64,000 nt of DNA from Sedimentisphaerales bacterium (GTDB lineage Bacteria; Planctomycetota; Phycisphaerae; Sedimentisphaerales; Anaerobacaceae). Where the stretch lies: assembly GCA_963708075.1 (NCBI GenBank), contig OY970194.1, forward strand, positions 4,416,001-4,480,000. The letters are read 5' to 3'. Both the position numbers and the translations under genes were made by a program. Under the pieces are notes generated by a model, which worked only from the letters and a program-made list of their open reading frames with translations, did no database searches and was not told where the DNA came from. This document shows positions 1-64,000 of this stretch, piece by piece. Position 1 is the stretch's first letter. Every line of letters starts with the position of its first letter.

Positions 1-2
1 AC

Positions 3-1811
3 AAGGCCCGCAAGCTCGACAAGATGCTCGTCTGGAACTCCAATCTGATAATGGAATCGAGCGCGGGCGTGGGCGCCAAGGACGTCACGGCGGAATACTC
101 CATGGATGCCACTACGTGGACAGCTCTGGGTGATTTCGAATTCGCCCAGGCCCCGGGCGAGAGCACCTATGCCGCCGGCATGAGCATAGATTTTCGCGGC
201 GTGGCGGCCAAATATGTGAAGCTGACGATCAAGAGCAACTGGGGCGGTTTGATGAAACAGTACGGCTTGAGCGAGGTTCGCTTTTACGCGATCCCGGTCG
301 CAGCCACAGAGCCCAGCCCCGCTGCTGGGGCAACCGCTGTCCCTCCGCAAGTGACGCTGAGCTGGCGGGCCGGTCGCGAGGCCGCTTCCCACAAGGTATA
401 CCTCAGCGACGATCAGCAGGCCGTGATCGATGGCACCGCCCAGGCGGCCACGGTTACTGAGCCCAGGTATGATGCAGCGGTGAATCTGGGAAAGACCTGC
501 TACTGGAAAGTGGTCGAGGTCAACAATGCCGAGCCGCTGGGCACATGGGAAAGCGACATCTGGAGCTTCTCCGCCGCGGAGTCCATCGTCATTGACGACT
601 TCGAGAGCTACACGAATGATTCCCCCAAGCGAGTCTTCCAAACCTGGATCGACGGCATCGGCTTCTCCGAGGATGAGTTCTTCCCGAACGGCAACACCGG
701 CAACGGCTCTGGGGCCCTGGTCGGCTACGACCCTGCCGCAGGCAATATCATGGAGACCGCCCTGATTCACAGCGGCAGGCAGTCCATGCCTCTGTACTAC
801 GACAACTCCGGCGGCACGCACTACGCCGAGACCCAGCGTACATTCGCGACATCGCAGGACTGGAGCAAGTACGGCATCACAACGCTGGTGCTGTACTTCC
901 ACGGCGATCCGAACAACGCCGCCGCCCCGCTCTATATCAAGATCAACGGCACGAAGGTGCTCTACAACAATGGCGCCGCCGGCACAGCTTTTTCCGTCTG
1001 GAAGCAGTGGAATATCGACCTTTCCGGCGTGGCCGGCGTGAACCTCAAGAGCGTGAAGACTCTTGCGATGGGTGTGGGTGACGGGTCTGGTGGTGGGGCC
1101 GGGACCCTCTACATCGATGATATCCTGCTGTATGCAGCAGCCCCGCAAGTGGTGACTCCGGTCGATCCGGGCGCCAACAGCCTGGCGGCGCTGTACGCGA
1201 TGGAAGACAACGTGCAGGACACCTCCGGCAAGGGCAACAACGGCACAGCTTCCGGCGACCCGGTGTACGTGCAGGGGCCGGCCGGCTATGGCAAGGCGCT
1301 GAGCTTTGACGGATTGAACGATTACGTCGATTTGCCCATTGGCACGCTTGTGGGCACCCTGAGCGACATCACGATTGCGACACAGGTGAAATTCGGCAAT
1401 ACCGGCGGCTCCTGGCAGCGGATCTTTGACTTTGGCACGGGCACGACGAACTATATGTTCCTGACGCCTCGCACGGGCACAACCGGTCCCGTGCGATTCG
1501 CCATGCGGACCGCGGCCGTCAGCACCGAACAGTTCGCCATGAATGCGGCCACCCTGCCTTCGGGCTGGCACCATGTGGCTGTTGCGATCGATAGTGCGAG
1601 CATGCAGATACGGCTGTACGTGGATGGCTCTCCGGCGGCCACCGGCACAACTGCGCTGCTGCCCAGGGATTTGGGCAATACCAACCAGAACTGGCTGGGC
1701 CGCTCCCAGTGGACGGCGGATGCGTTTTTTACCGGCGCGCTGGACGACTTCCGGATTTACAGCCGTGCGTTGTCGGAATCCGAGGTGCGTTACCTCGCCG
1801 GAGATCGGTGA
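3..1811 (+). CDS. Secreted modular protein (discoidin/F5-8-like + FN3-like + carbohydrate-binding module + C-terminal LamG jellyroll), 5' truncated by the window edge
   Basis: Frame is open from position 3 (KARKLDKM...). Motifs YVKLTIKSNWGG..YGLSEVRF, YWKVVEVN and WHHVAV..YVDG..GALDDFRIYSRALS. Strong similarity to ORF 18904..21969. Confidence 0.8.
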   Translation, partial: KARKLDKMLVWNSNLIMESSAGVGAKDVTAEYSMDATTWTALGDFEFAQAPGESTYAAGMSIDFRGVAAKYVKLTIKSNWGGLMKQYGLSEVRFYAIPVAATEPSPAAGATAVPPQVTLSWRAGREAASHKVYLSDDQQAVIDGTAQAATVTEPRYDAAVNLGKTCYWKVVEVNNAEPLGTWESDIWSFSAAESIVIDDFESYTNDSPKRVFQTWIDGIGFSEDEFFPNGNTGNGSGALVGYDPAAGNIMETALIHSGRQSMPLYYDNSGGTHYAETQRTFATSQDWSKYGITTLVLYFHGDPNNAAAPLYIKINGTKVLYNNGAAGTAFSVWKQWNIDLSGVAGVNLKSVKTLAMGVGDGSGGGAGTLYIDDILLYAAAPQVVTPVDPGANSLAALYAMEDNVQDTSGKGNNGTASGDPVYVQGPAGYGKALSFDGLNDYVDLPIGTLVGTLSDITIATQVKFGNTGGSWQRIFDFGTGTTNYMFLTPRTGTTGPVRFAMRTAAVSTEQFAMNAATLPSGWHHVAVAIDSASMQIRLYVDGSPAATGTTALLPRDLGNTNQNWLGRSQWTADAFFTGALDDFRIYSRALSESEVRYLAGDR

Positions 1812-1814
1812 TTC

Positions 1815-1891
1815 GATTGCGGATTTGGGATTTCGGATTGCGGATTAAGGCTGCGAGTCGAATCCGCAATCCGCAATCATCAATCCGCAAT
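1815..1891. repeat. Heptamer tandem repeats (GATTGCG)n / (CGCAATC)n forming an inverted repeat between convergent genes
   Basis: gattgcggatttgggatttcggattgcggatt ... aatccgcaatccgcaatcatcaatccgcaat. The same unit recurs at about 58993-59024. Confidence 0.85.
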
Positions 1892-1895
1892 GGGT

Positions 1896-3164
1896 CTAGC
1901 GGGCTACCATTTCCACGGGAGCCAGGATGGTCTGCGGTGATGTCCCGGGGCCTGCGGTCAGTCCGCACACGCGTGACACCTCCTCGACCGAGGTGACTCC
2001 GGCGGCGACCTTTTTCAGGCCATCATGGACCATGGACTGCACGCCTCTCCGGCGCAGGCAATCCAGGAGTTCGCGGTGATGCGTGCCCGAGCTGATGAAC
2101 GTCCCGATTTCATCATCTATGGGCACCACTTCGAAGATGCCCGTGCGTCCTTTGTAGCCGTACGAGCTGCACTCTGTGCAGCCGTCCGCCTGCAGGAGGC
2201 TCTCGGGAGGTTCCATCTTGAATCGTGCGAACAGCTCCCGGTCCTCCGCGCTCAAATCTCTGGGCCGGGCACAGCAGCCGCAAGTCCGTCGGGCCAGACT
2301 CTGCGCGATGACCAGCCGCAGTGAGCTTCCGATGATGTGGTGCGGCACGCCAAGGTAGTGCAAGGCATCGACCGCGCCGGCCGCATCCTGGGCGTGGATG
2401 GTCGCCAGGACCAGCCTGCCGGACAGCGCCGCACGCGACGCCACGATCGCCGAGTCCTGGTCCCGGATCTCGCCGACCAGGATCAGGTCCGGGTCCATCC
2501 GCAAGATGGTCCGCAGGCCCTCGTGCATGGTGAGGCCGTGCTGCTCATCGACCTCGATCTGCTGAGCATACGGCAGCCGGAACTCGACAGGGTCCTCGAT
2601 GGAATAGGTCGTCATGGCCCGCAGGTCCAACTGCGAGGCCAGGGAGTACATGGTGGTGGTCTTGCCCGAGCCGGTGGCCCCGGTGATCAGGACCAGGCCG
2701 CTGAGAGCACGCATGCTCGCGGAGACCCGCTCCTGGTCCTCCATGGAGACTCCCAGGCCGGACATGTCCCACTCGTCCCGGGGCACGTTCAGGAATCTCA
2801 GGTGCGCCGATTCGCGACCCCGCACGGGCGTAAGCGTGACACGGATTTCCCACTTCACATCTTCATCCGGCCAGACAAGCTGGCCTTCCAGAGGCGCGAA
2901 ACACCGCGTGACGGTCAGGCCTGACGCGCTCTTCAACTGGTTCAGCAGCCGTCGTCCTTCGGCCGGCGACAGCAGGAGCCTGGGTTGGATGGTCCCATCG
3001 ACGCGATGCAGGACCCGGACACCCTCCTCCACGCAATGTACGTGCACGTCCGTGGCCCGCTCCATGATCGCGTTCCAGATGAGCGTGTTGAGGAGGTCTG
3101 GGTAAGGGGTGATTGTCGCGTCGCTGCTATCCTGTCCATGGCTGTCTTGAGCAGCTTTGGGCAT
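1896..3164 (-). CDS. GspE/PulE/PilB-family secretion or pilus assembly ATPase
   Basis: Walker A GATGSGKTTT, IEDPVE Asp box, LRMDPDLILVGEIRD Walker B, ATIH His box, CxxC...CxxC and GYKGRTGIFE. Confidence 0.92.
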   Translation of the reverse strand: MPKAAQDSHGQDSSDATITPYPDLLNTLIWNAIMERATDVHVHCVEEGVRVLHRVDGTIQPRLLLSPAEGRRLLNQLKSASGLTVTRCFAPLEGQLVWPDEDVKWEIRVTLTPVRGRESAHLRFLNVPRDEWDMSGLGVSMEDQERVSASMRALSGLVLITGATGSGKTTTMYSLASQLDLRAMTTYSIEDPVEFRLPYAQQIEVDEQHGLTMHEGLRTILRMDPDLILVGEIRDQDSAIVASRAALSGRLVLATIHAQDAAGAVDALHYLGVPHHIIGSSLRLVIAQSLARRTCGCCARPRDLSAEDRELFARFKMEPPESLLQADGCTECSSYGYKGRTGIFEVVPIDDEIGTFISSGTHHRELLDCLRRRGVQSMVHDGLKKVAAGVTSVEEVSRVCGLTAGPGTSPQTILAPVEMVAR

Positions 3165-3506
3165 AACTGTACTCCTGCAGTTGGGCCCGGGTCGCCAACG
3201 ATCCCTCGGCCGATAATCTTGGGGCCGGAACTACACAGGGTATCCGTCCCTCAGGCCGTATCTCGGCACGAGAACGTCCCATCTTGACCCGTGTTTTCCC
3301 CCAATTCTTCTAATCGGCCCTGGCATACCGGCAAAGGCTGTTTGAGAGCTTGGCATATCGTCTGCGGAGAAGGAACGTCCCATAGTCAGGGGGTGACTCG
3401 GATGATTGTTCGCAAAATGGCGGATGCCTTGCGGAAAGTGGTGTTCATCTGCCATCGCCAGCCGGTATGATACGCGGGAATGCCCTGTCCATGGGTCAGT
3501 CAACAT

Positions 3507-3580
3507 GTAGGGTGGGTCCTTGACCCACGCGTCAAGAACGTTTCGCTTGGGTAACCGCGTGGGTCAAGGACCCACCCTAC
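3507..3580. repeat. GTAG-type REP doublet (REPIN-like)
   Basis: gtagggtgggtccttgacccacgcg ... cgcgtgggtcaaggacccaccctac, a perfect 25-bp inverted repeat. Related copy at 16392-16468. Confidence 0.9.
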
Positions 3581-3597
3581 GAGATCAGGAGAATACC

Positions 3598-5667
3598 ATG
3601 AAAGCAGTCTGCCACCGTGGTTCTCGTTGTCGCACTCATCACCGCAGTGTGCTCCATCGGCCTCAGTGCTGAAAACACGGTCCACTTGGTCGTCCGGGCC
3701 GATCAGCCGGCGCGCGGATCAGTCCCACCATGTATGGCATCTTCTTCGAGGACATCAACTTCGGGGCCGACGGCGGTTTGTACGCCGAGCTGGTCAAGAA
3801 CCGCTCGTTCGAGTTCCCCGAGCCCTTGATGGGCTGGCGCGAGGACGCCGCGGGCACAGCCGTCGGCTCCCTCCGGGTCCTGGACAAAGAGCCGCTCAAC
3901 CCTGCAAATCGACATTATCTGCGCATCAGCACAACGGATGCAGAGAGTGGTTACGGCATCGCGAACGATGGCTTCGCAGGAATTGGCGTTCGCAAGGGCG
4001 AGGAGTATTCGTTTTCCGTGTTGGCCCGTGGCGACAAGAACGCGGTCCTGCGTGTCGAGTTGGTGACGAAAGATACGATGCGCGTTCTGGCCAAGGCGAA
4101 GATCAGCGGATTCCGCACCGGCTGGACGAGGAAATCGGCGACGCTGCGTCCCAGGGCCACCGATGCCCACGCCCGGCTGCGAGTGCTCCTGCAAACATGG
4201 AATACGGCGGTGGACCTCGACATGGTGTCGCTGTTCCCGAAGAAGACCTGGAAGGATCGGCCGAATGGTTTGCGGGCCGACGTGGTGCAGTGGCTGGCGG
4301 ATATGAAGCCCGGGTTCCTGCGGTTCCCCGGCGGGTGCATTGTCGAGGGGCGATACCTGAGCACACGGTACCAGTGGAAGAACACGATCGGCAAACCGGA
4401 GGAGCGACGGCTGATCATCAACCGCTGGAACGACGAATTCAAGCACCGCCCCGCGCCCGATTACTTCCAGACGTTCGGGCTCGGCTTTTATGAGTACTTC
4501 CTGCTGTGCGAGGACATCGGGGCCGAGCCGCTGCCGATCCTCAACTGCGGCATGGCGTGCCAGTTCAATTCCAAGGAACTCGTGCCGCTCGATCAGCTCG
4601 ACCCGTACATCCGGGACGCCCTGGACCTGATCGAGTTCGCCAATGGCCCCGCGACGAGTACCTGGGGCGCCAAGCGGGCCGCGATGGGCCATCCCAAGCC
4701 CTTCAATATGAAGATGCTGGGCGTCGGCAACGAGCAGTGGGGACCGCAGTACATCGAACGGTATGTCCCCTTTGTCAAGGCCATCAAGGACAGGTATCCG
4801 GACATTCAACTGATCGGCGCGACCGGGTCCGATCCTGAGATCTTTCCCAACGGTCCCAAAGAAGTGGAATTCCTGTGGGATCAGATGCGCAAACTCAATG
4901 CCGAGATTGTCGATGAGCATTTCTACCGCAGCCCGGACTGGTTCCTGGACAGCGCCGGTCTCTACGACAAGTTCGAGCGCACAGGTCCGAAGGTGTTCGT
5001 GGGCGAGTATGGAGCCCAGAGCGTCGGCGTCGCCAGTCCGGACAACCGCAACAATTGGAAATGCGCCCTGGCCGAGGCGGCGTTCATGACCGGCCTGGAG
5101 CGCAACGCGGACGTGGTCGTGATGAGCTGTTACGCCCCGCTGTTCGGCCACGAGGACCGCTGGCAGTGGCGGCCGGACCTGATCTGGTTCGACAATCTCA
5201 CCTCCTACGGCACCGCCAACTACTACGTCCAGCAGTTGTTCAGCCGCAATCGCGGCGACGTGGTCCTGCCGGTCGAGGTTCGTAGTATGCCCGAGACTGT
5301 AGGGGCGGGTTTCAAACCCTCGAAAGAAACGCCTGGCGGCGTCACTACAAGCGCGTCGAGCAAGCAGCCGGGCCTGTACGTAGCCGCCAGCCGGGACGAG
5401 AACGCCGGCGAGGTCATTCTGAAAGTGGTCAATAGCGCAGAAAAGCCCATGGCTGCCGACGTGCAGATCAAGGGTGCCGGACGCGTGGCATCGCAGGGCA
5501 CGATGATCCTTCTGGCCGGCGGGAAACTCACGGACGAGAACTCCATCACCGAGCCGAGGAAGATCGCGCCCGTGACATCATCGTTGAAAGGCCTGGGCGG
5601 CGAATTCAAACACACGTTCCCGCCCTACTCGTTCACCGTGCTGCGTCTGAAGACCAGGAGCCCCTGA
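3598..5667 (+). CDS. GH51 alpha-L-arabinofuranosidase; signal-peptide region disrupted by two apparent single-base indels (intact ORF 3730..5667)
   Basis: MYGIFFEDINFGADGGLYAELVKNRSFE, LRFPGGC, VGNEQWG, VGEYGA, ERNADVV. RBS AGGAG precedes ATG 3598. Confidence 0.9.
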
Positions 5668-5695
5668 CAGAATAAGCCTCACTATGATGAGAGAG

Positions 5696-5725
5696 GCATG
5701 CTTACGCTTGCGTAAGCATGGCACC
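5696..5725. repeat. CATGCTTACGC-type REP palindrome, target of the IS
   Basis: gcatgcttacgcttgcgtaagcatggcacc. Related copies at 11848-11930 and 32981-33061. Confidence 0.85.
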
Positions 5726-7210
5726 CAACGCCGTGAACTTAAGCGGCCTTGGTCTTTTCGTAAATCCTTTTGGCACAGCGTTTTTCCTTCTCATTGGCGG
5801 GGCGGATTCTCGGTAGGCCCGCGGGAGGATCGTTCTTCTTGTGCGGCCAATGCCGAGCCTGTTTCGGTCCGCTTCGGACGTAGGCGTCTTTGACTGCCTT
5901 TTGCAGTTGAGCCCGAAGACCGGCTCTTCGAGCAGACCGCCCGAGAGGATGCATGATGCGCCGGACCACCCGCAGCGATTCGCATACGCTCCAGCATAGC
6001 GGATCCCGCTTGGCCCCGATCAATGCCTCCACGCTCCACAGACCGACTACCAGATACGCCAGCATCGCCCAGTCCAGTTCCCGCCGGGCCTCCTGCGGAC
6101 AGCCGCTTCGCATCTTGTGCTGCTCCAGCGTCCGTTTGAACGAGCGATAGAAGACCTCGTGGCCCCACCGCATCCGATAGAACTGACCGATCTGCCGATC
6201 CGTCAGGGCCTGCTCCTCCATCACGCTGGTCACCAGGTACACCGGTGAATGATGCGCCTGCTCGATCCGGATCAGCCGCAGTTGCAACGGCGGACACTTC
6301 GATTGTTTTCGCGTCGGCCACAGCCACACCAACTCGCCCTTGATCTTGACGTGCACATCCGTCAGACCCGTCAGCAGCGTACGGTTCGAACCCATCCGCA
6401 CCAGAACCTGCACTCCACGATCTACCAGCGATCGCAGAAGATCAAAACCCGTAAAGCCGGCGTCCGCCACCAGCAAAGACCTGCTCGGCAGCAATCCCGC
6501 CATCGAGTGCAGGTGCGTCTGCTCCGACTGAATCCCCGCTCCGATCCGCCACGCCCACGGCAGTCCTGTGCCCAGGTGGTACAGACTGGTCAACGACAAC
6601 TGCGGCCCCGTCTTCTTGCGACCTGCACAACCGAAGCTCTTTTGGTTCCTGGCGGTCCGGGGGACTTCGATCCGTGTGCCATCGGCCGAAAAGGCCAACC
6701 AGCCGTCCCGCCGCCAGAACGCACCGGCGATGCGACGATGGTGACGCCGAAGGTGGTGTTTGATGGCTTGGCGTTGTTTGCCATTGATCCTGCGGCGGGC
6801 CTTGATGTATCCCTGGTAGGTCCCGCCGGGACGTTTGCGGCCTCGATACATCTCGATCAGCCCCTGGCGGGCGTGAGTGAACCGATCCTTCAGTGTCCGC
6901 GACGGCTCCAACGCCATCAGCACAGACAGGTAGATCACATACTCCAGCGTCCATCGGCCCACACGACAACCGCTCGTGGACCCCAGAGCCGCCAGAGCCG
7001 AAAAAAGGGGGCCATGAAAATCTGACTCATGGCCGAACGCAACGGCTGCCGATGAAAATGCGTAGAGCCTCTGCTCTCGATCTTTCGAGTGTTCATTGGA
7101 CACCTCCTTGCTTTGTTGTCCGGACAAATACAACATCGGCAAGGAGGCTCTATTCTCTTGCGTTTCCTTCACTTGCGTCTTCTATAATCCCTGAAGAGTT
7201 CACGGCGTTG
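5726..7210 (-). mobile_element. IS4-type insertion sequence, 1485 bp
   Basis: Perfect 14-bp TIRs CAACGCCGTGAACT (5726-5739) / AGTTCACGGCGTTG (7197-7210). 9-bp TSD CATGGCACC at 5717-5725 and 7211-7219. Confidence 0.93.
5739..7096 (-). CDS. IS4-family DDE transposase (probable start ATG 7096 with a frameshift near 7001-7011; open frame 5739..7172)
   Basis: SADGT, VADAGF and the YRMRWGHEVFYRSFK Y-R-E-K signature. Confidence 0.88.
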
Positions 7211-7230
7211 CATGGCACCCCGCTTATCAT

Positions 7231-10200
7231 CTATGGTTTGGCGGATGTGCCGCCGATGGTGGCGTCGAGCGTGAGGCCGAACACGATGTCGCTGCTGGTT
7301 GAGCTATTCTGATGCACCTCTACGGCAATCACGTTGTCGCCCTGGCGAAGAGCATCCGCTGGAATTTCAAATGGTCCCTCCAGGACCGCGTCTCCGACAC
7401 CTCGACTGGCCCGTGTGTCATATTTGGCCGCGCCGGCGGGCATGCCCAGGCGATAGACCTCCTGGCCGTTGAGGTAAACGATGGCACCGTCGTCGATCAG
7501 CAGAGTCACAGCAAGCGACGTGACTTTCGATGGCGCAGCGTCCAGGGGGAAATGCGTCCGGAAGTAGTACGTGGCAGGACCAAGCGTGAGCTTTGTATTC
7601 TTGGGACCCGGCAGGGTCGCACTCTCGACGTAGAGCACGCCGGGGCCCGTCGGCCACGCGGAATCGTCAAAGGCCGGCTGGCACCAGGAGGCATCCAGAA
7701 CCGTGCCGCTCTGCTCGTACGACCAAACGCTGTCCATGGCGATCAGGGTCTTGTCCACGGGAGCAGTGAAAGGATTCGGGGCTCCCGGTGTCGGCAATGC
7801 AAAGGACTCGATGGTGTCCGATGCATCGGGCGACCTGCCCTGCGACACGCCGACAGCTTGCGGGCCGTACACGATCTTGTCGATCTCGCGAGACTCCGCA
7901 TCGAGCAGGATGATGGTCCCGCCGTCCATCGGAAGCGGCGCAGCCTTCTGCCCCACAAGGCCTGGGTCGTCAGGCGTGGATACCGGGAAGCTACGATCTG
8001 CAAAGAAAGTCAAAGGTGCGAAGCCTCCTCCTTGCGATGTGGCAGGATCGTCTGTCAAAGAACAGCCGCCCAAGTCCACGGGCGAGGACTGCGGATTGAA
8101 CAATTCGACGAAGCCATCGGTAAACGGAGCGTCGCCTTTGGCCAGCCACTCGTTGATTCTCACGGCCGCCGGATCGCCGACCGGATGCGCGACATTTTCC
8201 TTTCCGAGCGTGGGCGTCGTCAGGTGCCATTCGCTCGTAGTACCGACTCGGCCTATAGACAAGTCGGGCAACTGCAAGCCGTACTCGACGGAATCGATGA
8301 GCAAGCCCGAGCGGTCGTACAGGAGAACGGTCCCGCCGCTCTCGTCCAGCTCAAAGCCCAGATGGTTCGCGTCGGCGTAGAGCACTAGATGGTGGCCGGA
8401 TTCTATGGCTGCACCCTGCGGGAAGACGAATTTGGCAGGTTCGCCTGCATCGTTCGTCAAGCTCATGCCGGCCAGGTCCAGCGGCGCGGGCCCGTCATAG
8501 TGCAACTCAATCAGATCAGGATGCGTGCCCTCGCGCTCCACGGCGGACACGTTCCACGCGAGCAGCTCATCGATGACCAGTCGGCTGTAGGAAGTATCCA
8601 CTTGCCACGGCCGGGAGGCGTTGGGGATGGTCTGCCAGACAGCGGCGGAGTTTTTGCCGAGGACGTAGACCTGGTAGGCCCCGCCATCAAGCAAGTCCGC
8701 CAGCTCGATGGGTGTACCCACAGGCCGCTCTTCACTCCATGGGCCGTTCGGATCGTTCAGGCTGTACCTGTAATGCGTGATCCCGGCGCCGGACACGGTG
8801 AGCGTCGCGGCGGTCCGCCAGGTGATCTCGCCGGGCTCGCCGAAGATTGAGGCGCCGGCAGAGACATAAGCTCCCATATCCAGGCCGTTGGCCCCCGTGC
8901 CGATGGCGGGCGACATGGGCTTGAGATGGAAATCCGTCGGCGGGGCAACGAACAGTGGATCGGCGTCCATGTTCCCCACGCCATAACTCTGCCACGCGGC
9001 GGCAACGATCGAGTGGTGGACCTCCATCTGGGTCGTGCCGTACTTCGGGTCATTGGTGTAGAAGTCGGCGAAGAGGGTCGGGGCGTTGCGGAAGATGCAG
9101 GAGTCCACGTAGACGCCTTTGCCTGGCGTGCCCCCCAGCTCAGGAATCCCGAAGAAGAATGTCGAATCCGTCATATCCATGACCGTGTTGTTGACGAAGG
9201 TCATGAACGAGCCATCCTTGACTTGGGCGACGTGCCCGCAGTTGTAGAAGACGTTGCGGACGACGACGTAGTATCTGCCCCTGCCGGCGGAGATCACGTT
9301 GGATTCGCGGGCCGCCGTGTTGTAGCGGTCCTTGCGGAAGTTCGTGAACGTGTTGCCCTCGACATGGGCATCACCCTCGAGATCGAGAGCATCGTCGCCG
9401 CCGCCCAGGAACAGGTTATTGAGGATTTGCAGCGGCGGTTTCGGCCGGGCAGGCCCGTCCACATCGACGGCGTCGTTGTGACCCTTGTTCTTGCCGAAGA
9501 CGCAGTTCTCAACGATGAGTTGCCCGTCGTTCACGACAGCACCCCAAATGTGCTCGCTCATGTTGTCCGTGGTGGGCGCCTGCTCGGGACCGAAGATGTC
9601 GGTGAAGGTGCAACTGCGCACGGTCAGCCACGAATCAGAGACACGAATGCGGCGAAGGTCCGTGTGATCGAACGTGACCTGTTCAAGAAGGAGGCGCGAT
9701 TTCTCGACGCCGATCATGCCGTCGTTGGTGCGCCCGTACTCGATCAGGGCGTAAGCAATGCGGTTTTCGGCGGTGGAGCCATTGAATTGCAGCCCGCCCC
9801 AGGTGCCCTGGCTGCCCGGCGTGCGTGTGAATCGGATCAGGGCATTCTCGCTGCCCTCGGCGACAAGACGGCCTCGAATGACCATCCGTGCACTCGGCTC
9901 GAAGTACACCAACGTGCCCGGCTGGATCGTCAGCGAGAGGCCCGCCGGGACCGTGAACTCGCCTGTGATGAGATATGGACTGCCGCGGACCGTCCAGATC
10001 GTATCTTGCGTCAACGCGCCCTGGACCGGCGTCGGCACATCCGCCTCGAAATAGCCCAGGTCGCCGCCGTCGCCGGCTTTGCCGACGCACGGCGAGTTAG
10101 ACTGGAGACGGTAATCGTGGTTCTGCACATCGACAAAGAGCGGGTCGGCGCGAAGATTGCCTCTTCCCGGCCAAGCTTCGCTGGTGACATCCGAATAGTC

Positions 10201-11601
10201 GATGTGAATGTCCGATTCAAGGTACGGCGACTGGACATCCACAGCGTCGGTGGCGTCAATGATGGAATTGGTCACGTAGTAGACGATAGTCCCACTCTTC
10301 ACACCGTACTTGTTGTGCGACTGAATCCCGATGTCCGTATATCCAGCCACTCTGGAAGCGACAATCGTCGAGTGATCGATGTTCACAATGGTGGTCGCGC
10401 CCTCCGTGGCTTTGGCGGCGATTGTAGCCACCGTGGGGTCCTCCGGGGCCGTGTTGTTTTCCACAATCAGGCAGTGATCGAGGGTGGTCTCGCCATTATA
10501 GACACTGACGCCCTTGTCCCGGCATCCGCGGATAATGAAGTCCTGGACCATGACCTTCGAGCCGAGTGTATCGATCCCGTCATCGTGCGTGTCCGCGATG
10601 ACGCCCCGCGACAGGATGCACTTCTGTCCGGCCTGCTGGCTGTGGATGTAGATGGCGTCGGCGTCGTCGTTGGCGTGCATTTCCGTGATCCAGCCGTCCT
10701 CGAAGAGCAGGCCGGTGGATGCAATCTCCGGGCCCATGACCGACCGGGCCAGCAGACAGTGCTGAAAGACCAGGTCGCAGCCGGAGGTGGCGTGCATGAC
10801 CTTGCCCGCATTGTCGGTGAATGAGACGTGGTCGAAGGTGATCTGCGAGCCCTGGGCGCGGATCGCCGGGCCGGAGTTCGAGTGCCCGACCCGTGGCGAG
10901 TGCCCCGCCTGCGCGATATTCGTATAACTGAAGGTGGACGGCTCGGCATCGACGAATCGCAGCTCGCCCCAGTTCTCACCGGGGACGAACGCGGTGATCG
11001 TGATGGGCGAGGCGGCTGTGCCCAGCGCCTGGATCGAGCCATCGATCTGAATATCCGTCCCGTCGGTTCCCGATTTCACGCCGTCGATCAGGACCATTGT
11101 CCCGGGTTCGAGCGTCAGCGTGACGCCGTCCTTAATCGTGAAATCGCCGCCCGCGACATGATAGATGCCGCTCCAAGTTGCCGAGCTATCGAGCGTACCC
11201 GAGACAGCGGTAATTGGCCGGCTGCTCCAGTCCGTCAATAAGGCGGTCGCTTTCAAGTCGTCAACACCTGCCGTCAGTGTGAAATCGCCACTGCCTGTGA
11301 ACGTGACCAGGGCACTTCCCAGACCGTTGTACACAGACACGCGATCCGGCGAGAGACGGACGCCGGGATTGTCCGCGGAGAGTGTCGCGACGGCATCCCA
11401 CTGATCCCGCTGGATCGCCCCGGTGTTATCCCGAAGTTCGACCCGGACCAGGACGGGGACTCCCGGCAGATAGCTGTCGCGAACGACGAGATTGACGCCC
11501 GGATGTTCGGGCCCGGAAGATGCAAGGGTCCAGGCGGGGTCAACGGTATGGATCAGCGCCAGCGCCCACAGGATCGAGCCGATTCTTGCGAGGTATATCA
11601 T
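7231..11601 (-). CDS. Large secreted protein with two right-handed beta-helix regions and lamin-tail (LTD) domains
   Basis: Signal peptide. Repeated DPLFV..D(Y/F)(R/H)L..SP.(V/I)G motifs; LVIDELLA..DLIEL and VRINEWLA..FVELFN LTD motifs; C-terminal DDGAIVYLNG..NVIAVEVHQ. Confidence 0.8.
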   Translation of the reverse strand: MIYLARIGSILWALALIHTVDPAWTLASSGPEHPGVNLVVRDSYLPGVPVLVRVELRDNTGAIQRDQWDAVATLSADNPGVRLSPDRVSVYNGLGSALVTFTGSGDFTLTAGVDDLKATALLTDWSSRPITAVSGTLDSSATWSGIYHVAGGDFTIKDGVTLTLEPGTMVLIDGVKSGTDGTDIQIDGSIQALGTAASPITITAFVPGENWGELRFVDAEPSTFSYTNIAQAGHSPRVGHSNSGPAIRAQGSQITFDHVSFTDNAGKVMHATSGCDLVFQHCLLARSVMGPEIASTGLLFEDGWITEMHANDDADAIYIHSQQAGQKCILSRGVIADTHDDGIDTLGSKVMVQDFIIRGCRDKGVSVYNGETTLDHCLIVENNTAPEDPTVATIAAKATEGATTIVNIDHSTIVASRVAGYTDIGIQSHNKYGVKSGTIVYYVTNSIIDATDAVDVQSPYLESDIHIDYSDVTSEAWPGRGNLRADPLFVDVQNHDYRLQSNSPCVGKAGDGGDLGYFEADVPTPVQGALTQDTIWTVRGSPYLITGEFTVPAGLSLTIQPGTLVYFEPSARMVIRGRLVAEGSENALIRFTRTPGSQGTWGGLQFNGSTAENRIAYALIEYGRTNDGMIGVEKSRLLLEQVTFDHTDLRRIRVSDSWLTVRSCTFTDIFGPEQAPTTDNMSEHIWGAVVNDGQLIVENCVFGKNKGHNDAVDVDGPARPKPPLQILNNLFLGGGDDALDLEGDAHVEGNTFTNFRKDRYNTAARESNVISAGRGRYYVVVRNVFYNCGHVAQVKDGSFMTFVNNTVMDMTDSTFFFGIPELGGTPGKGVYVDSCIFRNAPTLFADFYTNDPKYGTTQMEVHHSIVAAAWQSYGVGNMDADPLFVAPPTDFHLKPMSPAIGTGANGLDMGAYVSAGASIFGEPGEITWRTAATLTVSGAGITHYRYSLNDPNGPWSEERPVGTPIELADLLDGGAYQVYVLGKNSAAVWQTIPNASRPWQVDTSYSRLVIDELLAWNVSAVEREGTHPDLIELHYDGPAPLDLAGMSLTNDAGEPAKFVFPQGAAIESGHHLVLYADANHLGFELDESGGTVLLYDRSGLLIDSVEYGLQLPDLSIGRVGTTSEWHLTTPTLGKENVAHPVGDPAAVRINEWLAKGDAPFTDGFVELFNPQSSPVDLGGCSLTDDPATSQGGGFAPLTFFADRSFPVSTPDDPGLVGQKAAPLPMDGGTIILLDAESREIDKIVYGPQAVGVSQGRSPDASDTIESFALPTPGAPNPFTAPVDKTLIAMDSVWSYEQSGTVLDASWCQPAFDDSAWPTGPGVLYVESATLPGPKNTKLTLGPATYYFRTHFPLDAAPSKVTSLAVTLLIDDGAIVYLNGQEVYRLGMPAGAAKYDTRASRGVGDAVLEGPFEIPADALRQGDNVIAVEVHQNSSTSSDIVFGLTLDATIGGTSAKP

Positions 11602-11762
11602 CCCTTGCTCCGTTCTACAGTCAGCGACATGCTCAAGTCACGCCTCCGCCCATCCATTGCCGGCGGCAACACAGCTTTACCTATTTTACCATTTTATCGG
11701 GGCATACTCAATGCCCTTCAAGCAACAGGACAGACCGAAGGTTGCTGGGAGGATCACGGTCC

Positions 11763-11987
11763 TGTCATTGCGAGGAGTGGGGCGACGAAGCAATCTCAAC
11801 CCTCAGCGTGGGAGATTGCTTCGCTTCGCTCCTAAGAAACCGGCTAGTTGGGTGCCACGTCTACGCTTGCGTAGACATGTTCCACTCGATGGGTAAGGCA
11901 TGCTTACGCGAGCGTAAGCATGGCACCCAAACCATCTCGTTTCTTCCCGACACCAGCCGCGTAGCGGCGCAGGGACTCGCAATGACA
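11763..11987. repeat. Nested palindromic repeats: GTCATTGCGAG..GCAATC / GATTGC..CTCGCAATGAC element interrupted by a CATGCTTACGC-type REP doublet
   Basis: Outer arms tgtcattgcgag (11763) and ctcgcaatgaca (ends 11987). Inner aagaaac..ttgggtgcca ... tggcacccaa..gtttctt (11834-11945). Confidence 0.82.
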
Positions 11988-12029
11988 TATCGGGCACTGC
12001 TACGGAACGGCTTTGTGCTTGCTCTGGCG

Positions 12030-13226
12030 TCACTTCTGCATCACAGAAGGCAGGATTCTCAGGTTTCGCTCGATCAGGTCGATGCGCTGCCGGACGCACG
12101 CGGCGGAACGCAGCGGGTCGCGCGGGGTGTTCTTGCAGTAATCGATCAGCTTCTCAACCGTCGTGGAGGCGACGTGGCAACGGGTGTCGCTGGAAGCGTA
12201 GTAGATGAAGACCTGGCCGTTGCCGCGAGCCACCCAGCCGTTGGAGAACGTGACGTTGGAGACATCACCGATTCGCTCTTCACCCTGGGGGGCGAGCAGG
12301 TAACCGCCCGGCTCGTGGATGATCCGGCTGGGGTCGTCGAGGGCCGTCATGAACGCATAGAGGACGTAGCGCAGCCCGGCCGCCGTGTTGCGCACGCCGT
12401 GCGCCAACTGGAGCCAGCCTTCGGCTGTCTTGATCGGCGCGGGGCCGAGGCCATTCTTGACCTCGTTGATCGTGTGGTACTTGCGGTCGTGGACGATCTG
12501 CTCCTCCCCCAGGACGGCGTGCTCGATGTTGTCCGCGAGGGCCCAGCCAATGCCGCCGCCGGAGCCGGTCTCAATGAACCCATCCTGCGGGCGGGTGTAG
12601 AAGGCGTACTTGCCGCCGATGAACTCCGGATGCAGGACGACGTTTCGCTGCTGGGGCGAGCGGGTTTTCAGGTCATCCAGTCGCTGCCAGACTTTGAGGT
12701 CCTTCGTGCGTGCGATGCCGCATTGTGCGACGGCCGAGGACAGGTCGCCGCGCGGGGCCTTGGGGTCCTTGCGTTCCGTACAGAACAGGCCGTAGATCCA
12801 GCCGTCCTGGTGCTGCACGAGACGCATGTCGTACACGTTGATGTCCGGGTCGCTGGTCTCGGGCAGGACCACCGGGTAATCCCAGAAGCGGAATCGGTCG
12901 ACACCGCTCTTGCTTTCGGCGATGGCGAAGAAGCTCTTGCGGTCGACGCCTTCCACGCGGACCGCCAGAAGGATCTTCCCATTGAACTCCATGGCGCCAG
13001 GGTTGAAGGTGGCATTGATGCCCAGCCGCTCCATCAGGTGCGGATTGCTCTCATAGTTCAGGTCGTAGCGCCAGAAGACAGGCGTGTGCTCGGCCGTCAG
13101 CACGGGGTTCTTGTAGCGATCGAATACGCCATTGCCTCCGCCGCTGATCCGGTTGGGCCGGTCGATGAGTGCTTCATACTCCGCGAAAAGCTTTCGCAGC
13201 CGCTCGTTGAATTGCTCATGTGTCAT
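12030..13226 (-). CDS. 4-O-beta-D-mannosyl-D-glucose phosphorylase (GH130)
   Basis: [68 protein letters not shown]. Confidence 0.92.
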
Positions 13227-13292
13227 ACAAGGTTCTCCTGGGCCGTTGGGGCCGTGTGCTTCGCATCATGGGACGAATAGGACCTATGGGAC

Positions 13293-14510
13293 TTATGTGA
13301 CTTCGCTCTTGACGCCTCCCGCGCGATAAATGACCTCCAGACAGCAGCGGCCGTTATGATACGGGCATTTCCATTGGGACACTTTGGGTTGCGCCGGCTC
13401 GGGCGTGCCGTCCGGCCGGATGCACCAGAACCATTCGCCGTGCACGTGGTCCACGACTCGATCCTCAATGAACTGCCAGGACCGTACGGCCGCATCGCGG
13501 AACGTCTCATCGCCCGTGAGTTGCCAGGCATTGTAGAAGCCGACGACCGCCTCGGCCTGCGGCCACCACTCCTTGTTCGGGTTGATGATTCTGCCATCGC
13601 GGCCTTCGTAGAACAGGCCGCCGTCGCTATCGAGGCCTTCCTCCAGCACGGCACGGGCCATTCGCACCGCCACGTCGCGCACGTCTGTGAGAAGCAGCTC
13701 GTCGTCCAGCACCTCGGCTGCCTCGCACAGCAGCCAACTGCACTCGACGTCGTGACCAAAGGTGTAGCTGTCCGATTGCGGGGTCCAAGCTCCATCGAAG
13801 AAGTGCTGCAGATGGGTCTGTTCGGCATTGAGGATATGCCACCGGAACAGGTCGATCAGCTCGCGCAGACGCTCCATCAACTGCGGCTGCCGCCACACGC
13901 GCATGAGGTTGGTGTAAGCCTCAAGGATATGCAGGTGGTTGTTCATGGATTTGGTCGCGTTCATGTCTTTGTCGCTCAGCCGCATGTCCTCGCAGGGCTG
14001 CCAATCGCGGGACATGACCTCCAGGTAGCCGCCGTGCTGGGGCTCGCGAGCGTGGGCCTCGATGCGCATGAAAACATCGATGGCTTGCTCCAGAGCCTGC
14101 GGCTCCTTAAACGCGAGGTAGTATTCCACCAGTGCATAGACGCAGAACGCCTGGCCGTAGATCTTCTTCTTGTCGTCGAGCACGGCCCCGCTCGGATCGA
14201 GCTCCCAGAAGTAGCCGCCCTCCTCATCATCGAGGAAATAGTCCGTCAGGTACTCATACGCCCGGCGGGCCAGGGCACGATCCTCTTCGGCTTGCGTGTA
14301 GCACCACGCGGCGGAAAACGTCCAGAGGATGCGGGCGTTGAGGATCAGCCCCTTGGGTGCATCTTCCTGCACGCGGAGGTCATTGGACATTTGGCCGATG
14401 AAGCCGCCGCGGCGCTCGTCCAGCGTGCGCATCCGCCAGAACGGCAGAATATCTTCAAGCAGTTCCCGCCGCACACGAGCGGCGAGTTGGCTGTCACTCA
14501 GCAACGTCAT
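13293..14510 (-). CDS. Cellobiose/mannobiose 2-epimerase (AGE family)
   Basis: KGLILNARILWTFS, KSMNNHLHILEAY, FGHDVECSWLL, WWPQAEA, WKCPYHNGR. Confidence 0.92.
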   Translation of the reverse strand: MTLLSDSQLAARVRRELLEDILPFWRMRTLDERRGGFIGQMSNDLRVQEDAPKGLILNARILWTFSAAWCYTQAEEDRALARRAYEYLTDYFLDDEEGGYFWELDPSGAVLDDKKKIYGQAFCVYALVEYYLAFKEPQALEQAIDVFMRIEAHAREPQHGGYLEVMSRDWQPCEDMRLSDKDMNATKSMNNHLHILEAYTNLMRVWRQPQLMERLRELIDLFRWHILNAEQTHLQHFFDGAWTPQSDSYTFGHDVECSWLLCEAAEVLDDELLLTDVRDVAVRMARAVLEEGLDSDGGLFYEGRDGRIINPNKEWWPQAEAVVGFYNAWQLTGDETFRDAAVRSWQFIEDRVVDHVHGEWFWCIRPDGTPEPAQPKVSQWKCPYHNGRCCLEVIYRAGGVKSEVT

Positions 14511-16362
14511 GATCGATTTCAATCCTCGATAGCTGCGATTCGGACTGGAATTCGACTCTCACGTAGTCGCAGACCGATTTGACCGGGCTTGCGGAACAGA
14601 GCAAGGCTTTCCAGAAGCCGTAGGCATCCTCGCCATAAGTCACCGTGCGGGCCACTGTCATCTCCACAGGTTCGAACATCCGGCCATCCTTCGAGAAAGC
14701 GACGCGGATGCCGGGCTGATCGGAAGGGCTGAACAGGAAGAGTCGCACCATTTGGACGCCGCCCGGTGCGTAGTAGATGACCGCACTCTTGGTCTCGCCG
14801 GACAAGCGGTGGCAATCCTCCTTGACCTTGCGGGCCTGGTTGTCTACGAACTGCAGTTTGCCCTCTTTCGCGAGCATCCGCGAGTCATTCCAGAATTCGT
14901 CCACCAGCGTGCGATGCGTCACGCGCACAGGACCCACCGCGTTCGAGGGTTTGGAGGAGCCGGCGGGACTGTTTGCAGCCACGCGATAGTAATATGTCCT
15001 GCCCGGCCGGGCGGATTCATCGACGAACAGTGGACGATACTGGACCTGCGCTTCCGACACGCCCGTGCCGACGGTTACCCAGGGGCCTTTCGCCGCTTCG
15101 GCTCGCTGCACGTCGTAACAGACGGCTCCCACAGTGCCTTGCCAGGTCATCTGGCCGCCGCCGGTGACGGTGAGTAAGTGCGGCGGTTCCGGCTCCTTGA
15201 GCGGCGGCAGCTTCATGCTCCGAATCGCAAAGGCATTCTCTCGCACGAGTCGCATCAGCCCTCGCTCGTCGTACTGCTCGCCGATCTCAAAGCCGGGCCA
15301 GTGATAGGCCTTGAAGTAGTCGCCGCCGGCGGGCTCGTGGTGCCAGTAGAAGCCGCCGTCGCGGGTCCGGTACCTAAGGCTCCAGAGCAGCGCGCCCGAG
15401 AGCTTTTGATCGCGGACAGTGTCCATGACAGCAGACAGGGCCGCCGTGCTGAGGAAGCCGAATTCGCCGAGGTGATAGGGCTTCTTGCCCTTCGCCATTT
15501 TGGCGCTTTCGACGATGTGGGCGATCATCTGGCGCGCATCCTTTTCATAATGGTGCGTCTGGACAAAGTCGATGCTGGGATCCTCCAGCGAAGACGGCAA
15601 CAGCACCTCGCGATGCGTGCCGTCGAGGACCAGGTGCTGGGAATCGAGGCCCTTGATATATGCGGCGACCTGTTTTGTCCATTCGGGCGGACAGTGCAAC
15701 TCGTTGCCGGTCTCCCAAGCTAAGATCGCCTTATCATCGCGATATCGCACGCCTGTGACGGTGTTCAGCCGATTGACGACGAAGGCAACGATACCTTTGT
15801 AATCCTCGATCACCTGCGGATCGGTCCAGAATTCCTCCGGCTTCTTGCCGCGAAATCCGGCTAACTCGGTCATGCCGCCCCACCAGCTCCACTGGTCGAT
15901 GAATGGGATAATCACGCGCACGTGATGGCGATGGGCCGCCGCGATGACCTGGTCGAGCACGACGAACGCCTCCTCGTTGAACCGGCCCGGCCCCAGGATA
16001 TGCCGCGGCAAGTCCGCCGGGTCGCCCGGCTTCTTCACAGACAGCGCGTACATGCGCACGACCTGCCCGCCCATCTGCTCGATACTCCCGAGGGCGTCGT
16101 CGATCTCGAAGGCATCCGGCAGGCGAAACGGCATGCCCTGCTCGAAACGCATGTCGTCCTCAACGTAGTGCAGGTTGGGGATATTGAACGAGAGGAACCG
16201 GAACTCGCGGTCGCCATCCCTGAGCATATCACCATCGCGGCGCACGAAGTTCTCGAAGCCCTGGCGCGCTGCCTTCGGTTTCGCCCCCGCCACCGCACAT
16301 GTTACGCACACCAGGAGAGCGACACTCGCTACAAACCAAATCGATACGTGATGACGAGACAT
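14494..16362 (-). CDS. Secreted GH5 endo-beta-1,4-mannanase with FN3-like domain
   Basis: Signal peptide; AWETGNEL acid/base motif, LGEFG nucleophile, GALLWSLR, YHWPGF; mannan-cluster context. Confidence 0.85.
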   Translation of the reverse strand: MSRHHVSIWFVASVALLVCVTCAVAGAKPKAARQGFENFVRRDGDMLRDGDREFRFLSFNIPNLHYVEDDMRFEQGMPFRLPDAFEIDDALGSIEQMGGQVVRMYALSVKKPGDPADLPRHILGPGRFNEEAFVVLDQVIAAAHRHHVRVIIPFIDQWSWWGGMTELAGFRGKKPEEFWTDPQVIEDYKGIVAFVVNRLNTVTGVRYRDDKAILAWETGNELHCPPEWTKQVAAYIKGLDSQHLVLDGTHREVLLPSSLEDPSIDFVQTHHYEKDARQMIAHIVESAKMAKGKKPYHLGEFGFLSTAALSAVMDTVRDQKLSGALLWSLRYRTRDGGFYWHHEPAGGDYFKAYHWPGFEIGEQYDERGLMRLVRENAFAIRSMKLPPLKEPEPPHLLTVTGGGQMTWQGTVGAVCYDVQRAEAAKGPWVTVGTGVSEAQVQYRPLFVDESARPGRTYYYRVAANSPAGSSKPSNAVGPVRVTHRTLVDEFWNDSRMLAKEGKLQFVDNQARKVKEDCHRLSGETKSAVIYYAPGGVQMVRLFLFSPSDQPGIRVAFSKDGRMFEPVEMTVARTVTYGEDAYGFWKALLCSASPVKSVCDYVRVEFQSESQLSRIEIDHDVAE

Positions 16363-16391
16363 AATCCACTCCTATGAAGACCTGGCGTCCA

Positions 16392-16468
16392 CGTAGGGTG
16401 GGTTCTCAACCCACGCGGTCACCCAATGGAAACGGTCTTTAACACGTGGGTTGAGAACCCACCCTACG
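16392..16468. repeat. GTAG-type REP doublet inside the mannan cluster
   Basis: cgtagggtgggttctcaacccacg ... cgtgggttgagaacccaccctacg. Confidence 0.9.
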
Positions 16469-16482
16469 ACTACCGCCTGGTA

Positions 16483-18377
16483 TCACTCGGCCACGGCCCT
16501 CAACGTCTTGGGCGAGGGCTCCGGGCTGATCGGCACGACGGCCGGCTCCTTGTCCAGCAGATCGTACCAGTTCTTCTTGAGAATCCAGGAGGTCAGCACG
16601 ATCAGACCGACGACAATCGCCGCCCGCGACCATTTTAAGAGCACGACGAACATCGGCAGCAGGACAAGGCACGTTTGCCAGATCGTGCCGATGACGACGT
16701 TGAACATATCCCGGCTGAAGTTACGGTTCTCCTGGAAATCGGGATACAGGGCGACGACCTTCCTGTGCACGGGTCCCCAGAAGCCCCACGGCCGGACATT
16801 GCGGTAGAAAGCGATCAGCGTCTTTTCATCCGTCGGCTTCGTCGCGTAGGTGCCGATGATACAGCCGGCGAGCGACAACGCGAACAGCAACGGGAAATAG
16901 TGCAGCGGCAGGGTCTGAGGGAACACCTTCGGGAAGATCAGTGCGGGGACTATGCCGGCGACCATGCCCCAGAAATACCCGTGGCCGTTGAATCGCCACC
17001 AGTACCACTTGAGCATGTTGGCGGCCACGTACCCGCCGTAGAGACCCGAGACGATCCACTGCAGGAGCTTGTCCACCGTCTTGGCGTCCTTGGCGAACAT
17101 CCCGAGCAAGATCGATGCGATTACAATGACTATCCCCGCGGCGTAGCTCATGAATCTCACTTCGTCGTGGCCGGCGCGGGGCCGAAGGTACTTGATGTAG
17201 AAGTCGTTCATGATGTACGCCTGCGCGGCATTCAGCGTGCCGGCGAATGTGCCCAGGAACGCCGCCAGCAGTCCGGCCAGAAGGCAGCCCATCACTCCCA
17301 CGGGCACAAACTGGTTCATCGCCGCAGGCAGGACCTGCTCGAAATCGATCTTGCCCGCCACCGTCAGGTCGAGCTGCTTGTAGTACAGGATGCCCAGGAC
17401 GGCAAACCCTGTCACCATCAGGTAGCGGACGGGCATGAGCACGATGGAGACAAAGCCGCTCATCAGGGCCGCCTCCCGCGGATTGCGGGTCGCCAGGATC
17501 TTTTGCATGTCGTAGTTGGGCGCCGGTCCTGCGGCGCTGGCCATCACCCCCTTGAAGAGCATCAGCATCATGATGATGCTGAACCATGAGAACTGGTCTT
17601 CCGTGATCTTGCTGTTGACCTCCGCAATGACGCTGGTCCAGTCTATGCCCAGTTTCCAGCCGAAGAACGGGCTGAACCACCCATCGGGCACGTTCAGGGC
17701 ATGGCTCGAAATGTTGGACATGGCGATGCCCGCCACCACGATCGCGGAGATGGTCATGATCGCGTACTGAAGGATATCGGCCAGCACGAGGCTGGTCATG
17801 CCGCCCAGAACCGTGTAGATGATCGCCGCCAGCGTGAATACAATGCCGTAGAGATGAGGGACATACTTGGCGGGCACCTCGAAGGGCACGTAGGGTGAGA
17901 CGACCTCCCAGGGAATGAATACTTCCATGAACTTGCCCAGGCCGACAAAGCCGTAGACCATGAATCCCAGGCAGCCGATAATCGCGAAGATCACGACGAT
18001 GGCATGGGACAATTGCGCCCGGCCCCTTGGCCGAACCGGGTGCCGATCCACTGGGCGCCGGTGGTGACGTTCGACCGGCGCAGCCAGGCGGACAGGAAGA
18101 TCATCAGGAAGATCTGGTTGAACGTCGGCCACAGCCACGGCAGCCAGACGCTCTTGAGGCCGTAGACGAACATGATCGTCACCAGCCACATGGTGCCGGA
18201 GATGTCGAACATGCCCGAGGCGTTCGACAGGCCCAGCAGGTACCAGGGCAGCTCCTTGCCGCCGAGCAGATACGAGTTCAGGTTCTTCGACGCCCGCCGG
18301 CTCAGGAACACGCCGATCAGGCTGACGCTCAGCAGGTACCCCAGGACAATGATGATGTCGACGGCATGCAGTTTCAT
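16483..18377 (-). CDS. Sodium:solute symporter (SSS family), split by one frameshift near 18015-18026
   Basis: The N-terminal part (YLLGGKELPWYLLGLSNASGMFDISGTMW..TGAQWIGTRFG) and the C-terminal part (NYDMQKILA, KWYWWRFNG.GY, FYRNVRPWGFW) are in different frames. Confidence 0.88.
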
Positions 18378-18536
18378 GCGCAAATCCTCAAGGATAGTTG
18401 GTTCTCAGTCCGTTAGCGACAACCGTCCTTCTTACCAACGACTGATCCGTAAGGGATACCCGTTTTATCCCCCGCCGTCAATGACTCCACCAAACCGAAA
18501 CGCGAGCCTCATTCGAAACTGGATGACACTCCTGGC

Positions 18537-18790
18537 GGGTGGCACCGCCAGACTCGTTGGCAACGTCCCGAATTATCAAATTTCGGGTGGCAGCGTCAAG
18601 CGCAGCTTGGCGATGGTTTGCCCATTCGCCATCGCCAAGGCCTTCGGCCTTGACGCTGCCACCCGTTTGCGCAGCACGTCTCCGCCCAATCTCAACAACT
18701 TGGGACTGAGCCAACTCGTTTGACGGTGCTGTTTGGATTGGGCCGGTCCATCCGAGGCGCCACGGGCAAACGAGTTTGCCCGTGCCACCC
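18537..18790. repeat. Three-layer composite palindromic element, copy A
   Basis: Outer gggtggcaccgcca...cccgtgccaccc, middle gtccc(18565)...gggac(18706), inner 80-bp core 18585-18664 identical to 42718-42797. Confidence 0.88.
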
Positions 18791-18842
18791 AGACACTTGG
18801 GGCCTGCAAAAGACTCAGGCATGAACGCTGTGAGGGACAATG

Positions 18843-18874
18843 AAAAGGGGCCCGGCTCTTTGGGAGACGGGCCC
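18843..18874 (-). terminator. Probable intrinsic terminator of the 18904..21969 gene
   Basis: Minus strand ggggcccg..cgggcccc hairpin followed by TTTT, about 30 nt after the stop codon. Confidence 0.6.
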
Positions 18875-18903
18875 CGAGATCTGCGGTAGTGAATGAGCTG
18901 GGA

Positions 18904-21900
18904 TTACGGCTGCGAAGCCGCCGGGGCGGGTCGGCCGTAGGCGATGTCATCGATGTAGATCAGCCCCGTGGCCTTGGAGGCGGGCTTCGCACTGTCGCCC
19001 ACGCCGATGGTCATCTTCTTGATGCTGTTGGTCTTGACGCCGCCCGAGGCAAAGGTGCTCAACGGAATACTCCACGGCGTCCAGACGCCTGCCGCGACCG
19101 CATACGGATCGGTATTGACCACCGTTGCCTTGCGGCCGCCGCTGTCTTCGAGCGTCACGTAGAGCGTATCCGGCGCGTTTCCGGCCGGCTGCTCAATGCC
19201 GAGGGATGCCGACTGCCACTGCCCGGTCACATTCCCCGTGGTCGCCACATTCGAGAACTCCGCCTGGGTAACCACCCCGGTCGCATGGCTCGTGACCGCC
19301 AGGCCGATATAGACGGTGGCGCCCATGATGATCGTCTGGGGGTTCCAGACCATCGGCGTCCACGTGGTGACCGTCTCGCCCGCCGCATAGTAGCCGGTGA
19401 ACTGATCGCCTTTACGCTCGACCTTGACCCAGGCAGGCGTACGTACGGCCTTTTGGTCATCGGTCGCTACAGGCGTGTCGCTGGTGGCGCCGCCGCCCAG
19501 AGTCAGCCGGGCCCGGAAGCGGGCGCCGTTCTGACCGGCCCAGACCACGTAGGCCCAGGTGGCGGATGCGTCCAGGGTCCCCCGGATCATTACACCCGCG
19601 TTGGCCCAGACATTCGTATTATCGAGACGATCGACTCTGGCGATGATGGTGCCGTCGCCGGTCAGTTGTTTGTAGACGAACCGGCCCTCGTCGGCGGTGT
19701 TGTAGATGTCCGTGCCCATGCCGTTCATCAGAAAATGGTCAGAGGACAGCTCCAGATAACCAATCGGCTCGCCGCGCAGGTACAGGACCAGCGTATCGGC
19801 GGCATTGGTGGCCCAGTTCTGAGCCGTCGGCCACGTCCGCTGCGCCTCCGAGGAGGCGATGCTGCTGTTGTCGTAGTACACGGGCATGGATTGCTTGCCG
19901 CCGTGCATGATGGCGGTCTCCGCGATCGTTTTACCGTAGTGCGGTCCGCCCGTGGTCCAGATATCGTGTCCTACGGCTGAGCCCGTGCCATTGCCCGGGT
20001 TGCCCGTCGGGAAGAACTCGTCCTCCGAGAAGCCGTACCCATCGATCCACGTCTGGAAGAGCCGCGTAGGAGACTCGTTGGTGTAGCTCTCAAAGTCTTC
20101 AATGGCCAGATACTCGGCCGTGGAGAAGCTCCAGATGTCGCTTTCCCAGGCGGCGGGGCTGGCGGCGTCGTTGACCTCGACCACCTTCCAGTAGTAGGTC
20201 ACCCCAAATTCCAGCGAGGAAGGAGCATAGCTTGCCTGGCCCGGGGTAGCGGCGGGAACCGTGCCATCTGCGACCGCCTGCCGATCCGTGCCCAGGTAGA
20301 GCTTATGCGAGACGGCCTCCCGCCCTGCTCGCCAGCTCAGCGTGACATCCGGATTCACGCTCGTGGCTCCGGAGGCCGGGATGGGCTCCCGCGCATGCGA
20401 GGGAATGTAGAGGAATCGCACCTCGCTCAAGCCGAATTGCTGCGAGGACCCCCAATTGCTCTTGACGGTGAGCCGGACGTACCTGGCCGCCACACCGGCG
20501 AAATCGACGGTCGTGTTGTGGTCGTAGCCATTCGCGGCCGGCGCCTGGGCAAATTGGAGATCACCGAGGCTCGCCCAATCCGTGCCGTTCACCGAGTACT
20601 CCACGCTGACGTCCTTGAACCCGAGGCCGAGGATCGGCTCGAAAAATGTATTGTAGTTCCAGACCCACATCTCATCGAGTTTGTAGACTCTGTCGAACTC
20701 GTACTGTATCCACGCGGGCAAGGCCGCGCCCGTGGCAGTGAGCCACGCGGCTGTGTCGGCCATCGAATGACGGTCATTCTCATCCAATCCGGAGCCATTG
20801 ATCGTGTTCTCAGGGCCAAACGACGCGTGGACACTGGACGCCGAGGCGGTAATCTTCGTCACAGGATACGTGACTGGCTCGGCGGTGAAACTCCAGACGG
20901 GACCTTTGACGATTGTCGTATCCGGCGGTGCATTGACCTCATCGATGCGCCAGTAGTAAGTCTGACCGAACTCGAACAAGCCTGCGGGGTCGTACGTGTT
21001 CGCATCCTGGCCCTGGCTCACAAGCACGCCCAGCGGAAGAGCCCTGCCGGCGCCGGCAACGTCATCGGGATTTGTGCCGAAGTAGACATCCTCGGTGGCG
21101 GCAAACTTGCCGGAGGTCCAGGTCAGCACGGCATCGCGGCGGACATCGACCGCACCGTCTCCCGGGATGGGCCCCGAGGCGGCTCGCTCCTCCATGATCC
21201 CGAGCAGATACTTGATCGCGTTGGCCATGATCTTCTTGCCATTCTCGGTGAGGTTGAAGCCGCCCTGAACCGTGGCCCCGGACTCCTGCGTGCAGCAGGC
21301 GAACAATAATCGCTTACCTCCAGGTGTCCCGGGCGAACCCGCGTAGTAGGGCGTTCCGGGCTCCCACTCCACGATCCAGGCATTGGTCCCTGTGGCCGTC
21401 TTGGCGAGCAGCTTGCCGCTGCCAACGTCAACTGTGCCGTTAAACGATGTCTGGCCCGTGCCGGTGGTCCCATCGACCGCATCGACCTGGTTGCTCGCAT
21501 TCAGCGAAACCCCCTTGAAGATGCGGTGCGTGGGTTCCACAACCTGCATCATGGGAGCGGTGAGGTTGTTGATGGCGGCGGAATTGAGCCAGTACCATCG
21601 ATAGTTGCTGGTGGTCCCGCGAGCCATGTACGAATGCACCAGAATCATAGGCGGTTTCAGGCCGTTCCAATCGGCGATCTCCGCGGTGCTGTCATCATAG
21701 TTGCCGCTGCTGACGGAACGACTGAAGACGATCAGATCCGCCGCATTGAGTTCCGCGATCTTGGCGGCGTCGAGGGCGGTCCAATTGCCTCGCCGGACGT
21801 CCACCTGGTGCCCCTGAGCCTGGAGAAACTCCTCGAGGCCAAGGTCGTCCTGGATACCGTCTGCATTCGTATCGCGCGTCTCAGTCACCAGGATCACGTT

Positions 21901-21969
21901 GGCGGCCGGAGCCGTCAAGCCCATACATAGACCCAGAACAGCAAAAAGAACGATGGCTCTTTTACACAT
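18904..21969 (-). CDS. Secreted modular protein with discoidin/F5-8-like, FN3-like and beta-sandwich modules; paralogue of the first ORF
   Basis: Signal peptide; YYWRIDEVN, YVRLTVKSNWG..FGLSEVRF, DFESYTNESP.RLFQTWIDG. Confidence 0.82.
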   Translation of the reverse strand: MCKRAIVLFAVLGLCMGLTAPAANVILVTETRDTNADGIQDDLGLEEFLQAQGHQVDVRRGNWTALDAAKIAELNAADLIVFSRSVSSGNYDDSTAEIADWNGLKPPMILVHSYMARGTTSNYRWYWLNSAAINNLTAPMMQVVEPTHRIFKGVSLNASNQVDAVDGTTGTGQTSFNGTVDVGSGKLLAKTATGTNAWIVEWEPGTPYYAGSPGTPGGKRLLFACCTQESGATVQGGFNLTENGKKIMANAIKYLLGIMEERAASGPIPGDGAVDVRRDAVLTWTSGKFAATEDVYFGTNPDDVAGAGRALPLGVLVSQGQDANTYDPAGLFEFGQTYYWRIDEVNAPPDTTIVKGPVWSFTAEPVTYPVTKITASASSVHASFGPENTINGSGLDENDRHSMADTAAWLTATGAALPAWIQYEFDRVYKLDEMWVWNYNTFFEPILGLGFKDVSVEYSVNGTDWASLGDLQFAQAPAANGYDHNTTVDFAGVAARYVRLTVKSNWGSSQQFGLSEVRFLYIPSHAREPIPASGATSVNPDVTLSWRAGREAVSHKLYLGTDRQAVADGTVPAATPGQASYAPSSLEFGVTYYWKVVEVNDAASPAAWESDIWSFSTAEYLAIEDFESYTNESPTRLFQTWIDGYGFSEDEFFPTGNPGNGTGSAVGHDIWTTGGPHYGKTIAETAIMHGGKQSMPVYYDNSSIASSEAQRTWPTAQNWATNAADTLVLYLRGEPIGYLELSSDHFLMNGMGTDIYNTADEGRFVYKQLTGDGTIIARVDRLDNTNVWANAGVMIRGTLDASATWAYVVWAGQNGARFRARLTLGGGATSDTPVATDDQKAVRTPAWVKVERKGDQFTGYYAAGETVTTWTPMVWNPQTIIMGATVYIGLAVTSHATGVVTQAEFSNVATTGNVTGQWQSASLGIEQPAGNAPDTLYVTLEDSGGRKATVVNTDPYAVAAGVWTPWSIPLSTFASGGVKTNSIKKMTIGVGDSAKPASKATGLIYIDDIAYGRPAPAASQP

Positions 21970-22306
21970 GGCAGTCCTCCTGCGGGAACGTCAAGACAGG
22001 TCTTCTTCCAGACGAAGTATCATTGGAAATGAAGTCAAAGACCACACCTCACCTCACAACCCTCTCTTCCAACCTCAACTCAGCGTATCAGGGGCAGCGA
22101 TGCTCAACCCTGGTATCGATATTATGACCGCACCCGCTCGAAAAAGCAAGCCCAAAGAGGGCAACCCTGTGAGTTGAAGGGCCCTGGGAATTCGTGATTT
22201 CCCTACTGGGAATCAGACATTTTCCTGTGTGCCGGTGGCAGAACTCCGCGCCATCATCCAGGGTAGTGCTTAATGGACAGAGTGTCTAGACAAAAGGAGA
22301 AGAACG

Positions 22307-22789
22307 ATGAAACGACTTGGTGCATTGATATTGCCGGTGGCGATGATTGGGCTGTTTGCGACGACTGCGAAATCAGCAGATGACTATCCCTATACCTATC
22401 CGCAGCCCGGCTACTACTACTATTCGGACATCGATCTGATCAGCAGGGAGGCCGATGCGATCAGCGAGGTCCTGAGCAAGATCAGCAGCCCCGAGCGGAG
22501 GAGCCTGCTGGCCGAGCAATGGATCCAGTTCTCCAGGCAGAGAATCGCCAAGACCGACGACTTCCGCGAGGAGTGGCTGAATCTCCAGAAGCAGCAGACG
22601 GCGAATCAGCAGGATGCGCAGCAGGCTCGCGTCGAGATGCTGAAGATGGAGGGGGAGATCGAGAAACTGCGAGCGCAGAACCTGAAGCTGCAGAACGAGA
22701 ATCTCCAATTGCAATTGCAGTTGAAGCAGCAGACGGGCGGACAACCCCCAACCCAGACCACGCGGGTACAGACTCCGCCGGCAAAGTAG
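22307..22789 (+). CDS. Hypothetical secreted Gln-rich coiled-coil protein
   Basis: RBS AAGGAG, signal peptide, heptad-rich C-terminus, host-like codon usage. Confidence 0.7.
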   Translation: MKRLGALILPVAMIGLFATTAKSADDYPYTYPQPGYYYYSDIDLISREADAISEVLSKISSPERRSLLAEQWIQFSRQRIAKTDDFREEWLNLQKQQTANQQDAQQARVEMLKMEGEIEKLRAQNLKLQNENLQLQLQLKQQTGGQPPTQTTRVQTPPAK

Positions 22790-22825
22790 TATCCAGGCCT
22801 GAGGATATTGCCGGCTGGGAGCCGC

Positions 22826-24430
22826 TTACTCCTGCACGAGGACGGAAGCAGGGAGCGCGTCTTCCATTTTGAAGGCCGATGATGCCTTGCGCAAATCATT
22901 CCCCTGCAACAGAACGTCCCGGCTCTTCTCGCCGCGCACTTGAAGGAATGTCTGCGTTCCGGGCACCGCCCGGCAGCCGTGGATAAAGGCATCTGAGACA
23001 TTCTTAAGATCGACCACGGCGCCGTCGTCGTGCGGTGCGAGCGTCTGGAAGCCCTCGATCTCCAGGCCCACAATATTCTCGCAAATCAGGGCCGGGCCCT
23101 TCTTCGTGTTGATTCGCATGTCGTGGAAAGTAATGTTCTTGCCGTCCGTGCACGAGAAGCCCTTCTCCGCGTCGATGTTGATGTTCGTGAACGTGACGTT
23201 CTCGATGGGCATTTCCTCCAGGCCGAGCATGTAACCGGCGGCGGGCGCGCCTCGGACGATGACGTCGCTGAAGTGCATGTTCCGCAAGGCCGGCGTTCGC
23301 TCCGAGACCGGTTCCGGGGGCACTCTCTCGTAGAACATGTTTAGATCGAACGGGCTCCTCCGGATATTGCTCATCACGATGTTGCTGACGCGGATGTCCT
23401 CGACCGCCCCGCCGCGGCCGCGCGTAGTCTTGATGCGAATGCCGCGCTCCGTCCCGTCGAAGATGCAATTACTGATGGTAACCTTCCGCACGCCACCGGA
23501 CATTTCGCTGCCGATGACCACCCCGCCGTGCCCGTCGAGCATGGTGCAGTTGGTGACGGTGATATTCTCGCAGGGCCGCCCGACGCGCCGGCCGTCCGCG
23601 TCCCGGCCGGACTTGATCGTAATGCAGTCGTCGCCCACGCTGATGTGGCAATCGGAGATATGCACGTTCCGGCAGGAGTCGGGATTGATCCCGTCGGTGT
23701 TCGGCGAATCGTCCGGGTTCTTGATCGAAATGCCCGTGACGGTCACGTTGTCGCAGTACACCGGGTTGATCGTCCAGAACGGCGGGTTCTGCAGCGAGAC
23801 GCCCTCGATCCGCACGTTGCGGCACTCGAACGGCTGAATCATCGGCGGACGCAGAAAATTGCCCATCTGCTCCCACCGGGCTTTGGTGGGCGAATCAGGA
23901 TTCTTCTCCGCAAACATCTTCGCCCACTTGGAAGGCTCACCCTTCTTGTCCGCCGCCTCGGCCCTGGCCTTGCGCATGTAGTCCCACCAGGCCTTCCCCT
24001 GCCCGTCAATCCGCCCCCGCCCGACGATAGCAATATTCTCGGCCCGATACGCATAAATGCACGGCGAGAAATTGACGCACTCGGTCCCCTCCCATCGCGA
24101 CTTGACCATAGGCAGATAGTCATCGAAATCCTCGCTGAACTTGATCACCGCCCCGGCGTCCAGGTACAGCGTGATATTGCTCTTAAGCTGAATCGCCCCG
24201 GTCAAATACTGCCCCGCCGGAAAGTAGACGGTCCCGCCCCCCGCCTGCACCGCCGCATCGATAGCCTTGCGAATCGCCTCCGTATCCTTCGCCTGCCCGC
24301 TCCCCCCCGCCCCATACTCCCTGACATCATAAAACCCCCCCTTCCGTTCCGCCCCCACGCACCCAGCGCTGCCCGCCAGCACAACAACCGCCACCAACAG
24401 CCCCAACACGCACGAATGTCCAGCCTTCAT
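22826..24430 (-). CDS. GH28 polygalacturonase-family glycoside hydrolase
   Basis: PNTDG, GDD, GHGG and RIKT catalytic motifs; signal/lipoprotein-like N-terminus. Confidence 0.92.
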   Translation of the reverse strand: MKAGHSCVLGLLVAVVVLAGSAGCVGAERKGGFYDVREYGAGGSGQAKDTEAIRKAIDAAVQAGGGTVYFPAGQYLTGAIQLKSNITLYLDAGAVIKFSEDFDDYLPMVKSRWEGTECVNFSPCIYAYRAENIAIVGRGRIDGQGKAWWDYMRKARAEAADKKGEPSKWAKMFAEKNPDSPTKARWEQMGNFLRPPMIQPFECRNVRIEGVSLQNPPFWTINPVYCDNVTVTGISIKNPDDSPNTDGINPDSCRNVHISDCHISVGDDCITIKSGRDADGRRVGRPCENITVTNCTMLDGHGGVVIGSEMSGGVRKVTISNCIFDGTERGIRIKTTRGRGGAVEDIRVSNIVMSNIRRSPFDLNMFYERVPPEPVSERTPALRNMHFSDVIVRGAPAAGYMLGLEEMPIENVTFTNINIDAEKGFSCTDGKNITFHDMRINTKKGPALICENIVGLEIEGFQTLAPHDDGAVVDLKNVSDAFIHGCRAVPGTQTFLQVRGEKSRDVLLQGNDLRKASSAFKMEDALPASVLVQE

Positions 24431-24482
24431 ATCTCTGCTCCCCTTAATAGGTCCCACCATCTCCATCACACCGGCACTTCAA

Positions 24483-24873
24483 GGGTGGCAGCGGCAAGCA
24501 GAGCCTGCGCAGCTTGCCGATGGCTTCTCGGCGCCACCCAGCATCACTGGAGAATAGAGTATAGCCGCAGATCATGTCCCCCGCCAGTGTCCGGCCCGCC
24601 CGTTCGTAGTGTGCCCGTGAGGGCGGAAGAGAGTTCACAGTTGCCAGTTGTCGGTTGTCGGCAAGGTCCAGATGGCCATTCTGAGAACTGGGAACTGAGA
24701 ACTGCCAACTACAACCAACCGCCTCCCGGCGTCACCACGAACGACGCCGCCCCATTCCGCACTCCGAACTCCACATTCCGCATTCGAGCCGCCCCTCCCG
24801 CCCGCGCACCCCTCGTTCCCTCTACGCCATCCTCACTTCACAACCGAAATAAGTAAACTGTACCCGGAATTCC
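24483..24873. repeat. Cluster of repeat fragments (GGGTGGCAGCGGCAAGC arm, GTTCGTAGT..GGCGTCACCACGAAC element with nested heptamers, ATTCCGC heptamers, GGGGAC-family half site)
   Basis: Each unit recurs elsewhere in the window (37380, 5278, 30727, 29361). Confidence 0.75.
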
Positions 24874-24912
24874 AGAGGTCTTCTCTGGCTCCGACATCCG
24901 CGTTCTGAGCCA

Positions 24913-26088
24913 TTACACCTGGCGCAAGTGAATCTTCTTTTCTGCCATGTCAATTGTACCTGCTGGGACACCAAGCTTGATCAGGTATGGCTTGGCCTCA
25001 AGCAATATCTTTAGGTCATGTGCGGTTCTCGCAAACTCGCCAAGGGTGAACGTGTTGAGACGCAGAAGGTTGTGCGGGCGAGTCAGAAGTAACGATGCGC
25101 GGAGTTCATTCAGCGCCCCGGCTTCGCCGCCATAGTATAGACAGTGAAATTCACGGTTTATCTTTCGTTGAACGCGCCATTCAGGTGTTTTCTCAGTCTC
25201 CAGCGCATCCATGTACGGCTCCATCAGAGCATCGTCAGAAGAGTAAGAGAGCGCGATGTGGAATCCGCGATACAGAAATGGTTCATCGTACTCGGGAAAA
25301 CGCTTGGTTAACGACTTTATCAGACTCGTATCTCGCTTTGCCATTTTGCCGAGAACGAACACGGCATTTTGCCGAGCGACGACACAGTCAGAATCCCCAG
25401 CCAAGAAGATATCCTGCAACTTCTCAATAACAAGATCGCGAGCATTTTTCTTCTGTGCCTTCAGTATCTCTACTATCCGGCTCATCTCGTAGTATCGAAA
25501 GGGGGAATTGAGTAGGAGTTGGGCACGATTTCGTGAACCATGCAACAGTTCGTATATGATAGCATCCACATCGCGCACAACATATACTGTGTGATCACCG
25601 CTGCGAACCGGTTTCATTCTCGCATCACGAATTAACCGTGCCTCGACCCTCTGTGCTATACGTTCCGCATCGGCCGAGCGCGATCGCCAATGGAATACGT
25701 CAAAGAGGAATTCTGAGTATTCACGTGGCAGCCTGAAGTCGCCAAGAACAACGATGCCAAGTGGGATAGCTTCGCGAATGTTAAGAATATCAGCGAGAGC
25801 CAGTTCGCTCTTGGCCACCGATGTGGGCGAGAGTGACAGTTCAGAAGCCAGGAAGAGGATGAAATTCGAGTCCACTAGCTGCCGACGTGGGAGTATGGGG
25901 TCGCCGATCTTCAGAGCACCGCCACATGAGTACCAAACACGGAAACGAGTCTGGAGTTTCCTAAATAAGTATTCTGATGCTGCATGGTCTGCGCAGCGAT
26001 GAGAGAGGAACACTGTCGCAGCCTTGAAGGGCGAGTCGAACATGTGAAGCATATTTGCACCTCGCAGAACTATTGGTCCGAGGGACAA
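24913..26088 (-). CDS. TIR-domain protein with helical (HEAT-like) C-terminus
   Basis: VFLSH...D, ILFLAS..SL and KSELALA (position of the catalytic Glu). Visibly lower GC. Start uncertain. Confidence 0.7.
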   Translation of the reverse strand: MSLGPIVLRGANMLHMFDSPFKAATVFLSHRCADHAASEYLFRKLQTRFRVWYSCGGALKIGDPILPRRQLVDSNFILFLASELSLSPTSVAKSELALADILNIREAIPLGIVVLGDFRLPREYSEFLFDVFHWRSRSADAERIAQRVEARLIRDARMKPVRSGDHTVYVVRDVDAIIYELLHGSRNRAQLLLNSPFRYYEMSRIVEILKAQKKNARDLVIEKLQDIFLAGDSDCVVARQNAVFVLGKMAKRDTSLIKSLTKRFPEYDEPFLYRGFHIALSYSSDDALMEPYMDALETEKTPEWRVQRKINREFHCLYYGGEAGALNELRASLLLTRPHNLLRLNTFTLGEFARTAHDLKILLEAKPYLIKLGVPAGTIDMAEKKIHLRQV

Positions 26089-26117
26089 GACCTATTCTCC
26101 AATCATGCATAGGACCG

Positions 26118-27125
26118 TCATGCGCGCAACGCTGATATCAGGTTGAATAGAAACATGTAGAGGCACACTAAACCTTGTTTGGCCTCCAATGCAGTCACAT
26201 CTGTATGAACGCCCTTAGATGCAGCAGAATTCAGTTTCCTTGCGACCGCCATTAGATGTTCACATTCAGCGAGTAGCAAGCCACTGGACGATGACTTCGC
26301 GAAGGTACTTGAAAGGAACTCCTGCAGGCGGTTCAGGTACTGCTCATCTCCCATACAACGCCCTTTGCCATCTGAGCACACAACGGTGTTAGATGACGGG
26401 GGATAAAAGTAGTCAGCGGCTGACTTTATGGCTTTGCGCACGAGCGTCAGGAGTAAGGCCATATCCTCGGGATCATGCGAATCAACCAGTTGGGTTGCTT
26501 TCTCAAGCTTTGTATAGACGTCCTCAGAGTGCGCCTTAAAATAATTGTTGACATCGTTTTGAAGCGATTGCAGAAAGGCCTCAGATTTGCTTTGAGTTTC
26601 CATCTGCCTTTCCAACTGAATCAAGTAGTTCAAGCACCTTGTCTTGATGCGGTCTTTGATGGCTTGAACTGCCGCTATTTGAAGCCTGAGAGAAGCCTTC
26701 CGTGCGTTATAACGGTCGGCAAAAGCAGCCGTGTCAAACGCCCCCATGCCGCCTGGGACGACCATATCCTGGATGGATTTCTCTATCTGATCGATTTCTG
26801 GATCTAATTCCCCCACTCCGAGCACAAAGACATTCTTCGACGGGTCATCGAGATTCACGTTCAAATCAAGCGTACGTTCTGCGATCCAAAGCTCTTGTGT
26901 CCTCTCCCACAAGGAAATCCGTTCTTTCTCTGTGAGTTTGTTAGTATCTTCACGGAAAGCTCGCTTCAACTGGGATACATCCGGGTAAAGCTCACGAAGG
27001 AATAGTGCGGCATTGAAGTAGTCTTTCAGATTTCTTGACACCCTAAGACAAACCATCACGCCTTTGGCTACATCGTCGCGGTCTATGTGGTCATAGGCAC
27101 TCTTTATTAATACAGGATAGTCCAT
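26118..27125 (-). CDS. AbiTii-like N-terminal domain protein with a C-terminal SKGVH (HEPN-like) region
   Basis: CLRVSRNLKD....FLREL resembles the AbiTii domain; YLNRL...LNSAASKGVH C-terminus. Low GC. Confidence 0.6.
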   Translation of the reverse strand: MDYPVLIKSAYDHIDRDDVAKGVMVCLRVSRNLKDYFNAALFLRELYPDVSQLKRAFREDTNKLTEKERISLWERTQELWIAERTLDLNVNLDDPSKNVFVLGVGELDPEIDQIEKSIQDMVVPGGMGAFDTAAFADRYNARKASLRLQIAAVQAIKDRIKTRCLNYLIQLERQMETQSKSEAFLQSLQNDVNNYFKAHSEDVYTKLEKATQLVDSHDPEDMALLLTLVRKAIKSAADYFYPPSSNTVVCSDGKGRCMGDEQYLNRLQEFLSSTFAKSSSSGLLLAECEHLMAVARKLNSAASKGVHTDVTALEAKQGLVCLYMFLFNLISALRA

Positions 27126-27287
27126 GCATATTCCCTAACCGGTGGTTCCGGGATAACGAAGTGGTGGCGCCACATACATTCGCACGCACCACACCTGCCG
27201 CAGAGCCAACCCACAGTCTGCACACCACAAGGCGTCAAGCATAGCTTTTCTCCCCGTGACAGCGCACATCGATCTGTGAATCCACAA

Positions 27288-28154
27288 TTACACAATAGAA
27301 CCAACTCGGCGCAAAGGCAAGGGACAAATGGGGAACGAAGCCGCATGGGTCAATTCCGGGGACAGGATAGAATGGCTCCGGGGAAGGTTCCGGGAGGGTC
27401 CCGGGGACACAATACCAATTTCCGGAGTGGATACCGGAGGGTTGGCCGGCAACTGGGGCTTTGCCCGGGTGATCTTGACGTTGTCAAATACGGTTCGGCC
27501 GCCCTTCCGGGGCCAGGCCGCCAGACAAATGTAGACCTTCGCATCCTCTTCCAGATCGGAAAAGAGCCAGGTCTGCGGTTCGCCGATGAGGACCATGTTG
27601 CTGTCGTATACACTGCAGACGCACCGGTACTCGGTGACACGCTGGATTTGCAGGGTCAGGGGTTGGCCCGGCAGAGGAGGCTGCGTCGAGCGCCCGAAGT
27701 TCTTTGCGATGCCGCTCTTGTTATTTCCGCTGCCGGCGCTGAATCCGTAATCCTTCCATACATAGTTGTAGTTGTACTCGAGGAACACGTAAGGGCTCTC
27801 GTAACCGACGATAAAAGGACTCTGCCTGGTCCTGGTCGTCAGATAAAGGCTGGACGTCGAATTACGCGTCGGGTGCTCCAGCAACTGGACGCTGACGGTG
27901 TCCCCCACGCCCACAGTGACATCGGCCGTCATGCATTGAGCCATGTCGTTGAAGATCAGGCAGTCCTGTTGACTGATGGGGGTGGGATTCGACGTATAGG
28001 AATGCAGCTCCCAGGTGGCCGTATCGACCTGATTTCCGTCGAAGGTCTCTATTTCCTGGATCACGAAGCCGGCCCGGACGTTGGAAGGCACCGCCGCCAC
28101 GGACAACAAGGTCAACGCCACGATTCCGGGCAGACTCCGACACGATCTCTTCAT
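27288..28154 (-). CDS. Hypothetical secreted protein; C-terminus runs into repeat sequence
   Basis: Signal peptide MKRSCRSLPGIVALTLLSVAA..AG; jellyroll-like end TVFDNVKIT. Confidence 0.6.
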   Translation of the reverse strand: MKRSCRSLPGIVALTLLSVAAVPSNVRAGFVIQEIETFDGNQVDTATWELHSYTSNPTPISQQDCLIFNDMAQCMTADVTVGVGDTVSVQLLEHPTRNSTSSLYLTTRTRQSPFIVGYESPYVFLEYNYNYVWKDYGFSAGSGNNKSGIAKNFGRSTQPPLPGQPLTLQIQRVTEYRCVCSVYDSNMVLIGEPQTWLFSDLEEDAKVYICLAAWPRKGGRTVFDNVKITRAKPQLPANPPVSTPEIGIVSPGPSRNLPRSHSILSPELTHAASFPICPLPLRRVGSIV

Positions 28155-28292
28155 GGCTCTTGATGCGCTCATTTCGCCACCTCCACAAGAACAGATGTCC
28201 ATTCCGCACTCCATTCGCAGCCACGCGCCAGCCGGGTCGTCCACTCAATTCCCGGCTTTGCTGATCTCCACGTACTATTGTACCGTTGGCCG

Positions 28293-28350
28293 GGAATCTG
28301 GGGACGCGATACTCAATTCAGAACCGAGATTAGTAAGCTGTCCTCGGAAT
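28293..28350. repeat. GGGGAC-family palindromic element
   Basis: ggggacgcgatactcaatt...agtaagctgtcctcggaat. Relatives at 24847-24873, 27352-27421, 29361-29418 and 61086-61131. Confidence 0.75.
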
Positions 28351-28423
28351 GATTCTCCACCAATCCCCCGGTGGTCTCATGCGAGTACGGCTTCCGGGGG
28401 CTGTAGAAATGATTCACCTATCG

Positions 28424-28930
28424 CTATCGGATGATGGGGGCCTTGTACCCCCGCGGAGCTGCGGCAGGGGTCGTCTGCGGGGCCTCTGTGGCCGGTGTCG
28501 GTTCTGTGTGCCCGGGATCAGGCAGCAGCGTCACGTTCACATCATGGATGTTCCACATGCCACCCGTGAGCGGGTCCACCACCAAGTATCCGATCAAGCC
28601 GCCAAAGATGAAATTGCCGACGAGATACCAGCCAGTTTCAAGGCCCTGCGGGACGGGTGCGACCTGCTCCTGGTATCCGTCCTTGCGGAATGTCACGGCA
28701 TAATCCCCGGCAGCAAAATAACCACCACCCCGCTTGAGGCTCACGTTCGTAGGTGTGACGCCATTCACAACCGGCTTTCCCCGCTTGTTGATCACCTCGA
28801 ACGATGCCCCCGGCGGCTCACTGGCGATATTCACCGTCTTGTGGCTGCCGCAGAAGATCGACGCGCAGCCAGATAGGAGTTGCACCGAAATAATCAACAC
28901 TAACACCCGCACGATACTCGCCTTTCCCAT
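28424..28930 (-). CDS. PEGA-domain lipoprotein
   Basis: Lipobox LSGC; VNIASEPPGA..GVTP..L.R..Y.VTF.KDGY; GNFIFGGLIGYLVVDPLTGGMW. Confidence 0.82.
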   Translation of the reverse strand: MGKASIVRVLVLIISVQLLSGCASIFCGSHKTVNIASEPPGASFEVINKRGKPVVNGVTPTNVSLKRGGGYFAAGDYAVTFRKDGYQEQVAPVPQGLETGWYLVGNFIFGGLIGYLVVDPLTGGMWNIHDVNVTLLPDPGHTEPTPATEAPQTTPAAAPRGYKAPIIR

Positions 28931-29075
28931 ACAAGACCGCTCCTTTCTCTAATCTCGCAACGCAACAGAATGAAGTGTCCGCCCATGGAATTCTGAACTC
29001 CAAAGACGGTTGACGTTCCGCGGCCACAAGGGAGTCTCATCAAAGGTGCTGCATCAGGCCGTCCAACAAATGACC

Positions 29076-29104
29076 ATTCTACAAGAATCACTGCGGTGCG
29101 TCAA
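29076..29104 (-). promoter_or_regulatory. Sigma70-type promoter for the PEGA lipoprotein gene
   Basis: TTGACG-17bp-TAGAAT on the minus strand. Confidence 0.6.
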
Positions 29105-29106
29105 TA

Positions 29107-29362
29107 GGGTGAGGGGGCCGTGTCTTCATTGTTCATTATTCGGGAGCGGCGTAGGGCTCGTGGCACAACCGCCGGCACCGGCAAAGCGGGCACCTGTTCC
29201 AGGGACGCGGCTCATCCTCCGTGCCGGGTCAACGCCATCGGCAAGCTCCGAGGACTCCGCTTGCCGCTGCCACCCGGCATAAGTCTTGACTGTATAAGAG
29301 CGTACATCCACCTTCTGCTTATGCGTAAACACTCAGGGCCGTAAGTCCACGAACTACAAGGG
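29107..29362. repeat. About 250-bp direct repeat, copy 1
   Basis: Nearly identical to 30227-30475. Confidence 0.92.
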
Positions 29363-29438
29363 AATTCCGGCAATATCTTACTTATTTGGGTCTTAAATTG
29401 AGTATGGCGTCCCCAGATACCAACGCCTAACATGCGCC

Positions 29439-30060
29439 TTAAGGCCTTCCGTCCTCCGGCACTCGGAACTTGCGGTTGGGGTCCTTCATCGCGTCCTCTC
29501 GCGTCACTTGAATGCGCTCCGTCCATTTGGGATTGCCCGTCACATCTTCAATCCAGAACTGGACCGGAGCATACGGGTAGCTTGCCCCGAGGCCATACTT
29601 GAGAGCATAAGAATGACCGGCCGCGAACTCGTAAGCAAGGCGCACAGGCTCCTTCGTAAAGGTCATAGCGATACTGGGCTCACCACTGAAATACAGCACC
29701 TCAAGCACGTGCCGGCCGGGCAGCAACTCGACGAGCCCCACAGCCAGTCGGATGTCGGACACTATCTGCGGCATCCCATTGATTATCTTGGGGTGTGTGT
29801 GCGCTCCGAGAACCACCGTGAGGGTACGCCTCCTTGCGCGGGACCGGAGGCCTGAATCCTGGATGACCCTCAATAGAAACCAGCACGTTCCTCTGAACGA
29901 CCAGGTAGGAGATCTCAGAGAGAGGTTTTGGCGAGCCGCTGTAGCTTTGGTTGACTTCGTGATCGTTGAAGGCGCACCCGCTTGCCAACAGGACCAGGAG
30001 CAGCCAACCCCATAAGCTCAGAGTGCATCGACCGGCAGAGATGCGATTTGTCATATCCAT
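29439..30060 (-). pseudogene. Lipoprotein (DUF2057-like) split by a frameshift near 29850-29873
   Basis: Lipobox LASGC and YSGSPKPLSEISYL are in one frame; VELLPGRHVLEVLY..FAAGHSY is in another. Confidence 0.6.
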
Positions 30061-30162
30061 CGGGCTCCTAAGAGACACTGACGGGGAACTGAGCGTCTAA
30101 GCCACATTTGTTATAGTCATTTCCCGGCCCCCAAAGCTGTCACGCTCGGCTTGGCCAGCAGT

Positions 30163-30191
30163 ATTGTAGTCAAGATTCGGGCTTTGGACAA
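30163..30191 (-). promoter_or_regulatory. Sigma70-type promoter for the lipoprotein gene
   Basis: TTGTCC-17bp-TACAAT on the minus strand. Confidence 0.5.
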
Positions 30192-30226
30192 GGCGAAAAA
30201 GTGAATAGTGCGTGAGGGGGCCGCGG

Positions 30227-30475
30227 GGGTGAGGGAGCCGTGTCTTCATTGTTCATTATTCGGGAGCGGCGTACGGCTCGTGGCACAACCGCCGGCAAAG
30301 CGGGCGTCTGTTCCAGGGACGCGGCTCATCCTGCGTGTCGGGGCAACGCCATCGGCAAGCCCGAGGACTCCGCTTGCCGCTGCTACCCGGCATAAGTCGT
30401 GACCATATAAGCGCTTACATCCACCTTCTGCTTATGCGCAAACACTCAGGGCCGTAAGTCCCCGATCTACAAGGG
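30227..30475. repeat. About 250-bp direct repeat, copy 2
   Basis: Nearly identical to 29107-29362. Confidence 0.92.
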
Positions 30476-30688
30476 CTTTCAGGTATTTTCACCGTCTAAC
30501 TTAAATCCATGCAACAATCGGGTCCGGCGAGCGTCTCTAGTATATGGTCTGTAGACCAGCTCTCAAATCAAGAATCAAACATCACAAATCAAACGTCAGA
30601 AATCGAAAATCGAAGCCCATAAATCCGGGAGAAGGCGGCAGGCTGGAGGCCGGAGACCGCAGGCGGGAGGCAACTACCAACATGGCGT

Positions 30689-31460
30689 GCAAAACAAAGC
30701 CAATTGGGCAGGCCGGGGCCCTGGGAGTGCGGAATACGGAATGCGGAGTGCGGAATCGAGGCGAGGAGCGGGTGAGCGAGTCTGCGAAACAAACCCAATC
30801 TGGTGGGGACCGGCGAATGCGGATTAGAGAATCATGCAAAACAAAGCCAATCCGGTGGCAGGCCAGGGCCCTGGGAGTGCGGAATACGGAATGCGGAGTG
30901 CGGAATGAAGGCGGGGAGCGATAGATGAGTTTGCGGAACAAAGCCAATGGCCGGGGACGGGCCCCGGACAACAGGCCGGGCGAGTGTTGGGCACAGCGCA
31001 TCCTACACGAGGACCGACGTATGAAACAAAGCCAAACTTGGGCGGGATGGGGCACTTGGGGGAGGGGACATTGCGTGCGGGGTGGTTCGGCGACGCGGCG
31101 GAATCCGCGAAACAAAGCCAATTTGGCGGGCGGGGCCCTGGGAATGCGGAGTGCGGAATGCGGAATGAGAGGCAGGGGTCGGGGACCAGGGACCAGGCGG
31201 TGGCGACGTTCGGTGGAGGGCGGATGGATGAGTTTGCGAAACAAAGCCAATGTGCCGGGGACCAGCCGCCGGGTCAGGGGAGCCACACGGCAGATCGCGA
31301 AACAAAGCCAATTTCGACAATCCAGCAGTCACAGGCGGAGGGTCAGGTCTGCGAAACAAAGCCAATGTGCCGGGGGGGCGGAATAACTGTAACCACTTAT
31401 GCAGAAAAGAGTTATGAGCGAACCGCATCGGTCCTGTCTGGAGAGAAACAAAGCCAATTT
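30689..31460. repeat. Array of ten GCGAAACAAAGCCAAT-like direct repeats with variable spacers
   Basis: Copies start at 30689, 30784, 30836, 30933, 31021, 31107, 31236, 31297, 31351 and 31443. Confidence 0.9.
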
Positions 31461-31546
31461 GGGGCGTGGGCCTGTCTGCCCGGCCTGTGCGGCGGGGCGG
31501 AGGATGCCACGGGGCTGTCGCGGGGAGGAATTCGGCGCGGGATGCA

Positions 31547-31574
31547 TTGACAAGCCTTGCGGCGTGGTTACCAT
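31547..31574 (+). promoter_or_regulatory. Sigma70-type promoter
   Basis: TTGACA-16bp-TACCAT, about 60 nt before ATG 31635. Confidence 0.55.
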
Positions 31575-31634
31575 GGGTGGATGGGAACGTAAGCTCTGTC
31601 ATCATTCTTTTTCAAGTACTGGAGGTACAAGACC

Positions 31635-32306
31635 ATGAGAGCTGTATGTGCAGGTATGTTGCTGATGGCGATGGCTGTTGCGGGTTGTGCGTCGAGCAGC
31701 GGCGAGAGCTATGCCGCCGTCGGCTACAACTTCGGTGGCCTCGACAAAGTGGCGATCATCGAGGTCACCGGCCGCGTCTATGGCGACGCCGCCAAGAACC
31801 AGATCGCCAACATGTTCGTGATGGAGCTGATGAAAAAGGGCTACACCGTCGTCGAGCGCTCCCAGGTGAAGGCCCTTCTGAAGGAGCAGGAATTCCAGGC
31901 GTCGGATCTCGCCAGCGACCAGGGCGCCGCCAAAGCAGGCCAGATCCTCAACGTGCCCGCCGTCGTGATGATCGACATCCCCAAGTACGATAGTCAGAAG
32001 ATGAGCATGTCGGCCAAGATGATCGACGTGGAGACGGCCGCCATTCTGTGGATCGGCAACGGGGACGGAAACACCGGCAAGACGGCCGCCACGATCGTCG
32101 GGGCCGTCGCAGGCGCCGCGGCAGGCGTTGCGCTGGGCGGCGGTGATACCAGCGACAGGGTGGCCGGCGGTATCATCGGCGGCGTGGTCGGCGGCGTGGC
32201 CGGCAACATGCTGTCGCCCGACCAGGTGAAGGTGGTCAGAAAAGTCGTCACCAAGGTCGCCGAGAGCCTGCCCCCGAGAATCCCTCAGGTCCAGGCAAAG
32301 AAGTAG
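31635..32306 (+). CDS. Lipoprotein with CsgG/LpoB-like alpha/beta fold and glycine zipper
   Basis: RBS GGAGG; lipobox VAGC; VVERSQV..LLKEQ, AKMIDVET..ILW; GAVAGAAAG..GGIIGGVVGG. Confidence 0.8.
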   Translation: MRAVCAGMLLMAMAVAGCASSSGESYAAVGYNFGGLDKVAIIEVTGRVYGDAAKNQIANMFVMELMKKGYTVVERSQVKALLKEQEFQASDLASDQGAAKAGQILNVPAVVMIDIPKYDSQKMSMSAKMIDVETAAILWIGNGDGNTGKTAATIVGAVAGAAAGVALGGGDTSDRVAGGIIGGVVGGVAGNMLSPDQVKVVRKVVTKVAESLPPRIPQVQAKK

Positions 32307-32385
32307 GACTAAGCGCGACACATAGACAGAGCAACATACGCAAACAATGGCCAGGGCTGAGAGTCGCCGCGATTCTCAGCCTTGT

Positions 32386-32745
32386 TCATTTTGTGGCGTT
32401 CTGCTCGCCGGGGCGAAACGGCAGCGGCTCCGTGAATTGCATCGTGACCCGCCGCAGGGCGTGGTTGACGCCATCGACCCGGCAGACCTGGCCCGCGCGG
32501 ATGAAGTCCACCATGTCGAATGAATCATCCTCGCCGTACTGCGGGACGCTGAACCGGGCTGTCAGGTGCTGGCCGGGATGCGGGCATCGGTCATCCGCAT
32601 AACAGGTGAAGGCGGCCGCCTCGCTCGAAACGTCCGCCATCTGCCCCTGGGACAGTTCGCCCTGGAAATCTTCGGCGAACCAGATCGGCCACTGGTAGCT
32701 CAGCCGCTTCTCCGTTCTTCGTTCACTCGTCGCATTCATGTTCAT
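32386..32745 (-). CDS. PilZ-domain protein
   Basis: ERRTEKR (RxxxR) followed by DVSS (D/NxS); G.V.RV near the C-terminus. Confidence 0.75.
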   Translation of the reverse strand: MNMNATSERRTEKRLSYQWPIWFAEDFQGELSQGQMADVSSEAAAFTCYADDRCPHPGQHLTARFSVPQYGEDDSFDMVDFIRAGQVCRVDGVNHALRRVTMQFTEPLPFRPGEQNATK

Positions 32746-32850
32746 GGCCTCTCGGTACTCACACGGACTTCTATCACATCGAGAGACACATCGGCCGGTC
32801 CCGCGTCCGACTTAACCACTGGCAATGGGATTCCGGAGCAGGCATTGATT

Positions 32851-33128
32851 GGGTGGCACCGCCAAACTCGTTTGACGGTGCTGATTCGAGTGGGTCTGAC
32901 CATTCGGGACCCCACGGGCAAACGAGTTTGCCCGTGCCACCCGGCATCATCCAGACCTCAACGAATCATGTGCCGAGGCTGGGTGCCATGCTTACGCTTG
33001 CGTAAGCATGCCTCTCCCCGTGGAACTCACGCATGGCTGCGCAAGCGTAGCCATGGCACCCGGCCACTGCCGCCCACCAGATTAGGATGGTCGGTGTAGA
33101 TTGGGAAGGTGTGCGGTGCACGCCCTAC
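32851..33128. repeat. REP cluster between PilZ and murD: 'empty' outer element 32851-32942, CATGCTTACGC doublet 32981-33061, GTAG half 33108-33128
   Basis: Direct matches to the arms at 18537/18790, 5696 and 34541. Confidence 0.85.
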
Positions 33129-33145
33129 AAGCCACGAGATGTGAA

Positions 33146-34525
33146 TCACTTGCCCAGGCGTTGCACGAGTTCGGCGAAGAGGCGGCCTCGCTGCTGATAG
33201 TTCTCGAACATGTCGTAGCTGGCACAGGCCGGGCTTAGAAGCACGACGTCCCCGGGCACGGCGAGCCGATTGGCGAGCTCGACCGCTTCCGCCAGTGAAC
33301 CGGCGAATTGCACATCGAGGCGACGACCATTCTCGGACGCAGCCTGGATGGCATCGGCGATCTGCCTGGCGGTCTGGCCGATCAGGATAGCGGCCTTCGC
33401 GCTGCCGGCGATCTTCCTTCCCAGCTCGTCGAATGGCGTGTGCTTGTCGTACCCGCCCGCGATCAGGATCTTCGGGCACTCAAAGGCGGCCAGGGCCACC
33501 ATCGTGCCCTCGGGCGTGGTAGCCTTGGAATCGTTGTACCAGCGAACGCCGTTCTTGTTGCCGACCAGTTGAAGGCGATCCGGCAGCGCCTTGAACTCGG
33601 CCAGGCAATCCCGGATGGATTGCTCGGTGGCTCCGAAGGACCTGGCGATCTTCATCGCGGCCGCGAGATTCGACAGGTTGGCCCGGCCGGGCAGAGCGTA
33701 AACAGCCTGAAGCTCATCGCTCACATCATCCGCACAGAATTGCAGGCACCTCCGGCCCCGCTGCTTCTGATATTTGCGGAACCATGTGCGGGCGACCTCG
33801 TCCTCGGCGTTGAAGATGGAGATCGCCGGACTCGCCGCATCGAGGGCTTGGAGTTTGAACAGGCCCTCTTTCGCAGCGCAGTAGGCCTCGAATGTACCGT
33901 AGCGATCCAGGTGGTTCGGCGTGAGGTTCGTCAGAAGCGAGACCTTCGGCGCTTTTCGGACCTCCAGCAACTGCTCGATCTGGAAGCTCGATATCTCCAG
34001 CACGACCAAGTCGCGGGGCGTGATTTGATCGAGGATGGTCAGCAGAGGCCGGTCGCCGATGTTGCCGCTGAGCCAGACCTTCTCATAAGCACCGGGCGAA
34101 CTCTGGGGCCTTGCCCTCTCCAGCAGATGAGCCGTGAGAGTAGTTGTCGTGCTCTTGCCGTTGGCGCCGGTGATTCCGATAATCGGCGCGGGGCAGGACT
34201 GAAAGAACAGCCCGATCTGCGAAGTCACGGTCCTGCCATTCCGGCGGGCAATCTGGAGAAACTCGTTGTTCGGCGGAACCGCCGGGTTGGCGACGACCAT
34301 GTCGGCGGTCGCGAAGTCCTCCGCATCGTGCCGGCCGAGATGGAACTCGATGCCCGCCAGATCGGACACCTGCCCGATGGAATCCTGCAACTTCTCCTCG
34401 GTCGCCTTGTCCGTAACGACCACGCGCGCCCCGGCACTGGCCGCGAACCGCACGGCATCCACGCCCCCACCGAACCGCCCCAGCCCCATCACCAGAACCT
34501 TCTTACCAGTCAGCGTCATGCTCAT
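33146..34525 (-). CDS. murD: UDP-N-acetylmuramoyl-L-alanine--D-glutamate ligase
   Basis: GLGRFGGG, GITGANGKSTT, LEISSFQ, NLTPNHLDRY, YNDSKAT, LLSPACASYDMF.NY..RG. Confidence 0.95.
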   Translation of the reverse strand: MSMTLTGKKVLVMGLGRFGGGVDAVRFAASAGARVVVTDKATEEKLQDSIGQVSDLAGIEFHLGRHDAEDFATADMVVANPAVPPNNEFLQIARRNGRTVTSQIGLFFQSCPAPIIGITGANGKSTTTTLTAHLLERARPQSSPGAYEKVWLSGNIGDRPLLTILDQITPRDLVVLEISSFQIEQLLEVRKAPKVSLLTNLTPNHLDRYGTFEAYCAAKEGLFKLQALDAASPAISIFNAEDEVARTWFRKYQKQRGRRCLQFCADDVSDELQAVYALPGRANLSNLAAAMKIARSFGATEQSIRDCLAEFKALPDRLQLVGNKNGVRWYNDSKATTPEGTMVALAAFECPKILIAGGYDKHTPFDELGRKIAGSAKAAILIGQTARQIADAIQAASENGRRLDVQFAGSLAEAVELANRLAVPGDVVLLSPACASYDMFENYQQRGRLFAELVQRLGK

Positions 34526-34540
34526 ACCGTCACTGCCCTT

Positions 34541-34600
34541 GTAGGGTGTGCATCGCACACCTTTCCGATCCCAAGCCTTTGGTGTGCGGTGCACACCCTA
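34541..34600. repeat. GTAG-type REP doublet between ubiE and murD
   Basis: gtagggtgtgcatcgcacacc ... ggtgtgcggtgcacaccctac. Half copies near 33108 and 61212. Confidence 0.88.
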
Positions 34601-34603
34601 CAT

Positions 34604-35341
34604 TCAAGCCTTGGTGCCTTTATAAATCGAGGCGACACCGTGCGTCAACGGGATGACCGATATGTCGTGAAAACCGGCTTCCTGCATCAGACGGCAGAAT
34701 TCGGCCGGCTGCTGGAAGCCTTCTATGGACTCGTTAAGGTATTGGTATGCGTGCCTGTCTCCCGAGACCAACGCACCGACGAACGGCACGGCCAGCCGCA
34801 GGTAACGCAGGTAGAACCATCGCATCACGGGGCACGCCGGCAGGGAGAATTCCAGGATCAGGGCGGTCCCGCCGGAATTGAGAACGCGGTGGATCTCGCG
34901 AAGGGTCGCGGCGGCGTCGGCGGTGTTGCGAATCCCGAACGCCATCGTCGCCGCATCGAATGTCCCGTCTGAAAACGGCATCTTCGACGCATCGGCGCAC
35001 AGGAGCCTGGCGCGATCGATGAGTCCGCGTTTGCGGAGCTTCCCCCGGCAGGTCGCCAGCATGTTCTCGGAGATGTCAAGCCCCGCGGCCTCCGTTATGT
35101 TGGGACGCTCCCGGAACAGGGTGATCAGCATGTCGCCTGTCCCCGTTGCCAGGTCGAGGACTTTGAGGTCCCGGCTCGGGTCGAGCTGCCGGACCGCCTT
35201 GCGGCGCCAGGAGAAATCCCGCCCCAGGGACAGAAGATGGTTCAGAAGATCGTATGTCGGCGCGATGCGGTCGAACATCCGCCCGACCGACGGCTCAGCG
35301 AGGCGTACGGCATCGCTTGCGGTGGGAATGTCCTTACACAT
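34604..35341 (-). CDS. ubiE: Demethylmenaquinone/ubiquinone C-methyltransferase (UbiE/MenG)
   Basis: MFDRIAPTYDLLNHLLS.G.D..WR, LDLATGTGD, AFGIRN, LEFS, AYQYL.ESI. Confidence 0.92.
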   Translation of the reverse strand: MCKDIPTASDAVRLAEPSVGRMFDRIAPTYDLLNHLLSLGRDFSWRRKAVRQLDPSRDLKVLDLATGTGDMLITLFRERPNITEAAGLDISENMLATCRGKLRKRGLIDRARLLCADASKMPFSDGTFDAATMAFGIRNTADAAATLREIHRVLNSGGTALILEFSLPACPVMRWFYLRYLRLAVPFVGALVSGDRHAYQYLNESIEGFQQPAEFCRLMQEAGFHDISVIPLTHGVASIYKGTKA

Positions 35342-35403
35342 GCAACATCCTGAGCGAATCGTGGATGACCCTTGAACTCACAGGGCGATAAGATCGACCG
35401 GGA

Positions 35404-36357
35404 TCATCCGAGCTTCGATTCCATCGCCTTGGCCAGGTCTATTTTCGCATCGATGACCGCCTGCTCGATGCACTTTTTCCAGTCGTCGCCGAACTCGTCC
35501 TTGTACTTCGGCTTTTCGTAGGCGTAGATGATCGAGCGGGACGCGTTGATCAGGGCGCCCATGCCATCGGACTTGCAGAATCGGATGCAATCCACGGCCT
35601 CCGCCCCCTGCGACCCGTAGCCGGGCACGAGGAACCAGGTCTTGTCGTATTTCGTCCGCAGCGAGGTGCTCGCCTCGGGGGCCGTGCCTCCGACGACCAT
35701 GCCGATGTCACTGTAGCCTTGCTCGCCCATGTGCTCCGGCCGGCTGCCGATCCTGTTGACGACCTCCGCCATTTTCTCGTAGAACGTCTGTCCGTCTTCG
35801 CCTTTGAAGTCCTGGAGCTCCGCCGCCGAGGGATTACTCGTTCGCACGAGCACGAACAGGCCCTTGCCCTCTTCGGCCGCCATCTTGGCAAACGGCTCGA
35901 TCCCATCGACGCCGGCGTAGCCATTGACCGTGATCGCGTCGGGGGCCAGCACATCCTCCATGCCCGTCAGCTCGGAGTTCTGCAGATGGGCCGCCGCGTA
36001 CATCTCCGCCGTGTGCCCGACATCACCCCGCTTGACGTCGCCAATGATCTCCAGCCCGAGGTCATCGGCCTCGCTGATCAGGGCGTAGTAGGATTCCAGG
36101 CCCTCCCAGAGATATTTTTCGAAGAAGGCGATATTGATTTTGACGGCGGGGACCATCGGCGCGACGACCCGCATGACCTGCGTGCAAAAATCGAAGATGG
36201 CATCCACGGCCGCGGCGGCGTCGTACTCGTCGTTCATCTGGCGATGCCCGCGGATAGCCGCAGGCAGCCGGCTGTAAATGGGGTCCAACCCGATCACCAG
36301 CGACGTCTTCTTCGTTTCAACGGCTGCGCACAGCCGATCTGAAAAATGGCTCGCCAT
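35404..36357 (-). CDS. pyrF: Orotidine-5'-phosphate decarboxylase
   Basis: IGLDP, K.NIAFFE, DVKRGDVG.T, LVRTSNP, LVPGYGSQG, NASRSI. Confidence 0.95.
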   Translation of the reverse strand: MASHFSDRLCAAVETKKTSLVIGLDPIYSRLPAAIRGHRQMNDEYDAAAAVDAIFDFCTQVMRVVAPMVPAVKINIAFFEKYLWEGLESYYALISEADDLGLEIIGDVKRGDVGHTAEMYAAAHLQNSELTGMEDVLAPDAITVNGYAGVDGIEPFAKMAAEEGKGLFVLVRTSNPSAAELQDFKGEDGQTFYEKMAEVVNRIGSRPEHMGEQGYSDIGMVVGGTAPEASTSLRTKYDKTWFLVPGYGSQGAEAVDCIRFCKSDGMGALINASRSIIYAYEKPKYKDEFGDDWKKCIEQAVIDAKIDLAKAMESKLG

Positions 36358-36579
36358 AACCAATAATCCTTCCTTTCGTTACCTCCGTTAACAGTTCGAC
36401 GGCACGAGCCTACGACAATCTGTTCGTGCCGCCAACGATTTCGCCGCTTTCAAGTACGGCAACAAAACTCTTTCGATCAACCGTTCCACTCACTATAATC
36501 GCGTTCGCCGTACCGGGCAAGATAGATTTTCGCCCGGCAACGTGGTTTCCGGAAAAGTAATTTGCCGCCAGGGCTGGTC

Positions 36580-37263
36580 GTGGAAAAGCGAAAAAAATCC
36601 AGGCGCAGGAAACTCCTTATCTGGCTGGCCGTCGATTTGGCCGTAGCGGCGGTGGTCATCGGCCTGCTCGTCTACAGGCCATCCCGCTATCATCCGGTGG
36701 CCCCTGCCCCCAACTCCGACGGCGAAACCGTCCATCCCTATCTGCACCGGGACCTGGCCTCCACGTTCTACAACAAGGCCCAGGAGCGGCGTCCCTTCGA
36801 GATGGCGGTGCTCGATCAGAAGCTCAACGAGGCCATCGCCGACAAGAAGTGGCAGTCCGAGGGCGTCTTGCTCTCGTCACCGCAGGTGCTCTTTGCCCCC
36901 GGCCGTGTCGTCCTGATGGGAATGGCCGACGTCGAAGGAGCGGGATTTGTCGTGACGATCGAGTTGGCGCCAAAGATGAACGAACAGGGATACCTCGATC
37001 TGGCCATCGAGAAGGTCAAGGTCGGGGCCATGAACGTCACTCCGCTGGCCAAGATGATGGCGAGGAAGATGTACCAGGAACAGATCGGCACGGGCGCGAT
37101 CGATATGGACAACCTGGCCACGAAGATCGTGGCGGCACTGCTGACCGGACAGCCGTTCGAGCCGCTCCTCGAACTGGATGGCAAGTGGGTCCGGCTAAAA
37201 AGCTTCGACATCACCCAGGGCAAGCTCACCACTCAATTCATCCCCGCCAAGCCGCACAGGTGA
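36580..37263 (+). CDS. Membrane-anchored hypothetical protein
   Basis: Basic N-terminus plus one TM helix; host-like codon usage. Confidence 0.72.
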   Translation: MEKRKKSRRRKLLIWLAVDLAVAAVVIGLLVYRPSRYHPVAPAPNSDGETVHPYLHRDLASTFYNKAQERRPFEMAVLDQKLNEAIADKKWQSEGVLLSSPQVLFAPGRVVLMGMADVEGAGFVVTIELAPKMNEQGYLDLAIEKVKVGAMNVTPLAKMMARKMYQEQIGTGAIDMDNLATKIVAALLTGQPFEPLLELDGKWVRLKSFDITQGKLTTQFIPAKPHR

Positions 37264-37331
37264 CAAGCGGCTCAGATCAGCAAGACAAGAGGACCCATAA
37301 GACTCATTGGACTTATAGGCTCAGCGACTCT

Positions 37332-37511
37332 ACCCCTGTCAAGGTGGGTGTAAGCCGTTACGCATTCAAGACTTATGATGGGTGGCAGCGGCAAGCGCAG
37401 CTTGCCGATGGCTCGTGGGATGCGCGCCAACGCCATCGGCAAGCTCCGAGGACTCCGCTTGCCGCTGCCACCCGTCGCAGAACGTTAGCGTAGATCCACC
37501 TTGACAGGGGT
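37332..37511. repeat. Nested element: ACCCCTGTCAAGGTGG / CCACCTTGACAGGGGT arms around a 94-bp GGGTGGCAGCGGCAAGC doublet (37380-37473)
   Basis: Perfect outer inverted repeat. The 94-bp core recurs at 44454-44547 and 47970-48063. Confidence 0.88.
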
Positions 37512-37514
37512 GGC

Positions 37515-38480
37515 TCAGCAACTCGACGGGACCATATGGCGGGTCCTGAGCACCACGCGAGGATCGACTTCATACGGCAGGACCCCTGTCCCGATACAGA
37601 CACGTTGCCTGCCCCCGGATAGCTCCAGGACCCTGTCAATCTCCTTGCGGATCGACTCGTCGTCCCCCGCTATCAGCGGTCCGGGGTTCATGTTGATCCG
37701 CACCATGACCTGCGGCCAGGCTTCCATCTTCGCCATGAACGCCTGCTGGTCCGTCTCCGAAGGACAGCACACGTAGCCGGTTCCCGTCTCCATGATGGCC
37801 TCAACAATCGGCGTCGTGTCGCCCCCCATGATGAAGGCCGGCGGCGAGCCCGTGATGGCCGCCACGGCCTGAAGCATCACCCGCAGAGCCGGCAGCTCAA
37901 CCGCACGGAATTGCGTAGGCGATAGCAAGGGAGGCGCTGCGGCGGATTCAAAGAGAGCGATTCCGAGGCCCCGGGCCGTGATGGCTCGGCACAGATGAAT
38001 CTGACCCTGCACAAGATGAAGCAGGACCGCTTTGATCCTGTCCGGCTGGGTCGCGACAACGAGTAGAAGATCCTCCAGGCCAAGCAGATTTGCTGCCACG
38101 GAGAACGGACCGGCCACCGGCACCCGCACATCCGCATCGGGACAGGCCCGGGCCACCGCCTGCGCAGCCTCCAGGATCATCGGCACACGGCCGGCGGTCT
38201 CCGGATCGAAAGGCCGCAACCGCAAAAGGTCGTCCACCTTCGAACATGGAAACTGGGTAATCGCCGGGATGCCGTGCCCGGACGGTCGCTGCACCGTGGC
38301 CCCGTACGCTTCCGCCTCGAGATCATAGATGTCGATCCCGACGACAACCGGCCTGTGACGATACAGCCGATAGGCCTCGATGTGCCCTTTCACAAGCAGC
38401 GTGCCGTCCCGCGACACCTCCCACGGCGTCCGCCCAATCATGCGAGCGGCATGCTCATACACGGAAGGACAAAAATCCAT
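37515..38480 (-). CDS. Uroporphyrinogen decarboxylase / MtaA-like methyltransferase family protein
   Basis: LEAEAYGA, GRVPMILEA, VAGPFSVAANLLG, LLSP.QF, INMNP. Confidence 0.82.
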   Translation of the reverse strand: MDFCPSVYEHAARMIGRTPWEVSRDGTLLVKGHIEAYRLYRHRPVVVGIDIYDLEAEAYGATVQRPSGHGIPAITQFPCSKVDDLLRLRPFDPETAGRVPMILEAAQAVARACPDADVRVPVAGPFSVAANLLGLEDLLLVVATQPDRIKAVLLHLVQGQIHLCRAITARGLGIALFESAAAPPLLSPTQFRAVELPALRVMLQAVAAITGSPPAFIMGGDTTPIVEAIMETGTGYVCCPSETDQQAFMAKMEAWPQVMVRINMNPGPLIAGDDESIRKEIDRVLELSGGRQRVCIGTGVLPYEVDPRVVLRTRHMVPSSC

Positions 38481-38500
38481 ATCGTCCGTTCTCTCTCTTC

Positions 38501-39112
38501 CTACGCGCTCGGTGGAAGCGCCGTCAGCAGGCGGGCAATCTCACGGTAGCACTTGTCAAACGAATCCGCACGCCGTGCAGCTTGCATATCAAAATCGTTG
38601 GTCAAAGCGGGCTGGTCGATTGTTGGATTGTACGGTCTGTTCCGCGGCATGTGATCGCTGAGCCACTCCTTGGCGCCACGAATGCGTTCAGGGTCCGGAT
38701 CAGCAGTCAAATCTGCAGCAAGACCCCGGCTTCCGCGTAAGGACTCCGCTGCGGCAATGAACCACGCCTCGTATTCCTTGTTAGCCAGCACCACCGATAT
38801 CTCCATGTCGGGCCGGGCACGCCGGGCGCGATTGAGCCAGACCGGGGCATCGTTCTTCGGGCAACCGTTAGGCCAATCGCAGTCTATCAGAATAAAAATC
38901 CCCCCGCGTCTGCCGACGCTTCGAGCCGCAAACTCAACATGCTTCTCAAGCTCACCCGCTTTCGACAGGCGACTCTCCGCGACCCGTAGGACTGGCCTCA
39001 CTTGTACGATCAGACTTTGGTCAAGAGCACGTGCGATTCGACGAAACAAAATCGGGAGTGATTCTACTTCGCCGTGCCCGCCTACAATGGCCGCTACGCG
39101 AATCTCGCTCAC
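38501..39112 (-). CDS. DUF4276-family (TOPRIM-like) protein
   Basis: IVxGHGE..LP, ILIDCD..CP, EYEAWFIA, DPE.IRGAK.WL, Y....DQ. Start overlaps the ATPase stop (GTGA). Confidence 0.82.
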   Translation of the reverse strand: MSEIRVAAIVGGHGEVESLPILFRRIARALDQSLIVQVRPVLRVAESRLSKAGELEKHVEFAARSVGRRGGIFILIDCDWPNGCPKNDAPVWLNRARRARPDMEISVVLANKEYEAWFIAAAESLRGSRGLAADLTADPDPERIRGAKEWLSDHMPRNRPYNPTIDQPALTNDFDMQAARRADSFDKCYREIARLLTALPPSA

Positions 39113-40326
39113 GACGCAGATTCTCCGAAAAGCTCTAGTTGGTTGGCTGGCGTGGCATTGATTTTCTCGATATCTGGCGTCAACTGCCCAAGCCTCAACA
39201 ACTCACCAGCGGTGTACAGGCGATCTCGTATCGCGCCGCGTCCCACCTCATCGAGGGCGCCAATCTTGGTCTCACCATTGATGCTGGCGACACCCAGAAT
39301 GGACTCGTCTCCCACATCCTTGTCCTCAAGAAGGTCAGGACTGTGGCTGGTCACGATCACCTGGGTGCTTTTGGCGGCCGTGCGCAACGCATCCCTCAGA
39401 ACACCGGCGGCGCCGGGATGCACGGCCACTTCTGGCTCTTCAATACCTACCAGCGGAACACGTTTCGCTCCGCCATTGACCGACTGAAACAATGCTGTCA
39501 GCACACCCAGTGCCCGCAGAGTCCCATCGGACATATTCTCCGCAAAGAAGCTCCAGGGCGACTCGTTTCTGCCGACTTTCTGCTTGAATTCCAGAGTCTC
39601 CTTTTTCTGGATCTGCTTGACGGACACATCCAGCACGCCTGGAACAACGTGTTTCAAGAATTCGACGATACGGTCCTTCGCGTCAGGCCGCTCTTTCTTC
39701 ATCAGGCTCAGAACGCTCGCAAGATTGCCGCCATCCCGGCGTAACACGTCCCCCGCATCTGGCGTTTGGAGGTTTCGGATCACGTCCGGGTTCAGGTTGT
39801 AGAACCCCATGCGAGACAGCGCGTCGTAGAGAGGCCGGAACTCGGGCAGCCCGGAAACCGCCACAAGAAAGAGCCGGTCAGGCGCGACGGCCGGCACAAT
39901 CTTCGCGTGGCTTTTGATCACTTTGCCGCTCTCAACCTCATAGAACCACGTATCCAGGGCAGTGCGGCCGTAAATGCGACACTGCTCCTGCTGAACCTCG
40001 AAACCGCCTTTGGGCAACGCGCCAATACGAAATGCATAATGGCCGGATCCTCCAGTCGGCAACGTGAACTCAAGGCGAATCCCAAAGTGCGTGGGATGTC
40101 CGGATGACCGCCGGCGGACCTCGCCGATGCCGCCGCGCTCTCGCAGAGCATGATCCAAGGAGGTGTTCAACGACTCCGTGACAAGCCGCAAGCCATCAAG
40201 GAAGTTGCTTTTCCCTGCCCCATTTGGCCCCACCAGGAAATTCAACGGACCCAGCTTGACCGAGCAGTTTGCGATGCTCTTGTAGTTCTTCAGCAGAACG
40301 CGACGCAGAAAGACAGAATCCGTCAT
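39109..40326 (-). CDS. AAA_21/SMC-like ABC ATPase
   Basis: NYKSI, GPNGAGKSN, MSDGTLR, IEEPEVAVHP, VIVTSHSP. Confidence 0.92.
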   Translation of the reverse strand: MTDSVFLRRVLLKNYKSIANCSVKLGPLNFLVGPNGAGKSNFLDGLRLVTESLNTSLDHALRERGGIGEVRRRSSGHPTHFGIRLEFTLPTGGSGHYAFRIGALPKGGFEVQQEQCRIYGRTALDTWFYEVESGKVIKSHAKIVPAVAPDRLFLVAVSGLPEFRPLYDALSRMGFYNLNPDVIRNLQTPDAGDVLRRDGGNLASVLSLMKKERPDAKDRIVEFLKHVVPGVLDVSVKQIQKKETLEFKQKVGRNESPWSFFAENMSDGTLRALGVLTALFQSVNGGAKRVPLVGIEEPEVAVHPGAAGVLRDALRTAAKSTQVIVTSHSPDLLEDKDVGDESILGVASINGETKIGALDEVGRGAIRDRLYTAGELLRLGQLTPDIEKINATPANQLELFGESAS

Positions 40327-40499
40327 GGGTGTTACCCCTCATCATCTAGCGGCGACTGGTGAGTGGCGGCAAAGTGGTCCAACTCTTGTCTTCAAACAAC
40401 TCACACCACAATCCCCGCAAGTCGTACTGCGCGAAATCCTAACTGATCTGGCAGGCCACAGTCAACGCGAAACCGTACTGAGAGCGGACCTGAAATGCT

Positions 40500-40533
40500 G
40501 CGGGGTCTGGACACGTCCACGTCCAGACCCCGC
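40500..40533. repeat. Perfect 13-bp inverted repeat downstream of pckG
   Basis: gcggggtctggac-acgtccac-gtccagaccccgc. Confidence 0.7.
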
Positions 40534-40569
40534 CATATCAGAGGCACATTAGAAATCTTTGAGCGTTTG

Positions 40570-42336
40570 TCACAGTTTCTTGGCAAGGGCGTCGCGCTGG
40601 CGGCGGATGCCGGCGGGCAGATGGTCGCCGAACTGGCCGAGGAATTCATCGATCTGCTTCAACTCAGCCTGCCAGCCCTGACGGTCCACTTCGAAGAGCT
40701 TCTCCATCTTTTCCTTTGCGATCTTCAGGCCCGACGTGTCGAGATCGGCGGTGTTCGGGACCAGGCCGATGGGCGTCTCCCTGGCGCCGACGCGATTGTT
40801 CGCACGGTCCAGGATCCACTTGATCACGCGGATATTCTCGCCGAAGCCCGGCCAGATGAACTTGCCCTGGTCGTCCACGCGGAACCAGTTGACGGAATAA
40901 ATCTTCGGTGGGTGCTTGAGCCGCTTGCCCATATTGAGCCAGTGGCCGAAGTAGTCGCCCATGTTGTAGCCGCAGAACGGCAGCATGGACATCGGGTCTC
41001 TTCGCAGCACGCCTGTCTTGCCGGCGGCCGCTGCAGTCGTTTCCGACCCGCTCCTGGCACCTATAAACACGCCCTGCTCCCAGTCAAATGCTTCGGCCAC
41101 CAGTGGAACGAGTTGAGTCCGCTTGCCGCCGAAGAGGATCGCCGAGATCGGCACGCCTTTGGGATTGTCGAACTCCTTGGACAGGGTCGGAGCGTTGTAG
41201 AGCGAGACGGTGAACCGCGAATTCGCGTGCGCTGCCTTGCCCTCCTGGCCGGGAGTCCAGGGCTTGCCCTGCCAGTCGATCACACGATTGGGCACAGCGC
41301 CATCGGCGCCTTCCCACCAGGGTTCGTTCTTGTCGAGGTCCAGCCCCGTATTCGTGAAGAGCGTCGGGTAGAACTTGGCCGCTTTGAGCGTTCGAACCAT
41401 GTTCGGATTGGTCTTCATGGATGTCCCCGGGGCGACGCCGAAGAAGCCCGTCTCCGGGTTGATGGCGTAGAGCCGGCCATCGGGACCGACGTTCAGCCAG
41501 GCGATATCATCGCCGATCGTCCAAATCTTGTAGCCGGGCAGGGCCGATTCGAGCATGGCAAGATTCGTCTTGCCGCAGGCCGAGGGGAATGCAGCCGTGA
41601 TGTATGTGATCCGGCCCTCGGGGTCCTGGATCCCCATGACCACCATGTGCTCGGCCAGCCAGCCTTCCCGCTGCCCAAGGCACGACGCGATTCTCAGGGA
41701 GAAGCACTTCTTGCCGAGCAATGCGTTGCCGCCGTAGCCCGAGCCGATGCTCCAGACGAGGCTGTCCTGCGGGAAGTGCATAATGAAACGGCGGTTCGGA
41801 TCGAAATCGCCGACCGAGTGCAGGCCTTTGACAAAGTCGTCGCCGCTGCCGATCATGTCGACGACCTTCTTGCTCATGCGGGTCATGATCCGCATGCTCA
41901 CAGCGACGTAGCTGACGTCGGTGATCTGGACGCACTTCTTGGCGTACGGCGAATCGGGGTGGCCCATCATGTAGGGCAGCACATACATGGTCTTGCCGCG
42001 CATGCAGCCGTCGGTGAGCTTCGTCAGCTTCTCCTTCGCCTCCGCCGGGGCCATCCAGTTGTTGTTGGGACCGGCCTGGTCCTTCTCCGGATGGCAGACG
42101 AACGTCAACTGCTCCGTGCGGGCCACGTCCGTCGGGTGGCTGCGGTGGTAATACGCCGTGGGCCAGGTCTTCTGATTCAACTCCTGGAAGATAGGAGTCT
42201 CGCCGATCTTCTCCTCCTTTATTCCGATCTCGATCAGCTTGCGTGCCTCTTCTTCCGAGCCGTCGCACCAGTGTATTCTGTCCGGCTTGGTAAGTCTTGC
42301 CTGCTCTTCCACCCATCTCTCAAGCGGTGTTGCCAT
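40570..42336 (-). CDS. pckG: Phosphoenolpyruvate carboxykinase (GTP)
   Basis: DVART, GSGYGGNALLGKKC, AFPSACGKTNLAM, GDDIAW, NPETGFFGVAPG, DPMSMLPFCGYN. Confidence 0.96.
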   Translation of the reverse strand: MATPLERWVEEQARLTKPDRIHWCDGSEEEARKLIEIGIKEEKIGETPIFQELNQKTWPTAYYHRSHPTDVARTEQLTFVCHPEKDQAGPNNNWMAPAEAKEKLTKLTDGCMRGKTMYVLPYMMGHPDSPYAKKCVQITDVSYVAVSMRIMTRMSKKVVDMIGSGDDFVKGLHSVGDFDPNRRFIMHFPQDSLVWSIGSGYGGNALLGKKCFSLRIASCLGQREGWLAEHMVVMGIQDPEGRITYITAAFPSACGKTNLAMLESALPGYKIWTIGDDIAWLNVGPDGRLYAINPETGFFGVAPGTSMKTNPNMVRTLKAAKFYPTLFTNTGLDLDKNEPWWEGADGAVPNRVIDWQGKPWTPGQEGKAAHANSRFTVSLYNAPTLSKEFDNPKGVPISAILFGGKRTQLVPLVAEAFDWEQGVFIGARSGSETTAAAAGKTGVLRRDPMSMLPFCGYNMGDYFGHWLNMGKRLKHPPKIYSVNWFRVDDQGKFIWPGFGENIRVIKWILDRANNRVGARETPIGLVPNTADLDTSGLKIAKEKMEKLFEVDRQGWQAELKQIDEFLGQFGDHLPAGIRRQRDALAKKL

Positions 42337-42526
42337 GTTCTGCTTTTCTCCTTGCCCGCGAGGCCCTGCTTTACGCATACAGAGTCGCCCCGCATCAGAC
42401 GTTTCTTCTATTGCCCCCTATGTACGTGCTGCCGCTCGGCGTATTTTGCTGGGACAGGCGGCCACTATTTCGCGCATACACTGTTACTGTTTGACTTTGT
42501 GCCCGGGGGGTCCCAAGAGCCGAAGA

Positions 42527-42555
42527 ATTCTATCGGTCGCTCCGAGGCGTGTCAA
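42527..42555 (-). promoter_or_regulatory. Sigma70-type promoter of pckG
   Basis: TTGACA-17bp-TAGAAT on the minus strand. Confidence 0.65.
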
Positions 42556-42612
42556 CAGATTTTCTTACCAAACCCTCTTCAGATGTCTGTGCAGGTTTTA
42601 GGGCACTGTGCC

Positions 42613-42867
42613 GGGTGGCACGGGCAAACTCGCTTTGCCCGTGGGATTTCGGTGGAGCAGGCTTGGTCGAAGCAGCACCGTCAAACGAGTTGGGTTCGTC
42701 CCATGTTCTTGAGCTTTGGGTGGCAGCGTCAAGCGCAGCTTGGCGATGGTTTGCCCATTCGCCATCGCCAAGGCCTTCGGCCTTGACGCTGCCACCCGTC
42801 TGCGAAGCTTGTCCAGGCCCAATCTCAAGAAGATGGGACGTTGCCAACGAGTCTGGCGGCGCCACCC
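42613..42867. repeat. Three-layer composite palindromic element, copy B
   Basis: Outer arms are reverse-complementary to copy A, while the inner 142 bp (42698-42839) is in the same orientation as in copy A. Confidence 0.88.
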
Positions 42868-42966
42868 GGCTGCCAGAGTATTTTCACAGGCACTGACGGA
42901 TCGGCAGGCGCAAAAGGAAAGCCGGGCTGGTACGGAGCCCGGCTTCGTCGTTTCGGGGAGTGCCGC

Positions 42967-44142
42967 TCATTTCACGGGGAACGTATACTCATACGTCTTG
43001 TTCTTGGACAGGTCCTTTCCCCGGCAACGGAGGATAAAGCCGGTGCGCGTCCGCTCGTACTGGAAATCCTGGCCGCTGAAGGGGTCTTTCGGCAGGCCCT
43101 CAGGCAACACTTCGGGGAATCGCCCCGCCTCCGCACGCTGCAGGCAGAGCTCCACGGCGGCCTTCGTCGCGTTGGCACAGGCATCGAGGCTTGTCTTGAC
43201 CGACAAGGTAGCGCCCAGTGCCGGAGCAAGAGTGCTGACGACGACCGACGCCGGATCTTTCGCGTCCAGGCCGCTCACGAGAGTGTTCAGCTCGAGATAA
43301 GCCTGCTCATAGGGCTTGGACCCGCTGAGAATGGCCAGCGCCGACATGAAGTACTGCGAGTAGAGCTGCCTTGCCCGCTCCAGGGTCGCCTCATCGGCCG
43401 ATGCAAGGAACTTCACCTGGTCGTTGTCTTTCTGCGCCACGTCCACCAATATGCCGGCGAGCTTGTCGCGTTTGTCCATCTGCATAAGGTCCAGCGCGAT
43501 CTCCATCTCGACCTTCAGCGGCGTGACCGGAGAAAGCCCGCTTGTGGGGGAGGGGCTCAACTCATGCTTCAACCACCGCAGCAACTCCGCATCCTTGGCG
43601 GCCGAGCCGATGATGTCGTCCATGCACTCGTATCCCAACCGCTGCACCGCCACACCGACCAGGTACGCGATCAGCGGGTCGTCGCCGATGTGACGTGCGA
43701 ACGTCCCCATCTGCAGGCAGCGTTCGAGGGCCCCCTTGTAGTCGCCATCCAGTGCCTGAACTCGTGCGTCGGCGAGCAGCACATAGCTCAGGAATCGTAT
43801 CTGGGCCAGGTAAGGCATTACCGCCTCAAACCCCTGCGAGTACCGGAAACCCCAGTTGCTTATCACCAGCGGCCTCGCGGCATCGGCAAGAACGATGGCC
43901 CCGCGGCACTTCTCGACGTACTCGCGTGTCTTCTCATTCGGCGCCACCGTGCCCTTCGCCACGTCGGCAAGATGATCCCGCGCCTCTTTGTCCAGATCCG
44001 GAAGGCTGATGAACGCCTGATAGTAGAGCAGCGCCGCGTTGTCCGGGTCCGGCGGTATTACTGCACGCACCGGCGATGCAGTCCACGAAGTCACCAAAAC
44101 CGCAGCCATTGCGGCCAACAGCCAATGATTTGCCCGTTTCAT
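42967..44142 (-). CDS. Secreted alpha-helical hypothetical protein of the ECF operon
   Basis: Signal peptide; PDPDNAALLYYQA, LIAYLVGVA, LPKDPFSGQDFQY. Confidence 0.78.
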   Translation of the reverse strand: MKRANHWLLAAMAAVLVTSWTASPVRAVIPPDPDNAALLYYQAFISLPDLDKEARDHLADVAKGTVAPNEKTREYVEKCRGAIVLADAARPLVISNWGFRYSQGFEAVMPYLAQIRFLSYVLLADARVQALDGDYKGALERCLQMGTFARHIGDDPLIAYLVGVAVQRLGYECMDDIIGSAAKDAELLRWLKHELSPSPTSGLSPVTPLKVEMEIALDLMQMDKRDKLAGILVDVAQKDNDQVKFLASADEATLERARQLYSQYFMSALAILSGSKPYEQAYLELNTLVSGLDAKDPASVVVSTLAPALGATLSVKTSLDACANATKAAVELCLQRAEAGRFPEVLPEGLPKDPFSGQDFQYERTRTGFILRCRGKDLSKNKTYEYTFPVK

Positions 44143-44171
44143 AGTTCTATCCTTTCGATTCCTCAATCCAA

Positions 44172-44732
44172 TCACATACTGAACAGTCCACGTATTGGCA
44201 CACTTGATGACCGCGGTCTGAATTCATCCAGAGTGTCCTGCAACTGTCGATCCAACGCCTCAAATCCCCCCTGCTGATATGTCGCTCTCAGCGACATCAT
44301 GCTCATCTTGCTCGTCGGTGATGACAGGGCCACCGGTCCCGGCGAGTCGCCCGGCTTATCCGGCCCATGCCCATTACGGCTGAGGACGAACAGCCCCACC
44401 GCCACCGCAATTGCTGCCGCCACGGCGAGCTTGGCCCACCACGCCCATCGTCTGGGTGGCAGCGGCAAGCGCAGCTTGCCGATGGCTTGTGGGATACGTG
44501 TTGACACCATCGGCAAGCTCCGAAGACTCCGCTTGCCGCTGCCACCCGCGTTTCTCGCTTTGACAGGACCGGGCAAGCCCTGGCCTCCGGTCTGCTCGCC
44601 ACGCGCCACAAGCGCCTGATACTCCTCCTGATGCTTCTGCTTCCACGCCTGGGCATCGAACACCGGCGTGGTCCCGTCCACCGCCCGCTGAAGCTGCTTA
44701 TCGAGCCACTGTTCGTCTTTTCGCTCGCTCAT
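44172..44732 (-). CDS. Putative single-TM anti-sigma factor carrying an in-frame REP insertion
   Basis: Overlaps the sigma stop (ATGA); TM LAVAAAIAVAVGLFV; repeat at 44454-44547. Confidence 0.72.
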   Translation of the reverse strand: MSERKDEQWLDKQLQRAVDGTTPVFDAQAWKQKHQEEYQALVARGEQTGGQGLPGPVKARNAGGSGKRSLRSLPMVSTRIPQAIGKLRLPLPPRRWAWWAKLAVAAAIAVAVGLFVLSRNGHGPDKPGDSPGPVALSSPTSKMSMMSLRATYQQGGFEALDRQLQDTLDEFRPRSSSVPIRGLFSM

Positions 44733-45271
44733 AGGTCCACCTCGTCAAACCCGTCCCGCCCCAGGTACTGGGCCAGTTGCCTCTTGGCCCGCCGCAGCCG
44801 GCCGTTGATCGCCTGCTCGGAGATCCCCAGCACCGCCGATATCTGCTCATAAGACAGGCCGTCATAAAATCTCAGGTAAACCACTTCCTTCGCCTCCGCC
44901 GGCAGCCGACCCAAAGCCTTCTTCACCGCCTCCCCGGCCTCATCCAACTCCGACCCGCCCTCACCCACCGGCTCCACCGGCTCATCATCCGCCGACAATC
45001 CGGGCCGCAACCGCGCCAGGTCCCTGGCCTCATTGCGGCAGATCGCCGCCACCCACCGGCCGAACTGCTCCGGCTTGCGAAGCCTCGGCAGATGCACCGC
45101 CGCCTTGGCAAACGTCTGCTGAGCTGCATCCTCCGCCAAATGCCGATCGCCAAGAATGGCATGCCCAATAGCCACCATCGGCCCATAGTACCGCCGGCAC
45201 AGCTCCGTAAAGCTGTCCCCGTCGCCCCTGGCGGCCTGCTCGACCAGCACATTGTCAGCTCTGTCGTTCAC
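44729..45271 (-). CDS. ECF RNA polymerase sigma factor
   Basis: AEDAAQQTF, F.RWV..I.RN.A.D, LRFYDGLSYEQIS.VLGIS..AI..RL.RA. Confidence 0.92.
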   Translation of the reverse strand: MNDRADNVLVEQAARGDGDSFTELCRRYYGPMVAIGHAILGDRHLAEDAAQQTFAKAAVHLPRLRKPEQFGRWVAAICRNEARDLARLRPGLSADDEPVEPVGEGGSELDEAGEAVKKALGRLPAEAKEVVYLRFYDGLSYEQISAVLGISEQAINGRLRRAKRQLAQYLGRDGFDEVDL

Positions 45272-45491
45272 GTATCTTCTCGACGCTGCCAAAGAACGCC
45301 CAACTCACACCCGTCTTCACCCCCAAGACCGCCCCACCCGCCCCAAATGGGCGCAAAATCCCCCGCCCGCCACAAATTATATGCCCGCCCCCACCCCAGC
45401 GCAAGCCAAAACCTACCGCCCTGAGCCCTCCGCACGGCAACCGGACAAGGAATGGTGAGCAGACGAGATCATTTGTGACAAGAAGAGAGTG

Positions 45492-45500
45492 TGTTATAAT
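45492..45500 (+). promoter_or_regulatory. Extended -10 promoter element
   Basis: TGT-TATAAT about 25 nt upstream of ATG 45525. Confidence 0.55.
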
Positions 45501-45524
45501 CATGGACCGGATTGAAGGTGGATC

Positions 45525-45827
45525 ATGTGGAATTTGAACGAAGTGACGAGGATCAGATACAAAAGCGGGTACTGCTATCATATCGTCTTTGACGATGGGG
45601 CCAGCGGGGACGTTGATTTTTCCGAGTACCTTGACAAGGGCCCGGTGTTTGCCCCTCTGCGAGACTTGGACTTCTTCAAGGAGGCACGCATCGAAGGGGG
45701 AACGATCTCCTGGCCCAACGGAGCCGATATTGCTCCGGAGTCCCTCTACGAGAGGGTCGAGAGGACTCGCCAAGCGCCGGAGCCTCCCGCAGCCCGCCCA
45801 AGCCGCCGAGCCAAAGGCAGGGCCTGA
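45525..45827 (+). CDS. DUF2442-domain protein
   Basis: [36 protein letters not shown]. Confidence 0.88.
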
Positions 45828-45929
45828 CCTGAGCGCTTGTCAACGAAGGGGCGTCAAGGAACGCTATGCTCAGTTCCCGGCCGAAATAAGTGAGTCGTCC
45901 AGAATTAAAGATGGTCCGGAGCACGGGTT

Positions 45930-46850
45930 ATGGCTGCTGAAGAAGTGAAGCTACAGACACGTGAACTCGCTGATTTCATTCGGCTCGTAGAAGACTGGAG
46001 GAATCAGTGGAACGTCGGAGAACGCGCGGTCTTCAGAGGGCATGCTGACTCTAATTGGATCCTCATAGCCAAATTGTTCAGAAACCCCGGTGCCAAGCCT
46101 GAGAACAACAAAGGTGATGAGGCAGCCGAGGTTGAGGAGCAACTGCTGGGTGAACATTTGGAGATGATGGAGGCTCATAGTCTGGAGCATAGGCTGTTTC
46201 ATGATTTTTCCCGATATCTCTATGCATATCGGCCTGACTTGGTTTGTACCCTCCCGACGGAAGAGAGAGGCAATACTCGATCGATGCAGGAGTGGAGACA
46301 GTTGGCTATCGCCCAACATTATGGGCTACCGACCCGCTTTCTCGATTTCACCACGAACATGCTCGTCGCATTGTTCTTTGCAGTCGAGGAACCGACGGTA
46401 CGTCGGAGGACGATGAACGGAGAATGGCAAGAGCAAGACAGTGCTGTTTGGTGCATCGAGGTGCAAAATCGCCTGAAGGTCTGGCAGGTCTGGCAGAAAG
46501 ACGGTGTTTGGCTATCGCCTCTGGAGTTTGCAGAGGAAGGCAGCGAGCCGCCAATCGCCAAATTCATAGACACTGCCTACGTCCCAGAGCACATTGACGA
46601 ACGCGTTCGCGCGCAGGGAAGCGTCTTCATGTGTGAACCTCGCGGCAAGAAGGATGGCTGGCAACTTCACACACGCCTTAGGGACAAGACGGAGACCATT
46701 CTGAATCGCAAGGCGGGCGAAAAGAAGGGGACCCGAACCCTCAGGATTCGCATACCCCAGGACGCCCGCGAGTCGTTACGAAATCAACTGGACCTTGTGG
46801 GCGTCAATCGCGCCACCTTGTTTCCAGACCTTGGATCGGCCGCGAAGTAG
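45930..46850 (+). CDS. FRG-domain protein
   Basis: VFRGH, AQHYGLPTRFLDFTTN.LVALFFA, R.RAQGSVF, TLFPDL. Confidence 0.92.
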   Translation: MAAEEVKLQTRELADFIRLVEDWRNQWNVGERAVFRGHADSNWILIAKLFRNPGAKPENNKGDEAAEVEEQLLGEHLEMMEAHSLEHRLFHDFSRYLYAYRPDLVCTLPTEERGNTRSMQEWRQLAIAQHYGLPTRFLDFTTNMLVALFFAVEEPTVRRRTMNGEWQEQDSAVWCIEVQNRLKVWQVWQKDGVWLSPLEFAEEGSEPPIAKFIDTAYVPEHIDERVRAQGSVFMCEPRGKKDGWQLHTRLRDKTETILNRKAGEKKGTRTLRIRIPQDARESLRNQLDLVGVNRATLFPDLGSAAK

Positions 46851-47095
46851 TTGGCATGGGCAGTTCATCAGCGTAAAAGAAGCTACCTCAAGTAGCAAGG
46901 CCATTGACCGCTGGTCAGTTAGTCGCTATGGGTCGCACTTACAAAGTCCACATTCTCTCCCAACACTTCCAATCTTCGGACGGAAGGTTCTCTTTCATCT
47001 GGCAGGGCCCGCTTCGTTCCGAAGTCACAGCCTCATTGTAGAGCCACGCCGACAAAGATACAAAGAGGCCGACGGACAGTACCTCTTTTGTCCCT

Positions 47096-47617
47096 TTACT
47101 TTCCTTCCGATAGGTATCCAATCCTGCCCTTCTGTTGTTGCGGGTCTGGCGGCTCCATCAATGCGCGAATCGCGTCGAAGACGATCTTGAATTGGCTGTC
47201 GTACTTGCGTTCGAGTCGCGCGATTTTTGCGGCCAGATCAGTGTGGGAGGCCAGAAGGTGGCGCAATCGCGAGAAGGCACGCATGATCTCGATATTCACC
47301 TGAATGGCACGTTGACTGCGCAGGACGCTCGACAGCATGGCGACGCCGTGCTCCGTGAAGGCATACGGAGGGTACCGACGGCCGCCCCACTCACTTGAGG
47401 TGCCAAAATGGCATCTCAAGTCTGCGAACTCCTCGCGGGACAGTTGGAACATGAAATCTTCGGGAAATCGTTCGATGTTGCGCTTCATCGCGCGAACGAG
47501 GTTTCCTGTGGCGACCCCGTACAGTTCCGCAAGTTGACTGTCGAGAAGGACTTTCTGGCCTCGGATCAAAAGAATCTGACGTTCAATCCGCTCAACAGGG
47601 ACTAATGCCGCTTTCAT
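47096..47617 (-). CDS. ORF6N-domain DNA-binding protein
   Basis: [46 protein letters not shown]. Confidence 0.92.
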
Positions 47618-47969
47618 TCTCTCTCGGCCTCCAAAACCGCCACACTCAATTGCCGCCAGCAATGATAGGGGGACGCTGACGAAGAATCAAGGAGCAGATT
47701 GCAGAAACCAGAGGGAATTGAAGGTATACGAGGGCCGGGGCCGTATCTTCATGGTTCATCGTTAGGGAAGAGGCGGGCAGGGTTACCAAGAGCGATGGAA
47801 GCTCGCACGAATTGCTCGATCTGCTCCTGCGAAACGCCCAAATCTGTCGCCGTCATCACCAAAACCTTTCCCAAGTTGGCTCCATTCTACCATAGTCGCA
47901 TCTCGTATCCGTATGAAGATCCCTTGTGGCTGCGTGCCTGTGTCTTTGCACGTTTTAGGGCACAGTGCC

Positions 47970-48063
47970 GGGTGGCAGCGGCAAGCGCCAGCTTGCCGAT
48001 GGCTCATGTCTACGCACAGACACCATCGGCAAGCTCCGAAGACTCCGCTTGCCGCTGCCACCC
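47970..48063. repeat. 94-bp GGGTGGCAGCGGCAAGC REP doublet
   Basis: Same arms and length as 37380-37473 and 44454-44547. Confidence 0.9.
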
Positions 48064-48199
48064 ACCACTTGAGTGTAGTCGGACCACTACCGCTGACGCC
48101 CGGTCCGTGGCCCTGCGTCGGATGCCGCTGTGATTCCGTGGAACTTTGCGGGGAGTCGGCGGTATAACGGGGCGGAACAGAGTTCGGGCGGTCGGCGGC

Positions 48200-48742
48200 A
48201 TGATGGACGAACAGGAAGTGATCCAACGCGTTCTCAAGGGCGATACCGAGTCGTTTCGGCTGGTGGTCGAGCGGTACGCCGGGGCGGTGGCGCGGATGAT
48301 CCGGAACGTCGTGGGTGACAGTCACACGTGTGAGGATCTCGCCCAGGAGGTGTTTCTCACGGCGTATGCCAAGCTCGGGACATTCGATCCGGCCCGGAGC
48401 CGGTTCTCCACGTGGCTCTTCACCATTGCCCGGAACAAGGCCGTCAACGCCGCGGCGAGAAAGAAGCCCCGGTATATGGCGGACCCGCCCGAGCGGGCGG
48501 ACGCGAGTGACCCGGAGGTGACCGCGGAAAAGAAGGAACTGCTGGCGGCACTGGATCGGGCCGTGCTGGCTCTGCCGCTGAACCAGCGGACGGCGTTTGT
48601 GCTGGCGGAATTCGAGCTGCTCCCGTACGAGCAGATCGCACAGATTGAAGGCGTCAGGCTCGGAACGATCAAATCGAGAATCAATCGCGCCAGGGTCAAT
48701 TTGACGGAAGTGCTCAGACAATTCGAGGCAGATATCTCATGA
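48200..48742 (+). CDS. ECF RNA polymerase sigma factor
   Basis: EDLAQEVF, FSTWLFTIARN, YEQIA.IEGV.LGTIKSRINRAR. Confidence 0.92.
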   Translation: MMDEQEVIQRVLKGDTESFRLVVERYAGAVARMIRNVVGDSHTCEDLAQEVFLTAYAKLGTFDPARSRFSTWLFTIARNKAVNAAARKKPRYMADPPERADASDPEVTAEKKELLAALDRAVLALPLNQRTAFVLAEFELLPYEQIAQIEGVRLGTIKSRINRARVNLTEVLRQFEADIS

Positions 48743-48984
48743 ATCCACAGGAAGTCTTCGAGGCCTGGAAGGCACGGAAATCGCAGGGTGACGTGAGCCG
48801 GGAGTTTACTGATCGGGTCATGGTCGCCGTCCGCCGTCGAGAAATGACACGAGTCATCGGAGGCATGGCACCGCTGCGGCAGATAGCGGCACGGCCATGG
48901 GCCAGGGCCGCAGCGCTGATCGCGGGAACGCTCCTCGGGCTTGCCCGAATCCTCGCCACCCTTCATCTGATCCTGTTCGCCTAA
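48739..48984 (+). CDS. Small membrane protein, putative anti-sigma factor
   Basis: ATGA overlap with the sigma gene; FTDRVM motif and C-terminal TM. Confidence 0.68.
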   Translation: MNPQEVFEAWKARKSQGDVSREFTDRVMVAVRRREMTRVIGGMAPLRQIAARPWARAAALIAGTLLGLARILATLHLILFA

Positions 48985-48986
48985 CC

Positions 48987-49151
48987 AAGTCCGCAGAAGT
49001 CTTTTGACGTTGTGGTGTCAGAGGACTCTGGCGGACTTGATCAAGAATCACCCCCGGGGGCGGGGGTGCCACATAAGAAACATGTAGCCCAGCCGCCCTC
49101 GGCTGGGTATTCCTGAGCACGTCCGCCTTGTCAAGAAACTTCTGCGGACCT
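48987..49151. repeat. Nested inverted repeats between the anti-sigma gene and lepB
   Basis: aagtccgcagaagtcttttgac ... gtcaagaaacttctgcggacct enclosing gggcgggggtgccaca / tgtagcccagccgccc arms. Confidence 0.65.
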
Positions 49152-49176
49152 GCTTAGTCGAGAAAGGAACACCTTT

Positions 49177-50115
49177 ATGAACGAGAGAACCCACGATATC
49201 GCCGGCAGAAGATCTCCGTGGCTGGCCGGGCTTTTGTCCTTCATCATGCCGGGCATCGGGCAGGTGTACTGTGGAAAGCTTGTGCGCGGGCTGGTCTTCG
49301 GGATCGTCTACGGCCTGGCAATTCCGGCGACACTCGGATTGCTCGCCTACGTCGGTCCGGCTCCCACGGTGCTGTTCGGATTGCTGGCGTTCGTCGCGGC
49401 GCTCGGCGTCGTCGCGGCCGCGGTGATCGATGCCTACCGGCTGGCGGTCAGGACGCGACTCGATTACGAACGGAAGTCTTACAATCGCCCCGCCGTCTAC
49501 CTGCTGATCGGGCTGATGATCCAGGGCAGCGCCATCGGCTACGGCCTGCACGTGCGAGCGAGCCTGTTCGAAGCATTCAGAGTCACTGCCGTTTCCATGT
49601 TTCCCACGATCGGGCTCAACGATCGCATCCTTGGGAACAAGATTGCGTATCGCAAGGCCGATCCGCAGTACGGGGACATCGTCCTGTTCCGCCCGCCGAC
49701 CGGGGATTGGCGCGGCACCTATATCAAGAGAATCGTGGCACTCGGAGGCGACACAGTACAGATCAAGGACAAGGAGGTCTACGTCAACGGTCAGAAGCTG
49801 CCACGGGAGTTGATGGGTCCGGGCACGGTTGCCGCGGACCCTGCCGGCGAGTTAGCCTTCAAAGGCAATATCTACAAAGAGCGGAATGGACGCGCGGAAT
49901 ACACGATATTCCTTACTGATGCCGGCGCTCCTGAGAAAGCGGCGTTCACAGAGATCACAGTGCCCGGGCACCACTGTTTCGTGCTCGGGGATGCCCGTGA
50001 CGATTCCCTCGACAGCCGCCAGTTCGGGCCGATCCCCTATGCCCTCATCAAGGGTCGCGCGGATTACCTCTACTGGCCCGCCAGGGACTGGTCCCGCTTT
50101 GGGCGTCTGCAGTGA
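49177..50115 (+). CDS. lepB: Signal peptidase I with extra N-terminal TM domain
   Basis: SMFPT (Ser), GDIVLF, YIKRIVALGGD (Lys), FVLGD.RDDSLDSRQFG. Confidence 0.88.
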   Translation: MNERTHDIAGRRSPWLAGLLSFIMPGIGQVYCGKLVRGLVFGIVYGLAIPATLGLLAYVGPAPTVLFGLLAFVAALGVVAAAVIDAYRLAVRTRLDYERKSYNRPAVYLLIGLMIQGSAIGYGLHVRASLFEAFRVTAVSMFPTIGLNDRILGNKIAYRKADPQYGDIVLFRPPTGDWRGTYIKRIVALGGDTVQIKDKEVYVNGQKLPRELMGPGTVAADPAGELAFKGNIYKERNGRAEYTIFLTDAGAPEKAAFTEITVPGHHCFVLGDARDDSLDSRQFGPIPYALIKGRADYLYWPARDWSRFGRLQ

Positions 50116-50259
50116 GCCGGCGGCCGGGGCAACAAGACGCACGCGCAAGTGACCTCATTGTGCCCTTGAAACAAGCCTATTCATGAGCCATTATATCGGA
50201 TACTTAAATCCGAGGACTGACCCTTTTTCCTCTCTCCGGACGCTTCGTGTCTTGGGGCA

Positions 50260-53200
50260 TCACTGTGGCGCGCTGAGCTGGTCGAGGAGCAGGTGCAACT
50301 CGGCGGCATCGTCGTAGTCGAGATTCGGGTCGGCGGCCAGGGCCCGGTCACGCGAACCGGAGAGGATGGATTGCAGGGCGGGAAGCAAGGGGCGGGCGTA
50401 GTCCGGCAGACGCGGGTCTTGGGCGAGTTGAGCCAGTTCAGCGGCGGCTTGGGCGGGATGACCTTCCGCAATGGCTTGGGCGACGGCGGCGCAGAGCTGC
50501 ACAGTCGCTCCGCCCACCTGGCTCTCGCCCCCGTCACGGCGGTAGGCGAGGTAGGCGGCGATGGCTTGCTTACGGGCTTGGGCGGCGGCAGGTGCGTTGC
50601 CCACGGCGCGCTCGATGTTGCTGAGGATGGCGAAGGTCTTCCACGGCTCGGCAGCGTGACCAAAGGGCCTCTTGCACTCAACGGCACGCTGGCTTTCGCG
50701 ACGGGCTTCCTCATGACGCCCCAGGGCAAGCAATTGGATCGCGATGTTGTGGTGATCACGTCCTTCGTTGGCCAGATCAGCGATGTCGGGGGTGGCGTGG
50801 ATGTCAGCGGCCTGCCTATAGAAATGAACCGCGTCTTCCCCACGCCCCATTTCAGAGTAGAGGTTCCCAAGTTCACCCAGAGTGCTGGCCTCGTCCACAC
50901 GATCACCGAGCTGAACCTTGATCCGCAGAGCCTCCTGGTAGGCGTGCTCGGCGGCTTGATATTGGCTTGTCCAGTTGTAGACCATGCCGATCTGATGCCA
51001 AGCTCTAGCAACGTTGGCTGGCTCGCCCAGGCCCTCGAATGTCTCTCTCGCCTCGGTGTAGACTGATAGCGCGTCTGCGTAACTCCCTTGGAGCAGGCGG
51101 ACAGTGCCGAGTTGGGCTTTGCCGACAGCAACTTGACGCATATCGTCGAGCCGTTCCGCCAGCCTGATATTCTCCTCGTAGGCGGCAGCAGCCTGATCGA
51201 GTTGGCCAAGGTCGCGGAGGCAGTCGGCGCGTTCGACTAAGCTAACGGACGCCATGCGGGCAGCGTCCTTGTCTCCAGCGTCGGCGAGTCTCTGGAAGCG
51301 CGCTCGGGCCTCGGCCAACGACGCCAGCGCGGATTGCGGATCGCCGCTCGAGCTCAAGGCGCGACCCAAGACAATGTGGCACATCGCTAAGTCATAGGCT
51401 GCCTCATCGTAGGCGGTTTCGCCACTGGCTTGGACGCGAGCGAGCAGGCTACGGGCGACGGGAACGGCTTCGGTAGTTCGACCAGCGTCGAGCAGACGGT
51501 CCACGGCGGCGGACTCGGCCAAGTAGCGGGCGTGGCTCCATTCGCCGAGGCGGGCGGCGGCTTGCTCGCGGAGGGCGGCGGCGCGGGCCAGGGCCTTGGA
51601 GCGGCCCAGCGGTTGCAGGAGGCCTTCGAGGCAGGTGGCTATCTGCACGACGGAATCCCAAGTGATGGTTGATGGTTGATCGTTGATGGTTGATTGAGCG
51701 GCGCGGAAGCGGTGTTCGAGGGCGGCGAGGAGGTTCGGGAGTTCGAGCAGTGTGAGCGTCGCGGCGAGGTGCGGGTCTTTGAACTTCTGCTCGTAGAGGA
51801 AGCCGGTCAGTTGGGACATAGCGGCGGCCCAGGCGGCTTCGGCGGCCTGGCGTTGTGCTCCGCTCAACTCACACTCCAGCGCCGGCCCCAACGCCGGGTC
51901 CAGCCGCAGGTAGCCGTAGGGAAGCAGTTCGGCAAGGCCGACTTGGACGAGGGCGGCGGCGGCCGCTTGAGCAATCGCGGCCTTTTGCTTGTGATCTTCA
52001 ACTCCCGGCGTCAGCAGCGCACCGATAGTGAACAGGTGTCCTCCACCTTGCAGGACCGCCAGCGGCGGGAGGAGTTGGCGCAATTCTTCCGGCAGGCGGC
52101 GCAGGGAGAGTTCGACGCTGGCGAAGAGGGATAGCTCGCGGGCGTTGAGCTTGTCGCCGTGCCTGGCGTGCAGGACCTGCATGATTTGACGGATGGCCTC
52201 GGTGGTCGGCGGCAGGCGGTGTTCGATGAGCTCGCGGGCCACGAGGACCAGGCTGCGTGCGTGGCAGTTCACGGCCTCGACCAGCGCCTCGATCTGCTGC
52301 TCGTTTTCCACGTCGCCGGCGGCACGCGGCATCCGCTCACCCTCGCCGAGCACCTTGCCTACCAACTCAATGGCCTCGGGCCTGCTCAGCCGGTCAATGG
52401 TGAGGTGGTGCCCATCAAACGGCTCCGGCAAGGGCGTGCGCGTGGTGAAGATCAGCCGCGTGCTGCCCACAACCGATAGCCGCTCGCAGAGGGCGAGCAG
52501 GTCGGAAAGGATCTTAGGGTCGAATGCCCCGGCTGCTTGGGCCGCATCCGCCTGCCATCCTACCGGCGGCAGTACGGACTCGCAGTTGTCCATGACGATG
52601 ATCGTCCGATGGTCGCGCAGGGCACGCTCGACGTATTGCTCGGCCTTGGCGGGTTCCTGTCCGGCCTTGCTGAGGAAGTCGGGCACGAGTTGCTCGCCAA
52701 TGGCCCAGAGGACGGCGCGGGCGTCGCCGCATTGTTCCAGGCTCACAAACGCCGCACGGCGGAATCTTTGGCTGGCCACGAGCCAGCGGGCCAGCTCGCA
52801 GCCGAGGACGGTCTTGCCCTCGCCGCCTTCGCCTCGCAAGACCACATAGCGAGGCGCATCGTCACCGCTGCGACAGAGGAGACGCTCGGCCATGAGCAAT
52901 TCGCGGCTGCGGCCTACGAAGCTGTGCTTGGGCGGCTCCGGCAGTTTGCCCAGCGCGAGCCGGCGGGCCTTCTTGATCTCCTCGCGGACGCGCTCTGGCG
53001 GCAATTCGTGGATGAGCTGGGGATCGATCTGTTCCTGGAACAGCACGGGCACAAACCAGTCTTCCATCTTCAGTTCGCCGGTGAAGGCCTTGCCGCGACG
53101 CGTATCGGCCTTGAGCGCCTGCTGGGCGGCGAGCATGGCCTGGCCGACGCGCTCGCCCCCAAGGAGTTTCTGGTAGAAGACGCTGATGAACCGGCGAGCG

Positions 53201-54789
53201 GTCTCGACGAGCACGCTGTGGCTCATGGCCGCGACGGAAGCGACACCACCCTGCAACAGCCGGCCAGCCACGGAAGACGTCGGGTCCTTTTCGGTCTGCG
53301 CGGATTGGCAAGCCTCCAGGAAGAACAGGGGCACATGGTAGTTGCGAACGATGCCTGCGATCTTCTCGGCATTTATGAGTTCGCCTCGGCGGCGTTCGAG
53401 TTTGGCGACGTCGTCCGAGTGCTCAAAGACCAGTGCGCCGAGGCCGTGACGGCCCCCCAGCCCCTCCCGGCCTGCATGGTCGAAGACACCGTGGCCGTCA
53501 AAATGGACGACGTGGTAAGGCTCGCCCGCTACGTACGCACGTTTCAGCTCGGCCTGCAACGTTGGGAACGTGGGTGGGTTGAGGATGGTGAGCCGGGCAA
53601 GCTCGCCTAGTGCGGCAAGAGATTCGACGAGCGGCCGGGCACTGACCCGGTGGTCAATATAGGAAATCCGGAGATCCTTGTCGTCCTGCTCCGGGCGCGG
53701 GCTGACGAGCAGAACGCGCAGCGGGGCCTTGGTGATGATCGGGTCCTTGATTGTCTGGTTCGGCAGGCGTCGGCGTACACAGACACCGGTTGCATCGTGG
53801 AATAGGTAGTCGCTGTCGTCGTGGACCAGCTCCCAGGGCAGCGAAAGGAGCAATGCGGCCGCCTCTTTGGCGTCGTCTTCCTTCGCGGCCTTCACCTTGT
53901 CGTCCAGGGTTGGGTCGGCGAGGAAGTTCTCGTCCACGAGGACGGAGAAGCGGCGCTCGGTGTTGGGACGCGGCTGGTTCCAGGCGGAGAAGGCGTTGCG
54001 TCCGGCGTCGTGCGTGAGAGCGGGCGCGATGGCGGCTTTGTAGAGTTGCTGGCCCCATTGGGGCAGGGCGTCCACGACGGCCTTGGCGCGGTCGGCGAAG
54101 ACACCTTCCGTGGCCGGCCAGCGCGGATAGCCTTCGAGATACCAGGCCAGTTCGCCTGCTTCAATGGCGCCAAGCGGCGCTTCAAAGCGGAACGCCCGGC
54201 TGCGAACGTCCTCCGCGTTCGGTTCCGGCGGATTGTAGATGAGGACCGCCCTGGCTGCGGCGCGGCGTTTGCCGCCGGAGTGGACGACGATAGCCGGCTC
54301 GGACAGTTCGAGGATGAGATCGGCGACAGGTGTGCCGTCCTTGGCCGGCGCGGGCTGCGGATCGTTCGGCAAGGCAAGGCCGAGAGCGGCGAAGATCTCG
54401 GGGAGGGCCTTCTGAATGCGGTCGGGACCTTCCGCGAGCTTGATGCCAACCGGCTCCTCGCCAAACCAGAGCCTCAGCGACGCCGGCTCGACGCCCGGCA
54501 GCAGCAGAGGAACGAGTTTGAAGCCGTCGCTGCGCTTCTGTGCGACCTTCCGGGCATACGCGACTTCTTCCTGGACCCAAGGGGAGTTGGCCGTCTTCGG
54601 GCCAAGGACGACGCTGAAGTGGTCTGCCTGTTCAATGGCCTTCTGAATCCGTACGCGCAGCGGCTCGCCACCAGACAGTTCCCGCGAGTCCGCCCAAACC
54701 GTGACGCCGCGAGCCTCCAGGGCTTCGCGCAGTTCCTTGACCACCGTGTCATCGGCGGTGGCATGCGAGATGAAGAGGGCGTTGCCCAT
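50260..54789 (-). CDS. TIR + CHAT (caspase-like) + STAND NTPase + TPR protein, 1509 aa
   Basis: FISHA..D...SPWVQEE (TIR); HVVHFDGHG and LEACQS (CHAT His/Cys); FVGR.REL, GEGGEGKT, IVMDNCE (STAND); C-terminal TPRs. Confidence 0.92.
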   Translation of the reverse strand: MGNALFISHATADDTVVKELREALEARGVTVWADSRELSGGEPLRVRIQKAIEQADHFSVVLGPKTANSPWVQEEVAYARKVAQKRSDGFKLVPLLLPGVEPASLRLWFGEEPVGIKLAEGPDRIQKALPEIFAALGLALPNDPQPAPAKDGTPVADLILELSEPAIVVHSGGKRRAAARAVLIYNPPEPNAEDVRSRAFRFEAPLGAIEAGELAWYLEGYPRWPATEGVFADRAKAVVDALPQWGQQLYKAAIAPALTHDAGRNAFSAWNQPRPNTERRFSVLVDENFLADPTLDDKVKAAKEDDAKEAAALLLSLPWELVHDDSDYLFHDATGVCVRRRLPNQTIKDPIITKAPLRVLLVSPRPEQDDKDLRISYIDHRVSARPLVESLAALGELARLTILNPPTFPTLQAELKRAYVAGEPYHVVHFDGHGVFDHAGREGLGGRHGLGALVFEHSDDVAKLERRRGELINAEKIAGIVRNYHVPLFFLEACQSAQTEKDPTSSVAGRLLQGGVASVAAMSHSVLVETARRFISVFYQKLLGGERVGQAMLAAQQALKADTRRGKAFTGELKMEDWFVPVLFQEQIDPQLIHELPPERVREEIKKARRLALGKLPEPPKHSFVGRSRELLMAERLLCRSGDDAPRYVVLRGEGGEGKTVLGCELARWLVASQRFRRAAFVSLEQCGDARAVLWAIGEQLVPDFLSKAGQEPAKAEQYVERALRDHRTIIVMDNCESVLPPVGWQADAAQAAGAFDPKILSDLLALCERLSVVGSTRLIFTTRTPLPEPFDGHHLTIDRLSRPEAIELVGKVLGEGERMPRAAGDVENEQQIEALVEAVNCHARSLVLVARELIEHRLPPTTEAIRQIMQVLHARHGDKLNARELSLFASVELSLRRLPEELRQLLPPLAVLQGGGHLFTIGALLTPGVEDHKQKAAIAQAAAAALVQVGLAELLPYGYLRLDPALGPALECELSGAQRQAAEAAWAAAMSQLTGFLYEQKFKDPHLAATLTLLELPNLLAALEHRFRAAQSTINDQPSTITWDSVVQIATCLEGLLQPLGRSKALARAAALREQAAARLGEWSHARYLAESAAVDRLLDAGRTTEAVPVARSLLARVQASGETAYDEAAYDLAMCHIVLGRALSSSGDPQSALASLAEARARFQRLADAGDKDAARMASVSLVERADCLRDLGQLDQAAAAYEENIRLAERLDDMRQVAVGKAQLGTVRLLQGSYADALSVYTEARETFEGLGEPANVARAWHQIGMVYNWTSQYQAAEHAYQEALRIKVQLGDRVDEASTLGELGNLYSEMGRGEDAVHFYRQAADIHATPDIADLANEGRDHHNIAIQLLALGRHEEARRESQRAVECKRPFGHAAEPWKTFAILSNIERAVGNAPAAAQARKQAIAAYLAYRRDGGESQVGGATVQLCAAVAQAIAEGHPAQAAAELAQLAQDPRLPDYARPLLPALQSILSGSRDRALAADPNLDYDDAAELHLLLDQLSAPQ

Positions 54790-54950
54790 GCTTGACCTCC
54801 GTCACTCATCCGGAATGCCTGGGCGGTTCTCCCCGTCCGTCAACTGCCATGGCGGACATGAGCCCCAACCGTGCCGGCGGCGCATCCCAAAGATGGAGTC
54901 CCGTTTAACCTCGAAATTGGCCCGCGGCCGGATAACTGCGCACCTCAGAC

Positions 54951-54979
54951 ATCTTACAGCGAGGCTCTCGCAATGTCAA
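54951..54979 (-). promoter_or_regulatory. Sigma70-type promoter of the TIR-CHAT-STAND gene
   Basis: TTGACA-17bp-TAAGAT on the minus strand. Confidence 0.6.
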
Positions 54980-55183
54980 CGCAGCAAACGTCTTTGAAGG
55001 ATTGAAGGTGTCACTCATCCGGGGCGAAGGGCCCATGGATCGGCGTAACTCCATGTGCAGCAAGAGCTTGCCTTCATAGAAGCGGACTGGCCCTGTGGGT
55101 CATGGGCAGGATGCCCATGCTACGACGAAGCAACCTCTCACACGCCCCCCCCAAGGCAGTTGGGGGCCGGGGTGCAGCGAGAG

Positions 55184-55657
55184 CTACTGCTCCTGCGTGC
55201 AACCACTTGTACCGCAAGGACTTACGGGCTGACTGGACGAGTTCATGAACGGACAGCCGGTGGTCTGGGGCTTCGCCATGGTGCAGCCAGCAGCCGGGGC
55301 TTCGCCGGTCTTTGGGCAGCAGGGCATTGGGCAGCCTTCGGTGCCGGTGCAGGGAGTGGCGGCTGCCGCCATGCCGGTGCATGGGGTGGCGGTTGCCGCT
55401 ATGCCGGGCCATGGGGTTGTGGCAGCCGCGGTGCCGCCACTTGGGGCTGCGTGGACTTGAGGATCGGCGGAGGCAGCGGTCATCCTGGGGCACGCATCGG
55501 TGTTCATTAACGGGCAGCCGTCGCAGTTGGCCTCTACTGCCACTTGCGGGGCCTGGGTCGGTCTATCGATATAGCCGGCCAGCAGGCCGGTGCCGGCGGC
55601 CAAAGCCGCGATGACTAAGACGGCGGGAATCAGGCGCTTTGATAAGATCGCTTTCAT
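55184..55657 (-). CDS. Small secreted Cys-rich low-complexity protein
   Basis: RBS GGAG; signal/TM; CDGCP, TPCTG repeats, GCPMPCCP, GCPF. Confidence 0.68.
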   Translation of the reverse strand: MKAILSKRLIPAVLVIAALAAGTGLLAGYIDRPTQAPQVAVEANCDGCPLMNTDACPRMTAASADPQVHAAPSGGTAAATTPWPGIAATATPCTGMAAAATPCTGTEGCPMPCCPKTGEAPAAGCTMAKPQTTGCPFMNSSSQPVSPCGTSGCTQEQ

Positions 55658-55794
55658 CAGTACTCTCCAACCCTTAAACCATGAGTTTCAGTCGGTTCCG
55701 ATAACCACTACGAGTCTTTCGGCCTGACGCAGCATACTGCCGAGACAGGCGTCCGGTTCATTATCGCATAGAATGCGGCCTAACTCAAAATCTT

Positions 55795-55823
55795 TTGACG
55801 GTCGCTCGACGTACAACTATAGT
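55795..55823 (+). promoter_or_regulatory. Sigma70-type promoter of guaBA
   Basis: TTGACG-17bp-TATAGT. Confidence 0.65.
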
Positions 55824-55865
55824 AACGGGTTTACAGTAGGAACGGAAGCGCTGTTGGAGCCGTCT

Positions 55866-57338
55866 ATGAACATTGAGAAGATCATCGCCAAAGGTATCAC
55901 GTTTGACGACGTGCTGTTAATCCCCGGGAAAAGCAGCTTTGTGCCGAACCAGGCGGATACGAGCACGAAGCTCACCCGCAACATCGGGATCAATATCCCC
56001 ATCGTCTCGGCCGCCATGGACACGGTCACCGAATCGGCCCTGGCCATCGCACTGGCGCAGGAGGGCGGGGTCGGCATAATCCACAAAAACCTCAGTATCG
56101 AGGCCCAGAAGCGGGAGGTGGCCAAGGTCAAGCGGTCGGAGAACGGGGTGATCCTCGACCCCGTGACGCTCTCGCCCAGAGAACCGGTGCGACGGGCACA
56201 GGAGCTGATGGCCGAGCAGAACGTGTCCGGTATCCCCATCGTCGAGGGCAAAAAGCTCGTCGGTATCCTGACCCGCCGGGATCTTAAGTTCCTGCGAGAT
56301 TACAGCGTGATGATCGACACGGTCATGACGAAGAAGAACCTCGTGACCGGCCCGGCGGACACCACCCTCGAACAGGCCAAGGAAATACTCTCAACCCATA
56401 AGGTCGAGAAGCTTCTGCTGGTCAACGGGAACGGCGAACTGGCCGGGCTGATCACGATGCGCGACATCGACCGCGTCCAGCAGTACCCGACGGCGGCCAG
56501 GGATAAGCGTGGCCGGCTGCGGGTCGGGGCGGCCGTCAGCGTTCACGAGTACGAGCGGGTCGAAGCCCTGATCGCTGCGGATGTCGATATCATCACTGTC
56601 GATACTGCGCACGGGCACTCGCAAAACGTCATCGACACCGTTAAGAAGATCAAGAAAACCTACAAGATCGACGTGATCGCGGGCAATATCGCCACGGCCG
56701 AGGCGGCCAGGGACCTGATCGACGCCGGCGCCGACGCCGTCAAAGTCGGAATCGGACCCGGGGCCATCTGCACGACCCGCATCATCTCCGGCGTCGGCGT
56801 GCCCCAGATCTCCGCGATCATGGACTGTGCCGAGGTCGCCAACGCCGAGGGCGTGCCGGTCATTGCCGACGGAGGTATCCGCCAGTCCGGCGACATCACC
56901 AAGGCCATCGCCGCGGGTGCATCGAGCGTCATGATCGGCTCGCTGTTCGCCGGCCTCAAAGAAAGCCCCGGCCAACTGGTCATCTACAAGGGCCGGCAGT
57001 TCAAGGAGTATCGCGGCATGGGCTCGCTCGGCGCGATGGTCAAAGGCTCCGCCGAACGCTACGGCCAGAGCAGCAAAACCGACGTCGGCAAACTCGTCCC
57101 CGAGGGCGTCGAAGGACGCGTCCCCTATCGCGGCACACTCAGCGACTTCGTCTATCAGCTCGTCGGCGGCCTGCGGGCCGGTATGGGCTACTGTGGCACC
57201 CGCAACATCGACGAGCTGATGGCCAAGACCCGCTTCGTCCGCGTCACCGCCGCCAGCGTCAGCGAAAGCCATCCCCACGATATCCAAATCACCAAGGAGG
57301 CCCCGAACTATTCCGCGAGCCTGCCCTTCGAAGACTGA
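55866..57338 (+). CDS. guaB: IMP dehydrogenase
   Basis: [19 protein letters not shown] pair, [25 protein letters not shown]. Confidence 0.97.
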
Positions 57339-57342
57339 AAGG

Positions 57343-57445
57343 AAATCAAAAATCAAACATCAAAAATCAAAACTGCGGAATCGCTTCGCGATGCCATTTT
57401 TGGTTTTTGACCTGTCATTTTGACTTTTGATCTTTGAGATTTGAT
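57343..57445. repeat. AAATCAA / TTTTGA heptamer inverted repeat between guaB and guaA
   Basis: aaatcaaaaatcaaacatcaaaaatcaaaa ... ttttgacttttgatctttgagatttga. Similar tract at 30565-30614. Confidence 0.82.
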
Positions 57446-58984
57446 ATGAAAGAGATGATCGCCATCCTGGACTTCGGCAGCCAGTACATCCAACTGATCG
57501 CCCGCCGGGTCCGCGAGCATAACGTCTACTCCCGCATCTACCCGGCGAGCACCCCCGCCGCCGAGCTGGCGAAGCTGCCGCTCAAGGGCATCATCCTCTC
57601 CGGCGGCCCCGCCAGCGTGTACGTCCCCAACGCCCCGCGATGCGACGAGAGGATCTTCGACCTGGGCATCCCCGTCCTCGGCATCTGCTACGGCATGCAG
57701 CTCGGCTCGCAGATGCTCGGCGCCCAAGTAGTTCGCGCCAAGAACCATGAGTACGGCCGGGCCAATCTCACCATCCTCGACAAGGGCGATCTATTCGCCA
57801 ACCTGCCGGACGATACGCTCGTCTGGGCCAGCCACGGCGATCAGGTCACCAAGCCCCCCCAGGGCTTCATCCGTCTCGCCGAGACGAAGACCTGCCCCTA
57901 CGCCGCCGTCCGCCATGCGGAAAAGAAATTCTTCGGCGTCCAGTTCCACCCGGAAGTCAGTCACACGCCCCGAGGCGCGGAAATGCTCAAGAACTTCCTC
58001 TACGGCATCTGCGGCTGCACCGGCGACTGGAAAATGAGCGACTTCGTCAGCGAGTCCGTCCAGAGCATCCGCAAGCGCGTGGGCGACGCCAAAGTCATCT
58101 GCGGCCTCAGCGGCGGCGTCGATTCCTCCGTCACCGCCTCCCTGATCCACCAGGCCATCGGCGACCAGCTCGTCTGCATCCTCGTGGACAACGGCCTGCT
58201 CCGCCGCAACGAACGGGAGAGCATCGTCTCGACTTTCCGCGACCACTTCAAGATGGACCTGCACGTCGTCGACTGGTCGAGCCAGTTCCTCGCTGGCCTG
58301 GCAGGCGTCACCGACCCGCAGCAAAAACGAAAGATCATCGGCGCCGAATTCATCAAGGCTTTCAAGTCCGAGGCCAGCAAGATTCCCAACGCCCACTTCC
58401 TCGCCCAGGGCACGCTCTATCCCGACGTGATCGAGTCCGGCTCGAAGGACGGCAACCCCGCCGCCAACATCAAGCTCCATCACAACGTCGGCGGCCTGCC
58501 CGCCCAGCTCGGCTTCGAGCTGATCGAGCCGCTGCGCGACCTGTTCAAGGACGAGGTCCGCGTCGTCGGCGAATACCTCGGCCTGCCCGAGGACCTCGTC
58601 TGGCGTCATCCCTTCCCCGGTCCCGGCCTGGGCGTCCGAATCCTCGGCGAAGTCACGCCGGCCAAACTCGAAATCCTCCGCGCCGCCGACGAGATCCTGA
58701 TCGACGAAATCAAAGCCGCGGGTTTATACCGCAAAGTCTCGCAGACCCTGGCCGTATTGGTCCCGGTCTCGACGGTCGGCGTCATGGGCGACGAGCGCAG
58801 CTACGAGAACGTGATTGCGATCCGCTCCGTAGATACGACCGACTTCATGACCGCCGACTTCTCGCACATCCCCTACGAGGTCCTCGGCACGATCTCCAGC
58901 CGGATCATCAACGAGGTCCGCGGCGTCAACCGAGTCGTCTACGACATCTCCAGCAAACCCCCCGCCACCATCGAGTGGGAGTAA
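57446..58984 (+). CDS. guaA: GMP synthase (glutamine-hydrolysing)
   Basis: [42 protein letters not shown]. Confidence 0.97.
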
Positions 58985-59143
58985 CGCTGCGCGATTGCGG
59001 ATTTCGGATTGCAGATTGCGGATTCTCTCTTCGTAGAGCCTGCCCCCGACCTGATCGGGGGTCGTGCGTCCCCGCACGCCCACGCCGCACGCGCGAGCCC
59101 ACGCATTCACACCTGCTCGGGGAAGCAAATGCTGTCATGAGTC

Positions 59144-59171
59144 TTGACAAGCTGTGGCAGATGGTTATAAT
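59144..59171 (+). promoter_or_regulatory. Consensus sigma70 promoter
   Basis: TTGACA-16bp-TATAAT. Confidence 0.75.
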
Positions 59172-59187
59172 ATATTGATAAGGCTGA

Positions 59188-59256
59188 CTCCCTCCTGAAT
59201 TTAGGACTGATGAGTTTGAAAGCCTGAACGCAGAAGTCCCGGGTTGGACGAAGGAG
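59188..59256 (+). ncRNA. Hammerhead-like fold (variant) in a 5' UTR; tentative
   Basis: CTCC-C-TCCT..AGGA-CTGATGA-G..C-GAA-GGAG. Confidence 0.3.
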
Positions 59257-59263
59257 GTGAGGT

Positions 59264-61069
59264 GTGCGAGCGAAGATTCTTGGGAGTCCTTCCGCCGAGG
59301 GCAACGCGGGGTTCCTGGTATTCTGTGCCTTCGTCTTGTGGGCGACGCCCCCTGCAATCGCCGATGTGTCATTCGCTGACTACATGCCTGTTACACCAGC
59401 GGAATACGGTGTAAGGACACTGGAGTGGACCTACGGTCGGGCCGGACAATTCACCAGCCAGATCGTGGGTAGCAAGGCGGTTCACTACGGCGACGGCACA
59501 ACCCTGATCGGCACCGAGGTCACTAACTCTGGAGAACCGGGGACAATCGGCCTGGGGTACAACGATGGCGCGGTGGTCAAGATCCTGGGGACTACTGAAT
59601 ACGGCTTCTCCTCGGACAGCGAGCTGACGAGTCATCCGTCTGTATGGTCCTTTGGTTCCGTGGCCGATGGCATGGTGGTGGATCAGCGCCCCTATTACGT
59701 GGTGAAATACGACCGCTCGTATTGGTCCTGTGAGTACGACCAGTTGGTCCTGTTCGACATTCAGGACGTGACGGTATTGGAGGGTTCGTATTCTGACGCG
59801 ATCATCATGTGGACACTGGACAGCCAATACTCATTTGCTGATCTTGACTTGGCAGACAAGAGGCCCGAGCTGCGAATTGCGCCGCCGACGTATCACGACA
59901 CACGGGGCCATTCGGTTACGGGATTCGATATCTTCGGCCTCAACACAGGCCTGATTGCCTCCGGTGACATCGATGCGGAGAGCGGCACACTGGTAGACGT
60001 GGCTGAACTGAAGGCTGTCGTTCGAGAACGCAACTCCTTTGATACAGGGGATCTCGCAGGTACGTGGTCTGTGCATGGCATTGTCGCTGGCAAACCGCCG
60101 ACCCAGCGTCCGGGGTGGTTTCACTGTCAGGTCACCTTTGACGTCAATGGCCGCGCGACATCATCTTCTATCGTCGACAGTGAGGGCAGCCGGGATTTTG
60201 TGCCCGAGCCTGTGACATGGGCCGTCGACAGCGATGGTATAGTCTCTGTTGCCCGAGTTCCGTCTCTTCATGGGGTCATGAATCGGGAACGGGACCGTAT
60301 CGTAGCGGTGGCGACTATGGCGCCGGGAAGTCCGGTCTCTCTCCGAGGGGACAATCTCATCATTATGCAGAAGCAATCGGGTGCGGCCTTTGAGAGTGGC
60401 GATCTGGCGGGCACATGGGCAGAGTGCGTCGTTGAGACAGGAGTCTGGCAGGGCTGGATGTGTGGCGACACGACCATCGATCTCAAGGGAGCGATGGTCG
60501 ATGTGCCTGGCTCATCGCGGGACAGCAGCGGGGACTCACCGGGCCTGGGTGGCGTCACCATGTCGCTCACAAGCGGGGGGATGCTGGGTGTCGAAGGTTA
60601 TCCACTCAATCATGGCACACTCAGTGACAACAAGGACGTGTCTGTCTGCACGTATACGATGGAAGACGCTGCGCACGGGCTGTGCGTAAACCAGAGACGA
60701 TCGGGCTTGCCGTTTGTGAAAGGCGACCTGTCAGGTGTGTGGCGGATCTGCGGGTTGAGCACGCAAGGTGGAACATGGGCCGGTTGGGTTCGTGGGACCT
60801 GGACGGTGAACGCCGACAGCACGTCCAACGGCCTGCTCTACAAGTCGGACGGCGCGACCACTCCCATCGGTGGGACTGTGACCGTCGCCAGCTATGGAGT
60901 CTTCCGCATCGATCCCTTCAACTACACGCATGGTGTCATCGGTTCAGATAGAGACCTGGTCGTTCTTGTAACGACCGATTCAGCCGACGAACATCAGATG
61001 CTCATTGGAACGCGGACAGGCGCTCCTGCGCCCTGTGGCGGCGCATGTCAGGGCCAGGATGACGATTGA
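59264..61069 (+). CDS. Secreted hypothetical protein with three internal F..GDL(A/S)G.W repeats
   Basis: RBS AAGGAGGTG, signal-like segment, repeats FDTGDLAGTW, FESGDLAGTW and FVKGDLSGVW each followed by HG.(M/L/I)...(K/R)D. Confidence 0.72.
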   Translation: MRAKILGSPSAEGNAGFLVFCAFVLWATPPAIADVSFADYMPVTPAEYGVRTLEWTYGRAGQFTSQIVGSKAVHYGDGTTLIGTEVTNSGEPGTIGLGYNDGAVVKILGTTEYGFSSDSELTSHPSVWSFGSVADGMVVDQRPYYVVKYDRSYWSCEYDQLVLFDIQDVTVLEGSYSDAIIMWTLDSQYSFADLDLADKRPELRIAPPTYHDTRGHSVTGFDIFGLNTGLIASGDIDAESGTLVDVAELKAVVRERNSFDTGDLAGTWSVHGIVAGKPPTQRPGWFHCQVTFDVNGRATSSSIVDSEGSRDFVPEPVTWAVDSDGIVSVARVPSLHGVMNRERDRIVAVATMAPGSPVSLRGDNLIIMQKQSGAAFESGDLAGTWAECVVETGVWQGWMCGDTTIDLKGAMVDVPGSSRDSSGDSPGLGGVTMSLTSGGMLGVEGYPLNHGTLSDNKDVSVCTYTMEDAAHGLCVNQRRSGLPFVKGDLSGVWRICGLSTQGGTWAGWVRGTWTVNADSTSNGLLYKSDGATTPIGGTVTVASYGVFRIDPFNYTHGVIGSDRDLVVLVTTDSADEHQMLIGTRTGAPAPCGGACQGQDDD

Positions 61070-61085
61070 TTTCGGGGATAATCTC

Positions 61086-61131
61086 GGGGACGCCATACTC
61101 ATTTCGCCGTCGAATTGAGTATGCTGTCCCC
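61086..61131. repeat. GGGGAC-family palindromic element
   Basis: ggggacgccatactcatttc..gaattgagtatgctgtcccc. Confidence 0.8.
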
Positions 61132-61298
61132 CGATGATAAACAATGATGGTCACTAGGTGGCAATACCACATAGTGCTTTGACCACGCCAATCTAGTCAC
61201 TTCGTAGACTCGTAGGGTGTGCATCGCACACCTTCTCTGCTATACTCAGTCTGAGATCGAAGATGAGTTAAATGCCGGTAGAGTTGCAGGAGTCGTGC

Positions 61299-62618
61299 AT
61301 GATGATCGCCTACAGGTTTCTGAAGCGAGATCGTGGGTTCTTGATGGCCGCAGTTCTGGCAACCGCCTGCTGCCTGGCGGCGGGACGGCTGCCGGCCGCT
61401 GAGATCACCGCCGCGAGTGGCTCCCAGGCGGACGTCCAGGCAGCCATCAACGCGGCCGTGGACGGGGACCTGGTGCTAATCCCGGCAGGGACAGCTATCT
61501 GGACAACCCAGGTCACAGTGGACACGCCAAAAGCCATTGTCATCCAGGGCGCGGGGATCGACAAAACGGTCATCGTCGACAACGTCAGCAAGCAGGGAGG
61601 AAAACCCGCTTCCATTCTCCTGGCAATCAAGCTGGCGCTCGGCAAGAAGTTCAGGCTCACGGGCATGACCTTCCAGGGCATGGCACAGGATACTGAGGTC
61701 TACAACAAGGGAACCGTGTACCTTTCCGGCAACGCCCACGATTTTCGTCTGGATCATCTCAAGTTCGACAAGCCGGGGACATCTGCCGTACGGTACTCCG
61801 GCGCGCTCTGGGGGCTAGTGGATCATTGCTACTTCGATCTCTCCAACTTCAAGCAGGGAAACGTCATTTGGCATGAGACCTGGGGCGGCCACAGCTACGG
61901 CGACGGCAGTTTCGCCGACGACCTCGCTCTGGGCACCGAGAGAGCCATCTACATCGAGGACAGCACGTTCGTCGGGCCCGGCCGGGCCGGGGCAGGCGTC
62001 GTGGACAGTTTTGCCGGGGGACGCTTCGTCTTCCGCTATAACACGGTCACCAACGACAATCTCGGCACCCACGGAACCGAGAGCAGCGGGCGGCTCCGCA
62101 GCGTCAGAAGCTACGAAATCTACAACAACACCTTCACGGCATCGACTCTCGTGTTCTGTGCCATCTACCTGCGCGGCGGCACAGGAGTGATCTTCAACAA
62201 CACCTTCCAGGGCGCCGGCGGCCAGACCGGCTATAACACCGGCATCCTCGCGGCAAACTACAGGAGCAACCGCGCATATGCTCCCTGGGGTCAGGCGACG
62301 GGGACCAACCCCTGGGACGGCAATCAAGATGCCGGCGGGTATCCCTGCCTCGACCAGGTCGGCCGGGGCAAGTGCGACCTGTTGTCCGGCGATCCCCCTG
62401 CGCCCGCGGCATGGCCTCACCAGGCCGCCGAGCCATTGTACCTGTGGAACAATAACTGGAGCCGGATCCCCAACAATCCGGGAAGTCCGGTGGGCAGCCA
62501 AAATGCAGTGATCCAGGCAAGCCGCGACTGGTTCAGCGACACCATGAAGCCGGGCTACAAGCCGTATCCCTATCCCCATCCCCTGCAAGCCTCGACCGCT
62601 GACGACCGCCGCCCATGA
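61299..62618 (+). CDS. Secreted right-handed beta-helix (pectin lyase-fold) protein
   Basis: Signal peptide; DVQAAINAAVDGDLVLIPAG, IQGAGIDKTVI, YIEDSTF, FVFRYN, EIYNNTF, RGGTGVIFNN, YKPYPYPHPL. Confidence 0.8.
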   Translation: MMIAYRFLKRDRGFLMAAVLATACCLAAGRLPAAEITAASGSQADVQAAINAAVDGDLVLIPAGTAIWTTQVTVDTPKAIVIQGAGIDKTVIVDNVSKQGGKPASILLAIKLALGKKFRLTGMTFQGMAQDTEVYNKGTVYLSGNAHDFRLDHLKFDKPGTSAVRYSGALWGLVDHCYFDLSNFKQGNVIWHETWGGHSYGDGSFADDLALGTERAIYIEDSTFVGPGRAGAGVVDSFAGGRFVFRYNTVTNDNLGTHGTESSGRLRSVRSYEIYNNTFTASTLVFCAIYLRGGTGVIFNNTFQGAGGQTGYNTGILAANYRSNRAYAPWGQATGTNPWDGNQDAGGYPCLDQVGRGKCDLLSGDPPAPAAWPHQAAEPLYLWNNNWSRIPNNPGSPVGSQNAVIQASRDWFSDTMKPGYKPYPYPHPLQASTADDRRP

Positions 62619-62714
62619 CGCCAGTGTCATAAGGCGGGCCCCTGCCCCATGGGCTTCCTTGGCATGGAAGACCGAGCCGAGATCCTCAATCCAAAAGGCC
62701 CTCGACACCTACAT

Positions 62715-62771
62715 CCAAAGCGTGACCCCTTTTCCTCCCTTTTCCTACCCCCAAAGCGTGACCCCTTTTCC
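62715..62771. repeat. Tandem 21-bp duplication CCAAAGCGTGACCCCTTTTCC (TGACCCC half sites)
   Basis: Copies at 62715-62735 and 62751-62771. Confidence 0.85.
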
Positions 62772-62895
62772 CTTTCGAAAGACCCCCCGCCCTCCAACCT
62801 ACCGCCTAAAGCCTGCTCCGGATTTGCCTTTGCATTGTCCCCTGCCCGGCCGTAGAATTCCTGGAGTTGAGCGTGCCGGCTTTGGAGGCCGAGAA

Positions 62896-63666
62896 ATGAC
62901 TTCGCGAAATGTACCCGACATCCTTGTTGGCGTGGAGCAAGCTATGGCCGATTTAATCATGTATTTTGATGAGAGTTTCATCAAGTCGCTCCCAGACGAA
63001 TGGCCTTTAGCTATAGTTCAGATAGCCGAGAGGTTTAACAGCAGCTTTCGTGCTGCGCTTGATGCGAACAAGCATCTCCTTGCGCAAGAATTGCTGCTCC
63101 TCCTGAAAGTCTATTGCCGGAAGAAGAACCTTCAACGCCCTATTCCGCGCATCGCAGGGCGACCTGATGTGGATATCAGTACTGCCCAGAACATTATAGG
63201 GAAGTTGGCGGCTGAGGCGAGAGGAATACTTGAGCATCGCAAGGAAGAACTCAGACTGAGTAACTGCGAGAGCGCCTTCGCGATAGCACTTGGCGGGGAG
63301 TTCTACTATGAATTCTCCGAGGGAGATCTTAGACGGATCCAAGTACTCGTCAATGAACTTAGAGATCTCATCAGCGGATCAGAAGAATTGCAGGCCAGTC
63401 ATAAACGACGCATCCTCAGCAGGCTTGAGAAACTCCAGAGCGAATTGCACAAGACAGTCTCCGATGTTGACCGGATCTATGGCTCACTAATCGAATTGAG
63501 TATCACTGCAGGGATTATAGGCGAAAATCTCAAACCTATTACGGAGAGGATTCGTGAAATCATCGGTATCGTGTGGCCTGTGCAGACGCGTGCTTTCGAT
63601 CTGCCAAGCAACATGCCGTTCAGACTTCCGGGTCAGAGCGAGCAGGATGAGTCCGTCAAACCTTAA
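62896..63666 (+). CDS. Hypothetical helical protein, lower GC
   Basis: RBS GGAGG before ATG 62896; YEFSEGDLRRIQ.L.NELR..HK.R.L.RLEKLQSELHK. Confidence 0.72.
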   Translation: MTSRNVPDILVGVEQAMADLIMYFDESFIKSLPDEWPLAIVQIAERFNSSFRAALDANKHLLAQELLLLLKVYCRKKNLQRPIPRIAGRPDVDISTAQNIIGKLAAEARGILEHRKEELRLSNCESAFAIALGGEFYYEFSEGDLRRIQVLVNELRDLISGSEELQASHKRRILSRLEKLQSELHKTVSDVDRIYGSLIELSITAGIIGENLKPITERIREIIGIVWPVQTRAFDLPSNMPFRLPGQSEQDESVKP

Positions 63667-64000
63667 AGTGAGGGACGGGATGAGGGGATGAGGGTCAACT
63701 CTTGACAGTTGACGCGAAGTCGCGGATGGAGAATTCCGAAAATTCCGCGTGACGGCTTTGGAGGCCGAGAGATGACTGTGGAGAATGCTGGACGCCTTGA
63801 GTTCCCTCGCAGGGAAACACGATGGATGCAATAGAAAGGTCTCTCATCAAAGAATTGTAAGACGGACGGGGGTCACACCTACACATTTCACATTCAGGGG
63901 GGAGACAGGGCCTGTTCTCAAAATAACAATTAACGGGTCGCGAGCTTCGTGCCCGAATGATCAAGTCGACGGCGCGGGACCGGGTTTCAATTGTGACGCC

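Follow-up and report, generated by a model that had tools for sequence, protein, structure and literature searches.

A single-chain TIR-CHAT-NB-ARC-TPR protein of a Sedimentisphaerales bacterium, a candidate NLR-like sensor-executioner with two predicted effectors

Results

The gene and its genomic island

The window analysed here, a stretch of 64,000 nucleotides from contig OY970194.1 of a Sedimentisphaerales bacterium, contains on its minus strand (50260..54789) a gene for a single-chain protein of 1509 amino acids plus stop, in which TIR, CHAT, NB-ARC and TPR regions follow one another. The open reading frame is intact, starts with ATG and has zero internal stops; upstream of the ATG it stays open for 4 codons only (open frame of 1513 amino acids), and the GC3 of the gene (0.77) is typical of coding sequence. 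The original prediction had given the gene its own promoter. A sigma-70-like sequence (TTGACA-17-TAAGAT, 10/12) does lie some 160 bp upstream of the start codon (54951..54979, read from 54979 to 54951 on the minus strand), but as a consensus match only it is a candidate promoter. Five sigma-70-like sites were found in 50000-55900, with 0.7 expected from shuffles. The 3' end of the gene was searched for a terminator-like site, and none was found.

The gene lies in a variable insertion of about 10.5 kb (45300..55780) that has an ECF sigma gene on one side and guaB on the other. In the congeners G004 and G008 these two flanking genes are about 0.74-0.8 kb apart and the insertion is absent; DNA homology with relatives ends near 45300 and returns near 55784, and a further genome, G007, carries other cargo at the same site. 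The insertion also holds an FRG-domain gene (45930..46850, plus strand; Pfam FRG, 1.6e-21), which matches the PADLOC defence candidate PDC-S15 (1.1e-42), and an ORF6N-domain gene (47096..47662, minus strand; Pfam ORF6N, 4.9e-35), which matches the candidate PDC-S05 (7e-55).

Across 11 homologue loci, no neighbour gene identified by Pfam is conserved, and a tblastx comparison of their surroundings (9 regions upstream, 7 downstream) detected no conserved flank. The gene stands alone, without a partner gene, and the earlier observation that no dedicated substrate gene adjoins it holds. The flanks of the 11 loci, of which 81 ORFs out of 121 called were scanned with PADLOC (E <= 1e-8), are mostly housekeeping, with matches in 6 of the 81. 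Because these six are generic cross-hits according to their Pfam identity (ABC-transporter ATPases and a permease, RecQ with RQC and HRDC, and a Ser/Thr kinase), a clear defence island is absent around the homologues. The suggested check of the neighbourhood for defence genes is therefore divided in its outcome: PDC-S15 and PDC-S05 are present in the island described here, but the homologue loci have mainly housekeeping flanks.

Domain architecture

In an HMM scan, TIR_2, CHAT and, by a narrow margin, NB-ARC scored above their cut-offs, and TPR models matched as well. The protein was modelled in two parts, both with confidence (AlphaFold; residues 1-630 with pLDDT 87.5 and pTM 0.86, residues 600-1509 with pLDDT 90.9 and pTM 0.83). 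HMMs, models and structural matches support the NLR-like architecture that had been proposed: the gene product combines a TIR domain, a CHAT protease, an Apaf-1-type NTPase switch and a repeat sensor on a single protein. The motifs on which the proposal was built were all recovered from the translation. Conservation was counted over 180 long homologues, the query included, with residues called from a MAFFT alignment.

The TIR domain (residues 1-140; 54370..54789, minus strand) is recognised by Pfam TIR_2 on residues 6-102 (9.4e-22; 78.2 bits, cut-off 28). SPWVQEE occupies residues 69-75 of the 1509-residue protein and provides a W71-x3-E75 motif. Its second glutamate, E75, is present in 157 of the 158 TIR-bearing homologues, and E74 varies. 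Aligned with TIRs of known NADase activity, E75 is the putative catalytic glutamate of this predicted NADase TIR. The modelled domain matches the TIR of SPARTA (8ifl_A; Z 19.0, rmsd 2.2 A, 135 aligned residues, 26% identity), AbTir (7uxu_A; Z 17.1) and SARM1 (9mw2_A; Z 17.0), and the PADLOC models that hit it include those for pAgo-associated TIR (2.8e-14), SAVED-TIR (3.6e-13) and ThsB (2.2e-6). Judged by HMM and structure, its closest relatives are oligomerisation-activated NADase effectors (pAgo-associated, SAVED-TIR, SPARTA) and not the ThsB signal generators.

A Pro-rich linker (residues 141-152; 54334..54369, minus strand) leads from TIR to CHAT. It has the lowest conservation in the protein, with a mean identity to the query of 0.27 versus 0.46-0.60 for the domains, and in the family alignment it contains no column at >= 90% and no conserved motif. 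As the least conserved stretch, it thus offers no conserved cleavage motif between the two enzymes.

The CHAT module (residues 153-595; 53005..54333, minus strand) is two-lobed, with a pseudo-caspase lobe (153-312) and an active lobe (313-595) that contains H433 and C494. Pfam CHAT covers residues 313-564 (1.9e-22; 80.5 bits, cut-off 24), with HFDGHG at residues 429-434 and EACQS at 492-496. H433 is found in 172, C494 in 171 and H429 in all of the 180 long homologues, and the full His/Cys dyad in 168. Residues 152-594 align as one unit with residues 397-716 of Csx29 (8d9f_A; Z 20.1, rmsd 3.7 A, 300 aligned) and with residues 1704-2120 of human separase (9hn5_A; Z 19.2, 315 aligned). As modelled, this region is a complete two-lobed CHAT module of the Csx29/separase type and a predicted protease.

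The NTPase module (NBD-HD1-WHD; residues ~620-979; 51853..52932, minus strand) contains the Walker A motif GEGGEGKT (653-660), the Walker B motif IVMDN (731-735) and a TTR motif, which was read from the translation within RLIFTTRTP. Walker A K659 and Walker B D734 are invariant (180/180). The Pfam NB-ARC match on residues 644-735 is marginal (23.7 bits versus a cut-off of 23.5) and is higher in other members of the family (48.1 bits in P0149, 30.9 bits in P0155); AAA_16 (27.5 versus 32.6) and NACHT (19.6 versus 26.7) stayed below cut-off. In structure, the model matches Apaf-1 (3sfz; Z 18.6, 423 aligned, residues 606-1123 of the protein), the NB-ARC of tomato NRC1 (8bv0_A; Z 18.4, 316 aligned) and NRC2 (8rfh_A; Z 17.8). 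HMM and model together identify the predicted STAND module as being specifically of the Apaf-1/plant-NLR type, that is, NB-ARC.

The rest of the chain (residues 980-1509; 50263..51852, minus strand) forms a helical/TPR sensor with a conserved C-terminal tail. In line with the long TPR region noted earlier, TPR_12 matches in 4 stretches (83.8 bits), further TPR models cover residues ~1070-1440, and the modelled repeats match the TPR domain of LGN (5a6c_B; Z 21.9, 324 aligned). By its matches to Apaf-1, NRC1, NRC2 and LGN, the model has an NBD-HD1-WHD fold, after which comes the repeat sensor. The mean identity of the sensor (0.52) is on par with that of the enzymatic domains, and it is not hypervariable.

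Distribution of the family and effector combinations

Full-length relatives (49-77% identical) occur in many phyla, with hosts among Verrucomicrobia, Acidobacteria, cyanobacteria, Bacillota, gamma- and betaproteobacteria and a cable bacterium. Full-length homologues were found in one of 23 other genomes of the same genus and in none of 17 further relatives; a sample of 300 other genomes of the phylum included two with such a homologue. The family is large and widespread over phyla yet rare among close relatives, and its distribution is accessory and horizontally spread. Plasmids and viral contigs yielded distant CHAT relatives only (~28-31% identity) and no member of the family proper. The host genome has a second copy of the gene, with a one-base frame break. 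Among its 11 TIR_2 and 3 CHAT loci is a TIR-NACHT-TPR locus associated with MoxR.

Both the TIR glutamate and the CHAT dyad are intact in 147 of the 180 homologues. Another 20 have no TIR and an intact dyad, two have no TIR and a dyad that is lost or gapped, and one has a TIR without the glutamate. In the remaining 10, all among the 158 TIR-bearing members, the TIR glutamate is kept and the dyad is lost, a call that depends on the MAFFT alignment, so that some of the ten could be misalignments. The two predicted effectors thus appear from the alignment to be separable within the family. One TIR-less member (P0248) has a C-terminal PNP_UDP_1 nucleoside phosphorylase instead, and P0197 has an AAA_35-TIR-CHAT architecture.

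Discussion

Proposed function and alternative explanations

The reading that we favour is that of a self-contained NLR-like sensor-executioner with a probable immune role, whose TIR and CHAT enzymes would be activated in parallel upon oligomerisation; we give it about an even chance. If the protein works like Apaf-1, plant NLRs and bacterial Avs proteins, the C-terminal helical/TPR array would keep the NB-ARC module ADP-bound in the off state. Its trigger would be a ligand of conserved type, most probably a protein of a phage or of another mobile element that enters the cell, whose binding would lead to nucleotide exchange and oligomerisation. In the oligomer, the N-terminal enzymes of several chains would come together, and TIR and CHAT would be activated side by side. 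NAD+ would be destroyed at composite active sites made up of TIR domains, the protease of Csx29/separase type would cleave proteins of the cell (or of the invader), and the infected cell would stop growing or die.

The sensor is as conserved as the enzymes (mean identity 0.52), which would suit a ligand from the cell itself no less than a conserved protein of phages. A stress- or development-linked switch for cell death or signalling, answering to such an endogenous ligand, is the explanation to which this property, the housekeeping flanks of the homologues and the nature of the hosts (among them soil and sediment bacteria with large genomes, a cable bacterium and a filamentous cyanobacterium) would also point, as would the number of TIR_2 and CHAT loci in the host genome. 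PMC7159879 and PMC8195603 discuss such switches, which have been proposed for NLR-like proteins where bacteria have a complex lifestyle. We consider this explanation rather unlikely. The patchy distribution in genus and phylum and the position in an island beside the PDC-S15 and PDC-S05 genes are more in keeping with a conflict gene than with a regulator of development, and Avs sensors likewise recognise conserved folds (PMC13581612). That the gene is a decaying relic with no present function, as its frame-broken second copy might suggest, is hardly credible: all 1509 codons are intact, every catalytic residue is present, and GC3 and the full-length relatives in many phyla speak against decay.

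The two enzymes might also act in series. For two-gene type IV Thoeris systems it is established that a bacterial TIR protein produces N7-cADPR and thereby activates a caspase-like protease (10.1101/2024.10.24.620036), and the protein described here could be a fused analogue in which a cADPR isomer made by the TIR binds and activates the CHAT executioner. TIR and CHAT also recur with other partner modules, in P0197 and in a DGR-diversified target of Thiohalocapsa that has both domains (PMC10907252), which suggests a functional pair. Nevertheless, this order of events seems improbable, since the 20 TIR-less members that keep the dyad indicate a protease independent of a TIR in cis and count against obligate dependence. 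Moreover, the alignment of residues 152-594 as a whole with the Csx29 and separase modules means that TIR and CHAT are not set apart by a further domain for binding a ligand, and the TIR is nearer to the NADase effectors than to ThsB. CHAT-type proteases such as Csx29 and separase make single specific cuts, and the Pro-rich linker is flexible, so that self-cleavage within it could conversely free or unmask the TIR and lead to NAD+ depletion. We regard this as very improbable in view of the ten members (by MAFFT-based calls) that have E75 but no dyad, and of a linker that contains no conserved cleavage motif. The original prediction had offered both a protease-gated NADase and dual killing; because TIR and dyad are lost separately and the linker is the least conserved stretch, dual killing fits the family data better, and the protease-gated version is not favoured.

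Comparison with known systems

The original comparison to Avs appears reasonable as far as the way of working is concerned: Avs (AVAST) and other NLR-like STAND defence proteins are likewise encoded by one gene, with an N-terminal effector, a STAND module and a TPR-like sensor, and are accessory and horizontally spread. However, no Avs, bNACHT or complete-system model of PADLOC-DB 2.0, a 2023 library that does not contain newer Avs families, matched at E <= 0.1; the matches were to TIR- and TPR-level models only. The protein differs from Avs in having two tandem predicted enzymatic effectors instead of one, and the flanks of the 11 homologue loci show no clear defence islands; the present copy itself lies in an island with PDC-S15 and PDC-S05.

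Csx29 (TPR-CHAT, Craspase), SAVED-CHAT and separase share the pseudo-caspase and caspase lobes with the His/Cys dyad. They are activated by a CRISPR effector, a cyclic oligoadenylate or the loss of securin, respectively, and cut one dedicated substrate, whereas here a fused NB-ARC module is the proposed activator and no substrate gene adjoins. SPARTA (short pAgo and TIR-APAZ) and TIR-SAVED, the nearest relatives of the TIR, are NADase effectors activated by oligomerisation, but in place of NB-ARC-TPR they sense through a guide-RNA-loaded Argonaute or through the cyclic-nucleotide-binding domain SAVED. Type IV Thoeris resembles the protein in pairing, in bacterial immunity, a TIR enzyme with a caspase-type protease; 10.1101/2024.10.24.620036 describes two separate genes and a diffusible N7-cADPR signal, with no STAND or TPR, in contrast to the one polypeptide found here, with a TIR that is dispensable in 20/180 members.

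With the Apaf-1/CED-4 apoptosome and the TIR-NLR/NRC resistosomes of plants, the protein shares the NBD-HD1-WHD(-HD2) arrangement, Walker A/B and TTR motifs, and the placing of a death effector at the N-terminus and of a repeat sensor at the C-terminus. Its sensor consists of TPRs instead of WD40 or LRR repeats, and both effectors are on one polypeptide. The protease is fused, not recruited via a CARD, and is a two-lobed CHAT/separase-type enzyme rather than a caspase proper. In this predicted architecture, the logic of plants (a TIR on NB-ARC) and that of animals (a caspase-type protease on NB-ARC) are joined on one chain.

Gene and domain architecture

The target gene at window 50260-54789 (-) consists of one 1509-codon ORF. 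It starts with ATG, and upstream of this the open frame continues for only four codons. Its GC3 of 0.77 is matched by the neighbouring genes. Every motif named in the original prediction was found in the translation: SPWVQEE of the TIR domain at residues 69-75, the CHAT His and Cys motifs HFDGHG and EACQS at 429-434 and 492-496, Walker A (GEGGEGKT) at 653-660 and Walker B (IVMDN) at 731-735. Pfam agrees with the domain order proposed there, with TIR_2 at residues 6-102 (9.4e-22), CHAT at 313-564 (1.9e-22), a weak P-loop/STAND signal at 624-800 and strong TPR models at about 1070-1440. The NB-ARC score (23.7 bits) is barely above the cut-off of 23.5, and the AAA_16 and NACHT scores are under theirs. 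The sequence RLIFTTRTP contains a TTR motif, which is typical of NB-ARC proteins. Of the promoter that had been claimed for the gene, a sigma-70-like hexamer pair about 160 bp 5' of the ATG could be located, as a consensus match only.

The 983-bp gap between the target start and guaB contains a 30-nt unit in three tandem copies (window 55342-55431; the later copies 87% and 70% identical to the first), and its ORFs have no Pfam match. Among the sequencing runs listed for the stretch, two DNA metagenome runs contain part of it, with shares of 0.43 and 0.05, and none is an RNA run.

Predicted structure

Two confident AlphaFold2 models were calculated from family alignments, one of residues 1-630 (pLDDT 87.5, pTM 0.86) and one of residues 600-1509 (pLDDT 90.9, pTM 0.83). 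The modelled TIR domain (1-140) superposes on effector-type TIRs, namely SPARTA TIR-APAZ (8ifl_A; Z 19.0, rmsd 2.2 Å, 135 aligned residues, 26% identity), AbTir (Z 17.1) and SARM1 (Z 17.0). The whole of residues 152-594 superposes as a single unit on a two-lobed protease module, both that of Csx29 (8d9f_A; Z 20.1, 300 aligned) and that of separase (9hn5_A; Z 19.2, 315 aligned), and we therefore assign residues 153-312 to a pseudo-caspase lobe and 313-595 to the active lobe. An extra ligand-binding domain in residues 103-312, which have no Pfam assignment, was ruled out, as these residues belong to the CHAT pseudo-caspase lobe. TIR and protease are set apart only by a short Pro-rich linker (residues 141-152). 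A complex prediction of TIR (1-140) with the CHAT module (153-600), each supplied with its own alignment and run without controls, scored 0.01 (mark 0.32) and speaks neither for nor against an interaction.

The NTPase module matches Apaf-1 (3sfz; Z 18.6, 423 aligned, the match covering protein residues 606-1123) and the NB-ARC domains of plant NRC1 and NRC2 (Z 18.4 and 17.8), with MalT and an archaeal STAND-TPR protein ranking below these. The C-terminal third is predicted to be a TPR superhelix resembling that of LGN (Z 21.9), with a conserved tail behind it. A sequence search of the PDB with the target returned TPR and TIR chains only, and no STAND or CHAT chain at E <= 0.01. The target is a bona fide NB-ARC-type STAND protein with a TIR and a Csx29/separase-type CHAT domain.

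Family size, conservation and distribution

In a word-indexed search, 8000 candidates were scored, which yielded 1804 proteins at E <= 0.001. The best 120 of these are almost all 1390-1580 aa long, 49-77% identical to the target and collinear with it; five noted among the best 120 listed lack a TIR Pfam match. Residues 1-630 were also searched exhaustively with HMMER against 1.84 billion cluster representatives; 16431 of these matched at E <= 0.001, of which 2767 reach E <= 1e-10 and 522 reach E <= 1e-30. Hosts, placed by named sources and genome loci, include Verrucomicrobia, KSB1, a Halomicronema cyanobacterium, a Bacillota MAG, Candidatus Electrothrix, gamma- and betaproteobacteria and, among the Acidobacteria, Solibacter, Sulfopaludibacter, Pyrinomonadaceae, Thermoanaerobaculia and Bryobacterales.

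Conservation was assessed on an alignment of 180 proteins of at least 1250 aa, the query counted. The Walker A Lys, the Walker B Asp and H429 are kept in all 180, the CHAT dyad residues His433 and Cys494 in 172 and 171, and the predicted catalytic Glu75 in 157 of the 158 TIR-bearing members; the adjacent E74 is variable. Identity to the query is highest in the active lobe (0.60), followed by the NBD and TPR regions (0.52 each), the TIR and the pseudo-caspase lobe (0.46 each) and the linker (0.27). Since the TPR value is comparable to those of the other domains, the sensor is not hypervariable.

Close relatives rarely carry the gene. A full-length homologue was found in one of 23 other same-genus genomes (G007, 53% identity, at a different locus) and in none of 17 more distant relatives, and one further congener has only a CHAT-STAND relative (29% identical). 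In an even sample of the phylum, with two candidates scored per genome, a member at E <= 1e-100 occurs in 2 of 300 other genomes. Plasmid and viral collections contained only distant CHAT relatives (28-31% identity).

The host genome has a second copy outside the window (G000:C1:6596722-6601057 (+), corresponding to L002 675-5166), which is 52-54% identical to the target. It consists of two frames that meet near residue 233, inside the pseudo-caspase lobe, and together keep the TIR Glu, the CHAT dyad and the Walker motifs. A natural two-gene split was ruled out, as the junction of the frames has a single base more than the intact G007 homologue (73.5% nucleotide identity), due either to a true frameshift or to an error of assembly. 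Several homologues in MAG or single-cell assemblies (L010, L013, L017 and L018) are split into two to four frames. This probably reflects assembly error and not biology, and the paralogue should be viewed with equal caution.

In total, the host genome contains 11 TIR_2 loci and 3 CHAT loci. A separate conflict-type locus outside the window (L035, G000:C1:2598000-2617500) encodes a TIR protein of 522 aa, a MoxR-type AAA+ protein of 343 aa, a 323-aa ORF without assignment, a TIR-NACHT-TPR protein of 1310 aa and, about 4 kb further, a CHAT protein of 433 aa. Its composition is similar to that of the MoxR-associated systems described by Kaur et al. 2020.

Genomic setting

From PEPCK, the gene order runs through two ORFs without Pfam match and an ECF sigma gene to DUF2442, FRG, ORF6N, a second ECF sigma gene with an overlapping 81-aa ORF, an S26 peptidase gene, the target, guaB and guaA. 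In the congeners G004 and G008, the first ECF sigma gene and guaB are about 0.74-0.8 kb apart; DNA homology with relatives ends near window 45300 and restarts near 55784; and in G007 this position is occupied by about 8 kb of unrelated cargo. The target therefore lies in a 10.5-kb insertion at a variable hotspot. The G007 cargo (L024, G007:C176, 5644-13715) includes a gene with four CBS domains and a protein of 1371 aa in which an ECF sigma factor at the N-terminus is fused to seven CarboxypepD_reg repeats. No convincing tRNA, Rfam element or att-like direct repeats were found at the island edges, and no integrase domain among the island ORFs scanned.

Besides the DUF2442 gene (45525-45827, +), the island carries two genes that match PADLOC phage defence candidate models, FRG (45930-46850, +; PDC-S15, 1.1e-42) and ORF6N (47096-47662, -; PDC-S05, 7e-55). 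The stop of the ECF sigma gene (48146-48742, +) overlaps the start of the 81-aa ORF (48739-48984, +), which has no Pfam match and is possibly an anti-sigma factor. The S26 signal-peptidase-domain gene (49177-50115, +) has a 117-aa N-terminal extension. Csx29, a CHAT protein, is tied to sigma/anti-sigma factors. The same holds for the CHAT protein DdvA according to the title of its database entry. A functional link of the target to the ECF sigma gene, the 81-aa ORF and the S26 peptidase was dropped, as no Sigma70 domain occurs in the flanks of 11 homologue loci. A search of the genome with Pfam Gasdermin for a substrate was blank, and its control likewise had no match anywhere.

Elsewhere in the window, the genes serve polysaccharide degradation and housekeeping. 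The segment at 24900-31400 has a GC content of 0.52-0.59 compared to about 0.61 in the remainder, and none of its ORFs (391, 335, 318, 168, 144, 126 and 153 aa) matches Pfam at E <= 1e-5; the segment may represent a further inserted island.

Homologue loci from species-representative genomes numbered 14, of which 11 are near-full-length and were used; L011, L014 and L016 match the C-terminal part only and were left out. Within 6 kb, 121 ORFs were called and 81 scanned, the other 40 being mostly short and from the frameshift-rich assemblies L013, L017 and L018. By Pfam, the flanks encode transporters and enzymes of metabolism, two-component genes and a ribosomal S7/EF-G/EF-Tu operon; mobile or toxin items are few and scattered (a YhaV toxin, an AbiEii fragment, an IS66 transposase). 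No conserved partner gene was detected by Pfam at the 11 loci or by tblastx (9 upstream and 7 downstream flanks), and the family gene is therefore standalone. In one Thermoanaerobaculia MAG (L015, 14894-19070), the rpsG-fusA-tuf operon follows immediately downstream of the homologue. EF-Tu is a known target of the type IV Thoeris protease; this single case is probably a coincidence.

Wiring of the two effectors

Allowing for the fact that some lost dyads may be misalignments and some TIR-less entries truncated gene calls, the 180 aligned proteins divide into 147 with Glu75 and dyad intact, 10 with Glu75 and a lost dyad, 20 without TIR and with an intact dyad, 2 without TIR whose dyad is lost or gapped, and 1 that has a TIR with Glu75 lost and the dyad intact. 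TIR-less members have just 3-75 residues ahead of the pseudo-caspase lobe; one of them (P0248) bears a C-terminal PNP_UDP_1 nucleoside phosphorylase. Another family protein (P0069) has two TIR stretches. Judged from the alignment, each effector can be lost while the other and the switch persist.

Because either effector is separately lost in nature, the variants argue against an obligate series, whether the TIR or the protease acts first, and favour two parallel outputs. The protease-gated NADase of the original prediction is likewise disfavoured, since the 10 members named keep Glu75 without the dyad and the linker has no conserved motif in the family alignment. The TIR profile matches are best to pAgo-associated TIR (2.8e-14) and SAVED-TIR (3.6e-13), with ThsB at 2.2e-6; the domain is thus nearer to NADase effectors than to ThsB signal generators, which favours NAD+ depletion over signalling.

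TIR and CHAT could form a recurrent two-enzyme effector cassette, mechanistically coupled (e.g. with the protease tuned by a TIR product or by the NAD+ level, or with TIR assembly licensed by the protease) and plugged onto different sensors, such as NB-ARC-TPR, AAA_35 or DGR-diversified lectin domains. A family protein (P0197) has AAA_35-TIR-CHAT architecture, and one DGR target bears both CHAT and TIR domains (PMC10907252). We consider this cassette unlikely. If it were true, the family would be a single-chain, ancestor-like form uniting plant TIR-NLR and apoptosome-caspase logic.

With moderate confidence, we propose that the target most likely works as an NLR-like single-gene sensor that would fire NADase and protease in parallel; within this parallel reading, an immune role is more likely than not. 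The defence neighbourhood that had been expected is suggested at the target island by its PDC-S15 and PDC-S05 matches, but not in the flanks of the 11 homologue loci, where PADLOC (E <= 1e-8) matched 6 of 81 ORFs, all of them ABC ATPases or permease, RecQ helicase or Ser/Thr kinase by Pfam. In this small sample, which has no matched control, the homologues are not visibly embedded in defence islands, and the target matches no Avs family modelled in PADLOC-DB 2.0. The main rival, a non-immune cell-death or signalling role for the protein, appears rather improbable to us.

Relation to known systems and significance

To our knowledge, the bacterial NLR-like proteins studied so far have one effector each. 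TIR and CHAT are each known at the N-terminus of such proteins (10.1101/2020.01.06.895854), and both figure among the effectors of NTP-dependent conflict systems (PMC7159879, PMC8195603). In type IV Thoeris, N7-cADPR connects a TIR protein to a caspase-like protease (10.1101/2024.10.24.620036). A survey of TIR signalling deliberately excluded Avs and standalone TIRs (10.64898/2025.12.03.692087), and a study of 589 STAND clades (PMC13581612), in which Avs families were screened by co-folding with conserved phage proteins, has none of the terms "CHAT", "caspase" or "TIR" in 7 text files of its supplements. No description of a TIR-CHAT-NB-ARC-TPR family, nor the string "TIR-CHAT", was found in the open-access papers searched.

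The family unites a NADase-type TIR and a caspase-type protease on one Apaf-1-like switch. These are death enzymes that plants and animals use separately. With its natural variants that lack one or the other predicted activity, the family provides a genetic series in which redundancy, additivity or coupling of the two arms can be examined, and the protein is a compact single-gene system for studying how NB-ARC oligomerisation turns on enzymes. The answer would have implications for the bacterial origins of TIR-NLR and apoptosome signalling.
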